From assembly GCA_963703585.1 (NCBI GenBank), contig CAVPEX010000040.1:33945-97944 (forward strand): a stretch of 64,000 nt of DNA. The letters are read 5' to 3'. Of the stretch, positions 1 through 64,000 are shown one piece after another; position 1 is the stretch's first letter; each line of letters starts with the position of its first letter. The position numbers were made by a program, and so were the translations under genes. Origin of the DNA: an uncultured Solirubrobacterales bacterium (lineage in GTDB: Bacteria; Actinomycetota; Thermoleophilia; Solirubrobacterales; 70-9). The notes under the pieces were generated by a model, which saw only the letters and a program-made list of their open reading frames with translations, ran no database searches and had not been told where the DNA came from.

Positions 1-338
1 CCGGCTGGGCGAGCTGGTTCCAGGACTACCCGCACCCCAACGACTTCTTCCAGCCGCTGCTCGACGAAGCGAGCATCTCGCCGACCGAAGCCACCAACCT
101 CGCCCGCTTCGCCGACCCCGCCCTCAGCGCCAAGATCGAGCGGCTCGCCGAACAGCCGCTGGGCCCCGAGCAGGAAGCCGAATACGCGGCGCTCGACCGC
201 GAATTCATGGAACAGGCGCCGTGGGTCCCCTACGGCACCAGCACGATCCCGACCTTCGTCTCCAGCGCCGTCGACCTCGACCAGGTCATCTTCAACCCGA
301 CCTTCAGCCAGGACCTGACCAGCTTCCGGTTCAGGTAG
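1..338 (+). CDS. ABC transporter substrate-binding protein (family 5, peptide/nickel type), C-terminal fragment entering from the window edge
   Basis: Frame 3 is open from the left edge to TAG at 336-338. The translation ...WFQDYPHPNDFFQPLL...QAPWVPYGT...IFNPTFSQDLTSFRFR looks like the C-terminus of family-5 solute-binding proteins. It is missing from the ORF track because it has no start. Confidence 0.6.
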   Translation, partial: GWASWFQDYPHPNDFFQPLLDEASISPTEATNLARFADPALSAKIERLAEQPLGPEQEAEYAALDREFMEQAPWVPYGTSTIPTFVSSAVDLDQVIFNPTFSQDLTSFRFR

Positions 339-443
339 GGCGCGCCCTTCCGGCAGCGGGAACCGCGATGTAGGCTTCGCCACCGTGAAGACGCTCCCCC
401 GCGCGGTCGCCGCCGCCCAGGCGGCCGAACCGGAAACGAGCGA

Positions 444-1082
444 GTGCGCCGGCCTGGCCAACTGCACCTCGATCCCGAACACGCCGTGGTCGTGGTCCCG
501 GCCGCCACGCTGGGCTTCACCAACCAGAGCCAGGGAGTGATCGAACCCGGGACCGTGCTGTGGCGGGTCGACTGCGCGGCCTCCAAGGTCCCCGCCGGCC
601 GCGACTACGTCGCCTCGAAGCCCGGGCGGGTGCTGATCGTCACCGCTTTCATTCCTCCTTTCAACATCGGCCTCACCGGCATCCCCTCCGCCAACTTCTT
701 CTCCGTCTGGGAAGGCGAAGCGCCGACCAGCTTCCAGCCGCTGGTCGGCTGCATCCCGAAGGCGGCGAGTGCTTCCGCCGCAACCGGCTCGACCAGCCGG
801 TTGCGACAGCGCACCTTCACCCACGCCCTTCATGCCGGCCAGACCAAGACCTTCGCGCACGGCTGCGCCAAGGGGGAGCGGCTCGCCAGCTCGGAGCATG
901 GCGTCGGCTTCTACCGGGACTCGCCCCCCACCGAGGCGGAGCTGAAGAGCCTGCGGGTGACGCGCAGGAACAAGGGGGGCCGGGTCGTCGTGCGGGTGCG
1001 GACCGGGCGGATGGTCGGCGACGACGAGCGCGCGGAGATCCAGATCCACGCCCTCTGCGGCCCTGTCTCGAAGTCCCGGTAG
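444..1082 (+). CDS. hypothetical protein
   Basis: 212-aa ORF with a GTG start, GC-rich third codon positions and unbiased composition. No domain recognised. The frame is open from 339, so the start is uncertain. Confidence 0.45.
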   Translation: MRRPGQLHLDPEHAVVVVPAATLGFTNQSQGVIEPGTVLWRVDCAASKVPAGRDYVASKPGRVLIVTAFIPPFNIGLTGIPSANFFSVWEGEAPTSFQPLVGCIPKAASASAATGSTSRLRQRTFTHALHAGQTKTFAHGCAKGERLASSEHGVGFYRDSPPTEAELKSLRVTRRNKGGRVVVRVRTGRMVGDDERAEIQIHALCGPVSKSR

Positions 1083-1112
1083 CCGGCCGCGAAGGCGCAT
1101 AGGCTGCGTCGT

Positions 1113-1838
1113 GTGACGGATCCGGGTCGCTCGTCGCGCAGGCGCTTCCTCGCCAGGGTCGGCGGGGTCGCCGGCGCCGCGGCGCTGGGCGCGGCGGGGG
1201 CGGCCGAGGCGCTGAAGCCCAGCGGCGGCCGGGCGCCGCACCCGAAGACCCCGACCGAGGCGCTGCGCCTGCTGCAGGCGGGCAACTGGCGCTACCGCCA
1301 CGAAAAGCTGCAGCTGCGCGACTACTCGCCGGTGGGGGAGCGCCGCGCCGCCGAACAGAAGCCGTTCGCGGCGATCGTCACCTGCGCCGACTCGCGGGTC
1401 TCGCCGGAGCTGGTCTTCGACGTCGAACGCGGCAACCTCTTCGTCTCGCGGATCGCCGGCAACAGCATCGACACCGGCACCCTGGGGAGCACCGAGTACG
1501 CGGTCGCGGTGCTGGGGGTGAAGCTGGTGATGGTGCTCGGCCACAGCGACTGCGGCGCGATCAAGTCGGCGATCGAGGTGGTCAGCAACGGCAAGACCTA
1601 CCCGCCCTCGAAGTACGGCGCGATCGGTGAGGTGATCGATCCCCTGGTCCCGATCGTCGAGTCGCTGCCGGCGGATGAGCGCAACCTCCCCCGCTGCGTC
1701 CCCGCCAACGCGATCGCCCAGGCGGGCCAGCTAGCCGCCCGCGGCCCGATCGTCGGCCCGGAAATCGCGGCGGGGAACCTGCGCGTCGCCGCCGCCGTCT
1801 ACAACATCGCCAACGGCGCGGTCTCGGTCGTCCGCTAG
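1113..1838 (+). CDS. beta-class carbonic anhydrase with a twin-arginine (Tat) signal peptide
   Basis: 241-aa ORF. N-terminal SRRRFL followed by an Ala-rich hydrophobic region. Beta-CA zinc-ligand motifs CADSR and HSDCGA are present. Confidence 0.9.
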   Translation: MTDPGRSSRRRFLARVGGVAGAAALGAAGAAEALKPSGGRAPHPKTPTEALRLLQAGNWRYRHEKLQLRDYSPVGERRAAEQKPFAAIVTCADSRVSPELVFDVERGNLFVSRIAGNSIDTGTLGSTEYAVAVLGVKLVMVLGHSDCGAIKSAIEVVSNGKTYPPSKYGAIGEVIDPLVPIVESLPADERNLPRCVPANAIAQAGQLAARGPIVGPEIAAGNLRVAAAVYNIANGAVSVVR

Positions 1839-1839
1839 C

Positions 1840-3780
1840 CCGAAGTTACCCCCAGCCGCCGGCCCGGATCTGGCTTGAGAGATGAGAATCGGCGCCGCGG
1901 CGCCTGTCTCGCTCGTGTCTACGCCTGCTTGGGGATCGACTCGACCAGCTCCAGGGCCCGGGCCTGCACCGGGTTGGGCTCGGAAAGCCGCTCGAAGGTT
2001 GCCGTGGACTCGCCGACGCGGACCGTGTTGAGGGTCCGCAGCGAGAGCTCGGCGACCAGGCTCTCGAAGGAGTGGGGCGCCTCGCCGCGGGCGGTGCGCT
2101 TGCGGCGCGCCTTCGCGGTAGCGGCGCCCGAGCGCTTCGCCTTGGCGACCGGGTCGGCCTGCTCGGGCGGGCACTCGTCGCGGAAGGTGAGCTCCGCCCA
2201 GGCCTCGCGCAAATGCCACTCCAGGTAGTAGGAGAGCATGCAGAGGAAGAGATGGGCGCGGACCCGGTCCTCCAACCGGTGGTGGATCGGGCGCACCTCC
2301 AGCGGCCCCTTCAGGGTGCGGAAGGCGCGCTCGGCCCACTTCAGCTGCTTGTAGGAGCGGACCACGCCGGGGGCGTCGAGGCGCTCCTCGGCGACCGAGG
2401 TGCGCAGCACGTAGATCCCGTCGAGCGCCGCCTCGGCGGCGATCTGCTCGCCTTTGCGCGCGTAGGCGAAGGAAGCGTCGGCGATCGTCACCTCGAAGTG
2501 CTTCTTGACGCGGTAGCGCTTCAAGGCCGGGCCGGCCGCGAGGCCGATCTCGGCCGCCCCCCGCAGCGTCCCCGCCTCCACCCGCTCGCGGATCTCGCCG
2601 CAGCCCGCGCTCGGTGGCGGCGAGCAGCTCGGAGCGCTTGCGCGCGCGCTCCTGCGCGAGGAGCGGGTTGCGGCAGACCACCAGCCGCTCCCCGGGGAAG
2701 GCCTCGGAGGAGATCTCGGCGAGGTTGGTCTCGTCGAAGAGGCTGAGCTGCAGGTCGCCGTCCTTGACCAGCTTCTTCACCTGCGGCGCCTTCAGCGCCG
2801 TGATCCACGACGCCCCCTCGGTCTCGCCCAGCGCCTCCAGGTTGGCCTTGGTCGCCATCCCGCGGTCGCAGACGAGGACCGCCTCGGCGAGCCCGAAGCG
2901 CCGCTTGAGCTTCTCGATCTGGGCCGGCAGCGTCGCGGCGTCGCGGGTGGAGCCCGCGAAGGCCTCGATCGCGATCGGGCGGCCCGCGGGATCGCAGAGC
3001 AGCCCGTAGGTGACCTGCAGCGTGCCGCGCCGCCCGTCGCGCGAGTAGCCGCGCGAGGCGAGCGGGCACGTCCTTCCCTCGAAGTAGGAGGAGCTGAGGT
3101 CGTAGAGGGCGTGGGTGCCATCGGCGAGGTGGCGGGCGGCGAGGCGCTCCTCGATCTTCTCCTGGCGCTCCCCCAGCCAGTCCATCGCCGCGTAGAGGTC
3201 GTCCTGATCGGCGCCCTCCACCCCCAGCTCGGCGGCGAGCGTCGACTGGCGAAGCGAGCGCGCGGTGGCGAGCTTGGAGGCGGGCCGAAGGACTCGTTGG
3301 CAGATCATCGCCAGGCAGAGCTCGCGCTGCTTCGACGGGGAGCGGTCGAGCAGGCGGGCGAGGCCGAGGCGACGCGCGGCGCCCAGCACCGCGCAGACGT
3401 GGCCGGCGGGCAGCGAAGCGGCGATCGAGACCTCCCCGGCGCCCACGAGCGCCTCGCCGGCGAGCGCCGCCCGCAGCGCCTCGATCGCCTCCGGCGGCAG
3501 CTTCGAGACGTTGGCGATCGTCTCGTGGCGCACGCGCTTGCCCTCGCGGATCGAGCGGCGGATCAGGTGCGAGGTGTAGACGCGGTCGCCGTGGCGGCGC
3601 TCGATCTTGGCCACGTGCATCGCGCCTGACTTTCCCTTCATAGAGGCATTATTCACCATCCATCGGACGGGACGACGGCCATACTCTTGGCTACACTTGA
3701 CCGCCTAAGAAGACCCCGAATCCCGCATGGCGAGTGGGATCGGGGTCGATCAGCGGGCCGTTATTCGGGGTAACTTCGGA
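1840..3780 (-). mobile_element. IS1634-family (IS4 superfamily) insertion sequence, about 1.94 kb
   Basis: Terminal inverted repeats CCGAAGTTACCCC (1840-1852) and GGGGTAACTTCGG (3767-3779), with partial matches further inward (CGGCCCG...GATC). They bracket a single transposase gene. The left end abuts the carbonic anhydrase stop (1836-1838). No target-site duplication was recognised. Confidence 0.75.
1919..3659 (-). pseudogene. IS1634-family DDE transposase, one frameshift
   Basis: ORFs 3659 down to ~2600 and 2581 down to 1919 together give a full-length transposase (...YKQLKWAERAFRTLKGPLEVRPIHHRLEDRVRAHLFLCMLSYYLEWHLR...). The frames join at ...ELLAATERGL / EIRERVEAGTLRG, which implies a 1-nt indel near 2596-2603. 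Confidence 0.8.
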
Positions 3781-3949
3781 ATAAGGCCCCGGGGCCTCTC
3801 GGTCGCTCACCGGACGAGCTGCGGCTGGAGCTCGAGATCGGCGAAATCGACACCACCTGGGTCGTCTACGGGACGACCAAGCGGTTCCGGGGCGAGGTGA
3901 TCGGGATCCCCTCGCCCGAGGTCTTCCGGCAGAGCGCTCGAGCGCTCTC

Positions 3950-3977
3950 TTGATGGACAGGTACTTCTGTCTATAGT
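3950..3977 (+). promoter_or_regulatory. sigma-70-like promoter candidate for GNAT copy 1 (TTGATG-16 nt-TATAGT)
   Basis: -35 TTGATG at 3950-3955 and -10 TATAGT at 3972-3977. The whole block cttgatNNNcaggNacttctgtctatagtc is conserved at 6258-6289 upstream of the paralog. A GGGAGG Shine-Dalgarno precedes the ATG. Confidence 0.45.
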
Positions 3978-4018
3978 CAAGGGCTCGGGAAGGCCTCGAG
4001 ACGAGTCTGGGAGGCGCG

Positions 4019-4853
4019 ATGGGATGTGACGTTGCTCTGTTGGAGCGGGCCGAGCTCCGCTTTCGCGGCGATATCTGGAGGACCGCGCCGACAGACGCAG
4101 TCCTCGAGGCCGGCGTGCAGATGCGGCAGTTCGGGCCGGTCCTGGTCACCGTCTTCGCGGACCTTCCGGACGTCGCCGCGATGAACGCGGTCCAGGGCGC
4201 GGCGGAACCGGGGGCGGTTGCGGGCGGACACCTGGTCGAGGCGATCGACTGGACGCGGGAGTGGGAGGTCGACTACATCGTTCCCGTGGCCTCGAAGCGC
4301 CCGGAAACGGGGCCGGCGGAGGCGTGGCTCGCCGCGAACGGCTACGAGCAGAGCGGGATCGTGCGCAAGTACATCCGGCCGGCCTCTCCGCCGGGCTGGC
4401 AGGACCCGCCGGAGATCGAGGTCCGCAAGCTTGCGCCGCGCGAGACGGAAGGGATGAGCTACCTCGCGGTCGAATGCCTGGGGCTGCCCGACATGGTCGG
4501 GTTCCTCTTCTGCGACCTGCCGGAACTGGAGGGCTGGCATTGCTACGTCGCCCTCCTGGACGGCGTCGAGGTCGCCTGCGGCTCGATGCTGATCGCCGAC
4601 GGCATCGCGACGCTCGGGGTCGACGCCACGGCCGAGCACGCCCGCGGCCAGCGGCTGCAACGGCGCGCTGCTGGCACGCCGCCTCGAGGACGCCGCGGCG
4701 GCGGGCTGTCACACGGTGATGGCGGAGGCCTGCGACGCCCCGGGCAACGGGCCCTCGGCGGCGGCGCGCAACCTCCACCGGACCGGCTTCGTCGAGGCCA
4801 GCCACAGCGTCACCTGGCGCTACCCGGTCGGCATTTCCGAGTTAGCCGGATAG
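4019..4853 (+). pseudogene. GNAT family N-acetyltransferase, paralog 1, frameshifted
   Basis: Colinear with the intact paralog at 6327-7160 up to ...GVDATAEHARG. Relative to the paralog there is an extra A at 4650, which shifts the frame. In the corrected frame the protein continues RGCNGALLARRLEDAAAAGCHTVMAEAC...GISELAG to TAG at 851-853 of the 4800 line (4851-4853). Confidence 0.75.
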
Positions 4854-4868
4854 ATATTCCGAGTTAGC
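4835..4868 (+). repeat. 12-bp perfect direct repeat TTCCGAGTTAGC x2, 22 bp apart
   Basis: Copies at 4835-4846 (inside the last codons of GNAT copy 1) and 4857-4868 (just after its stop). They lie between the GNAT 3' end and the 3' end of the ATPase gene. Confidence 0.6.
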
Positions 4869-4890
4869 AGCGCTCGCGTCGTGGCGACGC

Positions 4891-6124
4891 TCAGGAGGGG
4901 GCCCACAGGGCGCCGATCGGAACCGCCCAGAGGCGGTCGCCCGACGGGAGCGTCCGCTCGCCGGGATGGACGACGGCGCCCGCGAGGAACCGATCTCCCG
5001 CCGCATCCCTCAGCATCTCCAAGCCTCTCCTGTCGGCGCCTGCCGACGACACCTTGGCCTTGACCTCGATCGCCGCGACCCGGCCCGAGCGATCCTCGGG
5101 CACGAGGTCCACCTCAGCGCCGCGCCGATCGCGAAAGTGGTAGACGCGCGGGGCGGCTGCGCTCCAGCTCGCGTGCTTGACGATCTCCATTGCGACGAAG
5201 GTCTCCAGCGCCGGCCCCGTAACCCTGTCGTCATTGGCGATCCGCTGCTCGTCGGCGCCAAGCAGGTGCGCCAGCAGGCCGCCATCGCTGATGTAGACCT
5301 TGGGTGCGTGCAACACGCGTTGAAGGAATCCCGGTCTCCAGGCGGGAACGACGCAGACGAGGAAGATCGCCTCCAGCAGGCCGACGTAACCTTTGACCGT
5401 CTTCTCGTCGAGCCGAAGCTCGCCAGCGAGGTTGGAGTAGCGCAGCAGGTTGGCTGAGCGGCTTGCCAGGGCCGCAAGCAGCCGCGGCATCTCGCTCTCC
5501 TTCTGGAGGTCTGCGATGGCTCTCAGGTCGCGCTCGAGCGTCGTGGTGAGGTAGCCGGCGAACCAGCGCTCGCACCGGCGCCCCTCGCGCAGGCGCGCCT
5601 CGGGATAGCCACCCGCGGCGACGCGCGAGGCGAAGGCCCCGCCCGATCGGTGCGCCCACGACACGGGGGGGCGAGCCTCCAAAGAGGGTGTCCACGAGGT
5701 TGGCACGAGTGCCCTCGATCTCCGTCTGCGCGAGACCCGGCAGATGAACGAGCTCGATCCTTCCGGTCAGCGCCTCGTGCACCTTGCGTGAGCTCAGGAT
5801 GTTGGCGGAGCCGGTCAGCAGGAACTGTCCTGGCCGGGTGTCGCGATCGACCGCTTGCTCGATCGCCAGGATCAACTCGGGTGCGCGCTGAACCTCGTCA
5901 AGAAGGACGGGAGTGCCGAAGCCGGCGAGAAAGCCGCGCGGATCCGAGAGGGCAGCTTGTCGTACCGCCTGGTCGTCGAGACTGACGACGACAGCTGGGT
6001 GGTCTTCGGTGGCGATCGTCTCACAAAGCGTGCTCTTTCCCACCTGGCGAGCGCCCATCACCATCGCGACACGGGTGTCTTTCAGGGCTTCGACGACAAG
6101 GGGTCGAGCATTGCGCTCGATCAC
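4891..6124 (-). pseudogene. AAA-family ATPase with C-terminal DUF4143-like domain, frameshift in a homopolymer
   Basis: N-terminal ORF 6124 down to ~5670 carries a Walker A motif (GARQVGKST) and ...LLTGSANIL.... The C-terminal ORF (5706 down to 4891) continues ...GGYPEARL...LLRYSNLAGEL...VYISDGGLLAHL...EVDLV.... The frames join at LFGGSPP / VSWAHRSG inside a run of seven G at 5665-5671. Codon third positions look less GC-rich than in neighbouring genes. Confidence 0.75.
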
Positions 6125-6155
6125 AGCAAGACCGACAGCCGGCGCCCATGCGGGG

Positions 6156-6243
6156 CGGTTCCGGAATCAAGAGTTGGCATTTCCGGAAAGCGCATAGGAC
6201 AAATCCGGAAGGTTTGGGTGGCAGATCCGGAAAAGTGCTGCGA
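6156..6243. repeat. array of four 22-bp direct repeats (iterons), each with a TCCGGA palindromic core
   Basis: TCCGGA at 6160-6165, 6182-6187, 6204-6209 and 6226-6231, spaced exactly 22 bp. Units: cggtTCCGGAatcaagagttgg / cattTCCGGAaagcgcatagga / caaaTCCGGAaggtttgggtgg / cagaTCCGGAaaagtgctgcga. The array lies between the ATPase start (6124, minus strand) and the GNAT-2 promoter. Confidence 0.8.
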
Positions 6244-6259
6244 CCACTCAGGCGCTCCC

Positions 6260-6287
6260 TTGATACGCAGGGACTTCTGTCTATAGT
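6260..6287 (+). promoter_or_regulatory. sigma-70-like promoter candidate for GNAT copy 2 (TTGATA-16 nt-TATAGT)
   Basis: -35 at 6260-6265 and -10 at 6282-6287. Same conserved block as at 3950-3977. Confidence 0.45.
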
Positions 6288-6326
6288 CTGGGGCTCTGGG
6301 AAAAGTCCGACCACTGGGAGGCGCCA

Positions 6327-7160
6327 ATGGTTTGTGACGTTGCAGGATTGGAGCGGGCCGAGTGCCGCTTCCGCGCCGACATCTGGAGGGCCGCGCCGAT
6401 AGATGCGGTGATCGAGGCGGGCGTCCAGATGCAATGGTTCGGGCCGCTGCTGGCGACGGTGTTCGCCGATCTACCCGAGATCGCCGGCCTGAACGTGATT
6501 CAGGGCGCGGCGGAGCCGGGGGCGCTCGGGGACGGGCACCTCCGCGAGGCGATCGAGTGGACGAGAGAGTGGGAAGTCGACTACGTCGTTCCGGTGGCGT
6601 CAGACCGCCCCGACACCGAGCGGGCGGAGGCGTGGCTCGCGGGGCAGGGCTACGAGCAGGGCGGAGTCGTGCGGAAGTATGTTCGCGGGGCGTCGCGCCC
6701 GAGCTGGCGGGACGCGCCGGGCGTCGAGGTTCACAAGCTTGCGCCGCGCGAGACGGAAGGGATGAGCTACCTCGCCGCTGAGAGCCTGGGGCTTCCCGAC
6801 AGCGTCGGGTTCCTCTTCTGCGACCTGCCGGAACTGCCGAACTGGCACTGCTATGTCGCCCAGTTGGACGGCCTCGAGGTCGCCTGCGGCTCGATGCTGC
6901 TCGTCGACGGGATCGCGATCCTGGGCCTCGACGCCACCGCCGAGCAGGCCCGTGGCCGCGGCTGCCACAGCGCGCTCCTGGCGCGCCGCCTCGAGGACGC
7001 CGCCAAGGCCGGCTGCCACACGGTGCTGGCCGAGGCCTGCGACGAACCCGGGAACGGTGGCCTGGCGGCGGTTCGGAACCTGCACCGGGCGGGCTTCGTG
7101 GAAGCAGGGCGCAGCGTCACCTGGCGGCGGCCGGTCGGCATCTCCGAGTTCGCTGGATAG
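6327..7160 (+). CDS. GNAT family N-acetyltransferase, paralog 2 (intact)
   Basis: 277-aa ORF. The C-terminal half has an acetyl-CoA-binding-type motif (QARGRGCHSALLARRLEDAAKAGC) and NLHRAGFVE. About three quarters of residues match copy 1 by eye. Confidence 0.85.
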   Translation: MVCDVAGLERAECRFRADIWRAAPIDAVIEAGVQMQWFGPLLATVFADLPEIAGLNVIQGAAEPGALGDGHLREAIEWTREWEVDYVVPVASDRPDTERAEAWLAGQGYEQGGVVRKYVRGASRPSWRDAPGVEVHKLAPRETEGMSYLAAESLGLPDSVGFLFCDLPELPNWHCYVAQLDGLEVACGSMLLVDGIAILGLDATAEQARGRGCHSALLARRLEDAAKAGCHTVLAEACDEPGNGGLAAVRNLHRAGFVEAGRSVTWRRPVGISEFAG

Positions 7161-7169
7161 CGCGATCCG

Positions 7170-7406
7170 CAGCGGCCGGCACCAGTTCGAGCTCGGTCCC
7201 GAGACCGGGCCGGCCCAGTAGACGGGCTGCGCAAGGGCCGCGGCCGCGTCGACCAGCTCGGATTCGGAGACGACGCGTTCGGTTTCCGGCGCCGGGGCCG
7301 AGGAGTCGTCGTCCCCGCGCGTCGCCGGCCAGGCGACCAGGCCGACGACGACCGCCACCGCGATCACCGCGCCGCGAAGAGCGAGATTCCCACCCCCCTC
7401 GGTCAT
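7170..7406 (-). pseudogene. 5' remnant of a membrane-anchored protein gene, truncated at the GNAT block
   Basis: The N-terminus MTEGGGNLALRGAVIAVAVVVGLVAWPATRGDDDSSAPAPETERVVSESELVDAAAALAQPVYWAGP... looks coding. After ~7200 the frame degenerates and runs into the 3' end of GNAT copy 2. No plausible C-terminal part is present. Confidence 0.4.
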
Positions 7407-7459
7407 GCTCCCCCTCCCCGCCGGTTCCCCGAGCTCGTCACATATGCATCAGCGCCGGG

Positions 7460-8245
7460 TCAGCCACGGGCGACGCGGCAGGTGGCGGCTTGGGACATGG
7501 TCAGCTGCTGGCCGTTGTCGAAGCCGTAGGTGGCGCGGGCGAAGGGGAAGAGGGCGCTGTCGAAGCCGGCGGGGGCTTCGCAGGCGGCGGAGACGTAGGA
7601 GCGGCGGGTGCCGCGGTAGGTGTAGGTGCGGTGGAGGGTCATGTCGAAGTGGGTGATGTAGGCCCATTCGCGCGTCTCCGGCGGGAGCGTGGTGGCGAGG
7701 ACGGTCCCGAAAGTGCCGCGGCGGCGGTCGACGTGGAAGGTGAGGATGAAGGCGCCGGGGGGCTGGCGGGCGTAGGCCTGGGCGAGGATCAGCTTGCCGC
7801 CGCCGGCACGGGGGCCGTTGAAGGCGAGGATCTTGGCCCTGACCGGGAAGGGCAGCTGCGAGGGGATGCGGACCTGGACGGTGACGTGGCCGCTGCCGAC
7901 GATGGCGCCGCGGCAGATCCGGCGGGCGTCCCTTTCGGAGGCGGGCGCGATCGACTCGGCGCGGCAGACGGGGAGGCCGCGGTCGAAGAGCCGCCCGCCG
8001 CGGTTGATCCCGACCGTGATCCGCCGCAGCTGCGGCAGCCGGTCGGTCTCGCCGGAGGCGCTCCTGACGTTGCCGGCGACCCGCACAGCGACCGGGGCGA
8101 GCGCGTCGCGCGGCAGCCTGGTCGGGCGCAGGCCGCCGTCGAAGGTGGCGACGAGGTCGCCGTCCTGGTTCTGCACCGCCCAGGCGGGCGCCCCCGCGAT
8201 CAGCAGGAGCGCCACCGCCGCCGCCAGGAGCCTCGCCGGTCTCAA
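7460..8245 (-). CDS. secreted hypothetical protein
   Basis: 261-aa ORF with signal peptide MRPARLLAAAVALLLIAGAPAWA. Balanced composition with several Cys. No domain recognised. Confidence 0.75.
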   Translation of the reverse strand: MRPARLLAAAVALLLIAGAPAWAVQNQDGDLVATFDGGLRPTRLPRDALAPVAVRVAGNVRSASGETDRLPQLRRITVGINRGGRLFDRGLPVCRAESIAPASERDARRICRGAIVGSGHVTVQVRIPSQLPFPVRAKILAFNGPRAGGGKLILAQAYARQPPGAFILTFHVDRRRGTFGTVLATTLPPETREWAYITHFDMTLHRTYTYRGTRRSYVSAACEAPAGFDSALFPFARATYGFDNGQQLTMSQAATCRVARG

Positions 8246-8258
8246 CTCGGCCGCGGCC

Positions 8259-8750
8259 TCACCCGAACCGCGACGGCTCGATGCGGCAGTAGTCGAAGCC
8301 GAAGGCGAGGACGGTGTTGTTGGCCTTGTTGGAGTTGCGGTTCAGCTCGACCGAGAACGATTCCGCCCTGTGCTTCTGTTCGGCGGCGAGGGCGCGGCCG
8401 ATCTTTTCGACGATCGCCTTCTCGTCGCCGAGGATGTCCAGCCAGGTGCCGAGCCTGGCCTCGTATTCGGGCGGCCGGGGGACGGCGGCGAGCTGGCGGA
8501 TCGTCTTCCCGAAGGCGCTGGCGGCGCGGGCGAAGTGCCTGGACGCGAGCTTCAGCCTGCCTTCCTTCACCTCCTGCTTGGCTCCCTTGAAGATCCGCTT
8601 GTTGGCGAGCACGTTGGTCTTGCAGATCGGCTCCGCCCGTTCGACGTATTCGTCGATGGTCCCCGGCGCTTCGGCGGCGCCGGCGAGCGGCACCGCGATG
8701 ACGGCCGCGGCCAGCAGCCCCGCCCAGATTCCCTGCCTCCCTTTGCGCAT
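8259..8750 (-). CDS. secreted hypothetical protein
   Basis: 163-aa ORF with signal peptide (...GLLAAAVIAVPLAGAAEA). The mature part looks helical. It lies immediately downstream of the MMPL gene on the same strand. Confidence 0.75.
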   Translation of the reverse strand: MRKGRQGIWAGLLAAAVIAVPLAGAAEAPGTIDEYVERAEPICKTNVLANKRIFKGAKQEVKEGRLKLASRHFARAASAFGKTIRQLAAVPRPPEYEARLGTWLDILGDEKAIVEKIGRALAAEQKHRAESFSVELNRNSNKANNTVLAFGFDYCRIEPSRFG

Positions 8751-8793
8751 CTACTCCATCTCCCCTCGGTACGTATACGTTCTCACAACACGC

Positions 8794-11700
8794 CTAACCG
8801 GCGTGCAGACCGAGCTTCGGCAGCACTCGCTCGAGCGGGCGCGGTAGCCACCAGACCCGCTCGCCCACCAGCAGCATCAGCGCCGGCAGCAGGACGATCC
8901 GCACGACGGTGGCGTCGAGGACGACGGCGACGGCGAGGCCGGTGCCGAGCTGGCTGACGGTGGCGATCGGCGCCGCGGCGAAGGCGACGAAGACGGCGAC
9001 CATGATCGCGGCGGCGCCGGTGATGACCCGGGCCGTGCGCTCGAGGCCGAAGGCGATCGCCTCCTCGTTCGTCGCCCCGCCTTCCCTGCTCTCGCGCATG
9101 CGGCTGAGCAGGAACACCGCGTAGTCGATCGAGAGGCCGAAGACGATGCCGAAGATGCCGGCGGCGCCGATCGAGTCGACGTAGGTGTGGCCGCCGAGCG
9201 GCCAGCCGGCGGGGACGTCGAAGAGGAGGGTGAGGACGCCGAAGGCGACGGCGACCGTGAGCAGGTTGAGGGCGACCGCGATCGCGGCGAGGGCGAGGGC
9301 GCGGAGGACGACGAGGAGGACGAGGAAGGTGACGATGGAGATGGCGACGATGACGAGCGGGACGCGGGAGGAGATCGCGTCGCTGTAGTCGGCGAGCTGG
9401 GCGGGGCCGCCGGTGACGCCGGTGCGCAGGCCGCTCGAGGCGGCGAGGCCGTCGGCGTCCTCCCTGAGGCGGTCGTTGAGCGCGGCGGAGCCGGGGGTGT
9501 TGAAGGTGTCGCGGGGGATGACGAGCATCTGCGCGCCGCCGCCGCCGTGGGCGAGGTCGATGACGCGGGCGGCGCGGTCGCGCTGCGCGGGCGGGGCGCC
9601 GTCGAGGGCGGAGAGGACGAAGTAGCCGGAGTCGAAGATGCGGGGGGAGGAGCGGCGCAGGCGCTCGGTCTGGCGGGAGAGGTCGTCGGCGTTGTCGGTG
9701 ACCCTGACGCCGGCGCGGACCAGGCCACCCTGGAGCGGGCGCGAGTCGTGGTAGCCCTGGGAGAGGTTGCGCGAGAGAGCGTCGGCGCCGCCGGTGAGGC
9801 GTTCGAGGCCGCCGGCGAGCTCGGTGGAGCCCTGGCGGAGCTGCTCGAGGCCGGCCGGGAGCGGCTCGGCGCCCGCGGCGAGCTCGCCGGCGCCCTGGTG
9901 GAGTTCCGCCCCGCCCTCGGAGAGCTTCTTCTGGCCGGCGTGCAGGCGGGTGGAGAGCGCGTGGGCGCGCTTGGCCTGGTTGCGGGCGAGGACCAGAGAC
10001 TGCAGGAGCACTTCGGCCTGCCGCGCCTCGCCCGCGAGGTCGGGGTCGGAGGCGGCGGCGGCGTTGAGCTCGTCGCGCAGGCGGCGGGCACGGGCGACGC
10101 CGCCCTGGCGCAGCACCGGCAGCAGGGCGTTGAGTTCGTCCAGCACCGAGCGGGCGGCGAGCAGGGCGCGGCGCTGGCCCTCGGCGAGGCGGCCGGAGCC
10201 GTCGTCGAGCTCGGCGAGCGCTTCCATCGCTTCGCTCGGCGCCGGCGACGGCGCGTTCGAGCCCGCCGGCGATGTCGGCGGCGCCTTCGCCGGCGCGGCC
10301 GGAGCCGGTCGCGATCAGGCCGGCGCCCGCGGCGGCGCGGGCGATGCCGCGGCGGAGCTGGCCGACCCCGCCCGCGGCGCGTTCGAGCCGGTCGCCGAGC
10401 TTGGTCAGCCTGGTCGGGCTGGCGTCGCCTTCGTCTTCCAGGAGCTCGTTGCCGCTGGTGCGGAGTGGGGCGACCCGGCGCTTGACCTGGCCGGGGCCGA
10501 TCACCGCCTGGACGCCCGGGTCGTCGGCGATCTGCCGCTGCAGGCGCTGGAGGGCGGCGAGGCGGCTGTCGCTGGTGATCGGCCCGCGCTCGGTGGCGGC
10601 GACGAGGACGAAGGGGGCGTCCCAGCCGGCGCCGATGGCGCGGTCGACCGTCTCCGCGTCCTCGCGAGCGCCGTTGGACTCGGGAAGCTGGGAGGCGCTC
10701 GGCGGGCCGGTCTTCAGCGCCAGCACCGGCAGGGCGAGGAGGACGAGGGCGCCGCCGATCAGGCCCGCGGCGAGGCGCGGGCGGGCGAGAGCGGCGCTGA
10801 CGGTCGCCATCAGCCGGGTGCCGTCGTTGCCGGAGCCGATCCGCCGGCGGTCGAGGTTCGGTCCGAGCAGGAGCAAGAGCGGCGGGGCGATAAAGGTGGC
10901 GATGACGACGCTGATGACGGTGACGAGGATCGCGGTGCCGGCAAGCGAGAGGAACAGCGTCCCCGGCATCGCCCAGAGGATCACCACCATCGCCAGCAGC
11001 AGGGTCGAGCCGGCAAAGGCGGTGGTGCGGCCGGCGGTGGCACGGGTGCGGCCGGCGGCGTCCAGCGGCGAGCTGCCCGAGGAGAGCTCCTCGCGGAAGC
11101 GGGAGACCATGAGCAGCGCGTAGTCGACCCCCAGCGCGAGCCCCATCATCGTCGCGGTGGTGAGAGCGAAGCCGTCGACCTCGAAATGGGAGGCGGCGAT
11201 GGCGAGCAGGCCGCGCGACGCGAGCACCGCCGCGGCACCGAAGACGAGCGGAATCGCCGCGGCGACCGGAGAGCGGAAGACGAGCAGGAGGACCAGCAAC
11301 AGGATCGGTACCGCGATCAGCTCGGCGATGCGCGTCGAGCGCACCGATTCGTCCTGGATCGCCCGCGAGAGCGTCGCAAAGCTGGTCTGCGTGGCGGTGA
11401 CCGGCGAGTGGATCGCGGCCTCGAGCGTCCGGTTCAGCCCGGGAACGCTGTCCTTCACCGCGTCCTCTGCGTTCACGTGGAAGTCGACGAGGATCAGCGC
11501 CTTGCGGGGCGACGGGCGCAGGCGGTCGAGCTCCCCCCGGTCCCATGGCGAGAGCGTGGTGACCCTCGGATCCCTCCTCAGCGCCCGCACCAGCTGCGGC
11601 CCCTGACGATCGAGGGCGGGACCTGGCCCGCGCAGGAGGATCGCGAAGGGAGCCGAGTCGCCGAAGTGATCCCGCAACAACGACTCCCCCTCCGCCGACT

Positions 11701-11851
11701 CGGTCCCGGGCACGCCGACCGAGGTCGGCCGCAGCTTTCCCTCGACCCCGATGCCGACGATCCCGAGGCTGACGATGACCGCGAGAGCGATCGCCAGCGT
11801 AGCCCGCGGGCGTCGCAGGACCAGACGGCCTCCCTGCACGTCCGCGGCCAC
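8794..11851 (-). CDS. MMPL family transporter with a large coiled-coil (YhgE/Pip-like) insert; one apparent frameshift
   Basis: The N-terminal half (11851 down to ~10230) and the C-terminal half (ORF 10227-8794) each contain an MMPL-type transmembrane bundle (...GLALGVDYALLMVSRFREE... and ...GLSIDYAVFLLSRMRESRE...). The frames join at AGAER / AMEALAELDDG, which implies a 1-nt indel near 10228-10233. Confidence 0.85.
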
Positions 11852-11920
11852 GCCGTAAGCGTAGGTCAGCGTCTGGCGGCTGAGTGTGGTGTCCGCTTTA
11901 AGACAGCGGCGACGAGATCC

Positions 11921-12430
11921 TCAAGCCGCCTGCGGCAGGTACTGCTGCCAGGCTTCCGGGATCTTCGGGCTGGCTACCTGGATGAAGACCGTCGGCGGCG
12001 GGGCCTTGGGCGAGTTCTTGGGGTGCATCTGGATCTCGCGGGGGAGGCGGTTGCCCTTGCGGCGGTTGCAGCTGGCGCAGGCGGCGACGATGTTCTCCCA
12101 GACCGATTTGCCGCCGCGGCTGCGGGGGATGACGTGGTCGACGGTGAGGCCGGACTTGGTCGAGCCGCAGTACTGGCAGGTCCAGGAGTCCCGGGCGAGG
12201 ACGGCGCGGCGGGTGATCTTGCGGCGGTGCGCCTCGCGGGGGATCTTCACGTAGCTGACGAGGCGGATCACGTCGGGCCGCTCCAGCGTCATGTGCTCGG
12301 AGTGCAGGGCGGCGCCTTCGCGCTGCTCCAAGAGCTCGGCCTTTTCCTTCAGCAGCAGCACAGCGGCGCGTCTCAGCGTGCAAACGTTGATCGGCTCATA
12401 CGTCGCATTGAGAACCAGCACCCTGGCCAT
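11921..12430 (-). CDS. HNH endonuclease family protein
   Basis: 169-aa ORF from ATG (12430) MARVLVLNATYEPINV.... HNH/zinc motif CQYCG...DHVIPRSRGG...NIVAACASCNRRKG. Confidence 0.85.
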   Translation of the reverse strand: MARVLVLNATYEPINVCTLRRAAVLLLKEKAELLEQREGAALHSEHMTLERPDVIRLVSYVKIPREAHRRKITRRAVLARDSWTCQYCGSTKSGLTVDHVIPRSRGGKSVWENIVAACASCNRRKGNRLPREIQMHPKNSPKAPPPTVFIQVASPKIPEAWQQYLPQAA

Positions 12431-12459
12431 GGTGCTCAGGATTGTAGGGATGCGCGGCG

Positions 12460-13293
12460 CTATCCCGTGGGATAGGAGCCGAGAACGCGCACGGACTCGG
12501 CCTTGGAGCGGAGCGCGGCGATCGCCTCGGCGACGGGCGCGTCGGTCTCCGCGCCCTCGAGATCGCAGAAGAACATGTAGCGGCCGAGGCCCTGGCGCAG
12601 CGGCCGCGACTCGATCCTGGTCAGGTTGATCCCGCGGCTCGAGAACTCGGCGAGCGCGTCGACGAGCGCCCCCGGGTGGTCCTCGCCGAGCTCGGAGAAG
12701 ACGAGCGAGGTCTTCCACGGGCCCTCGCCGCTCGGCTCGGTTCCGGCCGGCGCGATCCAGACGAAGCGGGTGACGTTGTCGGAGGAGTCCTCGACCCCCT
12801 CCCTCAGCAGCTCGCAGCCGTAGAGGGTGGCCGCCGCCCGCGCCCCGAGCGCCGCCCAGGGCCGCGCCGACTCGCTCACCATCCGCACCGCCGCCGCGGT
12901 GCTGCTGACGCTGCGAAGTTCGATCTCCGGCAGCTGCTCGCGCAGGAAGCGGGCGCACTGGGCCAGCGGCTGGGGATGGGAGAGGACCGCCTCGACCTCC
13001 TCCATCCGCACCCCGGCGCGGGCGATCAGGTGGACCCGCACGCGGTAGTCGTACTCGCCGACGATCGTCACCGCCTCGACGTCGAAGGCGAGCGTGTCGA
13101 GGGTGACGCGGACGGAGCCCTCGATCGAGTTCTCGACCGGGACCAGGGCGCGGTCGGCCTCGCCCCGCTCGACGGCGAGGATCGCGTCGCGGATCGTCGC
13201 CGTCCGCAGCGGCTCGAAGTCCAGCGCCGAGGCCGCCTCGCCGAGCGCGTCCTCGGTGAAGGTTCCCGCCGGGCCGAGGTAGGCGATCCGCAC
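12460..13293 (-). CDS. pheA: prephenate dehydratase
   Basis: 277 aa. PDT domain (MRIAYLGPAGTFTE...VPVENSIEGSV) followed by an ACT domain (TSLVF...DHPGAL...FSSRGINLTRIESRP). Confidence 0.92.
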   Translation of the reverse strand: MRIAYLGPAGTFTEDALGEAASALDFEPLRTATIRDAILAVERGEADRALVPVENSIEGSVRVTLDTLAFDVEAVTIVGEYDYRVRVHLIARAGVRMEEVEAVLSHPQPLAQCARFLREQLPEIELRSVSSTAAAVRMVSESARPWAALGARAAATLYGCELLREGVEDSSDNVTRFVWIAPAGTEPSGEGPWKTSLVFSELGEDHPGALVDALAEFSSRGINLTRIESRPLRQGLGRYMFFCDLEGAETDAPVAEAIAALRSKAESVRVLGSYPTG

Positions 13294-13302
13294 CGGCGCC
13301 GC

Positions 13303-14271
13303 CTAGCCGAAGGAGACCGTGTAGCTGGCCTCGTTGTTTTCGGAGACCTGCTCGCCCGGGACCGTCTCGACTTCGACTTCCAGGGTCACCGTGCCGCTCG
13401 GCGTCGGCGTCAGCGGGATCGTCACCGTGGCGATTTCGCCGGCTTCGATCGTGCTGACGTCCCCTTCGAGGGTGTTGCCGCCGTCGACCGAGACCGAGAC
13501 GTTGACGCCGTTCTCCGCCGATTCGCCCTGGTTTTGGACCTGGACTTCGACTTCGGCGGTTTCTTCGACCGCCACCGCCGATTCGCCGCCTTCGATCAGT
13601 TCGGTGCCGTTGACGCTGACCCCGACCAGGCCGAGCCCGTGGACGCCCGGGCCGCCGGCTTCGGAGCCGCCGCCGCCGAGCGCCGCCAGGGAGTCGCTGA
13701 CGGTGCTTTCTTCCAGCCAGCTCTCGTCGGGCAGGAAGGTGCTCTTGGGAACGTCGGAGCCGTCGATGCCGTTGGCGGCGAGGACGCCGTCGACGTCCGG
13801 CCGCACGACCGTTTCGTAGAGGACGTCGGAGGCGAGGAACTTCTGCATCTGGTTGGCGATCGCGGCCGTCGCCTTCTCGGCGCCGGCGTCCCCGAGCGCC
13901 GTGCTCATCTTGTTGGCGATCGTTTCCATCGCGCCGGCCCGCAGCTGGTAGACCAGCTCCAGCGCGCTCTGGGCGTCGCCCATGTCGCCGGGGGCACCGA
14001 GCCCGTCGACCCGCGCGGCGTAGTTGTCCATGGCGCTGCGGTCGGCCTTGATCTCGTTGACGAAGTCGGTGACGGAGAGGTCGCCGGGGTCTTCGAGGCG
14101 GCCGAAGAAGGCCTTGCTCGTCTGTTCGGTCTCGTCGACGATCTGGCTGACGTTGCGGGCGTAGTCGCTCAGCTCGCGGTGGGCGCGGGCGTCGAGGCAG
14201 CCCTTGACCCCGAGCACGATCAGGATCAGGACGACCAGGCCGCCGCCCAGCGCGAGCCCGCGCCGCAGCAT
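13303..14271 (-). CDS. membrane-anchored protein with C-terminal CARDB-like domain
   Basis: Starts at ATG 14271 (MLRRGLALGGGLVVLILIVLGV, a transmembrane helix). The C-terminus VEVQVQNQGESAENGVNVSVSVDGG...EAGEIATVTIPL is CARDB-like. An alternative TTG start at 14343 with a GGAGAG Shine-Dalgarno would add a basic N-terminal tail. Confidence 0.75.
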   Translation of the reverse strand: MLRRGLALGGGLVVLILIVLGVKGCLDARAHRELSDYARNVSQIVDETEQTSKAFFGRLEDPGDLSVTDFVNEIKADRSAMDNYAARVDGLGAPGDMGDAQSALELVYQLRAGAMETIANKMSTALGDAGAEKATAAIANQMQKFLASDVLYETVVRPDVDGVLAANGIDGSDVPKSTFLPDESWLEESTVSDSLAALGGGGSEAGGPGVHGLGLVGVSVNGTELIEGGESAVAVEETAEVEVQVQNQGESAENGVNVSVSVDGGNTLEGDVSTIEAGEIATVTIPLTPTPSGTVTLEVEVETVPGEQVSENNEASYTVSFG

Positions 14272-14455
14272 GATCTGCTGACGTTCGGGACGGCGTTTCG
14301 GGCGCTCGCGTCGACGCGGCGCGCGGGGGGCTGAACTCTCCAAGAAAGCGCTCTCCAGGCTGGTTGGCTGGGCGGAGAGTATGACCGCTGGGCATGTCGG
14401 CGCGCGAAGAGGTGCCGCAAACGGCGGTGTTTTTGCAGGGAGGAGCGACAGGGGC

Positions 14456-14902
14456 TCAGATTTGGCTCTCGGGGTCGAGGGTGGTCCGAGCGATGTCCTC
14501 AACCCTGGCGAAGGGCCGCGGGCTTCGACCGAGGCCGGCGGCGAGTTTCGCCACCGCCTCGTACTCGGCATCCGAGAGCGCCGTCCGGTTGGCCTTCTCG
14601 CGACCGTCGATGACTACGACGACCCTTTCGTCCCGCAACCACCGAACGAAGAGCCGGTACAGCCGCTGCCCGTGCCTGTCTCTGATCTCGTGGAGATTCC
14701 TGAGCGGACCCTTCATCGGCCGGTGCATGGTCATGTCGCTCCACGCATCTGGGCCGGTCAGGCGAACCGAGTCGAGGATGTTGAGCAGTTGCTTTGCGAC
14801 GTTCGGGGGGACGCTCCTCAGAAATGCATGGCCCGGGACCGACCTCGACCCGTCGCTGTCATCGAGCAGCCACTCGATCTTCCATTGGTCCCAGGCGGGC
14901 AC
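14456..14902 (-). CDS. HigB / Gp49-like (RelE superfamily) toxin candidate
   Basis: The pattern W-IEWL-DDSDG-SVPGHAFLRSVPPNVAKQLL...GPLRNLHEIRDRHGQRLYRLFVRW...RVVVVIDGREK...SDAEYEAVAKLA matches the Gp49/HigB architecture. A GTG start at 14902 is preferred; the ORF is open to 14983. Confidence 0.65.
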   Translation of the reverse strand: MPAWDQWKIEWLLDDSDGSRSVPGHAFLRSVPPNVAKQLLNILDSVRLTGPDAWSDMTMHRPMKGPLRNLHEIRDRHGQRLYRLFVRWLRDERVVVVIDGREKANRTALSDAEYEAVAKLAAGLGRSPRPFARVEDIARTTLDPESQI

Positions 14903-14943
14903 CTTCCAGTAAGAGCCTCGGGCCAGGCAGTCACCCCAGGCGT

Positions 14944-14961
14944 CGTTGCATAAATGCAACG
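14944..14961. promoter_or_regulatory. operator-like palindrome CGTTGCAT-aa-ATGCAACG in the divergent promoter region
   Basis: Perfect 8-bp arms in an AT-rich stretch between the toxin-like gene (minus strand) and the HigA-like gene (plus strand, ATG 14982). Confidence 0.4.
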
Positions 14962-14981
14962 CAGACGCTAACCTGCGCCGC

Positions 14982-15650
14982 ATGGCAGAGGCATCGACTG
15001 CACACGAGGCGATCGTCCGAGAGTTCGTCTCCGAGCGCGAGCGTCCCGACTACGAGGCCCGGGTTCGGGCCCTCGCGGCGCGCAACCTGCTCCTCTCAAC
15101 TCTTGAGAGAGAGCGCGAGGAGCAGGGCATCGCAAAGAAGGAGCTGGCGGAGAGAACCGGCCTCGAGGCATCCAGCGTTCGCCGCATGCTCACCGCGGAG
15201 ATGGCGAACCCGACGACCGAGACGGCATTCCGCATGCTGGCTGTGATGGGGATCGGGCTGGAGGCGATCCTGCCGTCGGGAGAGCGGGTCGCGATCGTCC
15301 AGGCCCACGGGCCGGCGGGCGAGGCGCGGCGCGGTGAGCTGAACGAAGTCCTCGCGGGCCGTCTGGCCGGAGCCGATGGATCCAGCCCTGGAGCGCGCGC
15401 TCCGGCCAGATTGAGCCGCTGCCCCGACAACGGGCTTCCTCTGATCCGTAGCCACGACCTCGATCCTGGCTCCAAGAACGTCGGCGACAGCCGCGACGGT
15501 CTTCAGCTCGGGATTCACGTCGGCCGTGAAGAACCGGCGCATGCTCGACGGCGCCTTACCGATCGCGCGGGCGAGCTCGGCCTTCGACATGCCCGCCCTC
15601 TCCCGCAGATTGTCGATGCGATGGGTCGGGTGCCGGGCGGGCTCAGCTGA
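14982..15650 (+). CDS. HigA-like XRE-family helix-turn-helix protein (antitoxin candidate); 3' end unresolved
   Basis: MAEASTAHEAIVREFVSE...EEQGIAKKELAERTGLEASSVRRMLTAEMANPTTETAFRMLAVMGIGLEAIL has an N-terminal extension, an HTH and a LGxxLE tail, as in HigA. The frame has no stop until 15650 and there overlaps the convergent HTH gene. The true end is probably earlier. Confidence 0.55.
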   Translation: MAEASTAHEAIVREFVSERERPDYEARVRALAARNLLLSTLEREREEQGIAKKELAERTGLEASSVRRMLTAEMANPTTETAFRMLAVMGIGLEAILPSGERVAIVQAHGPAGEARRGELNEVLAGRLAGADGSSPGARAPARLSRCPDNGLPLIRSHDLDPGSKNVGDSRDGLQLGIHVGREEPAHARRRLTDRAGELGLRHARPLPQIVDAMGRVPGGLS

Positions 15651-15704
15651 GCCCGAGCCTCTGCGCCCAAAGCCTGCGACCGCCGTAGCGACGAACGGCT
15701 TCAT
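15096..15704 (-). CDS. second XRE-family helix-turn-helix protein (HigA-like paralog); both ends uncertain
   Basis: The HTH core RIDNLRERAGMSKAELARAIGKAPSSMRRFFTADVNPELKTVAAVADVLGARIEVVA is encoded at ~15455-15640. The only in-frame start upstream of helix 1 is ATG 15704, which overlaps the upstream gene by ~60 nt. There is no stop in any minus-strand frame before ~15100. Confidence 0.4.
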   Translation of the reverse strand: MKPFVATAVAGFGRRGSGSAEPARHPTHRIDNLRERAGMSKAELARAIGKAPSSMRRFFTADVNPELKTVAAVADVLGARIEVVATDQRKPVVGAAAQSGRSARSRAGSIGSGQTAREDFVQLTAPRLARRPVGLDDRDPLSRRQDRLQPDPHHSQHAECRLGRRVRHLRGEHAANAGCLEAGSLRQLLLCDALLLALSLKS

Positions 15705-15879
15705 AGAGCGCCATCCTGTCTGCGCGGCGAAATTCCTCCACGCTCGGCCAAGACGTCCGGCCGCGGCAGAGGTCTTCGAGTTGCTCCTCGATCCTCTCGT
15801 CGGTCCACTCCCGTGGTCGACCTCCGTGGGACTGTCCGGCGAGGAGGTAGCGGGACGACGAGCCCTTGCCGCGCCGCAC
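15643..15879 (-). CDS. hypothetical protein with a helical WTDERIEEQL...FRRADRMALYEAVRRYGGRRLWAQRLGL domain; possibly 5'-extended to 16024 across a frameshift
   Basis: 78-aa ORF. An upstream ORF (16024 down to ~15880, MPKTRAQTLNMGNWLERFLRGLAEECERVAGKVRELEELGLRV...) joins it with a 1-nt shift near 15880 to give a ~127-aa product. No family name recognised. Confidence 0.5.
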   Translation of the reverse strand: MRRGKGSSSRYLLAGQSHGGRPREWTDERIEEQLEDLCRGRTSWPSVEEFRRADRMALYEAVRRYGGRRLWAQRLGLS

Positions 15880-16115
15880 GACGAGCTGGAGCGCTCACCC
15901 GGAGGCCGAGCTCTTCCAGCTCGCGGACCTTCCCAGCGACTCTTTCGCATTCCTCTGCCAGCCCGCGAAGGAAGCGCTCGAGCCAGTTGCCCATGTTCAG
16001 CGTCTGAGCCCGCGTTTTCGGCATATTTCTCGGCTTCTCGGTACGGCAATCAGGGATAGGTCTCGTCTCAAGATTGAAGGTGTAGCAATCCCTTTTTTAG
16101 AGCCATTTGAAGGCT

Positions 16116-17606
16116 CTCGACTTTCGTGACCTACGCCGCCGCTCGCGGGCGTGACGGTGGGCGGGCCGATATTTGTCGCGGTGAGGGCGCCCGCCCCGCT
16201 CCTTGTCGAAATTCAGCCCGGATCAGCTCGCGGCGCAGGGCGGCGAGGATGTCGAGCATCGAGGGGTCGCGCTTCTGGGAGTACCAGGGCGCCTCTCGCC
16301 GGCGGCGATCGACATCCGCGGCGGGGTCGGCGTGAAGCGCGTACCAGGCGATGGCGAGGCTCTGGCAGATGAGGCCGAAGGGAACGGTGCGCTCGACCGC
16401 CCGCCGCACCCGGTTGCGCGCCTCGCCGACCCCGACCGTCTGCTTGGCGTCCTGGAAGGCGACCTCGATCGACCAGCGATCGGCGTAGCGGGCGACGATC
16501 TCGGCCACTCCCGCCTCGACGTCGGTCGAGATCAGCGCGACCCGGTAGCCCTCGGCGTCGGTGGGCTCGCGCACGATCACAACCCGCACCGCCCGTGGGC
16601 CCAGCACCGAGTGCCAGAGGCCCTCCACGACGAGCGCGCAGATCTCGCCCCGGCCGGGGACCTGGAGGCGCTGCCACTCGCCGGGTGCGGCCCGCGGCTG
16701 CGATCTCAGCGGGGGTGCCGAGCCGCGCCCCCTTCGCCCGCGGCCGCCCGCGGCGGCCGGTCGGCGGCGGCTTGGGGGCGTGGATCACCGCGTTGGATCG
16801 CAGCCTCGAGGTCAGGGTGATGCGATCCGCGCTCGGTGCCATCGCCCTGCAGGCGAAGGCGGAGTCGCCGAGGACGTCGATCCGCCGCTGCGGAAAGCGC
16901 TCTGCGACCAGCCCCACGAGCGCCGCGGCCAGGTCCTGCTGGGAGGGCCGCCGGCCGGGATTCGGGTTCGCCTCGGTGGGCTTCGGCGTGGGCAGCCAGA
17001 GCCGAAACAGCACCGGCAGACACCAGGCGCGCTCGCCCAGCGCGGCGATCCGCACCACCAGGCCGACGACGACGAAGCAGTTGCCGAACTTGAAGCCGCC
17101 GCCGGGGGCGGTGGATGAGTCGTGGTGCCAGCTCGTCCCGTGCACCTTGCGGCCCGAGCGGCGGAACACGGAGCCGTCGACGGCGAGCGTGATCGGCGCG
17201 TCGGGACCGACGAAGCGCTCGATCAGGAAGTCGAGCACGAGCAGGCCGAGGCGGTCGGGGCACCAGGCGGCGCGGGCGAAGAAGTCGTGGGCGCGGGAGT
17301 GGTGCAGGCGGCCGGCGAGTCGCGCCGCCTGCCACATCCCGGTGACCGTGCGCTCGCCGACGCGGCCGAGGAAGCCGTGGACCAGCGCCCCGAAGATCTG
17401 GAAGGTCGGGGCGCTGAAGGCGGGGCGGAGCAGGGACAGGATCGCGGTGAGCGAAGATGGCAGGGCGGGCATCGGCGGCGACCTCCTCGAAGGGTGCTTG
17501 GACACATCCCTCGTTCGAGCAAGCCGCCGTTGCTCCCTGCTCCTATCGCACCCTCGACATCGAGAGCCGATCTCCTTCAAGCCGGCCAGAGGTCACGAAA
17601 GTCGAG
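16116..17606 (-). mobile_element. IS701-like insertion sequence, about 1.49 kb
   Basis: Perfect 17-bp terminal inverted repeats CTCGACTTTCGTGACCT (16116-16132) and AGGTCACGAAAGTCGAG (17590-17606) enclose one transposase gene. The flanks are AT-rich intergenic DNA. No target-site duplication was recognised. Confidence 0.8.
16131..17472 (-). pseudogene. IS701-family (DDE) transposase, one frameshift
   Basis: The N-terminal ORF starts at ATG 17472 (MPALPSSLTAILSLLRPAFSAPTFQIFGALV...) and the C-terminal ORF spans 16628-16131 (...RYADRWSIEVAFQDAKQ...). Removing one C from CCC at 16691-16693 restores ...AEIAAAAAPGEWQRLQVPG.... Confidence 0.8.
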
Positions 17607-17722
17607 GATTAACCGAAAAACCACAAAATTTGGCATCCGGGGCAGCCGGAAAAACTACTGGTCTGGTATCGGCGACGCAAGTCGGCGGACGAGCTTTGCA
17701 AGCGGCGATTCGGCCGCGAGGC

Positions 17723-18838
17723 TCAGGGAGCGCCGGTGGGAAGCGGCCAATCGGGCTCGTATCCGAACACCTCGCGCAGCGGCGTCACCCCGTAGCGCTC
17801 GGAGACGATCTCGATGTGATCGGCCGTGACCAGGGCCGGGTGAGAGACCCCGCAGGAGCGGGCCAGCGCCAGCAGCTCGGCCCGCAGCGCCACCAGGTAG
17901 TTGGCCGCCCGGCTCGACTTCAGCTCCGGGTCGAGGCCGCGCATCAGCCAGCGGGACTGGGTGGCGACGCCGGTCGGGCAGCGGCCGGTGTGGCAGCGCT
18001 GGGCCTGGATGCAGCCGATCGCCATCATCGCCTCGCGGCCGACGTTGACCATGTCGCAGCCGAGGCCGAAGGCGAACAGCGCCGCGTCCGGGAAGCCGAG
18101 TCGCCCGGAGCCGATGAAGGTGACCCGCTCGGTCAGCCCGGCACGGGCGAAGCTGCGGTAGACCTGGGCGAAGGCGAGCTTGAACGGCAGCGCCACGTGG
18201 TCGGTGAAGGCGAGCGGCGCGGCGCCGGTGCCGCCCTCGCCGCCGTCGATCGTGAGGAAGTCGGGGCCGCCGCCCGTCGCCTCCATGCGGGTGCTCAGCG
18301 TCTCCCAGAATCCGATCTCGCCGACCGCCGACTTGATCCCGACCGGCAGGCCGGTCGCGGCGGCGATCTCCTCGACGAACTCGATCAGGCCGTCGACGTC
18401 GCCGAAGGCCGAGTGGGCGGGCGGGCTGACGCAGTCGCGGTGGGCCGGCACGCCGCGGCACTCGGCGATCTCCGGCGTCACCTTGACCGCCGGCAGCAGC
18501 CCGCCGAGGCCGGGCTTGGCGCCCTGGGAGAGCTTCGCCTCGATCGCCCCCGTCTCGTCGTCGGTGCCGAAGCCGAAGAGGTTCGCTTCGCCCTCCGAGG
18601 AGGCGGCGATCCAGCGCCGCTGGTCGCGCGAGAACGGGCGCTCCTCGTTGTTGGAGGTGACGATGTACCGGCGCAGCTCCGGGCCGAACCCCTCGAGCAG
18701 GTAGCGGAAGTGCCCGACGAGGGGGAGGTTGCGCAGCACCGCGCGGCGGCGCTGCAGCAGGTCGTAGCCGACTACGCCCGCCAGCGCGGCGGCGGCGACG
18801 CGGACGGTGCGGCCGCGGCGCTCACGCCGCTGTCTCAT
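17723..18838 (-). CDS. FMN-binding glutamate synthase-domain protein (GltB domain 2 family), apparently with an in-frame internal deletion
   Basis: 371 aa. The N-terminal LRNLPLVGHFRYLLEGFGPELRRYI and the C-terminal KLSQGAKPGLGGLLPAVKVTPEIAECRGVP...GGEGGTGAAP...CHTGRCPTGVATQ are typical. The usual central segment is absent at the junction ...FGFGTDDE/TGAIEAKLSQ.... Confidence 0.8.
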   Translation of the reverse strand: MRQRRERRGRTVRVAAAALAGVVGYDLLQRRRAVLRNLPLVGHFRYLLEGFGPELRRYIVTSNNEERPFSRDQRRWIAASSEGEANLFGFGTDDETGAIEAKLSQGAKPGLGGLLPAVKVTPEIAECRGVPAHRDCVSPPAHSAFGDVDGLIEFVEEIAAATGLPVGIKSAVGEIGFWETLSTRMEATGGGPDFLTIDGGEGGTGAAPLAFTDHVALPFKLAFAQVYRSFARAGLTERVTFIGSGRLGFPDAALFAFGLGCDMVNVGREAMMAIGCIQAQRCHTGRCPTGVATQSRWLMRGLDPELKSSRAANYLVALRAELLALARSCGVSHPALVTADHIEIVSERYGVTPLREVFGYEPDWPLPTGAP

Positions 18839-19826
18839 ACCGGATCGCGTTCCCGTCGTCGGCTTCGCGCACCCGGCCTTCGTTGACGAGGATGTCGGCG
18901 TGGCCGATCACCTCGGAGAGGGTGAGGTAGGCCTGGGTGACGGCGACGTTTCCCCAGATCGCCTGGGCCAGCTCGTAGCCGCTGCGGGGGCGCTCCTCGA
19001 TCAGCTTGAAGATCTTCTCCTTGCGGCGGTCGTGGGCGGCGAAGCGGGCGTCGATCAACTCGACGTGGTCGGTGATCGGCTCGCCGTGGCCGGGGAGGAC
19101 GATCTCCGCCGGCATTTCGCGCGTCTTCTTCAGCGACTCGATGTAGGTGACCAGCGCCTGCGGTCGCCGGTCGGAGCCGTCGAGCGGGCGGCTGATCAGC
19201 GGGTTCGAGGAGATGTGGGCGATCAGGTGGTCGGCGGCGATCAGGATGCGGCGCTCGGCGTCCCAGAAGACGGTGTCGGAGGGGCTGTGGCCCGGCCGGT
19301 GCAGGGCCTCCAGGGTGCGGTCGTGGAAGGGGAGGAGCTGGCCGTCCTCGAGCGGCTTGGTGACGCCGACGTGGGAGCCCCAGCCGCGGAAGCCGCGGGA
19401 TACCGTGCGCAGGGCGACGGTGACGTCCTCGGGGATGCCGTTGCGCAGCATCACCTCGACCGCGAAGGCGTCCTCCCGCTCGGCGTCCTCGTCGAAGTCC
19501 GCCAGTCGCTGCTTGGCCGCACCCAGCGCCGCCACCTCGGCGCCGGAGTGCTCGACCAGGATCTCGACCAGGCCGAGGTGGTCGATGTGCTGGTGGGTGA
19601 CGACGATCAGTTCGAGGTCGTCGATCGAGTGGCCCCGCTCGCCGAAGCGGACGCTGAGCTCGTCCAGCGCCTTGCCCGAGTTGGGGCCGGTGTCGACGAG
19701 CGTCAGCGGCTCGTCCTCGATCAGGTAGCAGTTGACCCTGCCGACGGCGAAGGGGGTGGGGATCGCGAGCCGGTGGATGCCCGCCAGCGCGGCCTGCTCC
19801 AGCGCCTGCTCGGGGGTCCCGCTCAC
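18822..19826 (-). CDS. MBL-fold metallo-hydrolase
   Basis: GTG start at 19826 overlaps the upstream stop (GTGA). HxHxDH motif VVTHQHIDHLG. About 334 aa. Confidence 0.85.
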   Translation of the reverse strand: MSGTPEQALEQAALAGIHRLAIPTPFAVGRVNCYLIEDEPLTLVDTGPNSGKALDELSVRFGERGHSIDDLELIVVTHQHIDHLGLVEILVEHSGAEVAALGAAKQRLADFDEDAEREDAFAVEVMLRNGIPEDVTVALRTVSRGFRGWGSHVGVTKPLEDGQLLPFHDRTLEALHRPGHSPSDTVFWDAERRILIAADHLIAHISSNPLISRPLDGSDRRPQALVTYIESLKKTREMPAEIVLPGHGEPITDHVELIDARFAAHDRRKEKIFKLIEERPRSGYELAQAIWGNVAVTQAYLTLSEVIGHADILVNEGRVREADDGNAIRYETAA

Positions 19827-21205
19827 GCCCGGATCAGCCCCAGGACCTGGTCGCGCCTGGCCTCCATGTCCTCGCGCGAGACCAGCGACTCGAGGTTGAG
19901 GCGCAGCAACGGCTCGGTGTTGGAGGGGCGGACGTTGAAATGCCACTCGGGGTAGTCGACGGAGACGCCGTCGAGGCGGGTGATCTCGCCATCGGAGTAG
20001 CGCTCGGCGATCTCCGCCATCTTCGCCTCCTGGTCGGCGACCTCGGAGTTGATCTCGCCGGAGATGAAGTAGCGGGAGCGGAACTCCTCCATCAGCTGGC
20101 CGAGGTTGCGGCCGTCGAGCGAGAGCAGCTCCAGCACCAGCAGCGCCGGGATCGTCCCCGAGTCGGCGTTCCAGAAGTCGCGGAAGTAGTAGTGACCGGA
20201 GACCTCGCCGCCGAAGGCGGCGCCCTCCTCGCGCATCCGCGCCTTGAAGAAGGCGTGGCCGACGCGGGAGAGGTCCGAGCGGCCGCCCTCGGCGGCGACC
20301 AGGTCCGGCACGGCGCGGCTGGAGCGGGGGTCGTAGAGGATCGTCGCGCCGGGGTTCTTGCGCAGCACCGAGCGCGCCAGCAGGGCGCAGATGAAGTCGC
20401 CGTCGCAGAACTCGCCGCTGCCGTCGATGAAGAAGCAGCGGTCGGCGTCGCCGTCCCAGGCGATCCCGAGGTCGGCGCCGGCGGCCCGCACGCGCTCCAT
20501 GATCAGCGCCCGGTTCTCCGGCAGCAGCGGGTTCGGCTCGTGGTCGGGGAACTCGCCGTCGGGCTCGAAGTACATCTCCTCGAGGTCGAGCGGCAGCTTC
20601 TCCAGGATCGGGCCGACCATCGGCCCGGCCATGCCGTTGCCGCCGTCGACCACCAGCTTCATCGGCTTCACGGCCGCCGCGTCGATGAAGGAGAGCGCGT
20701 GCGCCCGGTATTCGTCCCAGACGTCGACCTCCTCCAGCGAGCCGCCGCCCGGGGCGTGCCCGAGGCCGGCCTCGATCTCGGCCCGCACGTCGCCGATGCC
20801 GGCGTCGCCGGAGAGCGGCAGCGCCCCCTCGCGCACCAGCTTCACCCCGGTGTAGGCCTTGGGGTTGTGGGAGGCGGTGACCATCGCGCCGCCGTCGAGC
20901 TGGCGCGAGCCGACCAGGTGGTAGAGCATCTCGGTCGCGACCATGCCGGCATCGAGCACGGTGGCGCCCTCGAAGATCAGGCCGTCGCGCAGCTCCGCCG
21001 CCATCGCCGGCGCGGTCAGCCGCATGTCGCGGCCCAGCCCGACCCGCAGCTCGCCGGTCTGCTTGCCACGCAGCCGCGCCAGCACCCGGGCGAAGGCGCG
21101 GCCGATCGCGTGCGCCGTCGTCTCATCCATCTCGGTGCCGTGCAGGCCGCGGATGTCGTAGGCCTTGAAGATGCCCGGCGGCGCCAGCGGCGCGGCCTCG
21201 CTCAC
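19823..21205 (-). CDS. phosphomannomutase / phosphoglucomutase
   Basis: 460 aa from GTG 21205. IFKAYDIRG, active-site loop TASHNPKAYTG, metal loop DGDADR, and GGEVSGHYYF. Confidence 0.9.
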   Translation of the reverse strand: MSEAAPLAPPGIFKAYDIRGLHGTEMDETTAHAIGRAFARVLARLRGKQTGELRVGLGRDMRLTAPAMAAELRDGLIFEGATVLDAGMVATEMLYHLVGSRQLDGGAMVTASHNPKAYTGVKLVREGALPLSGDAGIGDVRAEIEAGLGHAPGGGSLEEVDVWDEYRAHALSFIDAAAVKPMKLVVDGGNGMAGPMVGPILEKLPLDLEEMYFEPDGEFPDHEPNPLLPENRALIMERVRAAGADLGIAWDGDADRCFFIDGSGEFCDGDFICALLARSVLRKNPGATILYDPRSSRAVPDLVAAEGGRSDLSRVGHAFFKARMREEGAAFGGEVSGHYYFRDFWNADSGTIPALLVLELLSLDGRNLGQLMEEFRSRYFISGEINSEVADQEAKMAEIAERYSDGEITRLDGVSVDYPEWHFNVRPSNTEPLLRLNLESLVSREDMEARRDQVLGLIRA

Positions 21206-21693
21206 GCGAATGCTCCCTTCAGCGCTTCGTAGCTCTGCTCGATCGTCTGCGGCATCACTTTGGTGTCGGCGACGACCGGCATGAAGTTGTTGTCGCCCGC
21301 CCAGCGCGGCACCACGTGGACGTGGATGTGGTGCTCGACCCCGGCGCCGGCGATCCGGCCCTGGTTGAGGCCGACGTTGAAGCCGTGCGGGCTGTAGACG
21401 TCCTCGAGCCTGTCCATCGCCCGCTGCGCCATCGCCATCATCTCCGCCAGCGTCTCGGGTGGGATCTCCTGCAGGCGGCCGATGTGCTCGTAAGGGGCGA
21501 CCATCAGGTGCCCGTTCGTGTACGGGAAGAGGTTGAGGATGAGGAAGCAGCGCTCGCCGCGGTGGACGATCAGGCTTGCCTCGTCGTCTTCCGCCGCCGG
21601 CTTGGCGCAGAAGATGCACTCCTCCTCGATGTCCTTGGACGCGTCCTTCACGTAGGTGAGGCGCCAGGGCGCCCAGATGCGGAAATTTGCCAC
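21202..21693 (-). CDS. HIT family protein
   Basis: 163 aa. Histidine triad HHIHVHVVPR. CxxC-like IFCAK near the N-terminus. Confidence 0.9.
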   Translation of the reverse strand: MANFRIWAPWRLTYVKDASKDIEEECIFCAKPAAEDDEASLIVHRGERCFLILNLFPYTNGHLMVAPYEHIGRLQEIPPETLAEMMAMAQRAMDRLEDVYSPHGFNVGLNQGRIAGAGVEHHIHVHVVPRWAGDNNFMPVVADTKVMPQTIEQSYEALKGAFA

Positions 21694-21794
21694 GGGCGGT
21701 CAATCCTATTGAGACGCAGCCGCCCCCGGACGCGGGAGCCGGTCGCCATCCATATCTGGTTCTCTGGCGACCGGCGGGAGCAGAGGAGGCGGCG

Positions 21795-22814
21795 TTATAG
21801 CCAGCCGCGGCGGCGGAAGTAGGCGACCATGCCGACAGGATCACGAGCATCGCGCCGAGCACGACCCAGAACGCGGTCGTGTCGCCCTCGCCGGGGACGT
21901 GACAGTTCATCCCCCAGATGCTCGCGATCAGGGTCAGCGGCAGGACGATGACGCTGATCGAGGTCAGCACGCGGAGGATGTCGTTGACGCGGTGGGAGAT
22001 CACCGACTCGTTGGTCTCCTCGAGCGCCTCGGCGACCTCCTTGTAGTTCTCGAGCATGTCCCAGATCCGCTCGTGGGCGTCGACGATGTCGTCGAAGTAG
22101 ATCTCGAGGTCGATGTCGGGGGCGAGGTAGCGCTGCTTGACCTTCTCGAGGTCGCGCAGCACCGGCCGCTGCGGCCGGATCACCTTGCGGAAGTTGATGA
22201 TCTCCTGCTTGACGTTGGAGATGTCGCGCACGATCTCCTCGGAGCGGCCCTCGAAGATGTCGTCCTCGAGCGCGTCGAGCTTGTTGCCGATCTTGCGCAG
22301 CATCGGGAAGCAGTAGTCGAAGCTGTCGTCGACGATCCGGTAGAGCAGGTAGCCGGAGCCGCGGGAGAAGAGCTGCTCGCGCAGCTCCTCCTTCGCCGCG
22401 GCAGCGCTCGAACAGGTACTCGATCGGCTGCAGCGGCTGGTTGGGGATCGTGATCAGGTAGTCGGGGCCGACGAACAGGTCGAGCTCGCCGGTGCCGAGG
22501 CGGCCGGCGGCGCGGTCGAAGACCGGCAGGTGGAGGACGATGAAGAGGTAGTCGTCGTAGATGTCGATCTTCGGTCGCTGGTTGCGCGAGAGGACGTCCT
22601 CGATGTCGAGCGCGTGGAAGTCGTAGTTCTCTTCGAGCCAGGTCCGCTCCAGCGCCCCGGGGCGCTCGATGTTGACCCAGCGCAGGCCGGCGGCATCGAT
22701 CTGCTCGACGTGCGGGGTCTGGGGCTCAGGCGCGGCGGGGGGCCCGACGAGCTCGCCGCGGCGACTTGCGCGCCGTAGCCTCGGCTTCGGAAGGTTCGGC
22801 ATCGGCCGGGCCAA
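21795..22814 (-). pseudogene. corA: CorA-type magnesium/cobalt transporter with two frameshifts
   Basis: Three frame segments. (1) 22814 down to ~22410: ...YDFHALDIEDVLSRNQRPKIDIYDDYLFIVLH.... (2) ~22405 down to ~21840: AAAAKEELREQLF...MLRKIGNKLDALEDDIF...IWGMNCHVPGEG, which contains the GMN motif. (3) ~21838 down to 21795: MVAYFRRRGWL. The indels lie near 22405-22412 and 21835-21840. Confidence 0.8.
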
Positions 22815-22915
22815 TCGTCTCGTCGCGCAGGGGGCTCATCGTGGACCTAGGTTAGCCGTCAGGCGTCCCTGCAAACGTCCGCGCTGCGGCTGGTAAGGTT
22901 CTTGCCACATAAGCG

Positions 22916-23033
22916 CCACATCTAGAGGGGTGGAGGGACTGGCCCAGTGAAGCCCCGGCAACCACTTCGAGACCACGGTTCGGAGGGAGGTGCCAAGTCC
23001 AGCAGGTCGCAGCTCAAGACCTGGAAGATGTGG
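22916..23033 (+). promoter_or_regulatory. SAM-I (S-box) riboswitch aptamer
   Basis: P1 CCACATCT...AGATGTGG encloses the conserved core AGAGGGGTGGAGGGACTGGCCCAGTGAAGCCCCGGCAACC...GGTGCCAAGTCCAGCAGG...CCTGGAAG. This matches the S-box consensus from memory. Confidence 0.88.
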
Positions 23034-23050
23034 GGGACGTCCGATCCGGA

Positions 23051-23082
23051 CCTCTGCCTCCTCCAGAAGGCGGAGGTTTTTT
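23051..23082 (+). terminator. intrinsic terminator (riboswitch expression platform)
   Basis: 8-bp stem CCTCTGCC / GGCGGAGG with one G-U pair, a 10-nt loop, then TTTTTT at 23077-23082. It sits 26 nt upstream of the ATG at 23108. Confidence 0.8.
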
Positions 23083-23107
23083 CGTTGAGGATCGAAAAGA
23101 GGATCGA

Positions 23108-24347
23108 ATGTCAGTTGAGAACCTGAAGTGCAAGGAATGCGGCACGACCTACGAGCTCGACGCCAGCTACGTCTGCGAGAACTGCTTCGGGCCGCTCGAG
23201 GTCTCCTACGACTATAGCTCCGGGCTCGACGCCGAATCGGCGAAGGCGCAAGATCCAGGCCGGCTCGAACGGCATCTGGCGATACGCCGACTTCCTTCCG
23301 TTCACGGGACGCCCGCACGACCCGCTCGAGCCGGGGCTGACGCCGTTGGTCAAGGCCGACCGCCTCGCCGAGCAGCTCGGCCTGGGCGAGGTCTGGATCA
23401 AGAACGACGCCGCCAACCCGACCCACTCGTTCAAGGACCGGGTTGTCGCGGTCGCCGTCGCCAAGGCCCAGGAGCTCGGCTTCGAGACCGTCGCCTGCGC
23501 CTCGACCGGGAACCTCGCCAACGCGGTCGCCGCCCACGCCGCGGCTGCCGGCCTGGACTCCTACGTCTTCGTGCCCGTCGAACCTCGAGGAGCAGAAGCT
23601 GCTCGCGACCGGCGATCTACGGCACCAACCTGATCGGCGTCAACGGCAACTACGACGACGTCAACCGGCTCTGCACGGAGCTGGCCGCAGACGCGCCCCT
23701 GGGCCTTCGTCAACGTCAACCTGCGCCCCTACTACGCCGAGGGCTCGAAGACGCTCGCCTACGAGACCGTCGAGCAGCTCGGCTGGACGCTGCCCGACCG
23801 CGTCGTCTCGCCGATCGCCTCGGGCTCGCTCTTCACCAAGCTCGGCCGCGGCTTCCAGGAGTGGCTCGACCTCGGCCTCGTCGAGGGCGAACTGCCCGTC
23901 TTCAACGGCGCCCAGGCGGAGGGCTGCTCCCCGGTGGCGACGGCCTTCGCCGAGGGCTGGGACGTCTGCAAGCCGCAGAAGCCGGACACGATCGCCAAGA
24001 GCCTGGCGATCGGCGACCCCGCCGACGGCCCCTACGCGCTCGAGCAGCGCGCGGCGCAGACCGGCGGCGCGCATCGACGCGGTCACCGACGAGGAGATCC
24101 GCGACGGCGATCAAGCTGCTGGCGCGAGACGACCGGCGATCTTCACCGAGACCGCCGGCGGCGTCACCGTCGGCGTCCTCCGCAAGCTGGCCGAGCGCGG
24201 CGAGCTCGCGGCCGGCGAGCGGGTCGTCGTCTACATCACCGGCGAGGGGCTGAAGACCCTCGACGCGACCCGCGATAGCGTTCCAGATGCACGAGATCGA
24301 TCCGACCCTCGACGAGCTTCGAGGCCGAGTTCGAACGCCGGAGATAA
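23108..24347 (+). pseudogene. threonine synthase-like PLP enzyme with N-terminal zinc ribbon; about nine frameshifts
   Basis: N-terminal CKECG...CENC. PLP-lysine region NPTHSFKDRV, then ...ACASTGNLANAVAAHAAAAGL..., ...NVNLRPYYAEGSKTLAYE..., ...AQAEGCSPVATAF... and ...IFTETAGGVTVGVLRKL.... The homologous sequence hops between all three frames at about 23249, 23575, 23611, 23698, 24070, 24105, 24130, 24280 and 24318. TAA stop at 24345-24347. Confidence 0.8.
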
Positions 24348-24354
24348 ACCGCTG

Positions 24355-24628
24355 ATGGCAGTGACCGTGAAGATCCCGCCCAGCTACGCGCCGCCACCGG
24401 CGGCGAGGCCGAGGTCGAGGTCGACGGCTCGACCGTCGGCGAGGTGCTCGACGCGGTCTTCGATCCGCCCACGGCGACCTGCGCGAGCGGATCACCGAGG
24501 ACGGTGACCTGCGCCGCTTCGTCAACGTCTACGTCTCCGGCGAGGACATCCGCTTCCAGGAGGGGCTCGACACCGCCATCGACGACGGCGACGAGATAAC
24601 GATCCTTCCAGCCGTAGCGGGCGGCTGA
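24355..24628 (+). pseudogene. MoaD/ThiS-family sulfur-carrier-like protein ending in Gly-Gly; two frameshifts
   Basis: Reconstructed as [37 protein letters not shown]/..[52 protein letters not shown]. Shifts lie near 24379 and 24465. TGA stop at 24626-24628. Confidence 0.7.
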
Positions 24629-25362
24629 AACCTCCCGTAGTCATCCTCTGCGGCGGGCGCGGGACGCGGCTGCGGGAGCGGACCGAGTCGGTGCCGAAGG
24701 CGCTGGTCGAGATCGGCGGGCGGCCGATCCTCTGGCACGTGGTCCAGATCTACGCCGCCCAGGGGTTCGAGCGGTTCCTGCTGGCCACCGGGTACCTGGG
24801 CGAGGCGGTCGAGGAGTTCGCCGCGGCTGAGCGCTGGCCGGACGGGGTCGAGGTCGAGTGCGTCGACACCGGCCTCGACACGCCGACCGGCGGGCGCATC
24901 GCCCTGCTGGCGGACCGGCTCGGCGACGAACCCTTCTGCACCACCTACGCCGACGGGGTCGCCGACGTCGACCTCGGGACGCTGCTCGAGTTCCACCGCG
25001 AGGGCGGGGCGCTGGCGACGCTGACCGTGGTCCGGCCCGACCTGCAGTGGGGCGTCGCCGAGCTCGACGGCGACAGCGTCAGCGGCTTCGTCGAGAAGCC
25101 GCGCAGCGAGGACTGGATCAACGGCGGCTTCCTCTGCTTCGAGCCGGGGGTGCTGGAATACCTGGACCGCGACAGCGTGCTGGAGCGCGAGCCGCTGGCG
25201 CGCCTGGCTGCCGACGGCGAGCTGCGGGCCTACCGCCACGAGGGCTTCTGGGACTGCATGGACACCTACAAGGACGCGGTCGTCCTCAACGACCTCTGGA
25301 GCGGCGGCGAAGCTCCCTGGCGGATCTGGGACACGGCGGCGGCGGAGCGGGCCCGGCGATGA
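24625..25362 (+). CDS. rfbF: glucose-1-phosphate cytidylyltransferase; start codon unclear
   Basis: Strong colinearity with RfbF: ...[17 protein letters not shown]...[11 protein letters not shown]...[10 protein letters not shown]...[13 protein letters not shown]...APW. The nucleotide-binding loop [12 protein letters not shown] lies upstream of the first GTG (24691). The only candidate start before it is CTG at 24625. Confidence 0.85.
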
Positions 25363-26330
25363 AGCGCGTCCTCGTCACCGGCGCCCACGGCTTCGTCGCC
25401 TCGCGGCTGGCGCGGGGCCTGCTCGAGCGCGGCGACGCAGTTACGGCACTGGACCTGGCCAAGCCGGGGCGCTCGGGCCTGGCGCTGCAGGGGATCGAGG
25501 CCGAGGTCGAGCTGGTCGAGGCCGACCTGCGCGACGCTGGCACCGTCGGCGCGACGATCGAGGCGGGCGAGTTCGACTCGGTCTTCCACCTCGGCGCGCA
25601 GACCCTGGTCGGCCCGGCGATGGCGGACCCGGCGGCGACCTTCGAGACCAACGTGCGCGGGACCTGGACCCTGCTCGAGGCCTGCCGCCGCGTTGACGTG
25701 CCGGCGGTCGTCGTCGCCTCCTCCGACAAGGCATACGGCCCCAGCGAGGAGCTGCCCTACCGCGAGGACATGCGGCTGCAGCCGGCCTCGCCGTATGAGG
25801 CGAGCAAGGCGGCGGCCGACGCGATCGCGCTCAGCTACCGCCCCGCCTTCGGCCTGCCGGTGGCGGTCACCCGCTTCGCCAACATCTACGGCGGCGGCGA
25901 CCTCAACTTCTCGCGCCTGGTCCCGGAAGCGATCGCCGCCGTCCTCGACGGCCGCCGGCCGCAGATCCGCTCCGACGGCAGCCCCGAACGCGACCTGCTC
26001 TACGTCGAGGACGCGGTCGCCGCCTACTTCGCGGTCGAAGGCGCGGTCGGCGCCGGCGGGCCCGGGGCCGGGGAGGCGTTCAACGCGGGCGGGGAGCGCC
26101 CCCACTCGGTGGCCGAGATCCTGGAGACGATCTCTGCGGTCTCGGGCGGCGGCCTCGACCCCGAGTTCCTCGGCAGCGGCAACCCGGAGGGGGAGATCGA
26201 CCGCCAGTACGTCGACTCGGCGAAGCTGCGCGAGATGACCGGCTGGGCACCGGCGGTCTCCCTGCGCGACGGCCTGATCCGGACCCTGGACTGGTACCGC
26301 GATCACCCCGAGGTCAGACCGGCGGTCTGA
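25359..26330 (+). CDS. NAD-dependent epimerase/dehydratase family protein (sugar-nucleotide 4,6-dehydratase-like)
   Basis: ATG overlaps the rfbF stop (ATGA). Rossmann motif VTGAHGFVASRL and catalytic SSDKAYG...YEASKAAAD (YxxxK). Confidence 0.88.
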   Translation: MKRVLVTGAHGFVASRLARGLLERGDAVTALDLAKPGRSGLALQGIEAEVELVEADLRDAGTVGATIEAGEFDSVFHLGAQTLVGPAMADPAATFETNVRGTWTLLEACRRVDVPAVVVASSDKAYGPSEELPYREDMRLQPASPYEASKAAADAIALSYRPAFGLPVAVTRFANIYGGGDLNFSRLVPEAIAAVLDGRRPQIRSDGSPERDLLYVEDAVAAYFAVEGAVGAGGPGAGEAFNAGGERPHSVAEILETISAVSGGGLDPEFLGSGNPEGEIDRQYVDSAKLREMTGWAPAVSLRDGLIRTLDWYRDHPEVRPAV

Positions 26331-26335
26331 GGCTA

Positions 26336-26365
26336 GGTAAGAGTAATACCGGTGCTACTCTTACC
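26336..26365. promoter_or_regulatory. perfect 10-bp inverted repeat GGTAAGAGTA-N10-TACTCTTACC abutting the vapB start
   Basis: Arms at 26336-26345 and 26356-26365, with a loop containing ACCGGT. It ends 2 nt before the GTG at 26368 and lies 5 nt after the upstream stop. No U-tract. Confidence 0.5.
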
Positions 26366-26367
26366 GC

Positions 26368-26646
26368 GTGCGAATCACCAGCAAAGGCCAGGTCACGATC
26401 CCGAAGCAGATCCGGGATCGCCTCGGCCTGCTTCCCGGAACCGAGGTTGAGTTCATCGAGGAGAACGGGGAGGCACGGGTGCGGAAGCTGCCCGGGGGAC
26501 GAAGTCGCGGAGAGGAAATCGTCGAACACCTGAAACGGGCGAGTGGCGGCGACATCCCGATGAGCACCGAGGAGATCATGCGCCTCACCCGGGGAGGGGA
26601 CTGGGGAACCGGACGCTTGGAGGAGGGTGACGGCGACCCTCGTTGA
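26368..26646 (+). CDS. vapB: AbrB/MazE/SpoVT-type antitoxin (VapB-like)
   Basis: MRITSKGQVTIPKQIRDRLGLLPGTEVEF is the swapped-hairpin AbrB motif. It overlaps the downstream PIN gene by 20 nt. Confidence 0.85.
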   Translation: MRITSKGQVTIPKQIRDRLGLLPGTEVEFIEENGEARVRKLPGGRSRGEEIVEHLKRASGGDIPMSTEEIMRLTRGGDWGTGRLEEGDGDPR

Positions 26647-27037
26647 CTCCAACGTCCTGATCGACGTTCTCTCGGACGACAGCACCTGGGCAGCCTGGTC
26701 GAGCGATGCACTCCGGACCGTTGGCTCGGAGGGTCCGCTGGTGATCAACGAGGTGATCTACGCCGAGGTCTCGCATCGCTACACGCGGAAAGAGACCCTC
26801 GACCGTGAGCTCCCCGAGGCCGAGTTCATGCGCGAGCACACCCCTTGGTCGGCGGCCTTCCTGGTCGGCAAGGCGTTCGTCGACTATCGCCGCCGTGGCG
26901 GACTGCGTCGCTCGCCGCTCCCGGACTTCTTCATCGGCGCACACGCGGCAGTCGCCGGCTTTCGGCTCCTGACCCGTGACCCGGCCCGTTACCGGGCGTA
27001 TTTTCCAACCGTTGAGTTGGTCGCGCCGGACGTCTGA
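26627..27037 (+). CDS. vapC: PIN-domain ribonuclease toxin (VapC-like)
   Basis: 136 aa. N-terminal LVDSNVLIDVL, acidic residues (…INEVIYAEV…) and a C-terminal DFFIGAHAAV...LLTRD pattern. Confidence 0.88.
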   Translation: MTATLVDSNVLIDVLSDDSTWAAWSSDALRTVGSEGPLVINEVIYAEVSHRYTRKETLDRELPEAEFMREHTPWSAAFLVGKAFVDYRRRGGLRRSPLPDFFIGAHAAVAGFRLLTRDPARYRAYFPTVELVAPDV

Positions 27038-27088
27038 TCTCGCCGTCGGCCGCTCGACTGCGCGCTGCGTCTTCTAGTCTGACCGGCC

Positions 27089-27907
27089 ATGTGCGGGCGC
27101 TTCACGGTCACCACCAAAGACACGAAGAAGATCGCCGACCGCTTCCAGGTCGAGCTGGAGAAGGCGCTGGAACGCGGCGGCGACGGGGCGCCCTCGGCCA
27201 AGGAGCAGGCGAAGGACGGCAAAGCCAAATCCCCGCCCGGGATGGGCCGTTTCAACGTCGCCCCGACGCAGGAGATCCTCGTCGTCCGTGCCTCACCTGA
27301 CCCGGACGAAGCGGCCGCCGGGGAGCGCGAGGCGCGGCTGATGCGCTGGGGCCTGGTGCCGCGCTGGGCCAAGGACCTCAAGGTCGGCTACCGGATGATC
27401 AACGCCAAAGCCGAGAACCTGACCTCGAGCCGCGCCTACGGGCCCTTGGTCGGCAAGTACCGCCACCGCTGCCTGATCGTCGCCGACGGCTTCTACGAGT
27501 GGATGAAGGCCGAGGACCCCAAGCAGCCGCGCCAGCCCTGGCGCTTCACCGTCGACGGCGGCGAGCCGTTCGCCTTCGCCGGCCTCTGCACCCGCAAGGA
27601 GTGGGAGGACCCCGCCGACCGTGGCGTCGAGGGCGGCTGGCTCTACAGCGCGACGATCGTCACCACGACGCCGAACGAGGTCGTCGCGCCGGTCCACGAC
27701 AGGATGCCGGCGATCCTGCCCTCGGCCGAGGCCGAGGCGGCCTGGCTGCGTCCGGACCTCGGCGTCGAGGACGCGGTCGCGATGTGCGGGCCGATCGACG
27801 GCCGGCGGATGTCGAGTGCTCCCGCCAATCCGAAGCTGAACAAGGTCGGCAAAGGGATGGAGGAGGGGCCGGAGCTGCTGGTCGCCCCGGCGGACGCCTC
27901 GGCCTAG
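27089..27907 (+). CDS. SOS response-associated peptidase (SRAP / YedK, DUF159)
   Basis: Starts MCGRF (catalytic Cys2). ...MRWGLVPRWAKD...NAKAE...ADGFYEW... and ...TTTPNEVVAPVHDRMPAIL. Confidence 0.9.
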   Translation: MCGRFTVTTKDTKKIADRFQVELEKALERGGDGAPSAKEQAKDGKAKSPPGMGRFNVAPTQEILVVRASPDPDEAAAGEREARLMRWGLVPRWAKDLKVGYRMINAKAENLTSSRAYGPLVGKYRHRCLIVADGFYEWMKAEDPKQPRQPWRFTVDGGEPFAFAGLCTRKEWEDPADRGVEGGWLYSATIVTTTPNEVVAPVHDRMPAILPSAEAEAAWLRPDLGVEDAVAMCGPIDGRRMSSAPANPKLNKVGKGMEEGPELLVAPADASA

Positions 27908-28740
27908 CCGTCCCCGTCTTCGGCTGCTTCTTCCCGTTCCTCTTTTTCGGCCGCTTTTTCTTCTTCGGCCTCTTCGTCGATCGGCGGCGAGCGCTTCGCC
28001 AGGGCGGCGTCGGCTTCGACCGTCGCCTTGCCGGCGCTCGTGGTCAGGGTGCAGCTGATCTCGGCCGCGGGGACGGCGGTCGCTTTCCAGATCGTGAAGA
28101 AGGGCAGGGCGACGTCGGCCTTCGGCTTGCCGGAGGCGAGGAAGTATTTGAGGTGCTCCGTGCCGACTTCGTACTCGGGCCATTCGAGCTTGACGCCGCG
28201 CACGGTGGTGAACTCGTTGGGCATGTCGGCGACTTCGAGGACGGCGAGTTCGGTGCCGTGGGAGCTGAAGTCGATCAGGACCGTTTCCGGGACTTCCTGG
28301 CTGAAGATCCCGTCTTCGGAGGAGCGCGGGTAGGTCGCCCTCAGGTCACCCGAGGTCTGGGCGATTTCGGTGTTCTGGCGGGTCTTGACCGCGCAGAGGA
28401 TGCGGCTGCCGCCGACCGGGGATCCCGCCGAGATTTGCAGCGTGGAGGAGACGCGAAAGAGCGCGTAGCCGCTGACGTTCGTGCCGGTGGAGCGGATTTC
28501 GACGTCGGTCAGCTGCAGCTCCCCGCCCCCACCCGGCACCGGCACGGGCTCGGAGTCGGGCGCCTTCCTCGTCTGCACCCATTCCAGGCTCGCGGCTTCG
28601 CCGCTCGACTTGTCGGTGGCGGCGAGGGCGGCGACGACGCAGGCGAGAAGGCCGACGGCGACGACGATCAGCGCGCCGCGCGGCGGCCGCGTGTCCTGGG
28701 GGGCCTCGCTCACAGGCGCGACAGTATTGGAATCCGTCAC
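27904..28740 (-). CDS. membrane-anchored hypothetical protein with acidic C-terminal tail
   Basis: GTG 28740 (VTDSNTVAPV...) followed by the transmembrane helix GALIVVAVGLLACVVAALAA. The tail is DEEAEEEKAAEKEEREEAAEDGDG. The ORF is open to 28815, but that start would overlap the divergent hydrolase gene. Confidence 0.65.
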   Translation of the reverse strand: MTDSNTVAPVSEAPQDTRPPRGALIVVAVGLLACVVAALAATDKSSGEAASLEWVQTRKAPDSEPVPVPGGGGELQLTDVEIRSTGTNVSGYALFRVSSTLQISAGSPVGGSRILCAVKTRQNTEIAQTSGDLRATYPRSSEDGIFSQEVPETVLIDFSSHGTELAVLEVADMPNEFTTVRGVKLEWPEYEVGTEHLKYFLASGKPKADVALPFFTIWKATAVPAAEISCTLTTSAGKATVEADAALAKRSPPIDEEAEEEKAAEKEEREEAAEDGDG

Positions 28741-28789
28741 ACAGGCGCGATCCTGCCCGAACGCCCGGTAACGAGCGTACCCTGGCGGT

Positions 28790-29710
28790 GTGGCAAAGAA
28801 GGTGACCCCGCTCAATCCCAGCGAAGCGCGGACCAGGATCGCGGTCGTCCACGGCCGCAGCGTCAGCTACGTCGAGGCCGGCGAGGGGCCGCTGCTGCTG
28901 CTGATCCACGGCATGGCCGGCTGCGCCGAGAACTGGCGCGAGGTCGTGCAGCCGCTGGCCCGCACCCACACCGTGATCGCCCCCGACCTGCCCGGCCACG
29001 GCGTCTCGGAGCCGGGCGGCGGCGACTACTCGCTGGGCGCCCTCGCCACGGGCCTGCGGGACCTGCTGCTCGCCCTCGGCCACGACCGCGCCACCCTGGT
29101 CGGCCACTCGCTCGGCGGCGGCATCGCGATGCAGTTCACCTACCAGTTCCCGGAGATGGTGGAACGGCTGGTGCTCGTCTCCAGCGGCGGGCTCGGCCCC
29201 GACGTCAGCGTCGTCCTCCGCGCCGCGGCGCTGCCCGGCGCCCACCTCTTCATCTCCGCCACCGCCGGCCCCGGCCGCAAGGTCGGCTCGGCGATCGGCC
29301 GCGGCCTCGGCGCGATCGGGCTGCGGCCCAATGCCGACGTCGCCGAGGTCGCCCGCGGCTATGCCTCGCTCGAGGACCCCGAGCGCCGCGCCGCCTTCCT
29401 CGCCACCCTGCGCTCGGTCGTCGGCACCTCCGGCCAGCGGGTCGCCGCCGGCGACCGCCTCTACCTGGCCGAGGCGCTGCCGATCCTGATCGTCTGGGGC
29501 TCCCGCGACCCGATCATCCCGGTCAGCCACGCCGAGGAAGCCCACCAGTCGATCCCCGGCAGCCGCCTCGAGATCTTCGACGACGTCGGCCACCTGCCCC
29601 AGCTCGAGGCCCCGGCCCGCTTCGTCGCCGCCCTCGAGCACTTCCTCGCCGAGACCAAGCCGGCGAAGTTCGACCGCGACGAGTGGCGCGCGCGGTTCAA
29701 GACCGCGTAG
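28790..29710 (+). CDS. alpha/beta-fold hydrolase
   Basis: 306 aa. HGMAG oxyanion region, nucleophile elbow GHSLGG, and a C-terminal GHLPQLE histidine motif. Confidence 0.88.
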   Translation: MAKKVTPLNPSEARTRIAVVHGRSVSYVEAGEGPLLLLIHGMAGCAENWREVVQPLARTHTVIAPDLPGHGVSEPGGGDYSLGALATGLRDLLLALGHDRATLVGHSLGGGIAMQFTYQFPEMVERLVLVSSGGLGPDVSVVLRAAALPGAHLFISATAGPGRKVGSAIGRGLGAIGLRPNADVAEVARGYASLEDPERRAAFLATLRSVVGTSGQRVAAGDRLYLAEALPILIVWGSRDPIIPVSHAEEAHQSIPGSRLEIFDDVGHLPQLEAPARFVAALEHFLAETKPAKFDRDEWRARFKTA

Positions 29711-29722
29711 CCCCCGCCTCCC

Positions 29723-29757
29723 TTGACGTTGTTCGCCCTCTGGGCGAACAACGTCAA
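29723..29757. terminator. 16-bp perfect hairpin between convergent genes (candidate bidirectional terminator)
   Basis: TTGACGTTGTTCGCCC-tct-GGGCGAACAACGTCAA. It lies 13 nt after the hydrolase stop and 10 nt beyond the tRNA 3' end. No U-tract on either side. Confidence 0.5.
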
Positions 29758-29766
29758 CAGGAGAGA

Positions 29767-29840
29767 CGCGCCCGGCAGGATTCGAACCTGCGACTTCCAC
29801 CTCCGGAGGGTGGCGCTCTATCCAGCTGAGCTACGGGCGC
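29767..29840 (-). tRNA. tRNA-Arg (anticodon CCG)
   Basis: The reverse complement folds by hand into a cloverleaf. Acceptor GCGCCCG/CGGGCGC, D arm GCUC/GAGC, anticodon stem CCACC/GGUGG with loop CUCCGGA, T arm GCAGG-UUCGAAU-CCUGC. 74 nt; CCA is not encoded. Confidence 0.95.
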
Positions 29841-29898
29841 TGGTGCAGCCAGTCTAGTGGCGAGCGTGCCGGCGGCATGGTCGCGTAGGCTCGCCTGG

Positions 29899-30870
29899 AT
29901 GGATCTATCGGTGACTTTTCTCGGGACCGGGGGGTCGGTGCCCTCGGCGCGGCGCTCGACGGCGGCCGTGCTGATCGCGCGTGGGGGAGAGCGGCTGCTG
30001 TTCGACTGCGGTGAAGGGACGCAGCGGCAGATGCAGCGCTCGCTGGGGCTGGTCCAGCTCGACGAGATCTACCTGACGCACTTCCACGCCGACCACACGC
30101 TGGGGCTGCCGGGGCTGCTGAAAACGTACGACCTCACCGACCGCGAGGTGCCGCTGACGGTCTATGGGCCGCCGGGGCTGCGCGACCTCTTCACGGTGAT
30201 GAAGCCGCTGATCGGGCGGCTCGGCTTCGACGTCGAGCTGGTCGAGCTGCAGCCGGGGCAGGCGGTCGAGCACGACGGCTACGAGGTGCGCCCCTTCGAA
30301 GCCGCGCACAGCGTGCGCGCCAACGGCTACGCGCTGGTCGAGGCGGAGCGGCCCGGCCGCTTCGACCCCGAGGCCGCCGCCGCCGCGGGCGTCCCCGAAG
30401 GCCCGGCCTTCGCCGCCCTCCAGCGCGGCGAGTCGGTCGAGGGCTCCGGCGGCAAGGTCGCTCCCGAGCAGGTGATGGGCCCGGCTCGCGCCGGCCGCAC
30501 GGTCGTGATCACCGGCGACACCGCGCCCTCGCCGGCCACCGTCTCCGCCGCAGCCGACGCCGAGTTGCTGATCCACGACGCCAGCTTCGCCGAGGAGGAG
30601 GTCCAGCGCGCCGCCGAAACCGGCCACTCGACCGTCGGCCAGGCCGCCGCGGTCGCCGCCGAGGCGCACGTGAGGCTGCTGGCGCTGGTCCACATCTCTT
30701 CCCGCTACCACGTCGGCAGGGTGCTGGGGGAGGCCGAGGAGGTCTTCGAGGCGGCGATCGCCCCGCGCGACTTCGACGTAATCGAGATCCCCTTCCCGGA
30801 GCGCGGCAAACCTCTGCTCGTACCGAAGGGAGCCGTGAACGGCGGCCCGCCGCCCCCGCTGCTACGCTGA
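29899..30870 (+). CDS. rnz: ribonuclease Z
   Basis: Starts at ATG 29899 (MDLSVTFLGTGGSVP). HFHADH motif and ...HDASF...HST...HIS.... About 323 aa. Confidence 0.88.
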   Translation: MDLSVTFLGTGGSVPSARRSTAAVLIARGGERLLFDCGEGTQRQMQRSLGLVQLDEIYLTHFHADHTLGLPGLLKTYDLTDREVPLTVYGPPGLRDLFTVMKPLIGRLGFDVELVELQPGQAVEHDGYEVRPFEAAHSVRANGYALVEAERPGRFDPEAAAAAGVPEGPAFAALQRGESVEGSGGKVAPEQVMGPARAGRTVVITGDTAPSPATVSAAADAELLIHDASFAEEEVQRAAETGHSTVGQAAAVAAEAHVRLLALVHISSRYHVGRVLGEAEEVFEAAIAPRDFDVIEIPFPERGKPLLVPKGAVNGGPPPPLLR

Positions 30871-30876
30871 GGGCGT

Positions 30877-30910
30877 CCTTTAACCCGGTCCCGTGAGGCC
30901 AGGAAGGAAG
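30877..30910 (+). promoter_or_regulatory. PyrR-binding RNA loop overlapping the pyrR ribosome-binding site
   Basis: CCUUUAACCCGGUCCCGUGAGGCCAGGAAGGAAG contains UCCCGUGAGGC, which matches the PyrR binding-loop consensus (UCC-N-G-N-GAGG-Y) as remembered. It is flanked by pairing CCUU/AAGG. The GGAAGGAAG Shine-Dalgarno lies in the 3' arm, 9 nt before GTG 30919. Confidence 0.6.
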
Positions 30911-30918
30911 CAAAGAGA

Positions 30919-32474
<1,556 letters not shown>

Positions 32475-32478
<4 letters not shown>

Positions 32479-33826
32479 GTTTCACCGACGTGCTCGACGT
32501 CCGTCCCGGCGAGGACGCGAACCTGGTCCTGCGCCGGGCGACGGTGCTGGACCCGGTCGCCGGCATCGACGCCGTCCACGACGTCGTCGTCCGCGGCGGC
32601 GAGATCGCCGCGCTGGCCGCTCCGGGCGAGGCCGACGCCGACGGCGCCGAGGTGGTCGAGGCGGAGGGGCTGCACGCCTTCCCGGCCTTCTTCGATCCCC
32701 ACGTCCACCTCCGCACCCCCGGCCACGAGCACAAAGAGGACGTCGAGACCGGCACCCGCGCCGCCGCCGCCGGCGGCTACTGCGGCATCCTCGCGATGGC
32801 CAACACCGAGCCGCCGGTCTCCACCGCCGCCGACATCTCCGCCCTGCGCGAGCAGGCGCGCGCCGGCGCCTCGGTCCCGGTCGGCTTCCTCGCCACGGTC
32901 ACCCGCGACATGAAGGGCGAGGAGCTGACCGAGATGGTCGAGCTGCGCGAAGCCGGCGCCGTCGGCTTCTCCGACGACGGCCTGCCGATCCGCAGCGCCC
33001 GGGTCATGCGCCGCGCCCTCCAGTACCAGCGCCTCTGCGGCGGCACGATCGCCCTGCACGAGGAGGACCCCGAGCTCTCCGGCGACGGCGTCATGCACGA
33101 GGGCCCGGTCTCGGCCGCGGTCGGCCTCGCCGGGATCCCCTCCGTCTCGGAGTCGACGATGATCGCCCGCGACGCCGCCCTCGCCGGCTACGAGGAGGCG
33201 CGGATCCACGTCCAGCACCTCTCCGCGGCCGAGTCGGTCGAGGTCGTCCGCCGCCGCCAAGGCCGCCGGCGTGCAGATCAGCGCCGAGGCCACGCCCGCA
33301 CCACCTCTGCCTCACCGACGAGCAGGTGCGCAGCCTCGACCGCTGGCGCTTCAAGATGAACCCGCCGCTGCGCCGCGAGTCCGACCGCCAGGCGCTGATC
33401 GACGGCCTCCTCGACGGCACGATCGAGTGCGTCGCCACCGATCACGCGCCGCACCAGGCCGAGGAAAAGGACGTCCCCTTCGAGCAGGCGGCGATGGGCG
33501 TCACCGGCCTCGAGAGCGCCTTCGCCGCCCTCCACACCGAGCTGGTCCTGCCCGGCACGATCGAGCTGGCGCTGCTGGTCGAGCGGATGGCGGGCGGCGC
33601 GGCTCCGTTCGGGATCGAGCGGCCGAGCCTGGCACCGGGCTCGGAGGCCAACGTCGCCCTCTGCGACCTCGCCGCCGAGTGGACGGTCGGGGAGGACGGC
33701 TACGAGAGCCGCTCGCAGAACTCCTGGTGCGCCGGCCACAAGCTGACCGGCCGCGTACTCGTCACGGTCGCCGCCGGCCAGGTCGCCTTCCGCCTGCGCA
33801 GCTTCAGCCTCGGGGTCGCCGCATGA
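32475..33826 (+). pseudogene. pyrC: dihydroorotase, two frameshifts near the 3' third
   Basis: GTG overlaps the pyrB stop (GTGA). DPHVHLRTPG and ...ILAMANT... are intact up to ~33250. Then AKAAGVQISAEATP appears in a second frame and HHLCLTDEQ...ATDHAPH...GVTGLE... in a third, running to TGA 33824-33826. Confidence 0.85.
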
Positions 33827-33831
33827 GGCGA

Positions 33832-33872
33832 GGTGTCGACTTTCTGTCGCTATCCGAAAGAAACTCGACACC
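33832..33872 (+). other. AT-rich 14-bp hairpin in the pyrC-carA intercistronic gap
   Basis: GGTGTCGACTTTCT-N13-AGAAACTCGACACC with one mismatch in 14 bp. It is followed by the GGGAGG Shine-Dalgarno and GTG 33885. No U-tract. Confidence 0.5.
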
Positions 33873-33884
33873 TGGGAGGGGGTT

Positions 33885-35003
33885 GTGAGCGCCTACCTGC
33901 TGCTCGAGGACGGGACCCGGCTCGACGGGCTCGCCTGCGGCCACGGGGCCGCGGTCACCGGCGAGGTCGTCTTCAACACCGCGATGACCGGCTACCAGGA
34001 GTCCGTCACCGACCCCTCCTACGCGGGGCAGATCATCGTCTTCACCTACCCGCTGATCGGCAACTACGGGGTCAGTGCCGCGGCGATGGAGTCCGACCGC
34101 GTCCACGCCCGCGGCGTCGTCATGCGCGACGCCAAGAACGGCGAGGACGCCGGCAGCGCCGAGGGCGGCTGGCTCGACTGGCTCGGCGACTGCGGCGTGC
34201 CGGGGATCAGCGGCGTCGACACCCGCGCCCTGGTCCGCCACATCCGCGACCGCGGCGCCATGCGCGGCGGCATCTTCCCGGCCGCGACCGACGAGTCGGA
34301 GGCGCGCGCCGCGATCGCCGCCGAGCCGTCGATGGACGGCGCCGACCTCGCCCGCACCGTCACCCCGCCCGAGCCGGTCCGCTTCGAGGGCGAGGGCCCG
34401 CACGTGGTCGGCATCGACACCGGCGTCAAGCTGAGCATCGTCCGCCAGCTGCGCGAGCGCGGCTGCAGGCTGACGCTGCTGCCCTGCACCAGCACGCCCG
34501 AGCAGGTCCTCGCGGAGGACCCCGACGTCGTCTTCCTCGCCAACGGCCCCGGCGACCCGGCGGCGCTCGGCTACGTCGTCGAGACCGTGCGCGAGCTGGT
34601 CGGCAAGCGGCCGGTCTTCGGGATCTGCCTCGGCCACCAGCTGCTCTGCCGCGCCCTCGGCCTCGAGACCTACAAGCTCCCCTTCGGCCACCGCGGCGCC
34701 AACCACCCGGTCAAGGACCTGGAGACGGGACGGATCGACATCACCTCCCAGAACCACGGCTTCGCCGTCGAGGGGCCGGGGGGAGAGCCGCGGATCGAGG
34801 GCGACGAGCCGGTCCGCTGGGACACCGACTTCGGCGTCGCCGAGCTCTCGCAGCTGAACCTCTACGACCGCACGGTCGAGGGCCTGGTCCTGCGCGACGT
34901 CGCCGGCGCCACCGTCCAGTACCACCCCGAGGCCGGCCCCGGCCCGCACGACGCCCGCCACCTGTTCGAGAGGTTCCTGGCCCTCGCCGGGGAGCCCGCC
35001 TGA
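33885..35003 (+). CDS. carA: carbamoyl-phosphate synthase small (glutaminase) subunit
   Basis: 372 aa, intact. [10 protein letters not shown], catalytic GICLGHQLL and HRGANHPV motifs. Confidence 0.95.
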
Positions 35004-35004
35004 G

Positions 35005-38117
<3,113 letters not shown>

Positions 38118-38121
<4 letters not shown>

Positions 38122-38960
38122 GCACGCCGTTCGGGCGGCGGCTCTGCGAGGTCGCCGAGAACCGCGCCTCCGACGGCTACCGCGTCTTCTCCCTGCGCGA
38201 CCTCGAGGGCCCCGAGCCGCTGCCGGGCCAGTTCTACATGCTGGCAGCGGCGCGGCGTTGGGACGAGCGCGGCGGCCGCCCGTTCCTGCCGCGGGCGATC
38301 TCGGTCGCCGAGACCGGGCCGGCGTCCGACGGTATCCGCCTCGACTTCCTCGTCGAGGGCGTCGGACCCGGCACCGACCGGCTCTGCGCGCTGGAGCCGG
38401 GGGAGGACGTCTGGGTGACCGGACCGCTCGGCAACGCCTTCGCCGAGCCGCGCCGGGCCAACCCGGGGGCGGCCGGGGCGATCCTGGTCGGTGGCGGCAT
38501 CGGCATCGCGCCGCTGGCGCTGCTGCGTCGCCGCCTCGCCGAGCGGGGGGTGCCGCTGCGGGTCCTGCTCGGCTTCCGCAACCGCGAGCACTCGGGCGGC
38601 CTCGAGCTCTTCTGCGGCGCCGGCGGCGACCTCTGCCCGGAGGTCCGGCTCGCCTCCGAGGACGGCCACCGCGGCCACCGCGGCTACGTCACCGACCTGC
38701 TGGCGCAGATGCTCGCCGGCGACGACGCCGGCTCGGCCGTCGTCTACTCCTGCGGCCCGCCGGCGATGCTGGAGGCGGTGCGCGCGCTCTGCGCCGAGCG
38801 CGGCGTCCCCTGCGAGCTGGCGATGGAGAGCCCGATGGCCTGCGGCTTCGGCGCCTGCTTCGGCTGCGCCGTGCCGAGGCCCGACGGCGGCTACCTGCGG
38901 CTCTGCGTCGACGGGCCGGTCGTCCGCGGCGAGGAGGTCGCCGAGGTGGTCCATGCCTGA
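38118..38960 (+). CDS. pyrK: dihydroorotate dehydrogenase electron-transfer subunit (PyrK-like)
   Basis: ATG overlaps the carB stop (ATGA). FAD/NAD-binding fold (RAISV..., GGGIGIAPL) and a C-terminal 2Fe-2S cysteine cluster CGFGACFGC...C. Confidence 0.85.
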
Positions 38961-39828
38961 TCTCTGCGGGATCCCGCTCGCCCACCCGGTGCTCAACGCC
39001 TCCGGCACCTACGACGCGATCGCCGCCCGCCGCGTCTTCGGCGACGAGCTGCTCGAGGACTTCCCCTTCGCCGCCTTCGTCTCGAAGACGATCACGCCGG
39101 AGCCGCGGGCGGGCAACGCGCCGCGGCGGATCTGGGAGACGCCGGCGGGGATGATCAACTCGATCGGCCTGCCGAACAAGGGCCTGGCGGGGTTCCTGGC
39201 CGAGGACCTGCCGCAGCTGGCGGAGCTGCCGGTGCCGCTGGTCGTCTCGGTGATGGCGACCGGCCGCGAGGAGTTCGCGCGGCTGGTGGAGGCGGTCGGC
39301 GCCCGCGAGGAGGTCGCCGCGATCGAGCTCAACATCTCCTGCCCCAACGTCCACTCCGGCCTGATCGTCGGCGAGCAGCCGAGCGAGACGGTGGCGCTGC
39401 TGCAGGCGCTGCGGCCGCTGAGCGCGAAGCCGCTGATCGTGAAGCTGACGCCGAACGTCGCCGACCCGGCCGCGGTCGCGATCGCCGCCGAGGAGGGCGG
39501 GGCCGACGCGGTCTCCCTGATCAACACGCTGAAGGCCAGCGCCTTCGACCCGGCGAGCGGCGAGCCCGCCCTGGCGGCCGGTCACGGCGGCCTCTCGGGC
39601 CCGGCGGTGCGGCCGATCGCGTTGCAGCAGCTGCGCGCGGTGGCGGCGGCCGTGAGCGTGCCGGCGATCGGCATGGGGGGGATCTGCGACGGCGCCGACG
39701 CGGCCGAATTCCTCGCCGCCGGGGCCTCTCTGGTGGCCGTCGGAACCGAGAGCTTCCGCGACCCAAGGGCGGGTGCGCGGATCGCCGCCGAGCTCGAAAC
39801 GGCGCGCCCGGGGACGCTCCGGGTCTGA
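38953..39828 (+). CDS. pyrD: dihydroorotate dehydrogenase, class 1B catalytic subunit
   Basis: ATG 38953 overlaps the pyrK end by 8 nt. NASGT..., ...ELNISCPN..., ...KLTPNV..., ...GGLSGPAVRPIAL..., ...GMGGI. Confidence 0.9.
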   Translation: MPDLCGIPLAHPVLNASGTYDAIAARRVFGDELLEDFPFAAFVSKTITPEPRAGNAPRRIWETPAGMINSIGLPNKGLAGFLAEDLPQLAELPVPLVVSVMATGREEFARLVEAVGAREEVAAIELNISCPNVHSGLIVGEQPSETVALLQALRPLSAKPLIVKLTPNVADPAAVAIAAEEGGADAVSLINTLKASAFDPASGEPALAAGHGGLSGPAVRPIALQQLRAVAAAVSVPAIGMGGICDGADAAEFLAAGASLVAVGTESFRDPRAGARIAAELETARPGTLRV

Positions 39829-39888
39829 GCAGTACTCAACCTCGACTAGAGGTCTAGGTGAATTTGGGGTCAATTGCCCCCGGCTCCC

Positions 39889-39916
39889 TTGCAGGCGCCC
39901 AAGCCGCGGCTATACT
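39889..39916 (+). promoter_or_regulatory. promoter candidate (TTGCAG-16 nt-TATACT) giving a leaderless or near-leaderless mihF mRNA
   Basis: -35 at 39889-39894 and -10 at 39911-39916. The mihF ATG at 39927 is 11 nt after the -10 box and has no Shine-Dalgarno. Confidence 0.5.
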
Positions 39917-39926
39917 CGCCGCCCAC

Positions 39927-40265
39927 ATGCCCGCCACCCCAGTCAAGTCCTCCTCGCTCGCGGCCCCGGAAAGGTCCCTCGACCAGAGGATGGAGGCGCT
40001 CAAGCGGGCCAACGACATCCGCACCGCCCGCGCCAAGCTGAAGAAGGATCTGAAGGCGAACCGGGCCGGCATCCACACGATCCTGCTGGATCCGCCCGAG
40101 TACGTGATGACCGCCAAGGTCTTCGACATGCTCCTCGCCGTTCCCAAGTACGGCCGGGTGAAGGCCAATCGGATCCTCAACCAGTGCCGGATCTCACCGT
40201 CGAAGACGATCGGCGGCCTCTCCGAGCGACAGCGCACCGAGCTGGTCAACCAGCTGCATCGTTAA
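39927..40265 (+). CDS. mihF: integration host factor, actinobacterial type (mIHF)
   Basis: The translation from M24 of the ORF, ...RMEALKRANDIRTARAKLKKDLKA...VFDMLLAVPKYGRVKANRILNQCRISPSKTIGGLSERQRTELVNQL, matches the mIHF pattern. The mihF-gmk-rpoZ synteny supports the call. Confidence 0.85.
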   Translation: MPATPVKSSSLAAPERSLDQRMEALKRANDIRTARAKLKKDLKANRAGIHTILLDPPEYVMTAKVFDMLLAVPKYGRVKANRILNQCRISPSKTIGGLSERQRTELVNQLHR

Positions 40266-40298
40266 CCGACCGGCCCGCCGGTCAATATCCCCGGCCGC

Positions 40299-40869
40299 AT
40301 GGCCAAAGTCTTCGTCATCACGGGCCCGTCGGGGGTCGGCAAGGGAACCCTGATCAGGGAGCTGCTGCAGCGGGTCCCGGACCTTGAGCTCTCGGTCTCG
40401 GCGACGACCCGGCAGCCGCGCGAGGGCGAGGTAAACGGCCGCGACTACCACTTCCTCACAGCCGACGAATTCGACCAGCGGATCGCCGAAGGGGACTTCC
40501 TCGAGTTCGCCACCTACAGCGGCAACCTCTACGGGACGCTGAGGACAGAGGTCGAGCGCCGGCTCGCCGGCGGCCACTCGGTGGTGCTGGAGATCGAGGT
40601 GCAGGGGGCGCGCCAGGTGCGGGCGGCGATGCGGGAGTCGGTCCAGGTCTTCATCGCGCCGCCGGAGCCCGGCGGTCCTGCGCAAGCGCCTGGAGGGCCG
40701 CGGCACCGACGCGCCGCACGCGATCGACGCCCGCCTCGAGGTGGCGGCGCAGGAGATGGCGGCCCAGGACGAGTTCGCCTACCGGGTCGTCAACGACGAG
40801 CTCGGGCGCGCCGCCGACGAGCTGGAGCGAATCGTGCGCGACGAGCTCGGGCTGGCCCCGAGCGAGTGA
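40299..40869 (+). CDS. gmk: guanylate kinase, one apparent frameshift
   Basis: P-loop GPSGVGKGT, ...SATTRQPREGEVNGRDYHF.... The frame changes at VFIAPP / SPAVLRKRLEGRGTD near 40660-40668. TGA stop at 40867-40869. Confidence 0.88.
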
Positions 40870-40889
40870 TCATCTAGACTCCGCGGCCG

Positions 40890-41123
40890 ATGATCAAACC
40901 ACGCGTAGACAAGCTTCTGGAGCACGCCGATTCCCATTACGCCGCAGTCGTCGTATCGGCCAAGCGTGCTCGACAGATCAACAGCTACTTTCACAACCTG
41001 GGCGAGGGCGGCTTCGGCGAGTACCCACCGCCGATGGTCGAGACCAACGCCGAGCGGAACTACCTCTCGATGGCGCTCGAAGAGCTCGCCGAGGGCAAGC
41101 TCAAATACGAGTACCGCACCTAG
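40890..41123 (+). CDS. rpoZ: DNA-directed RNA polymerase subunit omega
   Basis: 77 aa. ...YAAVVVSAKRARQIN... signature, in the conserved position after gmk. Confidence 0.92.
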   Translation: MIKPRVDKLLEHADSHYAAVVVSAKRARQINSYFHNLGEGGFGEYPPPMVETNAERNYLSMALEELAEGKLKYEYRT

Positions 41124-41159
41124 TCCCCCGATCCGGGCGCGAGCCCGAGGAGCAGACGG

Positions 41160-42407
41160 ATGGCACGAGTCCTGCTTGGCGTCAGCGGCGGGATAGCCGC
41201 CTACAAGGCGCTCGAGCTGGCTCGGCTGGCGACGCTCGCCGGCCACGGGGTGCGGGTGCTGATGACCGAGACGGCGACCCGCTTCGTCGGCGCCGCCTCC
41301 TTCGAGGGGATCGTCGGCGCCCCGGTGCTGATCTCCGAGTTCGAGCGCGACCCGATGCGGGGCGCCTTCCCCGGCGAGGAGCAGCCCGGGCACGACCCGA
41401 TCGGCCATCTCGAGCTGGCGGCCAACTGCGACGCCTACCTGGTCGCGCCCGCCTCGGCCAACACCGTGGCCAAGCTCGCCGCCGGCGCCGCGGACTCGAT
41501 GCTGACCACCTCTTTCCTCGCCTGCGCGGCGCCGCGCCTGGTCGCGCCGGCGATGAACGACCGAATGTATGCCGATGCGGCGACGCAGGCCAACCTGGCG
41601 ACGCTGCGCGAGCGCGGGGTCGAGGTGATCGACCCCGACGAGGGCAAGCTCGCCTCTCGCGGCGAGTTCGGGCGCGGGCGCCTGCCCGACCCGGAGCGCC
41701 TGCTGGCCCGCCTCGAGGCTGCGCTGCCGGCCGGCAACCGGCCCTGGGACGGGCTGCGGGTGCTGGTCACCGCCGGCGGCACGCGTGAGCCGATCGACCC
41801 GGTCCGCTTCATCGGCAACCGCTCCAGCGGCCGCATGGGCATCGCCCTCGCCGCCGCCGCGGCGCGGCGAGGGGCCGAGGTGACGCTGCTTGCCGCCAAC
41901 GTCTCCCTGCCCGAGCCGGCCCGGGTCCGCCGCATCGACGTCGAGACCGCCGCACAGCTGGCCGAGGTCGCCGCCGCGGAGTTCGCCGAGGCCCAGGTGC
42001 TGCTGATGGCGGCGGCGCCCGCCGACTTCCGCGCCGCCGAGGTCGCCGGCGGCAAGCTCGAGCGCCGGGACGGCCTCGAGCTGCGGCTGGAGCCGACCGA
42101 GGACATCCTCGCCTCGCTGGCGGCGCGCCGCGGCGAGGAGCAGACGATCGTCGGCTTCGCCGCCGAGCACGGCGGCGACGCGGTCGCCCGCGCCCGCGGC
42201 AAGCTGACCCGCAAGAAGGTCGACATGATCGTCCTCAACGACGTCTCCAACCCCGAGATCGGCTTCGAGAGCGAGCGCAACGCCGTCACCCTGATCGATG
42301 CCGCAGGCGAGACCGAGGTCCCGATCGCCGCCAAGGACGAGATCGCCGAAGCGATCCTCGACCGCATCGACCACCTCCGCGCAGGCTCGCCCAACCGCCA
42401 GCTTTGA
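41160..42407 (+). CDS. coaBC: bifunctional phosphopantothenoylcysteine decarboxylase / phosphopantothenate-cysteine ligase
   Basis: 415 aa. N-terminal flavoprotein domain (GVSGGIAAYKA...PAMN) and C-terminal CoaB domain (VTAGGTREPIDPVRFIGNRSSGRMG). Confidence 0.95.
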   Translation: MARVLLGVSGGIAAYKALELARLATLAGHGVRVLMTETATRFVGAASFEGIVGAPVLISEFERDPMRGAFPGEEQPGHDPIGHLELAANCDAYLVAPASANTVAKLAAGAADSMLTTSFLACAAPRLVAPAMNDRMYADAATQANLATLRERGVEVIDPDEGKLASRGEFGRGRLPDPERLLARLEAALPAGNRPWDGLRVLVTAGGTREPIDPVRFIGNRSSGRMGIALAAAAARRGAEVTLLAANVSLPEPARVRRIDVETAAQLAEVAAAEFAEAQVLLMAAAPADFRAAEVAGGKLERRDGLELRLEPTEDILASLAARRGEEQTIVGFAAEHGGDAVARARGKLTRKKVDMIVLNDVSNPEIGFESERNAVTLIDAAGETEVPIAAKDEIAEAILDRIDHLRAGSPNRQL

Positions 42408-42541
42408 GGGCGGGCCCCCGGCTGATGCTTCAAAGGTGGGACCCACCCGTCTTCTAGCTTGGGAGGGACGCTGCCCCTTCGCCGCTTGGACCCCTCCCAC
42501 GCACGCCCGAGGTGAAGGGGAGGGCCACCAACCCAACCCTT

Positions 42542-42569
42542 TTGCCTGCAATCCACGCCGAGCTATACT
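42542..42569 (+). promoter_or_regulatory. promoter candidate (TTGCCT-16 nt-TATACT) upstream of the rimP-nusA-infB operon
   Basis: -35 at 42542-42547 and -10 at 42564-42569. Same spacing and same -10 hexamer as the mihF promoter candidate. Confidence 0.45.
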
Positions 42570-42603
42570 GGCCACAAGCTTTTCTGTCCCTATCGGCGTC
42601 GAG

Positions 42604-42627
42604 AAGTGGGCCTGGCCCACTTTTTTT
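42604..42627 (+). terminator. intrinsic terminator inside the rimP leader
   Basis: AGTGGGC-ctg-GCCCACT (7-bp stem) followed by TTTTTT(T) up to 42627. It sits ~35 nt after the predicted transcription start and 16 nt before the rimP ATG. Confidence 0.7.
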
Positions 42628-42642
42628 ACGCCCGAACATGGC

Positions 42643-42903
42643 ATGACCGAGCTCCAGCAGAACATTCAGCAGCAGCTAACCGATCTCGATTCCGAGCTCG
42701 ACCTGGTCGCCGTGGAGCGACCCGGCAGCGAGTCGCTGCGCATCTTCATCGACCACCCGGGCGGCATTGACCTGGCGCTCTGCGAACGGGTCACCAGGCA
42801 CCTCAACCACCTGCTGGCCGACTACTCGCTCGAGGTCTCCTCGCCGGGACCGAAGTACCGTCGCCCCAGCACCGCTTCCGACACCAAGGAGTCGCCCCAG
42901 TGA
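42643..42903 (+). CDS. rimP: ribosome maturation factor RimP, N-terminal domain only (truncated)
   Basis: MTELQQNIQQQLTDLDSELDLVAVERPGSESLRIFIDHPGGIDLALCERVTRHLNHLLADYSLEVSSPG matches the RimP N-domain. The ORF stops after 86 aa at 42901-42903, overlapping the nusA GTG (42900). Confidence 0.65.
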   Translation: MTELQQNIQQQLTDLDSELDLVAVERPGSESLRIFIDHPGGIDLALCERVTRHLNHLLADYSLEVSSPGPKYRRPSTASDTKESPQ

Positions 42904-44519
42904 GCAAGGAGATCGTCGACGCAGTCAAAGCGCTCGAGCAGGAGAAGGGAATCTCCGCCGACAAGTTGATGGACGCCCTCGAGGACGCCCTGCTTTCGGC
43001 CTACAAGAAGACCCCCGGGGCGGCCAAGTACGCGCGCGTCGACCTCGACCACGAGACCGGCGATTTCCGCGTCTTCGAACTGATCCTGCCGCCGGAGCTG
43101 GAGGAGAAGCTGCTGGCCGAAGCGGCGGAGATGCAGGAGGAGCCCGAGGTCGACCCGGAGACCGGCGAAATGCGCGAGCCCGAGGAGCCGGAGCTGGACC
43201 CGGAGATGATCGCCCCTTATGAGGACCAGATCACGACCCGCGACGTCACCCCCGAAGACTTCGGCCGCATCGCCGCCCAGACCGCCAAGCAGGTGATCCT
43301 GCAGCGGATCCGCGAGGCCGAGCGGCAGATGATGTACGACGAGTACCAGGACCGGGTCGGCGAGCTGATCACCGGCATCATCCAGCAGTCCGACAAGCGC
43401 TACACGCTGGTGCAGCTGCGCGAGCGGGTCGAGGCGCTGCTGCCCAAGTCCGAGCAGGTCTACAACGAGCGCTACGACCACGGCATGCGGGTCAAGGCCG
43501 TGATCACCGACGTCTCCGACTCGACCAAAGGGCCGGCGATCGTCGTCTCCCGGCGCAGCCCGGAGCTGATCAAGAGCCTGTTCGAGCTCGAGGTCCCGGA
43601 GATCGCCGACAAGCTGGTCGAGATCGTCGGCGTCGCCCGCGAGCCCGGCTACCGCTCGAAGATCGCCGTCGTCTCCCACGCCGACGGGGTCGACCCGGTC
43701 GGCGCCTGCGTCGGCCCGCGCGGCTCGCGGGTGCGGATGGTCGTCTCCGAGCTGCGCGGCGAGAAGATCGACATCATTCCCCACAACGACGAGCCCGCCC
43801 GCTTCGTCGCCAAAGCGCTTTCGCCGGCACGGGTGCGCGAGGTGATCGTCGACGACGATGAGCGCCAGGCGACGGTGATCGTGCCCGACGACCAGCTCTC
43901 GCTGGCGATCGGCCGCGACGGCCAGAACGCCCGCCTCGCCGCCCGCCTCACCGGCTGGCGCGTCGACATCAAGTCGGAGACCGAGTTCGCCTCCGAGGAA
44001 ACCGGGATCGAGTACGAGGGCGAGGAGCAGTCCGACGGCCGCTGCATGGCGGTCCTCTCCAACGGCCGCCGCTGCCCCAACGCGGCGGTGCCGGGATCGA
44101 CCTACTGCGGCTTGCCTTCCCATCAGGCGCTGACCCGCTTCGACACCAGCCAGGTGGTGGTGCTCGCCAACGTCTCCGAGGCCGAGGTCGCGATCCTCGC
44201 CGACCCCGACGCGGACCAGGGCCAGGTCGACGAGATCGTCGCCCGCGCCTCGGCCGACTTCGTCGAGGAGTTCGCGGCGGAGGAGGTCCTCGAGGAGGCG
44301 GTGGCCGAGGAGGTCGCGGAGGAGATCGCCGAGGAGGCGGCCACGGGGGCCGTCGAAGACGAGGAGACCCTCGAAGAGAAGATCGTCGAGGAGGCGATCG
44401 CCGAGGACATCGAGGAGGAGGCCGTCGAGCAGGCGGCGGAGGAACAGGGCGCTGAGGAAGCTGAGGAAGCCGAACGAGAAGAGACGCAGTCCGTGCCCGA
44501 GGAGGCGGAGCAGGCTTAG
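42900..44519 (+). CDS. nusA: transcription termination/antitermination factor NusA with an unusual C-terminal extension
   Basis: 539 aa. NTD (with an acidic insert), S1, KH1 and KH2 (...GPRGSRVRMVVSELRGEKIDII..., ...AIGRDGQNARLAARLTGWRVDIK), then about 180 extra residues. Confidence 0.95.
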   Translation: MSKEIVDAVKALEQEKGISADKLMDALEDALLSAYKKTPGAAKYARVDLDHETGDFRVFELILPPELEEKLLAEAAEMQEEPEVDPETGEMREPEEPELDPEMIAPYEDQITTRDVTPEDFGRIAAQTAKQVILQRIREAERQMMYDEYQDRVGELITGIIQQSDKRYTLVQLRERVEALLPKSEQVYNERYDHGMRVKAVITDVSDSTKGPAIVVSRRSPELIKSLFELEVPEIADKLVEIVGVAREPGYRSKIAVVSHADGVDPVGACVGPRGSRVRMVVSELRGEKIDIIPHNDEPARFVAKALSPARVREVIVDDDERQATVIVPDDQLSLAIGRDGQNARLAARLTGWRVDIKSETEFASEETGIEYEGEEQSDGRCMAVLSNGRRCPNAAVPGSTYCGLPSHQALTRFDTSQVVVLANVSEAEVAILADPDADQGQVDEIVARASADFVEEFAAEEVLEEAVAEEVAEEIAEEAATGAVEDEETLEEKIVEEAIAEDIEEEAVEQAAEEQGAEEAEEAEREETQSVPEEAEQA

Positions 44520-46808
44520 TGGCTAAGAAGCGGGTTCACGAGATCGCGAAAGCGCAAGGCGTCAGCTCGAAAGAGCTACTGGCCGCGCTCAAGGCCGCCG
44601 GGGTCGAGGCGAAAGCGGCGGCATCGAGTGTCGAGGAGGCCGACGCCCTGAAGGCGATCGCCGCGGCCAAGGGGAACGGCGGCGCCGAGGCTCAGCCCAA
44701 GGCGCCGGCGCAGAAAGCCCCGGCCGCGAAAGCGGCGCCGAAGCAGGAGACCGCGCCGGCCCCGGCCGCCACCGCGAAACCCGCGTCGCCGAAAGCCGGG
44801 GCCAAACCCGTCCCGGTCGCCAAACAGGCTCCCGCCAAACAGGCCCCGGCCAAACCGGTGCGCCCGGCTGCCGCTCAGCAGGGCGGCGCCGCCGGGAAAA
44901 AACGCCGCGTCGTGATCGACTCCCAGGCCGCCCGTCGCGACCAGATGGGCGGCCCGCCGCCGCAGCGCCCGCCGCGCCGCCGCGGTGGCCGTCGCCGCCG
45001 GCCGCTGCTGGAGGAGCCGCCCGCCAGCCCGACCACTCCGGCCGAGCCGGAGGCGACCAAGGTCAACTCCGGTGCCACCGTGCGCGAGGTCGCCGAGTCG
45101 CTGGGCCTGGCCCCGGCCGAGGTGATCAAAAAACTGATGATGATGGGCGAGATGGCGACGCTGACGCAGACGCTCACCGACGAGTCGATCCGCGCCATCG
45201 CCGACGAGTACGACCGCAAGCTGGAGATCGTCACCGCGGCCGAGGAGGAGCCCGAGGAGCCGCGAGTTCGACGACTCCGACGAGGACCTGGCCGATCGGC
45301 CGCCGGTGGTCACGATCATGGGCCACGTCGACCACGGCAAGACCTCGCTGCTCGACGCGATCCGCGAGACCGAGGTCGCCGCGGGCGAGGCCGGCGGCAT
45401 CACCCAGCACATCGGCGCCTACCAGGTCCACCACGACGACAAGACGATCACCTTCCTCGACACCCCGGGCCACGCCGCCTTCACGGCGATGCGCGCCCGC
45501 GGCGCCAAGGTCACCGACGTCGCCGTGGTCGTCGTCGCCGCCGACGACGGCGTGATGCCGCAGACCAAAGAGGCGATCGACCACGCCCGCGCCGCCGAGG
45601 TGCCGATGCTGATCGCCGTCAACAAGATCGACAAAGAGGGCGCCAATCCGGAAAAGGTCCGCTCCGAGCTCGCCTCCGAGGGCATCTCGCCGGAGGAGTG
45701 GGGAGGGGACACCGTCTTCTGCGAGGTCTCGGCCAAGACCCACGACGGCCTCGACAACCTGCTCGACATGATCCTGCTCGTCACCGAGCTGGAGGAACTC
45801 GGCGCCAACCCCGACGCGCCGGCCTCGGGCACCGTGATCGAGTCCCAGCTAGACCCCGGCCGCGGCCCGGTCGTCACCGTGCTGGTCCAGCGCGGCACGC
45901 TGAAAGTAGGCGACTCGCTGGTCGCCGGTCCGCAGTGGGGCCGGGTGCGGGCGATGCACGACTTCACCGGCGAGCGGGTCGAGGCGGCCGGGCCCGGCAT
46001 GCCGGTCGAGGTGCTCGGCTTCGACGGCGTCTCCGACGCCGGCGAATTCGTGCAGGCGGTGGACAACGATCGTCGCGCCCGCCAGCTCGCCCAGGAGCGC
46101 GCCAACCGCCTCAAGACCGAGGCGCTGGCCCGCCGCCAGGCGCGCAAGGTCAGCCTCGACGAGGTCTTCGCCCGGGTCCAGGAGGGCGAGATCAAGGAGC
46201 TCAACATCGTCCTCAAGGCAGACGTCGCCGGCTCGCTGGAGGCGCTGCAGGACGAGATCGCCAAGGTCCCGCAGGAGCGGGTCGGGATCAACATCATCCA
46301 CTCGCAGACCGGCGGCATCAACGAGTCCGACGTGATGCTGGCCTCGGCCTCCGACGCGATCATCATCGGCTTCAACGTGCGCCCGCTCTCCGACGCCCGC
46401 CGCGCCGCCGAGCGCGAGGGCGTCGACGTCCGCACCTACTCGGTCATCTACAAGATCACCGAGGACCTGCGCAACGCGATGGAGGGCCTGCTGGAGGCGG
46501 TCGAGGTCGAGGAGACGGTCGGCGAGGCGCTGGTCAAACAGACCTTCAAAGCCTCCAGAGTCGGCCGTATCGCCGGCTGCATCGTCGCCGAGGGCAAAGC
46601 GGTTCGCACCGCCAGCGTCCGCCTGATCCGCGAGGGCACCGTCATCTGGACCGGCAAACTCGGCTCCCTGCGCCGCTTCAAAGACAACGTCCAGGAGGTC
46701 GAGGAGGGACAGGAGTGCGGCATCGTGCTCGACGGCTACGCCGACGTCAAGGAGGACGACGTGCTCGAGTTCTTCCAGACGAAACAGGTCGAGCAGACCC
46801 TCGACTAA
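44519..46808 (+). CDS. infB: translation initiation factor IF-2, one apparent frameshift
   Basis: N-terminal Ala/Pro/Lys-rich region, then EEPEEP / EFDDSDEDLADRPPVVTIMGHVDHGKTSLLD. This implies a 1-nt indel near 45260-45264. The GTPase and C-terminal domains (ORF 45306-46808) are intact. Confidence 0.93.
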
Positions 46809-46809
46809 G

Positions 46810-47172
46810 ATGGCCGGCGCTCGCATGCGGCGCATCAACGAGGTGCTCCGCGAGGTCGTGGGCGCCGCAATCTCCAGCGATTTGAGCGACCCCCGCATCG
46901 GCTTCGTCACCGTGACCTCGGTTGAGACCAGTCCAGACCTGCGCACCGCCAAGGTGTACGTGAGCGTGCTCGGAGACGAGGAGGAGCGGGAGGCTACCCT
47001 GAGCGGTCTGCGTTCTTCGCACGGGGTGATCCAGTCCCGGATCGCCGCCGAGACCCGGATGAAGCGGACCCCGACCTTGACCTTCCACTACGACGACACG
47101 ATCGAGAAGGGCGTGCGGATCTCGCAGCTGCTGGACGAGGAGCCGCCCGACGGGGTCGAGGAGGAGCGATGA
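46810..47172 (+). CDS. rbfA: ribosome-binding factor A
   Basis: 120 aa. ...RINEVLREVV...DPRIGFVTVTSVETSPDLRTAKVYVS. Confidence 0.92.
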   Translation: MAGARMRRINEVLREVVGAAISSDLSDPRIGFVTVTSVETSPDLRTAKVYVSVLGDEEEREATLSGLRSSHGVIQSRIAAETRMKRTPTLTFHYDDTIEKGVRISQLLDEEPPDGVEEER

Positions 47173-48167
47173 ACGACACCGGCGTCGCCACCTCCGACAT
47201 CGAGCGCGTCCGCGCCGAGCTGCGAACACGCGACCGCTTCCTCCTCACCGCCCACGAGGGGCCCGACGGCGACGCCCTCGGCTCGCTGCTGGGGATGCAC
47301 CACCTGCTGAGGCAGCTCGGCAAGGACTCGGTGATGTTCCTCGCCGCCAAGGAGTTCCCGCTGCCGATCGAGTACCGCTTCCTGCCGCTGGAGGAGGTCT
47401 TCCACGAGCCGCCGGCGGACATGGCCTGCCGCACCGTGATCTTCCTCGACTGCGGCAACATCGACCGCATGCCGGTCGACTTCCTCACCGCCGGCGACAA
47501 CTTCGTCATCAACATCGACCACCACCACGACAACACCCGCTTCGGCGACGTCAACCTGGTCGAGGTCGGCGCCTCCTGCACGGCGGAGATCGTCTACGAC
47601 CTGGCGCGGATGCTCGACGTCACGATCACCCGCGAGATGGCCGCGGCGCTCTACGTCGGCCTGATCACCGACACCGGCAAGTTCATGTACGAGAACACCA
47701 ACGCCCACACCCACCGGGTCGCGGCGGAGCTGATCGAGGCGGGGGTCGACGTCGACGACACCTACCGGCGGCTCTACGAGCACGTGCCGCTGGAGAAGCT
47801 GCGGTTGATCTCGCGCGCCCTCGACGGGATCCAGCGCCATTGCGACAACCGCCTCGTCCTCACCTACATAACCGCCGCCGACTACGAGGCGACCGGGTCG
47901 GGGGAGGAGATGACCGAGGGCGTGATCGACCACCTGCGCTCGATCGACGGGACCAAGGTCGCCGCGGTGATCCGCGACCTCGGCGACCGCGGCCGCGCCG
48001 CCCGCAAGGTCAGCCTGCGCTCCAGCGAGGGCGACGTCGACGTCTCGGCGATCGCCCGCAAGAACGGGGGAGGGGGGCACAAGCGCGCCGCGGGCTTCTC
48101 GACCGACCTCGAACTCGACGACCTCGTCGCCTTCCTCTGCGACGAGGTCAGCGCCCAGCTCGACTGA
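47169..48167 (+). CDS. nrnA: DHH-family phosphoesterase (NrnA-like oligoribonuclease / pAp phosphatase)
   Basis: 332 aa. DGDALGS, NIDHHHDN and GGGH motifs. Conserved position between rbfA and truB. Confidence 0.88.
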   Translation: MNDTGVATSDIERVRAELRTRDRFLLTAHEGPDGDALGSLLGMHHLLRQLGKDSVMFLAAKEFPLPIEYRFLPLEEVFHEPPADMACRTVIFLDCGNIDRMPVDFLTAGDNFVINIDHHHDNTRFGDVNLVEVGASCTAEIVYDLARMLDVTITREMAAALYVGLITDTGKFMYENTNAHTHRVAAELIEAGVDVDDTYRRLYEHVPLEKLRLISRALDGIQRHCDNRLVLTYITAADYEATGSGEEMTEGVIDHLRSIDGTKVAAVIRDLGDRGRAARKVSLRSSEGDVDVSAIARKNGGGGHKRAAGFSTDLELDDLVAFLCDEVSAQLD

Positions 48168-48169
48168 GC

Positions 48170-48823
48170 ATGGAGGCGGCGGCAAGCGGCGGCGCGGTGC
48201 TGCTCTACGACAAGCCCGCGGGCGTCACCTCCCACGACGTCGTCGCCGGGGTCCGCCGCGAGCGCGGCTGCAAGGCCGGCCACGCCGGCACCCTCGACCC
48301 CTTCGCCACCGGCCTGCTGCTGATCCTGCTGGGCCGCGCCACGCGCCTGCAGCGGTTCCTGGTCGGGCTGCCGAAGACCTACCTGGCGACGGCGCGGCTC
48401 GGCTGGCGCTCGAGCACCGGCGACCCCGACGGCGAGCTGACCGAGACCGGGGTCGTGCCCGAATCGCTGGAGCTGCCGACCGGGACCGTGCGCCAGCGGG
48501 TGCCGATGACCTCCGCCGTCCGCGTCGGCGGCGAGCGCCTCTACAAGAAGGCCCACCGCGGCGAGGTGGTGGAAACGCCGTTGCGCGACGTCCAGGTCCA
48601 CAGCGCCGAGCTGCTCTCCAGCGACGGCGAGTACGCCCACTACGAGATCGTCTGCTCGGCCGGCACCTACGTCCGCACCCTGGTCGAGACGCTCGGCGAC
48701 GCCTACTGCTCGGCCCTGCGCCGCACCCGGGTCGGCCCCTTCGCGGTCGAGGACGCCGGCCGGGAGCTCGGCCCCGAGCGGGTCGGCGAGCTGGTCCCGG
48801 CGGTTGCGGAGGCGCTGCGATGA
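48170..48823 (+). CDS. truB: tRNA pseudouridine(55) synthase, short form without a PUA domain
   Basis: 217 aa from ATG 48170. YDKPAGVTSHDVV and the catalytic GHAGTLDPFATGLL. It ends soon after RRTRVGPF. Confidence 0.88.
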   Translation: MEAAASGGAVLLYDKPAGVTSHDVVAGVRRERGCKAGHAGTLDPFATGLLLILLGRATRLQRFLVGLPKTYLATARLGWRSSTGDPDGELTETGVVPESLELPTGTVRQRVPMTSAVRVGGERLYKKAHRGEVVETPLRDVQVHSAELLSSDGEYAHYEIVCSAGTYVRTLVETLGDAYCSALRRTRVGPFAVEDAGRELGPERVGELVPAVAEALR

Positions 48824-49704
48824 GCATCCAGGTGACGCCGCTGGCCGAGGCCGAGCCGCGCCCGCGCGACGTCGCGATCGGCACCTTCGACGGCGTCCAT
48901 CGCGGCCACCAGGCGGTGATCGAGGGCGCGGACACGGTCCTCACCTTCGATCCCCACCCGCTGGAGATCCTGCACCCGGCGGCGCTGCCGAAACTGATCA
49001 TGCCCTTCGACATCAAGCGCGACGTGATCGAGGGCCTCGGCGTGCGCGAGCTGGTGATCATCGCCTTCGACAAGGAGTTCGCGACCCAGACCGCGGAGGA
49101 GTTCATCGAGCACGTGCTGATCGAGCGCCTCCACGCCCGCAGCGTCTCGGTCGGCGAGAACTTCCGCTTCGGCGCCAAGGCCAAAGGCGACCCCGCGATG
49201 CTGGCGGCGCGGCCGGAGTTCGAGACCCACGTGCAGCCGCTGGTCGAGATCGACGGCGAGACCGTTTCCTCGACCCGGATCCGCGCCCTCGTCGCCGCCG
49301 GCGACATGGAGGGCGCACGCCGCTGCCTGGGGGCGCCGTTCATGGTCGAGGGCACAGTCGTCAAAGGCGACCAGCGCGGGCGCCACCTCGGCTTCCCGAC
49401 CGCCAACATCGTCCCCGACGACCGCCTCGCGATCCCCGGCCACGGCGTCTACGCCGGCTTCGCCAACGGCGTCCCCGCCGCCGTCAACGTCGGCATCCGG
49501 CCGACCTTCGAGAGCGGCCGCGGCGTCCTCATCGAGACCTACCTGATCGACCACGAGGAGGACCTCTACGGCAAGACCCTGCGGGTCGCCTTCGTCGAGC
49601 GCCTGCGCGGCGAGAAGCGCTACGCCGAGGTCGACGAGCTGGTCGCCCAGATGCACCGCGACGTCGACGACGCCCGGCGGGTGTGCGCGGGCTTCACGGC
49701 CTGA
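48820..49704 (+). CDS. ribF: bifunctional riboflavin kinase / FAD synthetase
   Basis: 294 aa. GTFDGVHRGHQ, ...SSTRIR..., and the kinase domain GDQRGRHLGFPTAN...YL. Confidence 0.93.
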   Translation: MSIQVTPLAEAEPRPRDVAIGTFDGVHRGHQAVIEGADTVLTFDPHPLEILHPAALPKLIMPFDIKRDVIEGLGVRELVIIAFDKEFATQTAEEFIEHVLIERLHARSVSVGENFRFGAKAKGDPAMLAARPEFETHVQPLVEIDGETVSSTRIRALVAAGDMEGARRCLGAPFMVEGTVVKGDQRGRHLGFPTANIVPDDRLAIPGHGVYAGFANGVPAAVNVGIRPTFESGRGVLIETYLIDHEEDLYGKTLRVAFVERLRGEKRYAEVDELVAQMHRDVDDARRVCAGFTA

Positions 49705-49746
49705 GGTGGCGCTGCGTCCAGTTGCCGGCGGCCGTAGGATGAGCGC

Positions 49747-50228
49747 GTGAGGGGGCGGCGCGCGATCGGGGTCCTGGCCACCGGCATCGTCCTCGGCCTC
49801 CTCCTTCCCGCCCAGGCGCCGGCCGGCGAATACGCCTTCGGGGCTTCCAACCAGCCTCCGAGGCGGTCCGGCGCGAGTTGAAGGACCGCTTCCCTGGCGC
49901 CGGCGAGAGCTTCGTCAACTGCCCGGAAGGCAACTGGGTGGGCGACGGCGAGCTGAAGCTGCGGGTGGCCGGCGAATCCCGCCAGGGCACCGCGCGGGCG
50001 CGACCGGTTGACCCGACCACCCGCCGCGGAGGGTGGGAAGTCACCGCGTTTCATGCGGCCTTCTTCAAGAACAGGTTCAAGGACTGTGAGACCGCTGGCC
50101 TGCCACGTCGGCCGACTCGCCTGCGCCCCACCGAGCTCTACACCGACGGCCTCTCCTGTGACGACGCACGCCGCTCCGCCGCCGACGTCAGCGGGATGCT
50201 CGTCTACGCCTTCGATCGGCTCCGCTGA
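49747..50228 (+). pseudogene. small secreted hypothetical protein, probable frameshift
   Basis: GTG 49747 encodes a signal-peptide-like VRGRRAIGVLATGIVLGLLLPAQAPA. The downstream ORF, ...ASEAVRRELKDRFPGAGESFVNCPEGNWVGDGE... to 50228, is in another frame. The junction is at a GGGG run near 49838. Confidence 0.4.
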
Positions 50229-50265
50229 GGGCTCGCCCCCGGCGTCGCTGTGCTAGCTTCCAGCG

Positions 50266-50294
50266 GCCGTCGCACTCGAGTGCGCGGCGTTTTT
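50266..50294 (+). terminator. terminator-like hairpin plus U-tract immediately upstream of rpsO
   Basis: GCCG(t)CGCAC-tcga-GTGCGCGGC followed by GTTTTTA. It ends 6 nt before the rpsO ATG (50300). Confidence 0.5.
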
Positions 50295-50299
50295 ACGAG

Positions 50300-50569
50300 A
50301 TGAGCCTGACCAAAGAGAAAAAGAGCGAGCTGATCGGCAAGTACCGTCGCGCCGACGGCGACACCGGCTCCGCCGAGGTCCAGATCGCGCTGCTCACCGA
50401 GCGGATCAACGAACTCACCGGTCATCTGCGCGAGCACAGCAAAGACCATCACTCGCGCCGCGGTCTGCTGATGCTGGTCGGCAAGCGCCGCCGCATGCTG
50501 CGCTACCTCGAAAAGACCGACCTCGAGCGCTACCGCGCGCTCGTCGCCGAGCTCGGCCTGCGTCGATGA
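50300..50569 (+). CDS. rpsO: 30S ribosomal protein S15
   Basis: 89 aa. ...[45 protein letters not shown]. Confidence 0.95.
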
Positions 50570-51018
50570 TCGCGGTCGGCGAGGCCGCTCCCGCCTTCAC
50601 CCTGCGAAACCAGGACGGCGAGGACGTCTCCCTCTCCGACTACTCGGGCCGCAAGGTCCTGCTGGTCTTCTACCCGATGGACTTCAGCCCGGTCTGCTCC
50701 GACCAGCTCTCGATCTACCAGGAGGTCAAGCCGGAGCTGGCCGAGAAGGGCCTGGAGCTGTTGGGAATCAGCGTCGACCACGCCTTCGCCCACAAGGCCT
50801 TTCAGGAGAAGCTCGGGATCGACACCACGCTGCTCGCCGACTTCGAGCCCAAGGGCGAGGTCGCCAGGGCCTACGACTCCTACCTCGACCTCGGCTTCGC
50901 CAACCGCACCCTCGTCCTCGTCGACGAGGACGGCAAGGTCGCCTGGACCTACGAGTCGCCGACGCCGGGTGAGTTCCCCGGCGCCAACCTCATCTTCGAC
51001 GCGCTGGCATCGCAATAG
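50566..51018 (+). CDS. peroxiredoxin (AhpC/TSA family, AhpE/Bcp-like)
   Basis: 150 aa. ...[19 protein letters not shown]... contains the peroxidatic Cys context. ATG overlaps the rpsO stop (ATGA). Confidence 0.88.
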
Positions 51019-51071
51019 CGCGCAGTCTGCTCTGACCCCCACGTAGAGGGGCGGCGGCAGAGACCCATCCC

Positions 51072-51551
51072 ATGAACGACCTGACCAGCGCGAGCATCCC
51101 GCCGGTCGGCTCGGACGACCACGTCCGCGGCGAGGGGGAGGAGGGGCTGATCGTCTACGCCGACCTCGGCTGCCCGCACTGCGCCGGCGCCTGGGCCGAG
51201 CTCGCCGCGCGCCCCGGCAGGACCGTCTTCCGCCACTTCCCCGTGCGCAGCAAGCACCCGCGCTCGCCGGCGCTGCACGGGGCCGCCGAGGCGGCCGGCC
51301 TGCAGGGCGCCTTCTTCGAGATGGTCGACTCGCTCTACGCCGACCGCGGCCATGTCGACGACCCCCACCTGTGGGAGCGGGTGGAGCGTTTCGGGCTCGA
51401 CCTGGAGCAATTCGAGCGCGACCGCCGCTCCGACGCCGTCGCCGCCCGCGTGCGCCGCGATTTCGAGTCCGGCATCCGCGCCGGGGTCGCCGCCACTCCA
51501 GCGGTTTTCGATGCCTGTACCCTTCAGACAGTTAGAGAACGAGAGTTCTGA
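51072..51551 (+). CDS. DsbA-family thioredoxin-fold protein
   Basis: 159 aa. CPHC active site in ...VYADLGCPHCAGAW.... C-terminal ...GVAATPAVF resembles the cis-Pro loop. Confidence 0.75.
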   Translation: MNDLTSASIPPVGSDDHVRGEGEEGLIVYADLGCPHCAGAWAELAARPGRTVFRHFPVRSKHPRSPALHGAAEAAGLQGAFFEMVDSLYADRGHVDDPHLWERVERFGLDLEQFERDRRSDAVAARVRRDFESGIRAGVAATPAVFDACTLQTVREREF

Positions 51552-51595
51552 AAGCGAATGGCCGCCAACCGGGCGGCCGGAGGTAGGACAACTAA

Positions 51596-53834
51596 ATGAG
51601 CATGTTTGACGTAAGCCGAGTTTCGGTGGATGTCGGCGACAGCCAGATTTCCTTCGAGACGGGCAAACTCGCGAAGCAGGCGGGTGGCGCGGTCGTGGTC
51701 CAGTCGGGCGAAACGATGGTCCTCTGCACCGCCACCGTCGGCAACCTTCGCGACGTGGACTTCCTTCCCCTCACCGTCGACGTCGAGGAGCGGATGTATG
51801 CCGCGGGCAAGATCCCGGGCTCGTTCTTCCGGCGCGAGGGGCGTTCGGGCGAGAAGGCGACGCTGACCGCGCGCATGATCGACCGGCCGATCCGCCCGCT
51901 CTTCCCCAAGGGCTGGCACTACGAGACCCAGCTGGTCGCGATCCCGATGTCGGTCGACCAGGTCCACCCCTACGACATCCTCGCCATGAACGGCGCCTCC
52001 GCGGCGCTGGCCATCTCCCCGGTCCCGGTCGCCCATCACGTCGGCGCCGTGCGGATCGGCAAGCTCGAGGGCGACTTCGTCGTCAATCCGCCCGAGGACC
52101 GTCACGAGGAGCTGGAGCTCGACCTGATCGTCGCCGGCACCGACGAGGCGATCCTGATGGTCGAGGCCGGCGCCGACGGCGTCACCGAGGCCGAGATCCT
52201 CGACGCCCTCGACATCGCCCACGGCGAGATCAAGAAGCTCTGCGCCGCGATGGACGAGCTGCAGCAGAAGGCCGGCAAGGAGAAGATCGAGGTCGAGGCT
52301 CCGAAGATCGACGAGGGCCTGATCAGCGAGATCCGCTCCTCCCACGGCCAGGCCCTGGTCGACGCGATCGCCACCGAGGGCAAGCTCGAGCGCTACGAGG
52401 CGATCGACAAGGTCAAGGACGAGGTCGTCGGCCACTACGCCGTCCCGCACGAGGACGGCGAGGTCGACGACGAGCGGGTCGCCGAAGTCAAGGCCGCCTT
52501 CGGCTCGATCGAAAAGGACACGATCCGCAAGGCGATCGCGGTCGAGAAGAAGCGTCCTGACGGTCGCGCCCAGGACGAGATCCGGCCGATCGAGTGCGAG
52601 GTGGACATCTCCCCGCGCGTGCACGGCTCGGCCCTCTTCACCCGCGGCGAGACGCAGATCCTCTCCAACGTCGCCCTCGGGACGACGCGGATGGACATGC
52701 GGATCGACACGCTCGGGCTGCAGACGACCAAGCGCTTCTGGCACCACTACAACTTCCCGCCCTTCTCGGTCGGGGAGGCGGGCTTCATGCGCGGCCCGAA
52801 GCGGCGCGACATCGGCCACGGCGCGCTCGCGGAGCGGGCCCTGGTCGCGACGATCCCCGACGAAGAGTCGTTCCCGTACGTGATCCGGGCGGTCTCCGAG
52901 ACGCTCGAGTCCAACGGCTCCTCCTCGATGGGCTCGGTCTGCGCCTCCTCGATGGCGCTGCAGGCGGCGGGCGTCCCGGTCTCCGCACCGGTCGCCGGCG
53001 TCGCCATGGGCCTGATCAAGGAGGGCGAGGACTACATCGTCCTCACCGACATCGCCGGCGTCGAGGACCACCTCGGCGACATGGACTTCAAGGTCGCCGG
53101 CACCAAGGACGGGATCACCGCCCTGCAGATGGACATCAAGATCACCGGCGTCACCTTCGAGATCCTGCGAGGACGCGCTGGAGCAGGCCAACAAGGGCCG
53201 GATGTTCATCCTCGGCAAGATGGCCGAGGCGATCGACGGGCCGCGGGAGAAGCTCTCCCAGCACGCGCCGGCGATCGAGTCGATCAAGATCGACCCGGAG
53301 AAGATCGGGGCGGTCATCGGCAAAGGCGGCGAAACGATCCGCGCCCTCTGCGAGGAGTTCGAAGCGGAGATCGACGTCGAGGACGACGGCACGGTGCGGA
53401 TCTACGCGCCGACCGGCGACCTCGTCGACGGTTGCGTCGCCCGCATCAACTCGATGACCAAGGAGGCCGAGATCGGCGACCGCTACGACTCCGCCAAGGT
53501 CGTCAAGACGACCACCTTCGGCGCCTTCGTCGAGCTGGTCAAGGGCACCGACGGCCTGCTGCACATCTCCAACGTGAAGCCGGGCGAGCGGGTCGACTCC
53601 GTCGACGACGTGCTGAAAGCCGGCGAAGAGATCGACGTCACCGTGGTCGAGGTCGACAAGGAGCGGGGCCGGATCGGCCTGCGGCTCTCCGACGACCCCT
53701 CGGTCGCGGGCAAATCGCCGGAGGAACTGGCCTCGGTCGGTTCCGGCGACGGTGGCCGGCGCAACGGCGGCGACCGCGGCGGCCGTGGCGGCCGCGAGGG
53801 CGGTCGGCGGCGTGAGCGCGAGCGCCGCGGCTAG
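51596..53834 (+). CDS. pnp: polyribonucleotide nucleotidyltransferase (PNPase), one apparent frameshift
   Basis: Two RNase PH domains are intact up to ...DIKITGVTFEIL. The frame then changes (R/DALEQANKGRMFILGKMAEAI) near 53166-53170. KH and S1 domains and an RG-rich tail follow in ORF 53202-53834. Confidence 0.93.
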
Positions 53835-53836
53835 CG

Positions 53837-55111
53837 TTGGCTGACGCGCAGCTCACCGAGCTCGGCTCGGGCGTCCGGGTCGTGACCGAGGAGGTTCCCT
53901 CGGTCCGGTCCGTGGCGCTCGGGCTCTGGGTGCGCACCGGGTCGCGCAACGAGACGCCGGCGCAGGCCGGCGTCTCGCACTTCCTCGAGCACCTGCTGTT
54001 CAAGGGGACGGCGCGCCACTCGGCGATCGAGATCTCCGAGCTCTTCGACGGGCTCGGGGCCTCGGTCAACGCCGCCACCGGCAAGGAGACGACGCACCTG
54101 CACGCGCGCTTCCTCGACGAGCACACCGAGGCGGTCTTCGACCTGCTGGCGGAGATGCTGCTGGCGCCGACCTACCCCGACATCGACTCCGAGCGCCAGG
54201 TGGTGCTGGAGGAGATCGCGATGTACGAGGACGAGCCGCAGGACCGCGTCCACGACGTCCTCGCCGAGGCCGTCTTCGGCGCCCACCCGCTGGGGCGGCG
54301 CGTGCTGGGCGAGGCCGAGGTGATCGCCTCGATCCCGATCCCCGACATCGAGGCCTACCACCACGCCCGCTACGCCGGCCCGGAGATCGTCGTCGGCGCC
54401 GCCGGCCATCTCGACCACGCCCGCATCGTCGAGCTGGCCGAGCGCCTGGTGACGCCGCCGGCCGACGGTGGGGGGGTGGCGCCGGCGACCGAGATCGAGG
54501 GCTCCGCGCGGCTCTGCTTCCACCCCAAGGAGACCGAGCAGTACCACATCTGCTTCGGGGCGCCGGGTCTGCGGCGCGACGACGAGCGCCGCTACCCGCT
54601 GGCCGTCCTCGACGCGATCTTCGGCGGCTCGACCTCTTCGCGCCTCTTCCGCGAGGTGCGGGAGAAGCGCGGGCTGGCCTACTCGGTCGGCTCCTACAAC
54701 GAGCAGTTCACCGACCAGGGGCTGGTCGCCACCTACGTCGGCACCCGCGAGGACAACGTCGAGGAGGCCTGCGCGATCATCGGCGCCGAGCTGGCGCGGC
54801 TGCGCTCCGAGCCGGTCTCGGCGGCGGAGCTGGCGCGGGCGAAGGAGAGCGTCAAGGGCCGCCTCGTCCTCTCCTCGGAGTCGACGGCGGCGCGGATGAC
54901 GCGGATCTCGCGCGCCACCCTGTTCGGGCTGCCGATCGAAAGCCTCGACGAGATGCTGGCCAAGGTCGACGCGATCGAGGTCGACGACCTGACCGAGCTG
55001 GCCACCGAGCTGTACGCGGCCGACCGGCTCTCTGCCGCCTGCGTAGGCGCCGACGAGGACCGCTTCCGGGCGGCGCTGGCCCCGGTCAGCGAGGACCTGG
55101 TCGCCGCATGA
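53837..55111 (+). CDS. M16-family zinc metallopeptidase (pitrilysin/insulinase-like)
   Basis: 424 aa. Inverted zinc motif HFLEH plus a downstream E. Conserved position after pnp. Confidence 0.9.
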   Translation: MADAQLTELGSGVRVVTEEVPSVRSVALGLWVRTGSRNETPAQAGVSHFLEHLLFKGTARHSAIEISELFDGLGASVNAATGKETTHLHARFLDEHTEAVFDLLAEMLLAPTYPDIDSERQVVLEEIAMYEDEPQDRVHDVLAEAVFGAHPLGRRVLGEAEVIASIPIPDIEAYHHARYAGPEIVVGAAGHLDHARIVELAERLVTPPADGGGVAPATEIEGSARLCFHPKETEQYHICFGAPGLRRDDERRYPLAVLDAIFGGSTSSRLFREVREKRGLAYSVGSYNEQFTDQGLVATYVGTREDNVEEACAIIGAELARLRSEPVSAAELARAKESVKGRLVLSSESTAARMTRISRATLFGLPIESLDEMLAKVDAIEVDDLTELATELYAADRLSAACVGADEDRFRAALAPVSEDLVAA

Positions 55112-55154
55112 ATCAGCCGGCACCTCCTCCGCTTGCGCGTCCGGGGATGCCGGG

Positions 55155-55820
55155 TTGATCCGTGTAGCCGTGGCTGGAGCCGCCGGGCGCATGGGCCAGG
55201 CGGTCTGCGAGGCGGTCGAGGGCGCCGAGGGCCTGGGGCTGACGGGCCGGGCCGACCCCGCGCTCGGCGTCGAGCTGGCCGCGGTGCTGGGCGAGGCCGA
55301 CGTCGTCGTCGACTTCACCGTCCCTGACACCGCCCTGGAGAACGTCCGCGCCTGCCTCGGCGCCGGCGTCCACGCCGTCGTCGGCACCACCGGCTTCGAC
55401 CTCGAGGCCGCCCGCGCCGCCGCCGAGGCGGCCAGCGCCAACTGCTTCGTCGCCCCCAACTTCGCGATCGGCGCCGTGCTGATGATGATGGTCTCGCAGA
55501 CGATCGCCCCGCACATGCCGGAGTGCGAGATCGTCGAGCTGCACCACGACCGCAAGCTCGACGCCCCCTCCGGCACCGCCAGGCGCACCCAGGAGCTGAT
55601 CGACGCCGCCGGCGGCCACGTCCACCAGCCGATCCACTCGGTGCGGCTGCCCGGCCTGGTCGCCCACCAGGAAGTGATCTTCGGCGGCGAGGGGCAGACG
55701 CTCTCGCTCCGCCACGACTCGATCGACCGTCGCTCCTTCATGCCGGGCGTGGTGCTGGCGGTGCGCCGGGTCGCCGACCTGCCCGACCGCTTCACGGTCG
55801 GGCTCGAGAAGCTGCTTTGA
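55155..55820 (+). CDS. dapB: 4-hydroxy-tetrahydrodipicolinate reductase
   Basis: 221 aa with a TTG start. VAGAAGRMG and ...ELHHDRKLDAPSGTA.... Confidence 0.93.
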   Translation: MIRVAVAGAAGRMGQAVCEAVEGAEGLGLTGRADPALGVELAAVLGEADVVVDFTVPDTALENVRACLGAGVHAVVGTTGFDLEAARAAAEAASANCFVAPNFAIGAVLMMMVSQTIAPHMPECEIVELHHDRKLDAPSGTARRTQELIDAAGGHVHQPIHSVRLPGLVAHQEVIFGGEGQTLSLRHDSIDRRSFMPGVVLAVRRVADLPDRFTVGLEKLL

Positions 55821-55863
55821 GCATGGGTTCCAAGCGGCCGTCCGACGGGGTACCCTGGCAACG

Positions 55864-56736
55864 ATGAAGCAGATCGAGGGCGTGATCACGGCGATGGCCA
55901 CCCCGTTCGACGAGAGCGGGAACGTGGACCTCGAGGCGAGCCGCCGGCTCGCCGCCCACCTGTTCGAGCACGGCTCGCACGGGCTGGTGATCGCCGGCAC
56001 CACCGGCGAGTGCCCGACCCTGACCGACGGCGAGGAGATCGAGCTGCTGCGGGCGGTGCGGGCCGAGGTCGGCGAGGAGGCGCTGCTGATCTGCGGGACC
56101 GGGACCAACGACACCCGCCACTCCTGCGAGCTGACCAAGATGGCGGCGGAGGCCGGCGCCGACGCCTCACTCGTCGTCGTCCCGTACTACAACAAGCCCA
56201 ACCGGGAGGGCATCCGGGCGCACTTCGAGACCGTCGCCGAGGCGGTGCCGGAGCTGCCGATGGTGATGTACAACATCCCCTCGCGGGTGATCGTCAACGC
56301 CGACCCGGAGCTGCTGGCGGAACTGGGGCAGGTTTCCAACATCGTCGCCGTCAAGCAGGCGAACGACGCCGAGCTGGGCCCGATCGACGGGCTCGCGATC
56401 CTCGCCGGCAACGACAACACGTACCTGCGGGTGCTCGAGCTCGGCGGCGCCGGCGGCATCCTCGTCGCCGCCCACCTGGTCGGCGACCGCATGCGCGAGA
56501 TGTGGGAGGCGGCCCAGGCCGGCGACCTCGAGCGCGCGCGACAGATCGACGCCGAGATCACCCCCGTCTACGAGGGCATCTCGGTCACCACCAACCCGAT
56601 TCCGCTGAAGGCCGCGCTTGCGATGCTCGGCCTCGCGGAGGATCGGCTCAGACTTCCCCTGGTTCCCGCCGACGCCGAGCAGAGGGCCGCCGTCAAGGCC
56701 GGCCTCGATGCCGCGGGCGTCGCGGTGGCCAGTTAG
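55864..56736 (+). CDS. dapA: 4-hydroxy-tetrahydrodipicolinate synthase
   Basis: 290 aa. ...AGTTGECPTLT..., ...VVPYYNKP..., YNIPSR and the lysine in VAVKQA. Confidence 0.95.
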   Translation: MKQIEGVITAMATPFDESGNVDLEASRRLAAHLFEHGSHGLVIAGTTGECPTLTDGEEIELLRAVRAEVGEEALLICGTGTNDTRHSCELTKMAAEAGADASLVVVPYYNKPNREGIRAHFETVAEAVPELPMVMYNIPSRVIVNADPELLAELGQVSNIVAVKQANDAELGPIDGLAILAGNDNTYLRVLELGGAGGILVAAHLVGDRMREMWEAAQAGDLERARQIDAEITPVYEGISVTTNPIPLKAALAMLGLAEDRLRLPLVPADAEQRAAVKAGLDAAGVAVAS

Positions 56737-56764
56737 ACACGACTTCACAGAGAGTGAGCGACTA

Positions 56765-58429
56765 GTGCCAAAGAAACTCCGCGTGCTGCCCTTGGGCGGC
56801 CTCGGCGAGATCGGCAAGAACATGACCGTGATCGAGTTCGACGGACGCATCGTCGTCGTCGACACCGGCCTGATGTTCCCGACCGCCGAGATGCACGGGA
56901 TCGACCTCGTCCTTCCCGACTTCTCCTACCTTCGCGATCGCGCCGACGACATCGAGGCGATCGTCCTCACCCACGGGCACGAGGACCACGTCGGCGCCCT
57001 GCCCTACGTCCTCCGCGAGATCGGCTCGCCGCCGGTCATCTACGGCGGCCTGCTGACGATCGGCATGGTCCGCTCCAAGCTCGACGAGCACAGGCTCGGC
57101 GAGTCGGCGCCGCTGCAGGAGCTGCCGCCGGGCGAGAAGGTCCAGCGCGGCCCCTTCCAGATCGAGCTGATCCACCTCGCCCACTCGATCCCCGACATGC
57201 GCGGTGTCCTGCTGACGACGGAGGTCGGCTCGGTCCTGATGACCGGCGACTACAAGTTCGACCAGACCCCCGTCGACGGCCGCCCGGCCGACGTCTCCAG
57301 GCTGGCCGAGCTCGGCAAGGAAGGGCTGCTGCTGCTCTGCGGCGACTCGACCAACGCCGACCGCCCCGGCGTCGCCCCCTCGGAGTCGAGCGTCGGCCCG
57401 GCGCTGCTGCAGCAGTTCTCGCGCTGCGAGGGGCGGATCGTCGTCACCTCCTTCGCCTCCAACATCCACCGCGTCCAGCAGGTGATCGACGCCGCCGCCG
57501 CGCTCGACCGCAAGGTCGCCCTGGTCGGCCGCTCGATGCGCAAGAACTTCAACATCGCCTCCAACCTGGGCATGGCGAAAGCGCCCCAGGGCCTCTTCAT
57601 CCAGCCCCGCGAGATCGAGGACTTCCCCGACGAGAAGATCGTCGTGATCTCGACCGGCAGCCAGGGGGAGCCGCTCTCGGCGCTGCGGCGGATGGCCAAC
57701 AACGACCACCGCGACGTGCAGCTGCACTCGGGCGACACCGTTGTCTTCTCAGCCACGCCGGTGCCCGGCAACGAGCGCGCGGTGAACGAGACGATCGACC
57801 GCATCTACGAGATCGGCGCAACCGTGATCACCGCCCAGGACGCGCCGATCCACGCCTCCGGCCACGGCTGGCAGGAGGAGCTGAAGCTGATGCTGAACCT
57901 GACCAAACCGCGCTTCGTGCTGCCGGTCCACGGCGACCACAAGCGGCTGCGCCTCCACGCCGAGCTGGCCGAGGCGGTCGGGATCGACCCCGCCAACATC
58001 TTCCGCGGCCGCAACGGCCTGCCGCTGGAGCTCGATGCCGACGGCGCCGCCTTCGGCGAGGGCATCCACGCCGGCGTCATGTACGTCGACGGCGTCAACA
58101 TCGGCGAGCCCGACGACGCGGCGCTGCGCGACCGCCGCGAGATCTCCGCCGACGGCATCTTCATCGTCGTCGTCACGATCTCCTCCGACGACGGCCGGGT
58201 CGTCGCCGACCCCGAGGTGATCTTCCGCGGCGTCGCCTTCCTCGAGGAAGCGGACGCCCTGGTCGAAGAGCTGAGCGACCTGGTCGAAGACAGCCTCGAA
58301 GACGCCGCCGAGGCCGGCAACCGCGCCTCGCACCTGATCGAGGAAGACCTGCACGACGCGATCGGCAAGTTCGTCTTCCAGCGCCTGCGCAGGCGGCCGA
58401 TGGTGTTGCCGGTGGTTATCGAAGTCTGA
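56765..58429 (+). CDS. rnj: ribonuclease J
   Basis: GTG 56765 (VPKKLRVLPLGGLGEIGKNM). Beta-lactamase motif THGHEDHVGALP, beta-CASP and C-terminal domains. About 554 aa. Confidence 0.93.
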   Translation: MPKKLRVLPLGGLGEIGKNMTVIEFDGRIVVVDTGLMFPTAEMHGIDLVLPDFSYLRDRADDIEAIVLTHGHEDHVGALPYVLREIGSPPVIYGGLLTIGMVRSKLDEHRLGESAPLQELPPGEKVQRGPFQIELIHLAHSIPDMRGVLLTTEVGSVLMTGDYKFDQTPVDGRPADVSRLAELGKEGLLLLCGDSTNADRPGVAPSESSVGPALLQQFSRCEGRIVVTSFASNIHRVQQVIDAAAALDRKVALVGRSMRKNFNIASNLGMAKAPQGLFIQPREIEDFPDEKIVVISTGSQGEPLSALRRMANNDHRDVQLHSGDTVVFSATPVPGNERAVNETIDRIYEIGATVITAQDAPIHASGHGWQEELKLMLNLTKPRFVLPVHGDHKRLRLHAELAEAVGIDPANIFRGRNGLPLELDADGAAFGEGIHAGVMYVDGVNIGEPDDAALRDRREISADGIFIVVVTISSDDGRVVADPEVIFRGVAFLEEADALVEELSDLVEDSLEDAAEAGNRASHLIEEDLHDAIGKFVFQRLRRRPMVLPVVIEV

Positions 58430-58600
58430 CCGGGGCTGCGCCGGCGTTGGTGGTTAGGGCTCCCCAGCAACACGCGAGCAGGCAGCGCCTCGGGACCAAC
58501 GCGGCGTGTCACGGTCAAGCAGCTCGAAAAGGAGGCGGGGCGCTTTCATCCTGAGCTGATTTGGCGCGCGGCCCCCAGCTACCCACCCCCGAACCCAAGC

Positions 58601-58647
58601 AAAGAAAAAGCCCGCCGGGATGGTGTCTGGGGAGAATCCCGGCGGGC
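58601..58647 (-). terminator. intrinsic terminator of the two-component operon
   Basis: On the minus strand: GCCCGCCGGGA-N16-TCCCGGCGGGC (11-bp perfect stem) followed by TTTTTCTTT. It begins 38 nt after the kinase stop. Confidence 0.7.
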
Positions 58648-58684
58648 CCAGTGTCTCGTCCGCGGGTGAATTTAGGCGGCGGCC

Positions 58685-60151
58685 CTAAAGCGCCTCTAAA
58701 ACATCGCCGCGGGCCGGCTCTGGGCCGGCCATCGGGATGCGGGCGCGGAAGAGGGCACCGCCGGACTCCGACTCGAGCGCCTCGACGGAGCCGCCGTGGG
58801 ACTCGGCGACGGCGCTGACGATCGCCAGGCCGAGGCCGGTGCCGTTGCCGGCGGCGGTGTCGGCGGGGCCGGCGCCACGGACGAACCGATCGAAGACCTG
58901 CGCCCGCATCGCCGCCGGGATGCCGGGACCGTCGTCGGCCACCTCGATCACCGCCGAGCCGCCCTCCGCGCGAAGCCGCAGCTCGACCCGGGCGCCGGGC
59001 GGCGTGTGGTGGGCGGCGTTGTCGAGCAGGTTCAGCACCATCCGGTGCAGCTCGTCCGGGTTGCCTTCGACCCGCAGCGGCCTGTCGTTGTCGACGACGA
59101 GCTCGCGACCGCCCATCAGCGGCGCCGCCTCCGCCGCGGCTTCGCCGGCGACTTCGGCGAGGTCGCAGCGGCGGTGTTTGCCGAGCCGGCCGGCGTCGGC
59201 GCGGGCAAGCAGCAGCAGGTCGCCGACGAGGCGGCTCATGCGGCGCGAGGAGCGCAGGGCGGAGTCGACGACCTCGCGGTCTTCGGCCGCACCGGCGCCG
59301 CCCAGCGAGGCCTGCAGCAGCTCGAGGTTGGCGAGGACGCTGGTCAGCGGCGTGCGCAGCTCGTGCGAGGCGTCGGCGACGAACTCGCGCTGCTTCTGCA
59401 TCGCCCCCTCGCGCTCGGCCCGGGCGGCGTCGAGCGAGCGCAGCATCTCCTCCAGGGTCCGGGTCAGCTCGCCGACCTCGTCCTCGACCACAGGCTCGGG
59501 CATGCTCAGCGAGGGGTCGCGGGTGGTGGCGATGCGGCGGGCGGTGGCGGTCAGCGAGGCGATCGGCCGCATCGCGCGGGCGGCGATCGCGACCCCGGCG
59601 AGGCTGGCGAGGAGGGTGCCGCCGAGGACGCCGGCGACGATGAAGAGCCAGAGGCGGTCGATGGTCGACTCGACGTGGTCGAGGCTGCGCCCGTACTGGA
59701 CGTAGCCGGTGACGGCGCCGGCTTCGGAGGTGATCGGTGCCGTCGCCACACGCTTGCCGCCGTGGTCGGAGAGCCCGGCCGTAACCGGCCCCAGGGAGCC
59801 CGCCCCGGGGGTCCGTCGCCTGACGTTGCCATCGACGTCGAGGACCCGGGCCGAGGCGTCGTCGGGAAGGACGAAGGCCTCGAGGCTCGGTCCCGCCTGG
59901 GCGAAGCTGCCGACCGGCGTGTAGACGACGCGGAACTCCGAGGCGAGCGTCTGGGCGGCGTTCCGCACCTCGCCGTCGAAGTCGCTGCGGATGCGCTGCG
60001 TGGCCACCTCGCCGATCGTGATCCCGAAGACGAGCAGGATCGCCAGGGTCAGGCCGGAGGAGACGGTTGCCAGGCGCCAGCGCACCGGCCAGGAGCGGGG
60101 ACGGACCAGGCGCCGGAGCCAGGCCCGGGTGCGCTTGCCCCGGCGGCCCAC
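58685..60151 (-). CDS. sensor histidine kinase (HAMP-HisKA-HATPase)
   Basis: 488 aa from GTG 60151. Two transmembrane segments, H-box ADASHELRTPL, N-box LLDNAAHH, and G-boxes DDGPGI and GTGLGLAIV. Confidence 0.88.
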   Translation of the reverse strand: MGRRGKRTRAWLRRLVRPRSWPVRWRLATVSSGLTLAILLVFGITIGEVATQRIRSDFDGEVRNAAQTLASEFRVVYTPVGSFAQAGPSLEAFVLPDDASARVLDVDGNVRRRTPGAGSLGPVTAGLSDHGGKRVATAPITSEAGAVTGYVQYGRSLDHVESTIDRLWLFIVAGVLGGTLLASLAGVAIAARAMRPIASLTATARRIATTRDPSLSMPEPVVEDEVGELTRTLEEMLRSLDAARAEREGAMQKQREFVADASHELRTPLTSVLANLELLQASLGGAGAAEDREVVDSALRSSRRMSRLVGDLLLLARADAGRLGKHRRCDLAEVAGEAAAEAAPLMGGRELVVDNDRPLRVEGNPDELHRMVLNLLDNAAHHTPPGARVELRLRAEGGSAVIEVADDGPGIPAAMRAQVFDRFVRGAGPADTAAGNGTGLGLAIVSAVAESHGGSVEALESESGGALFRARIPMAGPEPARGDVLEAL

Positions 60152-60153
60152 CG

Positions 60154-60846
60154 TCAGTCCTTCAGCACGTACCCGGCGCCCCGTTTGGTGTGCAGCAGGC
60201 GCGGCTCGCCGCCGGCCTCGAGCTTGCGCCGCAGGTTGGAGATGAAGACGTCGATCGTGTTCGTCGCCGCCATCGGGTCGTATCCCCAGACCTCGTCCAG
60301 CAGCCGCTCGCGGGAGACGACCAGGCGCTCGTTGCGCACCAGGAACTCGAGCAGCTCGAACTCGCGGTTGGTCAGCTCGATCTCGCGCTCGCCCCGCCGC
60401 ACCTCGCGGGTGTCGGGGTTGAGGGTGAGGTCGCCGACCTCCAGCGAAGCGGCGCCGCGCGGCGGCCGCCGCCGCAGCAGCGCCCGGATCCGCGCCAGCA
60501 GCTCCTGCCGCTCGAACGGCTTCACCAGGTAGTCGTCGGCGCCGGAGTCGAGGCCGGTGACGCGGTCCTCGGTCTCGGCCCGCGCCGTCAGCATCAGGAT
60601 CGGCACGTCGCCGTCTGTGCGCAGGCGGCGGCAGACCTCGACCCCGTCGAGGCCGGGCAGGCCGAGGTCGAGCACGACCAGGTCGGGGAAGAAGCCGGCG
60701 GCGACGTCGAGCGCCTCGATGCCGTCGGCCGATGTGCGCACCTCGTAGCCCTCGTTGCGCAGCGAGCGGCGCAGGACGTCGGCGATGTCGGCGTCGTCCT
60801 CGACGATGAGGACGCGGCCGCCGAGCTGTTCGGTTTCGGCGAGCAT
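60154..60846 (-). CDS. OmpR-family response regulator
   Basis: 230 aa. Receiver domain (VEDDADI...DLVVLDLGLPGLDG...K) and winged-helix domain (...LTNREFELLEFLVRN...GAGYVLK). Confidence 0.92.
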   Translation of the reverse strand: MLAETEQLGGRVLIVEDDADIADVLRRSLRNEGYEVRTSADGIEALDVAAGFFPDLVVLDLGLPGLDGVEVCRRLRTDGDVPILMLTARAETEDRVTGLDSGADDYLVKPFERQELLARIRALLRRRPPRGAASLEVGDLTLNPDTREVRRGEREIELTNREFELLEFLVRNERLVVSRERLLDEVWGYDPMAATNTIDVFISNLRRKLEAGGEPRLLHTKRGAGYVLKD

Positions 60847-60918
60847 CTGACGATGGTAGCCCCGCCAAGCGGCGGTTTCCCCAGGTTTTATGCCGGCTTT
60901 AGGGGTCCGCGAGCCGGC

Positions 60919-60961
60919 GTGGCAGAGCTTTGCCGGAGATAGTGCGGGAAAGCTCTGCCAC
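60919..60961. repeat. 13-bp perfect inverted repeat in the response regulator / ftsK divergent region
   Basis: GTGGCAGAGCTTT (60919-60931) and AAAGCTCTGCCAC (60949-60961), separated by 17 nt. Confidence 0.5.
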
Positions 60962-61002
60962 GCTCGCGCAGGGGTCGGCGGCGCGACGTCGAACCGAGTG
61001 GC

Positions 61003-63246
61003 GTGTTCGTTCGCAAGAAGCGTTCCCCTGCTCGTAAAGGCAAGGCCGGCAAACGGCCGAAAGCGAAGGCGAAAGGCGGCCCGCGGCTCCCCGCCGCGCT
61101 CGAGCAGCGCCACCTGGATCTGATCGGCCTCTTCCTGATCGCCGCCGGCGTCTACCTCGTCTTCGTCCTCTTCGGCGGCTGGGAGGGCGGCAAGGTCGGC
61201 TACGGCATCGAAACCGCCCTCGTCTACCTCTTCGGCACCGTCGGCGCCAAGATCTTCACCCTGCTGATGCTGCTGGTGGGGGGGATGCTGCTGACCGGCA
61301 CCTCGATCTCCACCCTGGCCCGGGGGATCGGCCGCGGCTTACGGGCGGCGTTCCGGGGGATCTTCTTCGGCGGCAGCGAAGCGGCGCGCACCGTCGCCCG
61401 CACCCACGCCGACTGGCGCGAGGAGCGCCAGACGCGCTCGGAGGCCGAGACCGTCGCCGGCCCGACCGACGTGATGAGCTCCTATCCCGAGGACGACGAG
61501 GACTTCAACCCGACCGTCGCCCTGGCCGAGGAGGACGACTTCGCGCCTGGAATCTTCGACGTCGCGGCCGACGCAGACGCGGAGACCGAGACCCACGTCC
61601 TCCCAGCCGAGGAGGTCGCCGAGGAGGAGCCCGAGCCCGAGGACGTGCCGGAGCTGCAGAACTACGACCCCGAGGATGCCGTCGCCGTGGTCGACCCCGG
61701 CGACCGCGCGCACGCAGGGCTGACGCCGATGGGCTCCAAGCGCGGGGTGACGATGTCGGAAGAGATCGACTACCGGCCGCCGCCGGCCAAGGCCCTGGAG
61801 CGCGGCAAGGGCGACAAAGGCCCCGATCCGCGCGATCAGGAAGCGGTCGGCCGCAAGCTGATCGAGACGCTCGGCCACTTCGGCGTCGAGGCGAAGATCG
61901 TCGGCGTCGTCAGCGGCCCCCACGTCTCCCTCTACGAACTGCGCCTGGCGCCGGGGATCAAAGTCAAGAAGGTCACCGAGCTCGCCAACGACCTCGCCTA
62001 CGCGCTCGCCTCCACCGACATCCGGATCCTCGCCCCGATCCCCGGCAAACAGGCGGTCGGGGTCGAGGTTCCGAACGCGCGGCGGCGCATGGTCCGGCTC
62101 GGCGACATCTACGCCGGCCGCCCGGCGAAGACCTCGCCGCTGGTCGCCTGGCTCGGCAAGGGGATCGACGGCAACCCGGTCTGGACCGACCTCTCGAAGA
62201 TGCCGCACGTCCTCGTCGCCGGCACCACCGGCTCCGGCAAGAGCGGCTGCGTCAACGCGATCCTCTCCTCGATCCTGATGCAGGCCTCGCCGAACGACGT
62301 GCGACTGGTCCTGGTCGACCCCAAGCAGGTCGAGCTCAACCACTACGAGAACGTGCCGCACCTGCTGACGCCGGTGGTCACCTCGCCGCGCCTGGCCGCC
62401 AACGTGCTCTCCAACCTGATCGGCGAGATGGAGAGCCGCTACGGGATCATGAGTGAGGCACGCACCCGTAACCTCGACGAGCTGAACCGGGTGCGGCGCA
62501 AGAACGGCCTGGCGCCGCTGCCGCACATCCTCTGCGTGATCGACGAGCTCGCGGACCTGATGATGGTCGCGCCGGCCGAAGTCGAGGACTCGATCATCCG
62601 CCTGGCGCAGAAGTCGCGCGCCACCGGGATCCACCTGGTGCTGGCGACCCAGCGACCCTCGACCGACATCATCACCGGCACGATCAAGGTCAACATCCCC
62701 TCGCGAATCGCCTTCGCGGTCTCCTCCCAGACCGACTCGCGGGTGATCCTCGACCAGGGCGGCGCCGAGTCGCTGCTGGGCCAGGGCGACATGCTCTTCC
62801 GCGGTCCCGGCAGCTCCAAGCTGCAGCGGATCCAGGGCGCCTTCATCACCGAGGACGAGATCGCCCGCATCACCGACCACTGGGCGAAGCAGGGCGAACC
62901 GGAATTCGAGGCCGAGCTGCTGGAGAGCCCGGAGGAGGTCGAGGAGGAGGGGCGCGAGGGCGACTTCGACCCCGACAGCGACGATCTCCTCGACGAGGCG
63001 ATCCGCCTCGTCGTGCAGACCGAGACCGCCTCGGTCTCGATGATCCAGCGGCGCCTGCGGGTCGGCTACACCCGCGCCGGGCGCCTGATCGACATGCTCG
63101 AGCGCCGCGGCGTCATCTCCGGCTACGAGGGCTCCAAACCGCGCCAGGTGCTGATCACCCAGGCCGACCTCGCCCGCGTGCTCGCCTCCGGGGGGCAGGA
63201 GAGCGCGCCGGAACCGGTCTCAGTCGAGGCCGACACCGACGTTTAG
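61003..63246 (+). CDS. ftsK: DNA translocase FtsK
   Basis: 747 aa. N-terminal transmembrane helices, an acidic linker, the motor domain with Walker A (GTTGSGKS) and Walker B (VIDELADL), and a C-terminal winged-helix gamma domain (...SMIQRRLRVGYTRAGRLID). Confidence 0.93.
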   Translation: MFVRKKRSPARKGKAGKRPKAKAKGGPRLPAALEQRHLDLIGLFLIAAGVYLVFVLFGGWEGGKVGYGIETALVYLFGTVGAKIFTLLMLLVGGMLLTGTSISTLARGIGRGLRAAFRGIFFGGSEAARTVARTHADWREERQTRSEAETVAGPTDVMSSYPEDDEDFNPTVALAEEDDFAPGIFDVAADADAETETHVLPAEEVAEEEPEPEDVPELQNYDPEDAVAVVDPGDRAHAGLTPMGSKRGVTMSEEIDYRPPPAKALERGKGDKGPDPRDQEAVGRKLIETLGHFGVEAKIVGVVSGPHVSLYELRLAPGIKVKKVTELANDLAYALASTDIRILAPIPGKQAVGVEVPNARRRMVRLGDIYAGRPAKTSPLVAWLGKGIDGNPVWTDLSKMPHVLVAGTTGSGKSGCVNAILSSILMQASPNDVRLVLVDPKQVELNHYENVPHLLTPVVTSPRLAANVLSNLIGEMESRYGIMSEARTRNLDELNRVRRKNGLAPLPHILCVIDELADLMMVAPAEVEDSIIRLAQKSRATGIHLVLATQRPSTDIITGTIKVNIPSRIAFAVSSQTDSRVILDQGGAESLLGQGDMLFRGPGSSKLQRIQGAFITEDEIARITDHWAKQGEPEFEAELLESPEEVEEEGREGDFDPDSDDLLDEAIRLVVQTETASVSMIQRRLRVGYTRAGRLIDMLERRGVISGYEGSKPRQVLITQADLARVLASGGQESAPEPVSVEADTDV

Positions 63247-63291
63247 GCGGAAAAAGTGCCGCACGTTGGGTGAAGCGGCCACAATGGAGGC

Positions 63292-64000
63292 ATGGACGGC
63301 GGCGTTGGCGAGACGCTGAGAGAGGCGCGCAGGAGGCGCGAAATCGACCTCGCGGAGGTCGAGGCCTCGACCAAGATCCGCGCCCGCTTCCTGCGGGCGA
63401 TCGAGGACGAGGAATGGGACCTGCTGCCGGGCGATGCCTACGCCCGCAGCTTCATCCGCACCTATGCCGCCTACCTCGGGCTGGACGGCGAGGAGCTGGC
63501 CGAGCGACAGCGCCAGTCGACGGGTGCGCAGCGGCCGGTGGAAGCGCTGTCGCGGGCGGAGCCGGCGCCCCTGCGCCCGGCGGCGAGCGCGAGACGCGGA
63601 GTGCCGGTGGGGCGCCTGGCGGGGGTTGCCGCGGTCGCGGCGGTCCTGATCGCTTTGGTCGTCGCCCTCCTCAGCGGCGGCGACGGCGGCTCCTCGGGGA
63701 ACCCCGGTGCGCCGGCGAAGAAGGCGAGCGCTCCCGACGGGCCCACCGGCGGCGAGACCACCGCCAGCGAGCGCCCCACCGGCCTCTCGCTGCAGCTGGC
63801 GGCGACGGCGGAAGTATGGGTCTGCCTGCTCGACGGCAGCGGCGAAGAGCTGGTCGATGGACAGATCCTCAGCCCCGGTGCGGTCGAGGGCCCCTACCGT
63901 TCCGGTAGCTTCACGGTCTCGCTCGGCAACGGCGAGGTGACGATGACCGTGGACGGACAGCAGGCGAGCATCCCGCAGACCTCGAGCCCGATCGGCTTCT
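63292..64000 (+). CDS. RodZ-like helix-turn-helix membrane protein (HTH + TM + DUF4115-like), 3' end beyond the window
   Basis: The frame from ATG 63292 reads MDGGVGETLREARRRREIDLAEVEASTKIRARFLRAIEDEEWDLLPGDAYARSFIRTYAAYLGLD, then a transmembrane helix (VAAVAAVLIALVVALL), then ...LSLQLAATAEVWVCLLDGSGEELVDGQIL.... It is absent from the ORF track because no stop falls inside the window. Confidence 0.7.
   Translation, partial: MDGGVGETLREARRRREIDLAEVEASTKIRARFLRAIEDEEWDLLPGDAYARSFIRTYAAYLGLDGEELAERQRQSTGAQRPVEALSRAEPAPLRPAASARRGVPVGRLAGVAAVAAVLIALVVALLSGGDGGSSGNPGAPAKKASAPDGPTGGETTASERPTGLSLQLAATAEVWVCLLDGSGEELVDGQILSPGAVEGPYRSGSFTVSLGNGEVTMTVDGQQASIPQTSSPIGF

Follow-up and report, generated by a model that had tools for sequence, protein, structure and literature searches.

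The locus described here centers on a single ATPase gene, which is read as two open reading frames on the minus strand (5231–6124 and 4891–5706); tblastn joins these as halves of one gene, whose frame is broken by a frameshift. Together with an array of short direct repeats ahead of its start, the gene forms a cassette flanked by two GNAT genes, GNAT-1 and GNAT-2, which are 81% identical to each other with the promoter included (Table 1). The array fills the gap between the GTG start of the ATPase gene (6124, minus strand) and the GNAT-2 promoter, TTGATA(6260)-16-TATAGT, as an earlier note on this DNA had stated, and about 17 bp separate the end of its outermost unit from the −35 box of that promoter. 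Throughout, the window refers to the whole 64-kb stretch of DNA that was analyzed.

Table 1. Features of the array and ATPase locus, in coordinates of the window.
Feature	Position	Strand	Remarks
GNAT-1 copy, frameshifted	3932–4853	+	about 81% nucleotide identity to 6242–7160; 3′ side of the cassette
Local 22-bp duplication, TTCCGAGTTAGC twice	4835–4868	+	junction of the GNAT-1 end and the cassette 3′ end
ATPase gene, AAA_14 + winged-helix + DUF4143 (PD-(D/E)xK), PADLOC PDC-S01	4891–6124	−	pseudogene, frameshift at about 5636–5640
Array, five 22-bp direct repeats	6134–6243	−	reads towards the ATPase start
Array units 1–4	6243–6222, 6221–6200, 6199–6178, 6177–6156	−	core TTCCGGAWNTGCC
Array unit 5, degenerate	6155–6134	−	GCCGGCTGTC, in phase
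GNAT-2 gene with promoter (TTGATA at 6260, TATAGT to 6287)	6242–7160	+	array-side copy of the duplicated host DNA

The four TCCGGA hexamers reported in the earlier note start at 6160, 6182, 6204 and 6226, and their spacing is indeed exactly 22 bp. Read on the strand of the ATPase gene, the unit is asymmetric, consisting of TTCCGGAWNTGCC and nine variable bases, and the four units are spelled tcgcagcacttTTCCGGATCTG, ccacccaaaccTTCCGGATTTG, tcctatgcgctTTCCGGAAATG and ccaactcttgaTTCCGGAACCG. Their conserved blocks of 12–13 nt are TCCGGATCTGCC, TCCGGATTTGTC, TCCGGAAATGCC and TCCGGAACCGCC, with the asymmetric consensus TCCGGA(A/T)NTG(C/T)C. Since this block is asymmetric and 12–13 nt long, the TCCGGA palindrome, which had been taken for the site itself, makes up only its first half. 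A fifth, degenerate unit, ccccgcatgggcGCCGGCTGTC, carries GCCGGC, with CCGG at 6139–6142, 15 bp before the GTG, and ends 10 bp before that codon. TRF does not list the array in its output, because the 9-nt spacers are unconserved; the spacers have diverged while the cores have been kept perfectly. With at least three direct units of 21–24 bp in one orientation that end within about 100 bp ahead of the ATPase start, the window array falls within the class of arrays described below.

In the whole window, which has a G+C content of 71%, TCCGGA occurs 12 times in total, and pairs less than 100 bp apart are found only within the array (6156–6243). From this density, about 8e-11 four-in-phase arrays would be expected. 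Pairs at 22 bp with no more than one mismatch were observed three times, against 0.7 in dinucleotide-preserving shuffles. Both outcomes that the earlier note would have held against the array thus failed to appear: shuffled sequence does not produce the same spacing, and the unit, clustered only at 6156–6243 within the 64 kb, belongs to no dispersed MITE-like repeat family in the window. A 13-nt core with a 9-nt spacer is also shorter than the parts of a CRISPR array, with repeats of at least about 23 nt and unique spacers of at least about 26 nt. An RNA explanation was ruled out, as Rfam gives no match at E ≤ 1 in 4700–6500 and the transcript of the array does not fold better than shuffled sequences (z = +0.84).

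Two further sequences had been proposed as relatives of the array. The pair of TTCCGAGTTAGC repeats at 4835 and 4857 does exist, but it is not a second array: its first copy (4835) coincides with the final codons of GNAT-1, a stretch homologous to the GNAT-2 end, and the pair does not match the 13-nt unit. The look-alike at 17630–17654 was rejected, as its two CCGG lie 10 bp apart and it does not fit the unit.

The protein beside the array belongs to a very large family. Pfam recognizes AAA_14 in the N-terminal half (1.6e-24) and DUF4143 in the C-terminal half (1.4e-40), and the repaired protein matches the PADLOC PDC-S01 model (PDLC04790) from end to end (residues 1–409, E = 8.6e-148). DUF4143 has been placed in the PD-(D/E)xK nuclease superfamily (PMC3424549). 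PDC-S01, an ATPase fused to PD-(D/E)xK, is the fourth most common candidate defense system in prokaryotes, with genomic copies that number tens of thousands, and is listed as an experimentally unvalidated anti-phage candidate (PMC12988326). Our search of 1.84 billion representative proteins returned 19,507 clusters of homologs at 50% identity (E ≤ 0.001), and PDC-S01/COG1373 is among the most abundant uncharacterized ATPase-nucleases of bacteria and archaea. Homologs are present on 215 of 72,556 plasmid records, mostly megaplasmids with replicons of their own, and are essentially absent from phage records, where they were found in five uncultured phage-like records only.

A sequence search of the PDB with the ATPase found no relative. 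In the AlphaFold2 model of an intact homolog with 77% identity (P0006; pLDDT 91.7, pTM 0.91), an AAA+ core and a helical lid are followed by a winged helix (helices 230–237 and 241–253, with a beta wing after them) and, at the C-terminus, by an alpha/beta nuclease domain. In a Foldseek search against the PDB, this model matched RuvB, the NB-ARC modules of plant NLR, Apaf-1 and Avs (STAND) proteins, Orc1/Cdc6 on origin DNA, Hda and MuB, all with high probability; the TM-scores were low, which is to be expected of a protein with several domains. Across 23 aligned homologs, there is no variation in the Walker A motif or in the nuclease residues E308, D340, E354 and K356.

The association of array and gene was approached from both sides. 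In a DNA-first scan, about 185,000 species genomes, one per species (596 Gb), were searched for three TCCGGA at 22-bp spacing, which returned at least 120 loci, many of them unrelated tandem repeats. Among the 120 matches listed, 17 have an ATPase homolog (39–47% identity) that starts 40–110 bp downstream of the array. In these 17 listed loci, from Solirubrobacterales, Acidobacteriota, Betaproteobacteria, Myxococcota, Nitrospirota and other taxa, the array is always upstream and the motif always has the same orientation, the typical unit being TAATCCGGATTGGACG with 5–6 variable bases. Three close homologs of the window ATPase (L121, L123 and L125; 72–76% identity) are preceded by three to four units of the window type, TCCGGA(A/T)NTG(N)C, with GATTCCGGATCTGCCAG occurring four times in L125.

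In the protein-first sample, 80 loci were chosen from a metagenome scan by protein alignment (28–57% identity), disregarding the DNA, with starts placed by alignment; an array was called where 12-mers were repeated at 21–24 bp in the 235 bp around the start. Such repeats were found in 41 of 74 protein-chosen loci as compared with 8 of 195 control windows, placed within the gene, after it or 900 bp upstream (Fisher p ~3e-20). For three or more in-phase units, the corresponding numbers are 29/74 and 0/195 (Fisher p ~5e-19). About 40% of the sampled homologs have no array by the 12-mer criterion. The array-less homologs are found especially below 35% identity, and also include one sub-clade with only two units. 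The pattern is also present in annotated plasmid copies from Agrobacterium tumefaciens (pAt, WP_333717677.1; four units), Thermus thermophilus (megaplasmid, WP_172640099.1; two units) and Pseudomonas mendocina. Homologs from many phyla carry the same architecture of array and ATPase gene.

These comparative data contradict the reading of the array as a functionless tandem duplication or chance pattern, since the same architecture recurs throughout the family. The unconserved spacers and the dead ATPase gene next to the array in this genome would be in keeping with such an origin. However, an expectation on the order of 1e-10 speaks against chance, and perfect cores between diverged spacers are the opposite of what recent slippage would produce, so that we regard this reading as exceedingly improbable.

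The sequence of the unit changes with the protein. When loci are sorted by protein similarity, the motif classes fall into blocks. The window clade has the unit motif TTCCGGAWNTGNC, and its sister groups have TCCGCATATGCA, CTTTCCAGAT and TCCCAAWTT; a Solirubrobacterales group has TCCGGATTRTCCGC; a large clade has TCCGGATTGGACG, with branches carrying TCCGAANTAGACG, TTTCAATTGGTCG and ATTCCCGAATTTACG; and further groups have TTGCAATCAGCCG, CGGCAGATCCACC, CTGCGCATCTGTCAG, TCGCGAATCTGCGA and AATACAGGAYACAATCC. The window array conforms to this pattern: it shares its unit sequence with the nearest relatives by protein, and the units grow less alike as protein distance increases. Across 58 non-redundant loci, motif similarity decreases with protein distance (Spearman −0.44, permutation p ≤ 0.0005, phylogeny being ignored). 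Two adjacent paralogs at one locus (L012) differ in their arrays, one having three copies of TCCGGATTGTCCGC and the other three copies of GTACGATCC at 23 bp.

The co-variation extends to the predicted recognition helix, which starts at residues 240–243. D[DE]KT occupies these positions in 19 of the 20 lineages with a TCCGG unit and in 5 of the 38 others, again ignoring phylogeny; alternatives are NHVT with TTTCAA units, SRPT with TTGCAA and KRDT with CTGCGC, while T243 and Y247 are invariant across the lineages compared. Because the statistics ignore phylogeny, part of the signal reflects common descent of the gene and its flank. The repeat sequence nevertheless co-varies with the protein lineage. 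Taken together, these observations make the array a lineage-specific partner of the ATPase, with the winged helix as its obvious candidate reader.

The position of the units relative to expression signals bears on what such a partner might do. The cassettes of L143 and L144, which are 89% identical and have unrelated flanks, are homologous from the first unit (−96) to 5–8 bp past the end of the gene. Because the first unit marks the start of this homology, the array must contain the promoter. In loci of the TCCGGATTGGACG type, the ATG is located inside a last, degenerate unit that is still in phase (TCCGnnATGGACG), and in L125 a TAGTAT box precedes the GTG by 7 nt, with the last unit taking up its −35 position. 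No clear sigma-70-type promoter is seen for the ATPase gene in the window. With the promoter within the array and units placed at the −35 position or the ATG, occupancy of the units would be expected to control transcription of the ATPase gene.

On this basis, we propose that the array is the cognate DNA-binding array of the adjacent AAA+/winged-helix/PD-(D/E)xK ATPase (PDC-S01, COG1373), a reading to which we give a probability of roughly 65%. The repeats are most likely the ATPase's own docking or operator site. There is one asymmetric 13-nt site per 22-bp unit, and successive sites, two helical turns apart, all face the gene. The array extends into the promoter region and, in many relatives, as far as the start codon. 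One protomer may bind each unit via the N-terminal end of the winged-helix recognition helix, and adjacent protomers may contact each other through their AAA+ modules, resulting in a cooperative nucleoprotein assembly on the protein's own promoter. Such an assembly could keep the expression of a potentially toxic nuclease low by autoregulation, and could double as a loading platform of the ATPase. The option of a cooperative repressor operator, raised in the earlier note, comes near to what the comparison of loci supports, the repeats being phased direct repeats of a protein-binding type that are linked to the ATPase and located on its promoter region. The data show the anatomy of the array, the conservation of its architecture across the family and the co-variation of unit and protein, from which binding, cooperativity and repression by the ATPase are inferred. 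The arrays have three to eight sites, more than simple autorepression needs, and autoregulation alone does not explain the second arrays downstream of some genes and the host duplications that flank others, both of which are described below.

The searchable literature on DUF4143, COG1373, PDC-S01 and AAA_14 in combination with direct repeats contains no description of these arrays, and the family is known there only as candidate defense system PDC-S01. The window protein fits that system in matching its model end to end, and differs from what has been published in that the family literature mentions no repeat array in cis and in that the window copy is a pseudogene. The array of PDC-S01 genes thus appears to be previously undescribed. 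We infer that it is a cognate binding-site array, with the mechanism outlined above, for a very abundant and uncharacterized family of ATPase-nucleases. If each gene has its own co-evolving array, the DNA ligand of the family can be read from sequence alone, and a defined ligand, if the reading is true, would make binding, ATP-dependent assembly and licensing of the nuclease directly testable. A cognate array would also provide an annotation rule for intact, relic and 'solo' arrays.

The location of the array between two divergent genes, with its outermost unit close to the −35 box of GNAT-2, would also suit operator sites for another, host-encoded regulator of the divergent ATPase and GNAT-2 promoters. 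However, the paralog GNAT-1 has the same promoter and no array, and the array is absent from relatives with a single GNAT gene. These relatives (L211, L212 and L214) also lack the cassette; L211 and L214 have the gene found upstream of GNAT-1 in the window, and L212 has the genes found downstream of GNAT-2. Furthermore, the array tracks the ATPase across phyla whatever the neighboring genes, and its motif shifts with the ATPase lineage. Since the GNAT-1 promoter is array-less and the array follows the ATPase, a host regulator acting on GNAT-2 is very unlikely.

The earlier note had also pointed to iteron-type replication sites or partition sites. Iterons, such as those of P1 (incC-repA-incA), F, pPS10 and R6K, are arrays with their own initiator gene. 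The window array resembles them as a series of phased direct repeats within their 17–22 bp range, with a period of about 22 bp and one orientation, immediately upstream of the gene of its presumed winged-helix binder and overlapping the promoter. In some relatives another array follows the gene, which recalls the iteron-rep-iteron order of the P1 and F type, and the repeats are lineage-specific in both systems. Orc1/Cdc6 on origin DNA, one of the fold matches, points in the same direction. The protein, however, is an AAA+ ATPase–PD-(D/E)xK nuclease and not an initiator of the Rep_3, pi or TrfA type, and its only neighbors are the GNAT genes: no Rep, ParA, ParB or ParR gene is nearby, and 1–12 kb of the window contain no conjugation or replication genes. 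The array region has a G+C content of 59%, and in 4700–6500 there is neither an A+T-rich stretch that could serve as an unwinding element nor a DnaA box (no TTATCCACA-like site with up to one mismatch). The locus is not on a plasmid or ICE backbone: chromosomal contigs of cassette-free relatives show synteny with its flanks, and the loci, which are chromosomal, give no sign of replication. The few plasmid records with a homolog (215 of 72,556) are mostly large plasmids having their own replicons, and in the lineage of the window the gene decays without loss of the locus. An iteron array of a plasmid or ICE origin, or a partition centromere, is therefore a highly improbable identity for these repeats.

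Comparison with Orc1/Cdc6 and its ORB elements (PDB 2qby) leads to a similar balance. Both proteins combine AAA+, lid and winged-helix modules, and Orc1/Cdc6 reads repeats beside its own gene. The ORB elements, however, exceed the units in length, occur in smaller numbers and frequently flank an unwinding element in inverted orientation, and Orc1/Cdc6 has no nuclease domain; its TM-scores to the P0006 model are low (0.22–0.23). In type II and Ib partition systems (ParR-parC of R1 and pSK41), the repeats upstream of the operon act as an autoregulatory operator and are cooperatively coated. The array is like parC in being a phased direct-repeat array upstream of its operon, whereas the small ParR belongs to the ribbon-helix-helix proteins and acts with a motor, ParM or ParA. 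The locus encodes neither ParA or ParM nor ParB or ParR next to the array, and the setting is not a plasmid.

The borders of the cassette and its flanks show that it is a discrete, horizontally moving unit. In addition to the L143/L144 pair described above, the sequences of L125 and L126 agree fully as far as 15 bp beyond the stop codon and diverge from there on. Direct duplications of host DNA bracket the array and gene in 13 of 80 loci, as compared with 2 of 293 shifted control intervals (p = 6e-8). These duplications are 42–918 bp long, with 81–98% identity, and in most of the bracketed loci the duplicate includes the 3′ end of a co-directional host gene, with its stop codon, and the cassette comes after it. 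The window is the extreme case among them, and its GNAT gene is divergent, unlike the host gene in most bracketed loci. In L004 and L109, a second array in direct orientation immediately follows the stop codon and is itself followed by a convergent gene.

These features raise the possibility that the array and the ATPase-nuclease gene make up a small mobile cassette, with the array as its cis-acting end or recombination site. Once assembled on the array, the protein would cut or recombine DNA with its PD-(D/E)xK domain and so move or copy the cassette, a role that is compatible with the array being an operator as well. The sharp borders are in keeping with this, as are the occurrence of the same type of cassette in distant phyla, the placement of the cassette behind a duplicated host gene end in most bracketed loci, the invariant catalytic residues of the nuclease, the arrays in direct orientation on both sides of the gene in L004 and L109, and, at the window itself, a duplicated GNAT gene where relatives have one GNAT and no cassette. 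However, the cassette has no terminal inverted repeats and no target duplication of constant length, and most loci have neither a flanking duplication nor a downstream array. The sharp borders and host duplications, with their 20-fold range of length, are equally compatible with Campbell-type homologous integration or local tandem duplication, and defense genes in variable islands likewise show sharp borders and horizontal transfer. Among the loci compared, neither inverted ends nor a target duplication of fixed size came to light, nor did a clean, high-identity pair of an empty and a filled site. L210, in which two adjacent GNAT genes resemble an empty site, was rejected as such, since it keeps 46 + 76 bp of the ATPase gene and two units and is a deletion derivative. 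Microhomology at the insertion junction is suggestive in L125, where GATTCCGG is common to the target and the first unit, and inconsistent across loci. On balance, we consider a role of the array in mobility possible and yet unlikely.

The ends of Tn7 and Mu, with multiple 22-bp transposase-binding sites and an AAA+ partner (TnsC or MuB), offer the nearest precedent for such a role. The likeness consists in sites with a period of about 22 bp at the border of a discrete DNA unit and in the AAA+ protein, MuB being among the fold matches. The array differs from these ends in that it is one-sided, the rare second arrays being direct and none inverted at the far end; there is no DDE transposase gene, and duplications of 42–918 bp take the place of a short target duplication of fixed length. 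A stronger version of the idea, that PDC-S01 systems are two-part cassettes of a lineage-specific 22-bp array and an AAA+/winged-helix/nuclease protein that oligomerizes on it, and that this assembly, beyond being an operator, is the active state in which DNA is cut or recombined, so that they mobilize or copy themselves, insert behind host genes and leave long host duplications, is somewhat more doubtful. If this version were true, the fourth most common 'defense candidate' would at least in part be a new selfish element, and the finding raises the question of whether the cassettes are defense genes, selfish elements or both.

The system in the window is a relic, and its array is a decaying local copy of the repeat array of the gene family, which the weak conservation of the fourth and fifth units fits. 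The same ATPase frameshift is present in an independent contig of 99.5% identity (L209), and in L210, a relative of 96% identity, the gene and array have been reduced to the remnants given above. Elsewhere in the family, a similar relic with three units and the last 27 codons of the gene is found in L097, and L007 has a solo array.

Arrays of the 22-bp repeat also occur at other positions around ATPase genes. The second arrays of two homologue loci, L004 and L109, lie directly 3′ of the ATPase stop codon and are followed by a convergent gene; the assembly of the upstream array of L004 is uncertain, as this array adjoins a run of N. In the sub-clade formed by L138 and L208, the latter being the Pseudomonas mendocina plasmid NZ_CP115818.1, we see both a distal array, with three to four copies of CACGACTACAGATTCCGG at −230 to −130 from the ATG, and a proximal two-unit site, ATTTCCACCACTGAATGGATGAATTTACACC, immediately 5′ of the ATG.

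The neighbours of close homologues include the divergent recombinase gene of L121, the locus of a 77%-identical ATPase; in L123, the ATPase gene is followed by a toxin-antitoxin pair of the PIN/RHH type and by an SNF2 helicase. Arrays are also found as relics and as a solo array, the latter (L007) upstream of a small ribbon-helix-helix-type gene.

Firmicutes-type contigs carry TCCGGA repeats of a separate class, likewise spaced by 22 bp and of the form TGTCCGGATG..TCCG, which are unrelated to the ATPase family. In L062 these repeats adjoin an ORF similar to the N-terminal domain of tyrosine recombinases.

Positions of arrays and neighbouring features
Feature	Locus	Positions	Strand	Remarks
DDE_Tnp_1 transposase ORF	window	1731-3659	-	
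Remnant of GNAT-1-upstream gene	window	3810-3951	+	
MMPL transporter gene	window	8783-11851	-	two overlapping ORFs
Downstream second array	L004	6468-6543		four units, direct orientation
Downstream second array	L109	2271-2353		four units, direct orientation
Relic array	L210	912-1199		two units and 122 bp of ATPase gene kept
Relic array	L097	5252-5407		three units and last 27 ATPase codons kept
Solo array	L007	303-390		four units, without ATPase
Tyrosine recombinase gene (Phage_integrase)	L121	2973-3821		divergent, immediately upstream of array
Firmicutes-type TCCGGA repeat class	L062	4237-4308		also L005, L013, L018, L026, L061, L094

Within the window, GNAT-1 is frameshifted because of an extra C at 4652, relative to the 99.5%-identical contig L209; the GNAT-1 of the 96% relative L210 is intact (277 aa). 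The gene upstream of GNAT-1, of which intact copies are present in the single-GNAT relatives L214 and L211, retains only its last ~45 codons (...LELEIGEIDTTWVVYGTTKRF...), and its expected continuation is occupied by the transposase ORF, the C-terminal half of which is garbled, possibly through a frameshift. The MMPL transporter gene is split into two overlapping ORFs, one of 1022 aa whose C-terminus is garbled and one of 477 aa, reflecting either a further frameshift or an assembly error.

Follow-up and report, generated by a model that had tools for sequence, protein, structure and literature searches.

In the CysO-CysM system of Mycobacterium tuberculosis (PDB 3DWG) a protein thiocarboxylate gives its sulfur to a fold-type-II PLP enzyme, which acts on O-phosphoserine. 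A ThiS-like protein thiocarboxylate is also the source of the homocysteine sulfur in the HcyS/HcyF/HcyD-MetY route of Wolinella succinogenes, in which the fold-type-I O-acetylhomoserine sulfhydrylase MetY uses an acylated homoserine and the carrier needs proteolytic trimming. Closest to the locus described here is the MetM/MetO pathway of Streptomyces albulus (Hasebe et al., 2024), which in the summary given by GapMind 2026 (bioRxiv 10.1101/2024.10.14.618325) comprises the sulfur carrier MetO, the ligase MoeZ, the hydrolase Mec and MetM, a homolog of threonine synthase (ThrC) that according to the same summary is “often misannotated” as threonine synthase. In PMC12172450, metM of S. albulus is described as preceded by a SAM riboswitch; the same source describes a cyanobacterial MetM homolog without a SAM riboswitch and a Microcystis homolog that is 51.6% identical to S. 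albulus MetM. Judged from its sequence, the locus reported here, from an uncultured Solirubrobacterales bacterium (Actinomycetota, Thermoleophilia), is most likely a further example of this route, and the pathway as such is not new. With good probability it represents a SAM-repressed metM-metO operon, which would produce homocysteine from O-phosphohomoserine via the thiocarboxylate of the carrier. An initial annotation of the same DNA had already proposed thiocarboxylate-dependent homocysteine synthesis from O-phosphohomoserine, which is supported by homology, by gene context and by the matching MetM/MetO pathway, and the metM/metO pair of Streptomyces that it also mentioned does exist according to two sources (bioRxiv 10.1101/2024.10.14.618325, PMC12172450). 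All features lie within the window, i.e., the whole stretch of 64 kb of DNA that was analyzed:

22915-23034, plus strand: SAM-I (S-box) riboswitch aptamer (RF00162 covariance model)
23048-23082, plus strand: intrinsic terminator of the expression platform (terminator scan and minimum-free-energy folds)
23097-23110, plus strand: ribosome-binding site AAGAGGA (23097-23103) and ATG (23108-23110) of the metM-like gene (direct sequence reading)
23108-24355, plus strand: metM-like gene for a ThrC-homologous PLP enzyme (frame-corrected translation and profile matches)
23129-23185, plus strand: N-terminal four-cysteine zinc-ribbon motif CKEC...CENC with C8, C11, C23, and C26 (homolog alignment)
23433-23435, plus strand: codon for K109 of the SFKDRVV motif, the lysine predicted to form the Schiff base with PLP (alignment to solved threonine synthases)
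24355-24628, plus strand: metO-like gene for a sulfur-carrier protein of the ThiS/MoaD family (PF02597, frame-corrected)
24625-26330, plus strand: NTP-transferase and NAD-epimerase/dehydratase genes abutting metO (Pfam families of the orthologs in the related loci L001 and L002)

The arrangement resembles that of S. albulus, as far as the sources cover it, in that a gene for a ThrC-homologous PLP enzyme adjoins a small sulfur-carrier gene, a SAM riboswitch lies upstream, MoeZ and Mec are encoded outside the pair and annotations routinely list the enzyme as threonine synthase. It differs in the host, here a Solirubrobacterales MAG whose enzyme is connected to S. albulus MetM indirectly, via intermediates from Nonomuraea and cyanobacteria, and in the two sugar-nucleotide genes that abut metO in the present lineage. 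The initial annotation had described an S-box aptamer with its own terminator ahead of a two-gene unit, a threonine-synthase-like PLP enzyme with an N-terminal CxxC...CxxC ribbon, and a protein of about 90 residues ending in AVAGG, and each of these elements was recovered with the profiles, covariance model, and alignments given below.

The aptamer scores strongly against RF00162, with 85.5 bits compared to a gathering score of 44.4 (E = 8e-19), the match extends over model positions 1-108 of 108, and the P1-P4 architecture was recovered by free folding. The terminator following it consists of a GC-rich stem of 9 bp, ACCUCUGCC/GGCGGAGGU, at 23050-23077 and a T6 run at 23077-23082, and 26 nt separate it from the metM-like ATG at 23108, a start in register with those called for the intact homologs of L001 and L002. 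Relatives keep the terminator stem with compensatory changes (CCUCUGCUC/GCAGAGG and CCUCCGCC/GGCGGAGG), and in distant relatives its 3′ arm (GGAGG) also occupies the expected Shine-Dalgarno position. Folding the local 3′ region alone did not recover an antiterminator, and the terminator stayed in place; in the fold of the nascent transcript, the G-rich stretch 22925-22936 pairs with the 5′ arm of the terminator as a long-range alternative, and this weakly defined pairing is a possible antiterminator. Nothing notable distinguishes the locus from other terminating SAM-I riboswitches (RF00162), which likewise combine a full-length aptamer, an intrinsic terminator and then a methionine-pathway operon. 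Abundant SAM would accordingly be expected to bind the aptamer and to lock helix P1, upon which the downstream hairpin and the U-tract would end transcription before the genes are reached. When SAM is scarce, the alternative pairing would block the terminator and the genes would be transcribed.

After frame correction the metM-like gene codes for a product of 411 residues without any internal stop, which matches Pfam PALP with 1.5e-68 and the thrC equivalog model TIGR00260 with 276.6 bits, above the cutoff of 167.1. Solirubrobacterales MAGs encode intact counterparts of 410 residues, with which it shares 84-88% identity; a word-indexed protein search returned proteins of Solirubrobacterales alone, all with at least 84% identity. 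The N-terminal ribbon is well conserved among 38 diverse homologs with identities down to 34%, of which all have C8, C23, and C26 and at least 90% have C11, and its region gives a weak NinF/Zn-ribbon match in Pfam. Solved ThrC structures align to residues 56-393 of the enzyme, which makes its fold assignment unambiguous; the ribbon, about 55 residues long, has no counterpart in them. One idea is that this zinc ribbon, which is absent from all solved ThrC structures, could be the docking site for the carrier. The predicted PLP-binding lysine K109 aligns with the SFKDRG lysine of solved threonine synthases and is kept in at least 90% of the 38 homologs. At its 3′ end the gene is directly coupled to the next one: once a 2-nt insertion at 24338 is removed, the metM stop TGA (24353-24355) shares its last base with the metO ATG in the sequence TGATG, as is also the case in L002, whereas the uncorrected last metM frame has its stop at 24345-24347. 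The metO-like product comprises 90 residues with AVAGG directly before the stop. It matches the ThiS family PF02597 with 5.4e-16, NF041918 with 74.4 bits and moaD_arch with 59.7 bits. The molybdopterin model TIGR01682 gives 17 bits against a cutoff of 66, and no moa or moe genes are present within the 64-kb window.

The linkage of both genes is widespread. The enzyme gene is directly followed by a metO ortholog whose product ends in PAVAGG in 77 of the 80 related loci among the genome-scan matches listed, which come from Thermoleophilia, Acidimicrobiia, and cyanobacteria with a predominance of Thermoleophilia and cyanobacteria, and of which the closest are 87-88% identical. The question raised with the initial annotation, whether the Gly-Gly protein might rather belong to a molybdopterin operon, is thereby answered in favor of the ThrC-like gene in these 77 loci. 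The carrier gene is likewise found 3′ of the enzyme gene in Nonomuraea. Each of the 26 Actinomycetota loci tested (L001, L002, 16 sampled Solirubrobacterales, seven other Actinomycetota, and Nonomuraea) has a SAM-I riboswitch upstream, and none of the nine cyanobacterial loci tested does; the latter result is in line with the literature, where the cyanobacterial pairs are described as lacking it. Since riboswitch, enzyme gene, and carrier gene follow one another in this way in dozens of further genomes, a chance arrangement is ruled out. The genome-scan matches listed include no Streptomyces locus; a PLSDB search found Nonomuraea, in an entry that is a chromosome mislabelled as plasmid, and no Streptomyces metM, and the named members of the homolog cluster at 50% identity are one Micromonosporaceae and one Thermoplasmatota.

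Based on homology and gene context, the MetM-type product of the first gene is predicted to activate O-phospho-L-homoserine and to eliminate its phosphate. Instead of adding water, it would then take sulfur from the thiocarboxylate at the C-terminal Gly-Gly of the MetO-type carrier, and the product would be L-homocysteine as precursor of methionine and SAM. Adenylation and sulfuration of the carrier would presumably be the task of a MoeZ-type enzyme whose gene lies elsewhere; as the carrier already ends in GG, C-terminal trimming would not be needed. Neither a MoeZ (ThiF-like) nor a JAMM/Mec gene was found within the 64-kb window, in agreement with the initial annotation, which had listed no adenylating or JAMM partner there. 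The 4-kb flanks of six relatives are also free of MoeZ and JAMM genes and contain unrelated genes instead, and thrB, hom, a second thrC, and metE/metH are absent from the window as well. With the Wolinella route the locus thus has in common that the homocysteine sulfur would come from a ThiS-like protein thiocarboxylate, but the present enzyme has the ThrC fold and the present carrier ends in GG from the start. With CysO-CysM it has in common the proposed thiocarboxylate donor and the use of an O-phospho amino acid by a fold-type-II PLP enzyme, and the PAVAGG end is shared by both carriers. However, the present enzyme is ThrC-like and not CysM-like, its substrate is presumably O-phosphohomoserine and not O-phosphoserine, no mec gene is adjacent and the locus is preceded by a SAM riboswitch.

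The likeness to CysO raises the alternative that the pair runs another thiocarboxylate reaction, either a CysM/CysO-like cysteine synthesis from O-phosphoserine or a SAM-controlled route to some other sulfur compound. Among solved structures, the carrier matches 4n6e_B (1.8e-25) and, from M. tuberculosis, the chain 3dwg_C (1.7e-21) best, both of them CysO-type thiocarboxylate carriers that serve cysteine and thiosugar synthesis. Moreover, cysteate synthase is a ThrC-fold enzyme whose chemistry has shifted to O-phosphoserine, and its model TIGR03844 does match the present enzyme, but only weakly with 80 bits against a cutoff of 325. The scores of the CysK/CysM models are lower still (40.5 bits against 344 for TIGR01136 and 39.7 against 413 for NF008735), the SAM riboswitch speaks for the methionine/SAM branch, and the characterized homologous pair yields homocysteine from O-phosphohomoserine according to the summary in bioRxiv 10.1101/2024.10.14.618325. 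Another reaction of this kind is therefore improbable, and homocysteine synthesis by a MetM/MetO-type pair is the reading that we prefer.

Still less probable is the explanation that the first gene codes for the ordinary threonine synthase of the organism and that the small MoaD/ThiS gene is unrelated to it, with the riboswitch tuning the flux to threonine or methionine at the O-phosphohomoserine branch point. Sequence models alone would indeed say ThrC, as the TIGR00260 score is above its cutoff; the best solved relatives of the enzyme are all threonine synthases, its homologs carry the public annotation “threonine synthase,” and for a cyanobacterial homolog threonine-synthase as well as deaminase activity was reported in vitro (PMC12172450). 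In a neighbor-joining tree, however, the enzyme groups with carrier-linked homologs (55-88% identity) in a clade separate from canonical ThrC; the leaf L071 was disregarded in this tree, as its ORF is in the wrong frame with 20% identity. The same clade includes the riboswitch-linked homolog of Nonomuraea (class Actinomycetes), which is 54% identical to the enzyme, and the cyanobacterial homologs with 60%. Identity to the ThrC proteins of Bacillus subtilis, Aquifex, and Nonomuraea is 35-37%, and in the tree the comparison with bona fide ThrC called for by the initial annotation places the enzyme outside the housekeeping clade. For MetM itself an identity of 33% to B. subtilis ThrC is given (bioRxiv 10.64898/2026.09.15.751699), which is close to the 37% of the present enzyme. 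The active-site motif SFKDRVV marks the carrier-linked clade, whereas canonical ThrC has SFKDRGM. Thus, the enzyme shares with canonical ThrC (B. subtilis 6CGQ, Aquifex 2ZSJ, M. tuberculosis 2D1F) the fold, the PLP lysine and presumably the substrate O-phosphohomoserine, but differs in the additional N-terminal four-cysteine ribbon, in SFKDRVV, in the neighboring carrier gene and in the SAM riboswitch. Besides the separate clade, the carrier in the operon in 77 of the 80 loci listed and the SAM-I leader kept throughout the sampled Actinomycetota speak against an ordinary ThrC. Furthermore, Nonomuraea has a canonical thrC separately, in addition to its riboswitch-metM-metO unit, and MetM is commonly misannotated as ThrC (GapMind, bioRxiv 10.1101/2024.10.14.618325). 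Altogether, we regard an ordinary threonine synthase at this position as very improbable, and a MetM-type enzyme remains the preferred assignment.

As assembled, both genes are unreadable. The initial annotation had called them heavily frameshifted, and relative to two intact relatives 13 frameshifting indels were counted over both genes in 1.5 kb, 12 of which insert 1-2 nt at positions outside homopolymers. The metM-like gene has 10 single-base insertions and one two-base insertion, the metO-like gene one deletion of 1 nt and one insertion of 2 nt. The window contains two such error patches of about 2 kb each, one in metM/metO and one in pyrR/pyrB/pyrC at 31.07-33.3 kb, with clean genes in between, and infB, pnp, and gmk show isolated breaks in frame. 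The substitution divergence from relatives is alike inside and outside the patch (0.866 in the patch, 0.836-0.874 in the clean neighbors). This pattern indicates that the frameshifts are assembly errors and not gene decay, and it is therefore most likely that the operon is intact in the organism. Programmed frameshifting was rejected on the indel pattern. That both genes are decaying pseudogenes with real frameshifts and a lost pathway might be read from 13 indels in 1.5 kb next to flanking genes (PGM, HIT, NTP-transferase, epimerase, and others) that read in one frame, but this is hardly credible, as natural decay in bacteria is deletion-biased and 12 of the 13 events are short insertions outside homopolymers, the divergence equals that of the clean neighbors, the corrected protein reads through without an internal stop and shares 87-88% identity with intact orthologs, and an identical insertion-dominated patch affects pyrR, pyrB, and pyrC, with further breaks in infB, pnp, and gmk, core genes that are unlikely to be dead. 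Clusters of frameshifts in this assembly are thus insertion errors of local extent, and it would be a mistake to take them for pseudogenes.

In the present lineage the predicted operon might extend beyond metO. The four genes overlap by 1-4 nt in L002, and the terminator scan predicted no terminator-like site between 24628 and 26980. Given the abutting or overlapping genes, the absence of a predicted terminator up to 26980 and a linkage kept throughout the nearest clade, the SAM-I leader could control a four-gene transcript of metM, metO, a sugar-1-phosphate nucleotidyltransferase gene, and an NAD-dependent epimerase/dehydratase gene, although we consider this rather doubtful. If true, a nucleotide-sugar step would be under the control of SAM. 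The linkage of metO to the NTP-transferase and epimerase genes is found in the nearest clade only, and both genes are therefore regarded as lying outside the conserved unit.

With this survey, the known range of the riboswitch-metM-metO unit grows to include Thermoleophilia, Acidimicrobiia, and Streptosporangiales. The main value of the locus lies in annotation. NCBI-style models label the enzyme “threonine synthase” and the carrier “SAMP1,” and due to such labels methionine reconstructions for Thermoleophilia and many soil Actinomycetota would show a false gap together with a false second thrC. In our sample, three cheap markers distinguish MetM from ThrC: a PAVAGG carrier gene directly downstream, the motif SFKDRVV, and, in Actinomycetota, a SAM-I leader.

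Expression of the two-gene unit would be governed by a SAM-I leader. The initial annotation had placed an aptamer with its own terminator directly upstream of this unit, and both are found where it had put them. The leader, the start of gene 1 and the genes beyond gene 2 lie as follows:

22915-23034, + strand: SAM-I aptamer (RF00162; Rfam covariance model)
23050-23077, + strand: GC-rich terminator hairpin ACCUCUGCC/GGCGGAGGU (folding and terminator scan)
23077-23082, + strand: T6 run after the hairpin (terminator scan)
23097-23103, + strand: ribosome-binding site AAGAGGA (direct reading of the sequence)
23108, + strand: ATG start of gene 1, metM-like (direct reading of the sequence)
24625-26330, + strand: NTP-transferase and NAD-epimerase/dehydratase genes, abutting or overlapping gene 2, metO-like

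The aptamer scored 85.5 bits (gathering score 44.4; E 8e-19) with the whole model covered, and it is the only riboswitch that the Rfam scan of the window detected. Free folding of 22910-23110 recovered the P1-closed four-helix aptamer, and the terminator stem covaries across relatives. An antiterminator is only suggested, by a nascent-transcript fold in which the 5' arm of the terminator is taken up by the G-rich segment 22925-22936. In distant Solirubrobacterales leaders (comparison loci L028, L031, L032, L034, L035, L038, L040, L044, L046, L048-L052, L054 and L055) the 3' arm GGCGGAGG of the terminator hairpin occupies the expected Shine-Dalgarno position, and because the hairpin ends 7-12 nt 5' of the start codon, this GGAGG arm probably hides the ribosome-binding site as well, which suggests combined transcriptional and translational control.

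Downstream of the leader no single long ORF is present; two recognisable proteins are spread over three forward frames. The stitched product of gene 1 (411 residues) matches PALP at 1.5e-68 and TIGR00260 (thrC) with 276.6 bits, so that the proposed threonine-synthase-fold PLP enzyme is confirmed. Its solved relatives are all threonine synthases (6CGQ at 1.2e-59, then 2ZSJ, 2D1F, 1UIM and 1E5X), as would be expected if it were a plain ThrC beside an unrelated MoaD-like neighbour. Their alignment begins only at residue 56, and the extra 55 residues contain C8, C11, C23 and C26, the CxxC...CxxC ribbon already noticed from the sequence; in 38 homologues (down to 34% identity) three of these cysteines are invariant and one is kept in at least 90%. 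The predicted zinc ribbon alone is not diagnostic: more distant homologues that also have it, among them thrC-annotated genes of haloarchaea, fall outside the carrier-linked clade. The PLP lysine K109 lies within the motif SFKDRVV. The stitched gene 2 encodes the expected carrier of 90 residues with AVAGG directly before the stop (PF02597, ThiS family, 5.4e-16), and the molybdopterin MoaD equivalog, whose cutoff is 66, reaches only 17 bits. Its best solved relatives are 4n6e_B (1.8e-25) and 3dwg_C (1.7e-21), the CysO proteins (thiocarboxylate carriers) from Amycolatopsis orientalis and M. tuberculosis, respectively. This likeness would also suit another thiocarboxylate chemistry, e.g. cysteine formation from O-phosphoserine, but gene 1 falls far short of the cutoffs of the CysM, CysK and cysteate-synthase models.

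The reading as a plain ThrC is countered by linkage, clade and riboswitch conservation. A scan of GTDB species genomes returned at least 80 loci with 59-88% identity; the matches listed are mostly from Thermoleophilia, and Miltoncostaeaceae, nine cyanobacteria and one Acidimicrobiia MAG are also represented. In 77 of the 80 loci listed the enzyme gene is directly followed by a carrier gene ending PAVAGG, and two of the three exceptions reach a contig end. In the third, L036, no carrier match was found 3' of the enzyme (5206-5334), and an NTP-transferase match starts about 130 nt past the enzyme end; among the loci listed it is the only one lacking a carrier match on a continuing contig. SAM-I lies just 5' of the enzyme in 16/16 sampled Solirubrobacterales loci and 7/7 other Actinomycetota loci; upstream of the cyanobacterial pairs (L073-L081, 60% identity) it was found in none of nine, in agreement with a Microcystis homologue reported without a SAM riboswitch (PMC12172450). 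In two Nostoc loci (L075, 5815-5870; L080, 6329-6384) a member of the heterocyst sRNA family RF02596 lies a few hundred bases 3' of the carrier.

In the neighbour-joining tree all carrier-linked proteins, including that of the window, form one clade with SFKDRVV, and the ThrC proteins of B. subtilis, Aquifex and Nonomuraea (SFKDRGM; 35-37% identical to the window protein, B. subtilis 37%) lie elsewhere, as the initial annotation would predict. The chromosome of a cultured actinomycete, Nonomuraea gerenzanensis, has the same unit: SAM-I (68.7 bits), an enzyme sharing 54% identity with that of the window, and a carrier of 91 residues. Elsewhere it encodes a separate, canonical ThrC that shares 56% identity with the B. 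subtilis protein. The PLSDB record concerned, NZ_LT559118.1 (L083, L084), is an 11.85-Mb "plasmid I", evidently the chromosome, with only 10 annotated features and three ThrC-like loci at E <= 1e-25.

The heavy frameshifting of both genes, likewise seen initially, could point to a dead operon. A three-way DNA alignment with the intact syntenic relatives L001 and L002 revealed twelve insertions (ten of 1 nt, two of 2 nt) and a single 1-nt deletion in metM-metO, none at a homopolymer. Three 3-nt indels that keep the frame are probably real. A further 1-nt insertion lies in CorA at 22390; no frameshifting indels were found in the flanks 18831-21693 and 24640-26330. Frameshifting indels, nearly all of them 1-2-nt insertions away from homopolymers, concentrate in two patches, each about 2 kb long and with clean sequence between them, 22390-24470 and 31070-33300. 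The latter breaks pyrR, pyrB and pyrC by insertions of 1 nt (eight) and 2 nt (two) and by one 1-nt deletion. A GC3-based frame tracer is consistent with this pattern and adds a single isolated break for each of gmk, infB and pnp, whose Pfam domains are thereby split across frames. Removal of the 2-nt insertion at 24338 lets the enzyme stop TGA (24353-24355) overlap the carrier ATG (24355-24357) as TGATG, as in L002, and intact 410-residue homologues (84-88% identical) occur in many Solirubrobacterales MAGs. Since the damage is essentially insertion-only, substitution levels are normal (0.857-0.866 inside the patches, 0.836-0.874 outside) and core genes are also affected, the frameshifts indicate patchy consensus error and not gene decay; the patches look like locally unpolished or gap-filled consensus.

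Other features of the window are:

near 40667, 45260 and 53168: isolated frame-break sites
4893-5602: DUF4143-domain gene, on the opposite strand to two similar flanking ORFs
8771-12472, - strand: two consecutive MMPL-family segments in different frames
14946-15650: small HTH_3 ORF within a stretch lacking the GC3 coding signal
16213-17580: DDE_5 transposase adjoining that stretch
29767-29840, - strand: tRNA gene (69.4 bits; anticodon loop CUCCGGA)

The flanking ORFs (4100-4892, with a frame break near 4660, and 6349-7102) are closely similar, share ...EAGVQM..FGP.L.TVFADLP... and have no Pfam match at 1e-6. The MMPL-family segments, the second of which codes an HNH endonuclease domain at its upstream end, may represent either two genes or a single transporter gene with a broken frame. 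Within 14300-17500, about 1.9 kb are without the genome's GC3 coding signal, and a 175-residue ORF without Pfam match overlaps the HTH_3 ORF on the opposite strand; the region is probably a mobile insertion. The loop sequence suggests tRNA-Arg-CCG, and in L001 and L002 a tRNA is called on the same strand, comparably placed behind the hydrolase gene.

L001, L002 and the window share Lactamase_B, PGM, HIT and CorA on the minus strand, followed by riboswitch, enzyme, carrier, NTP-transferase and epimerase. In the remainder of the window, Pfam scans and orthologue annotations gave neither a ThiF/MoeZ, rhodanese or JAMM gene, which agrees with the initial annotation on adenylating and JAMM partners, nor a second PALP enzyme or any further methionine gene. 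The 4-kb flanks of six relatives likewise yielded none; because of this, the conserved unit is the leader plus two genes. No terminator was predicted between metO and 26980, and the window has CTG at the position of L002's TTG start in the NTP-transferase/epimerase region. As the linkage of these two genes to metO is confined, among the loci listed, to the nearest clade (L001-L027, L036, L042), a SAM-controlled four-gene transcript (metM, metO, NTP-transferase, epimerase) is possible but unproven.

A SAM-off transcriptional switch over a MetM/MetO-type route is the reading with the best support. The RNA elements, domain content, gene linkage, clade and conserved regulation are shown here, and the chemistry of the route we infer as initially proposed: the ThrC-fold enzyme would use O-phosphohomoserine and take sulfur from the carrier's Gly-Gly thiocarboxylate to form homocysteine, and a MoeZ-type enzyme coded elsewhere would charge the carrier. 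The observation of the initial annotation is confirmed and its interpretation supported, and the Streptomyces pair that it mentioned does exist. As summarised by GapMind 2026 (bioRxiv 10.1101/2024.10.14.618325), the pathway described by Hasebe et al. 2024 comprises the carrier MetO, the ligase MoeZ, the hydrolase Mec and MetM, a threonine-synthase homologue "often misannotated as such". In S. albulus a SAM riboswitch precedes metM (PMC12172450), and B. subtilis ThrC shares 33% identity with MetM (bioRxiv 10.64898/2026.09.15.751699), compared with 37% for the window protein. The link from this locus to S. albulus MetM/MetO runs through published descriptions and intermediate homologues, so that orthology to the characterised enzyme is only indirectly supported. 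The locus is a newly found Thermoleophilia example of a recently described, already known system, and its practical value lies in re-annotation.
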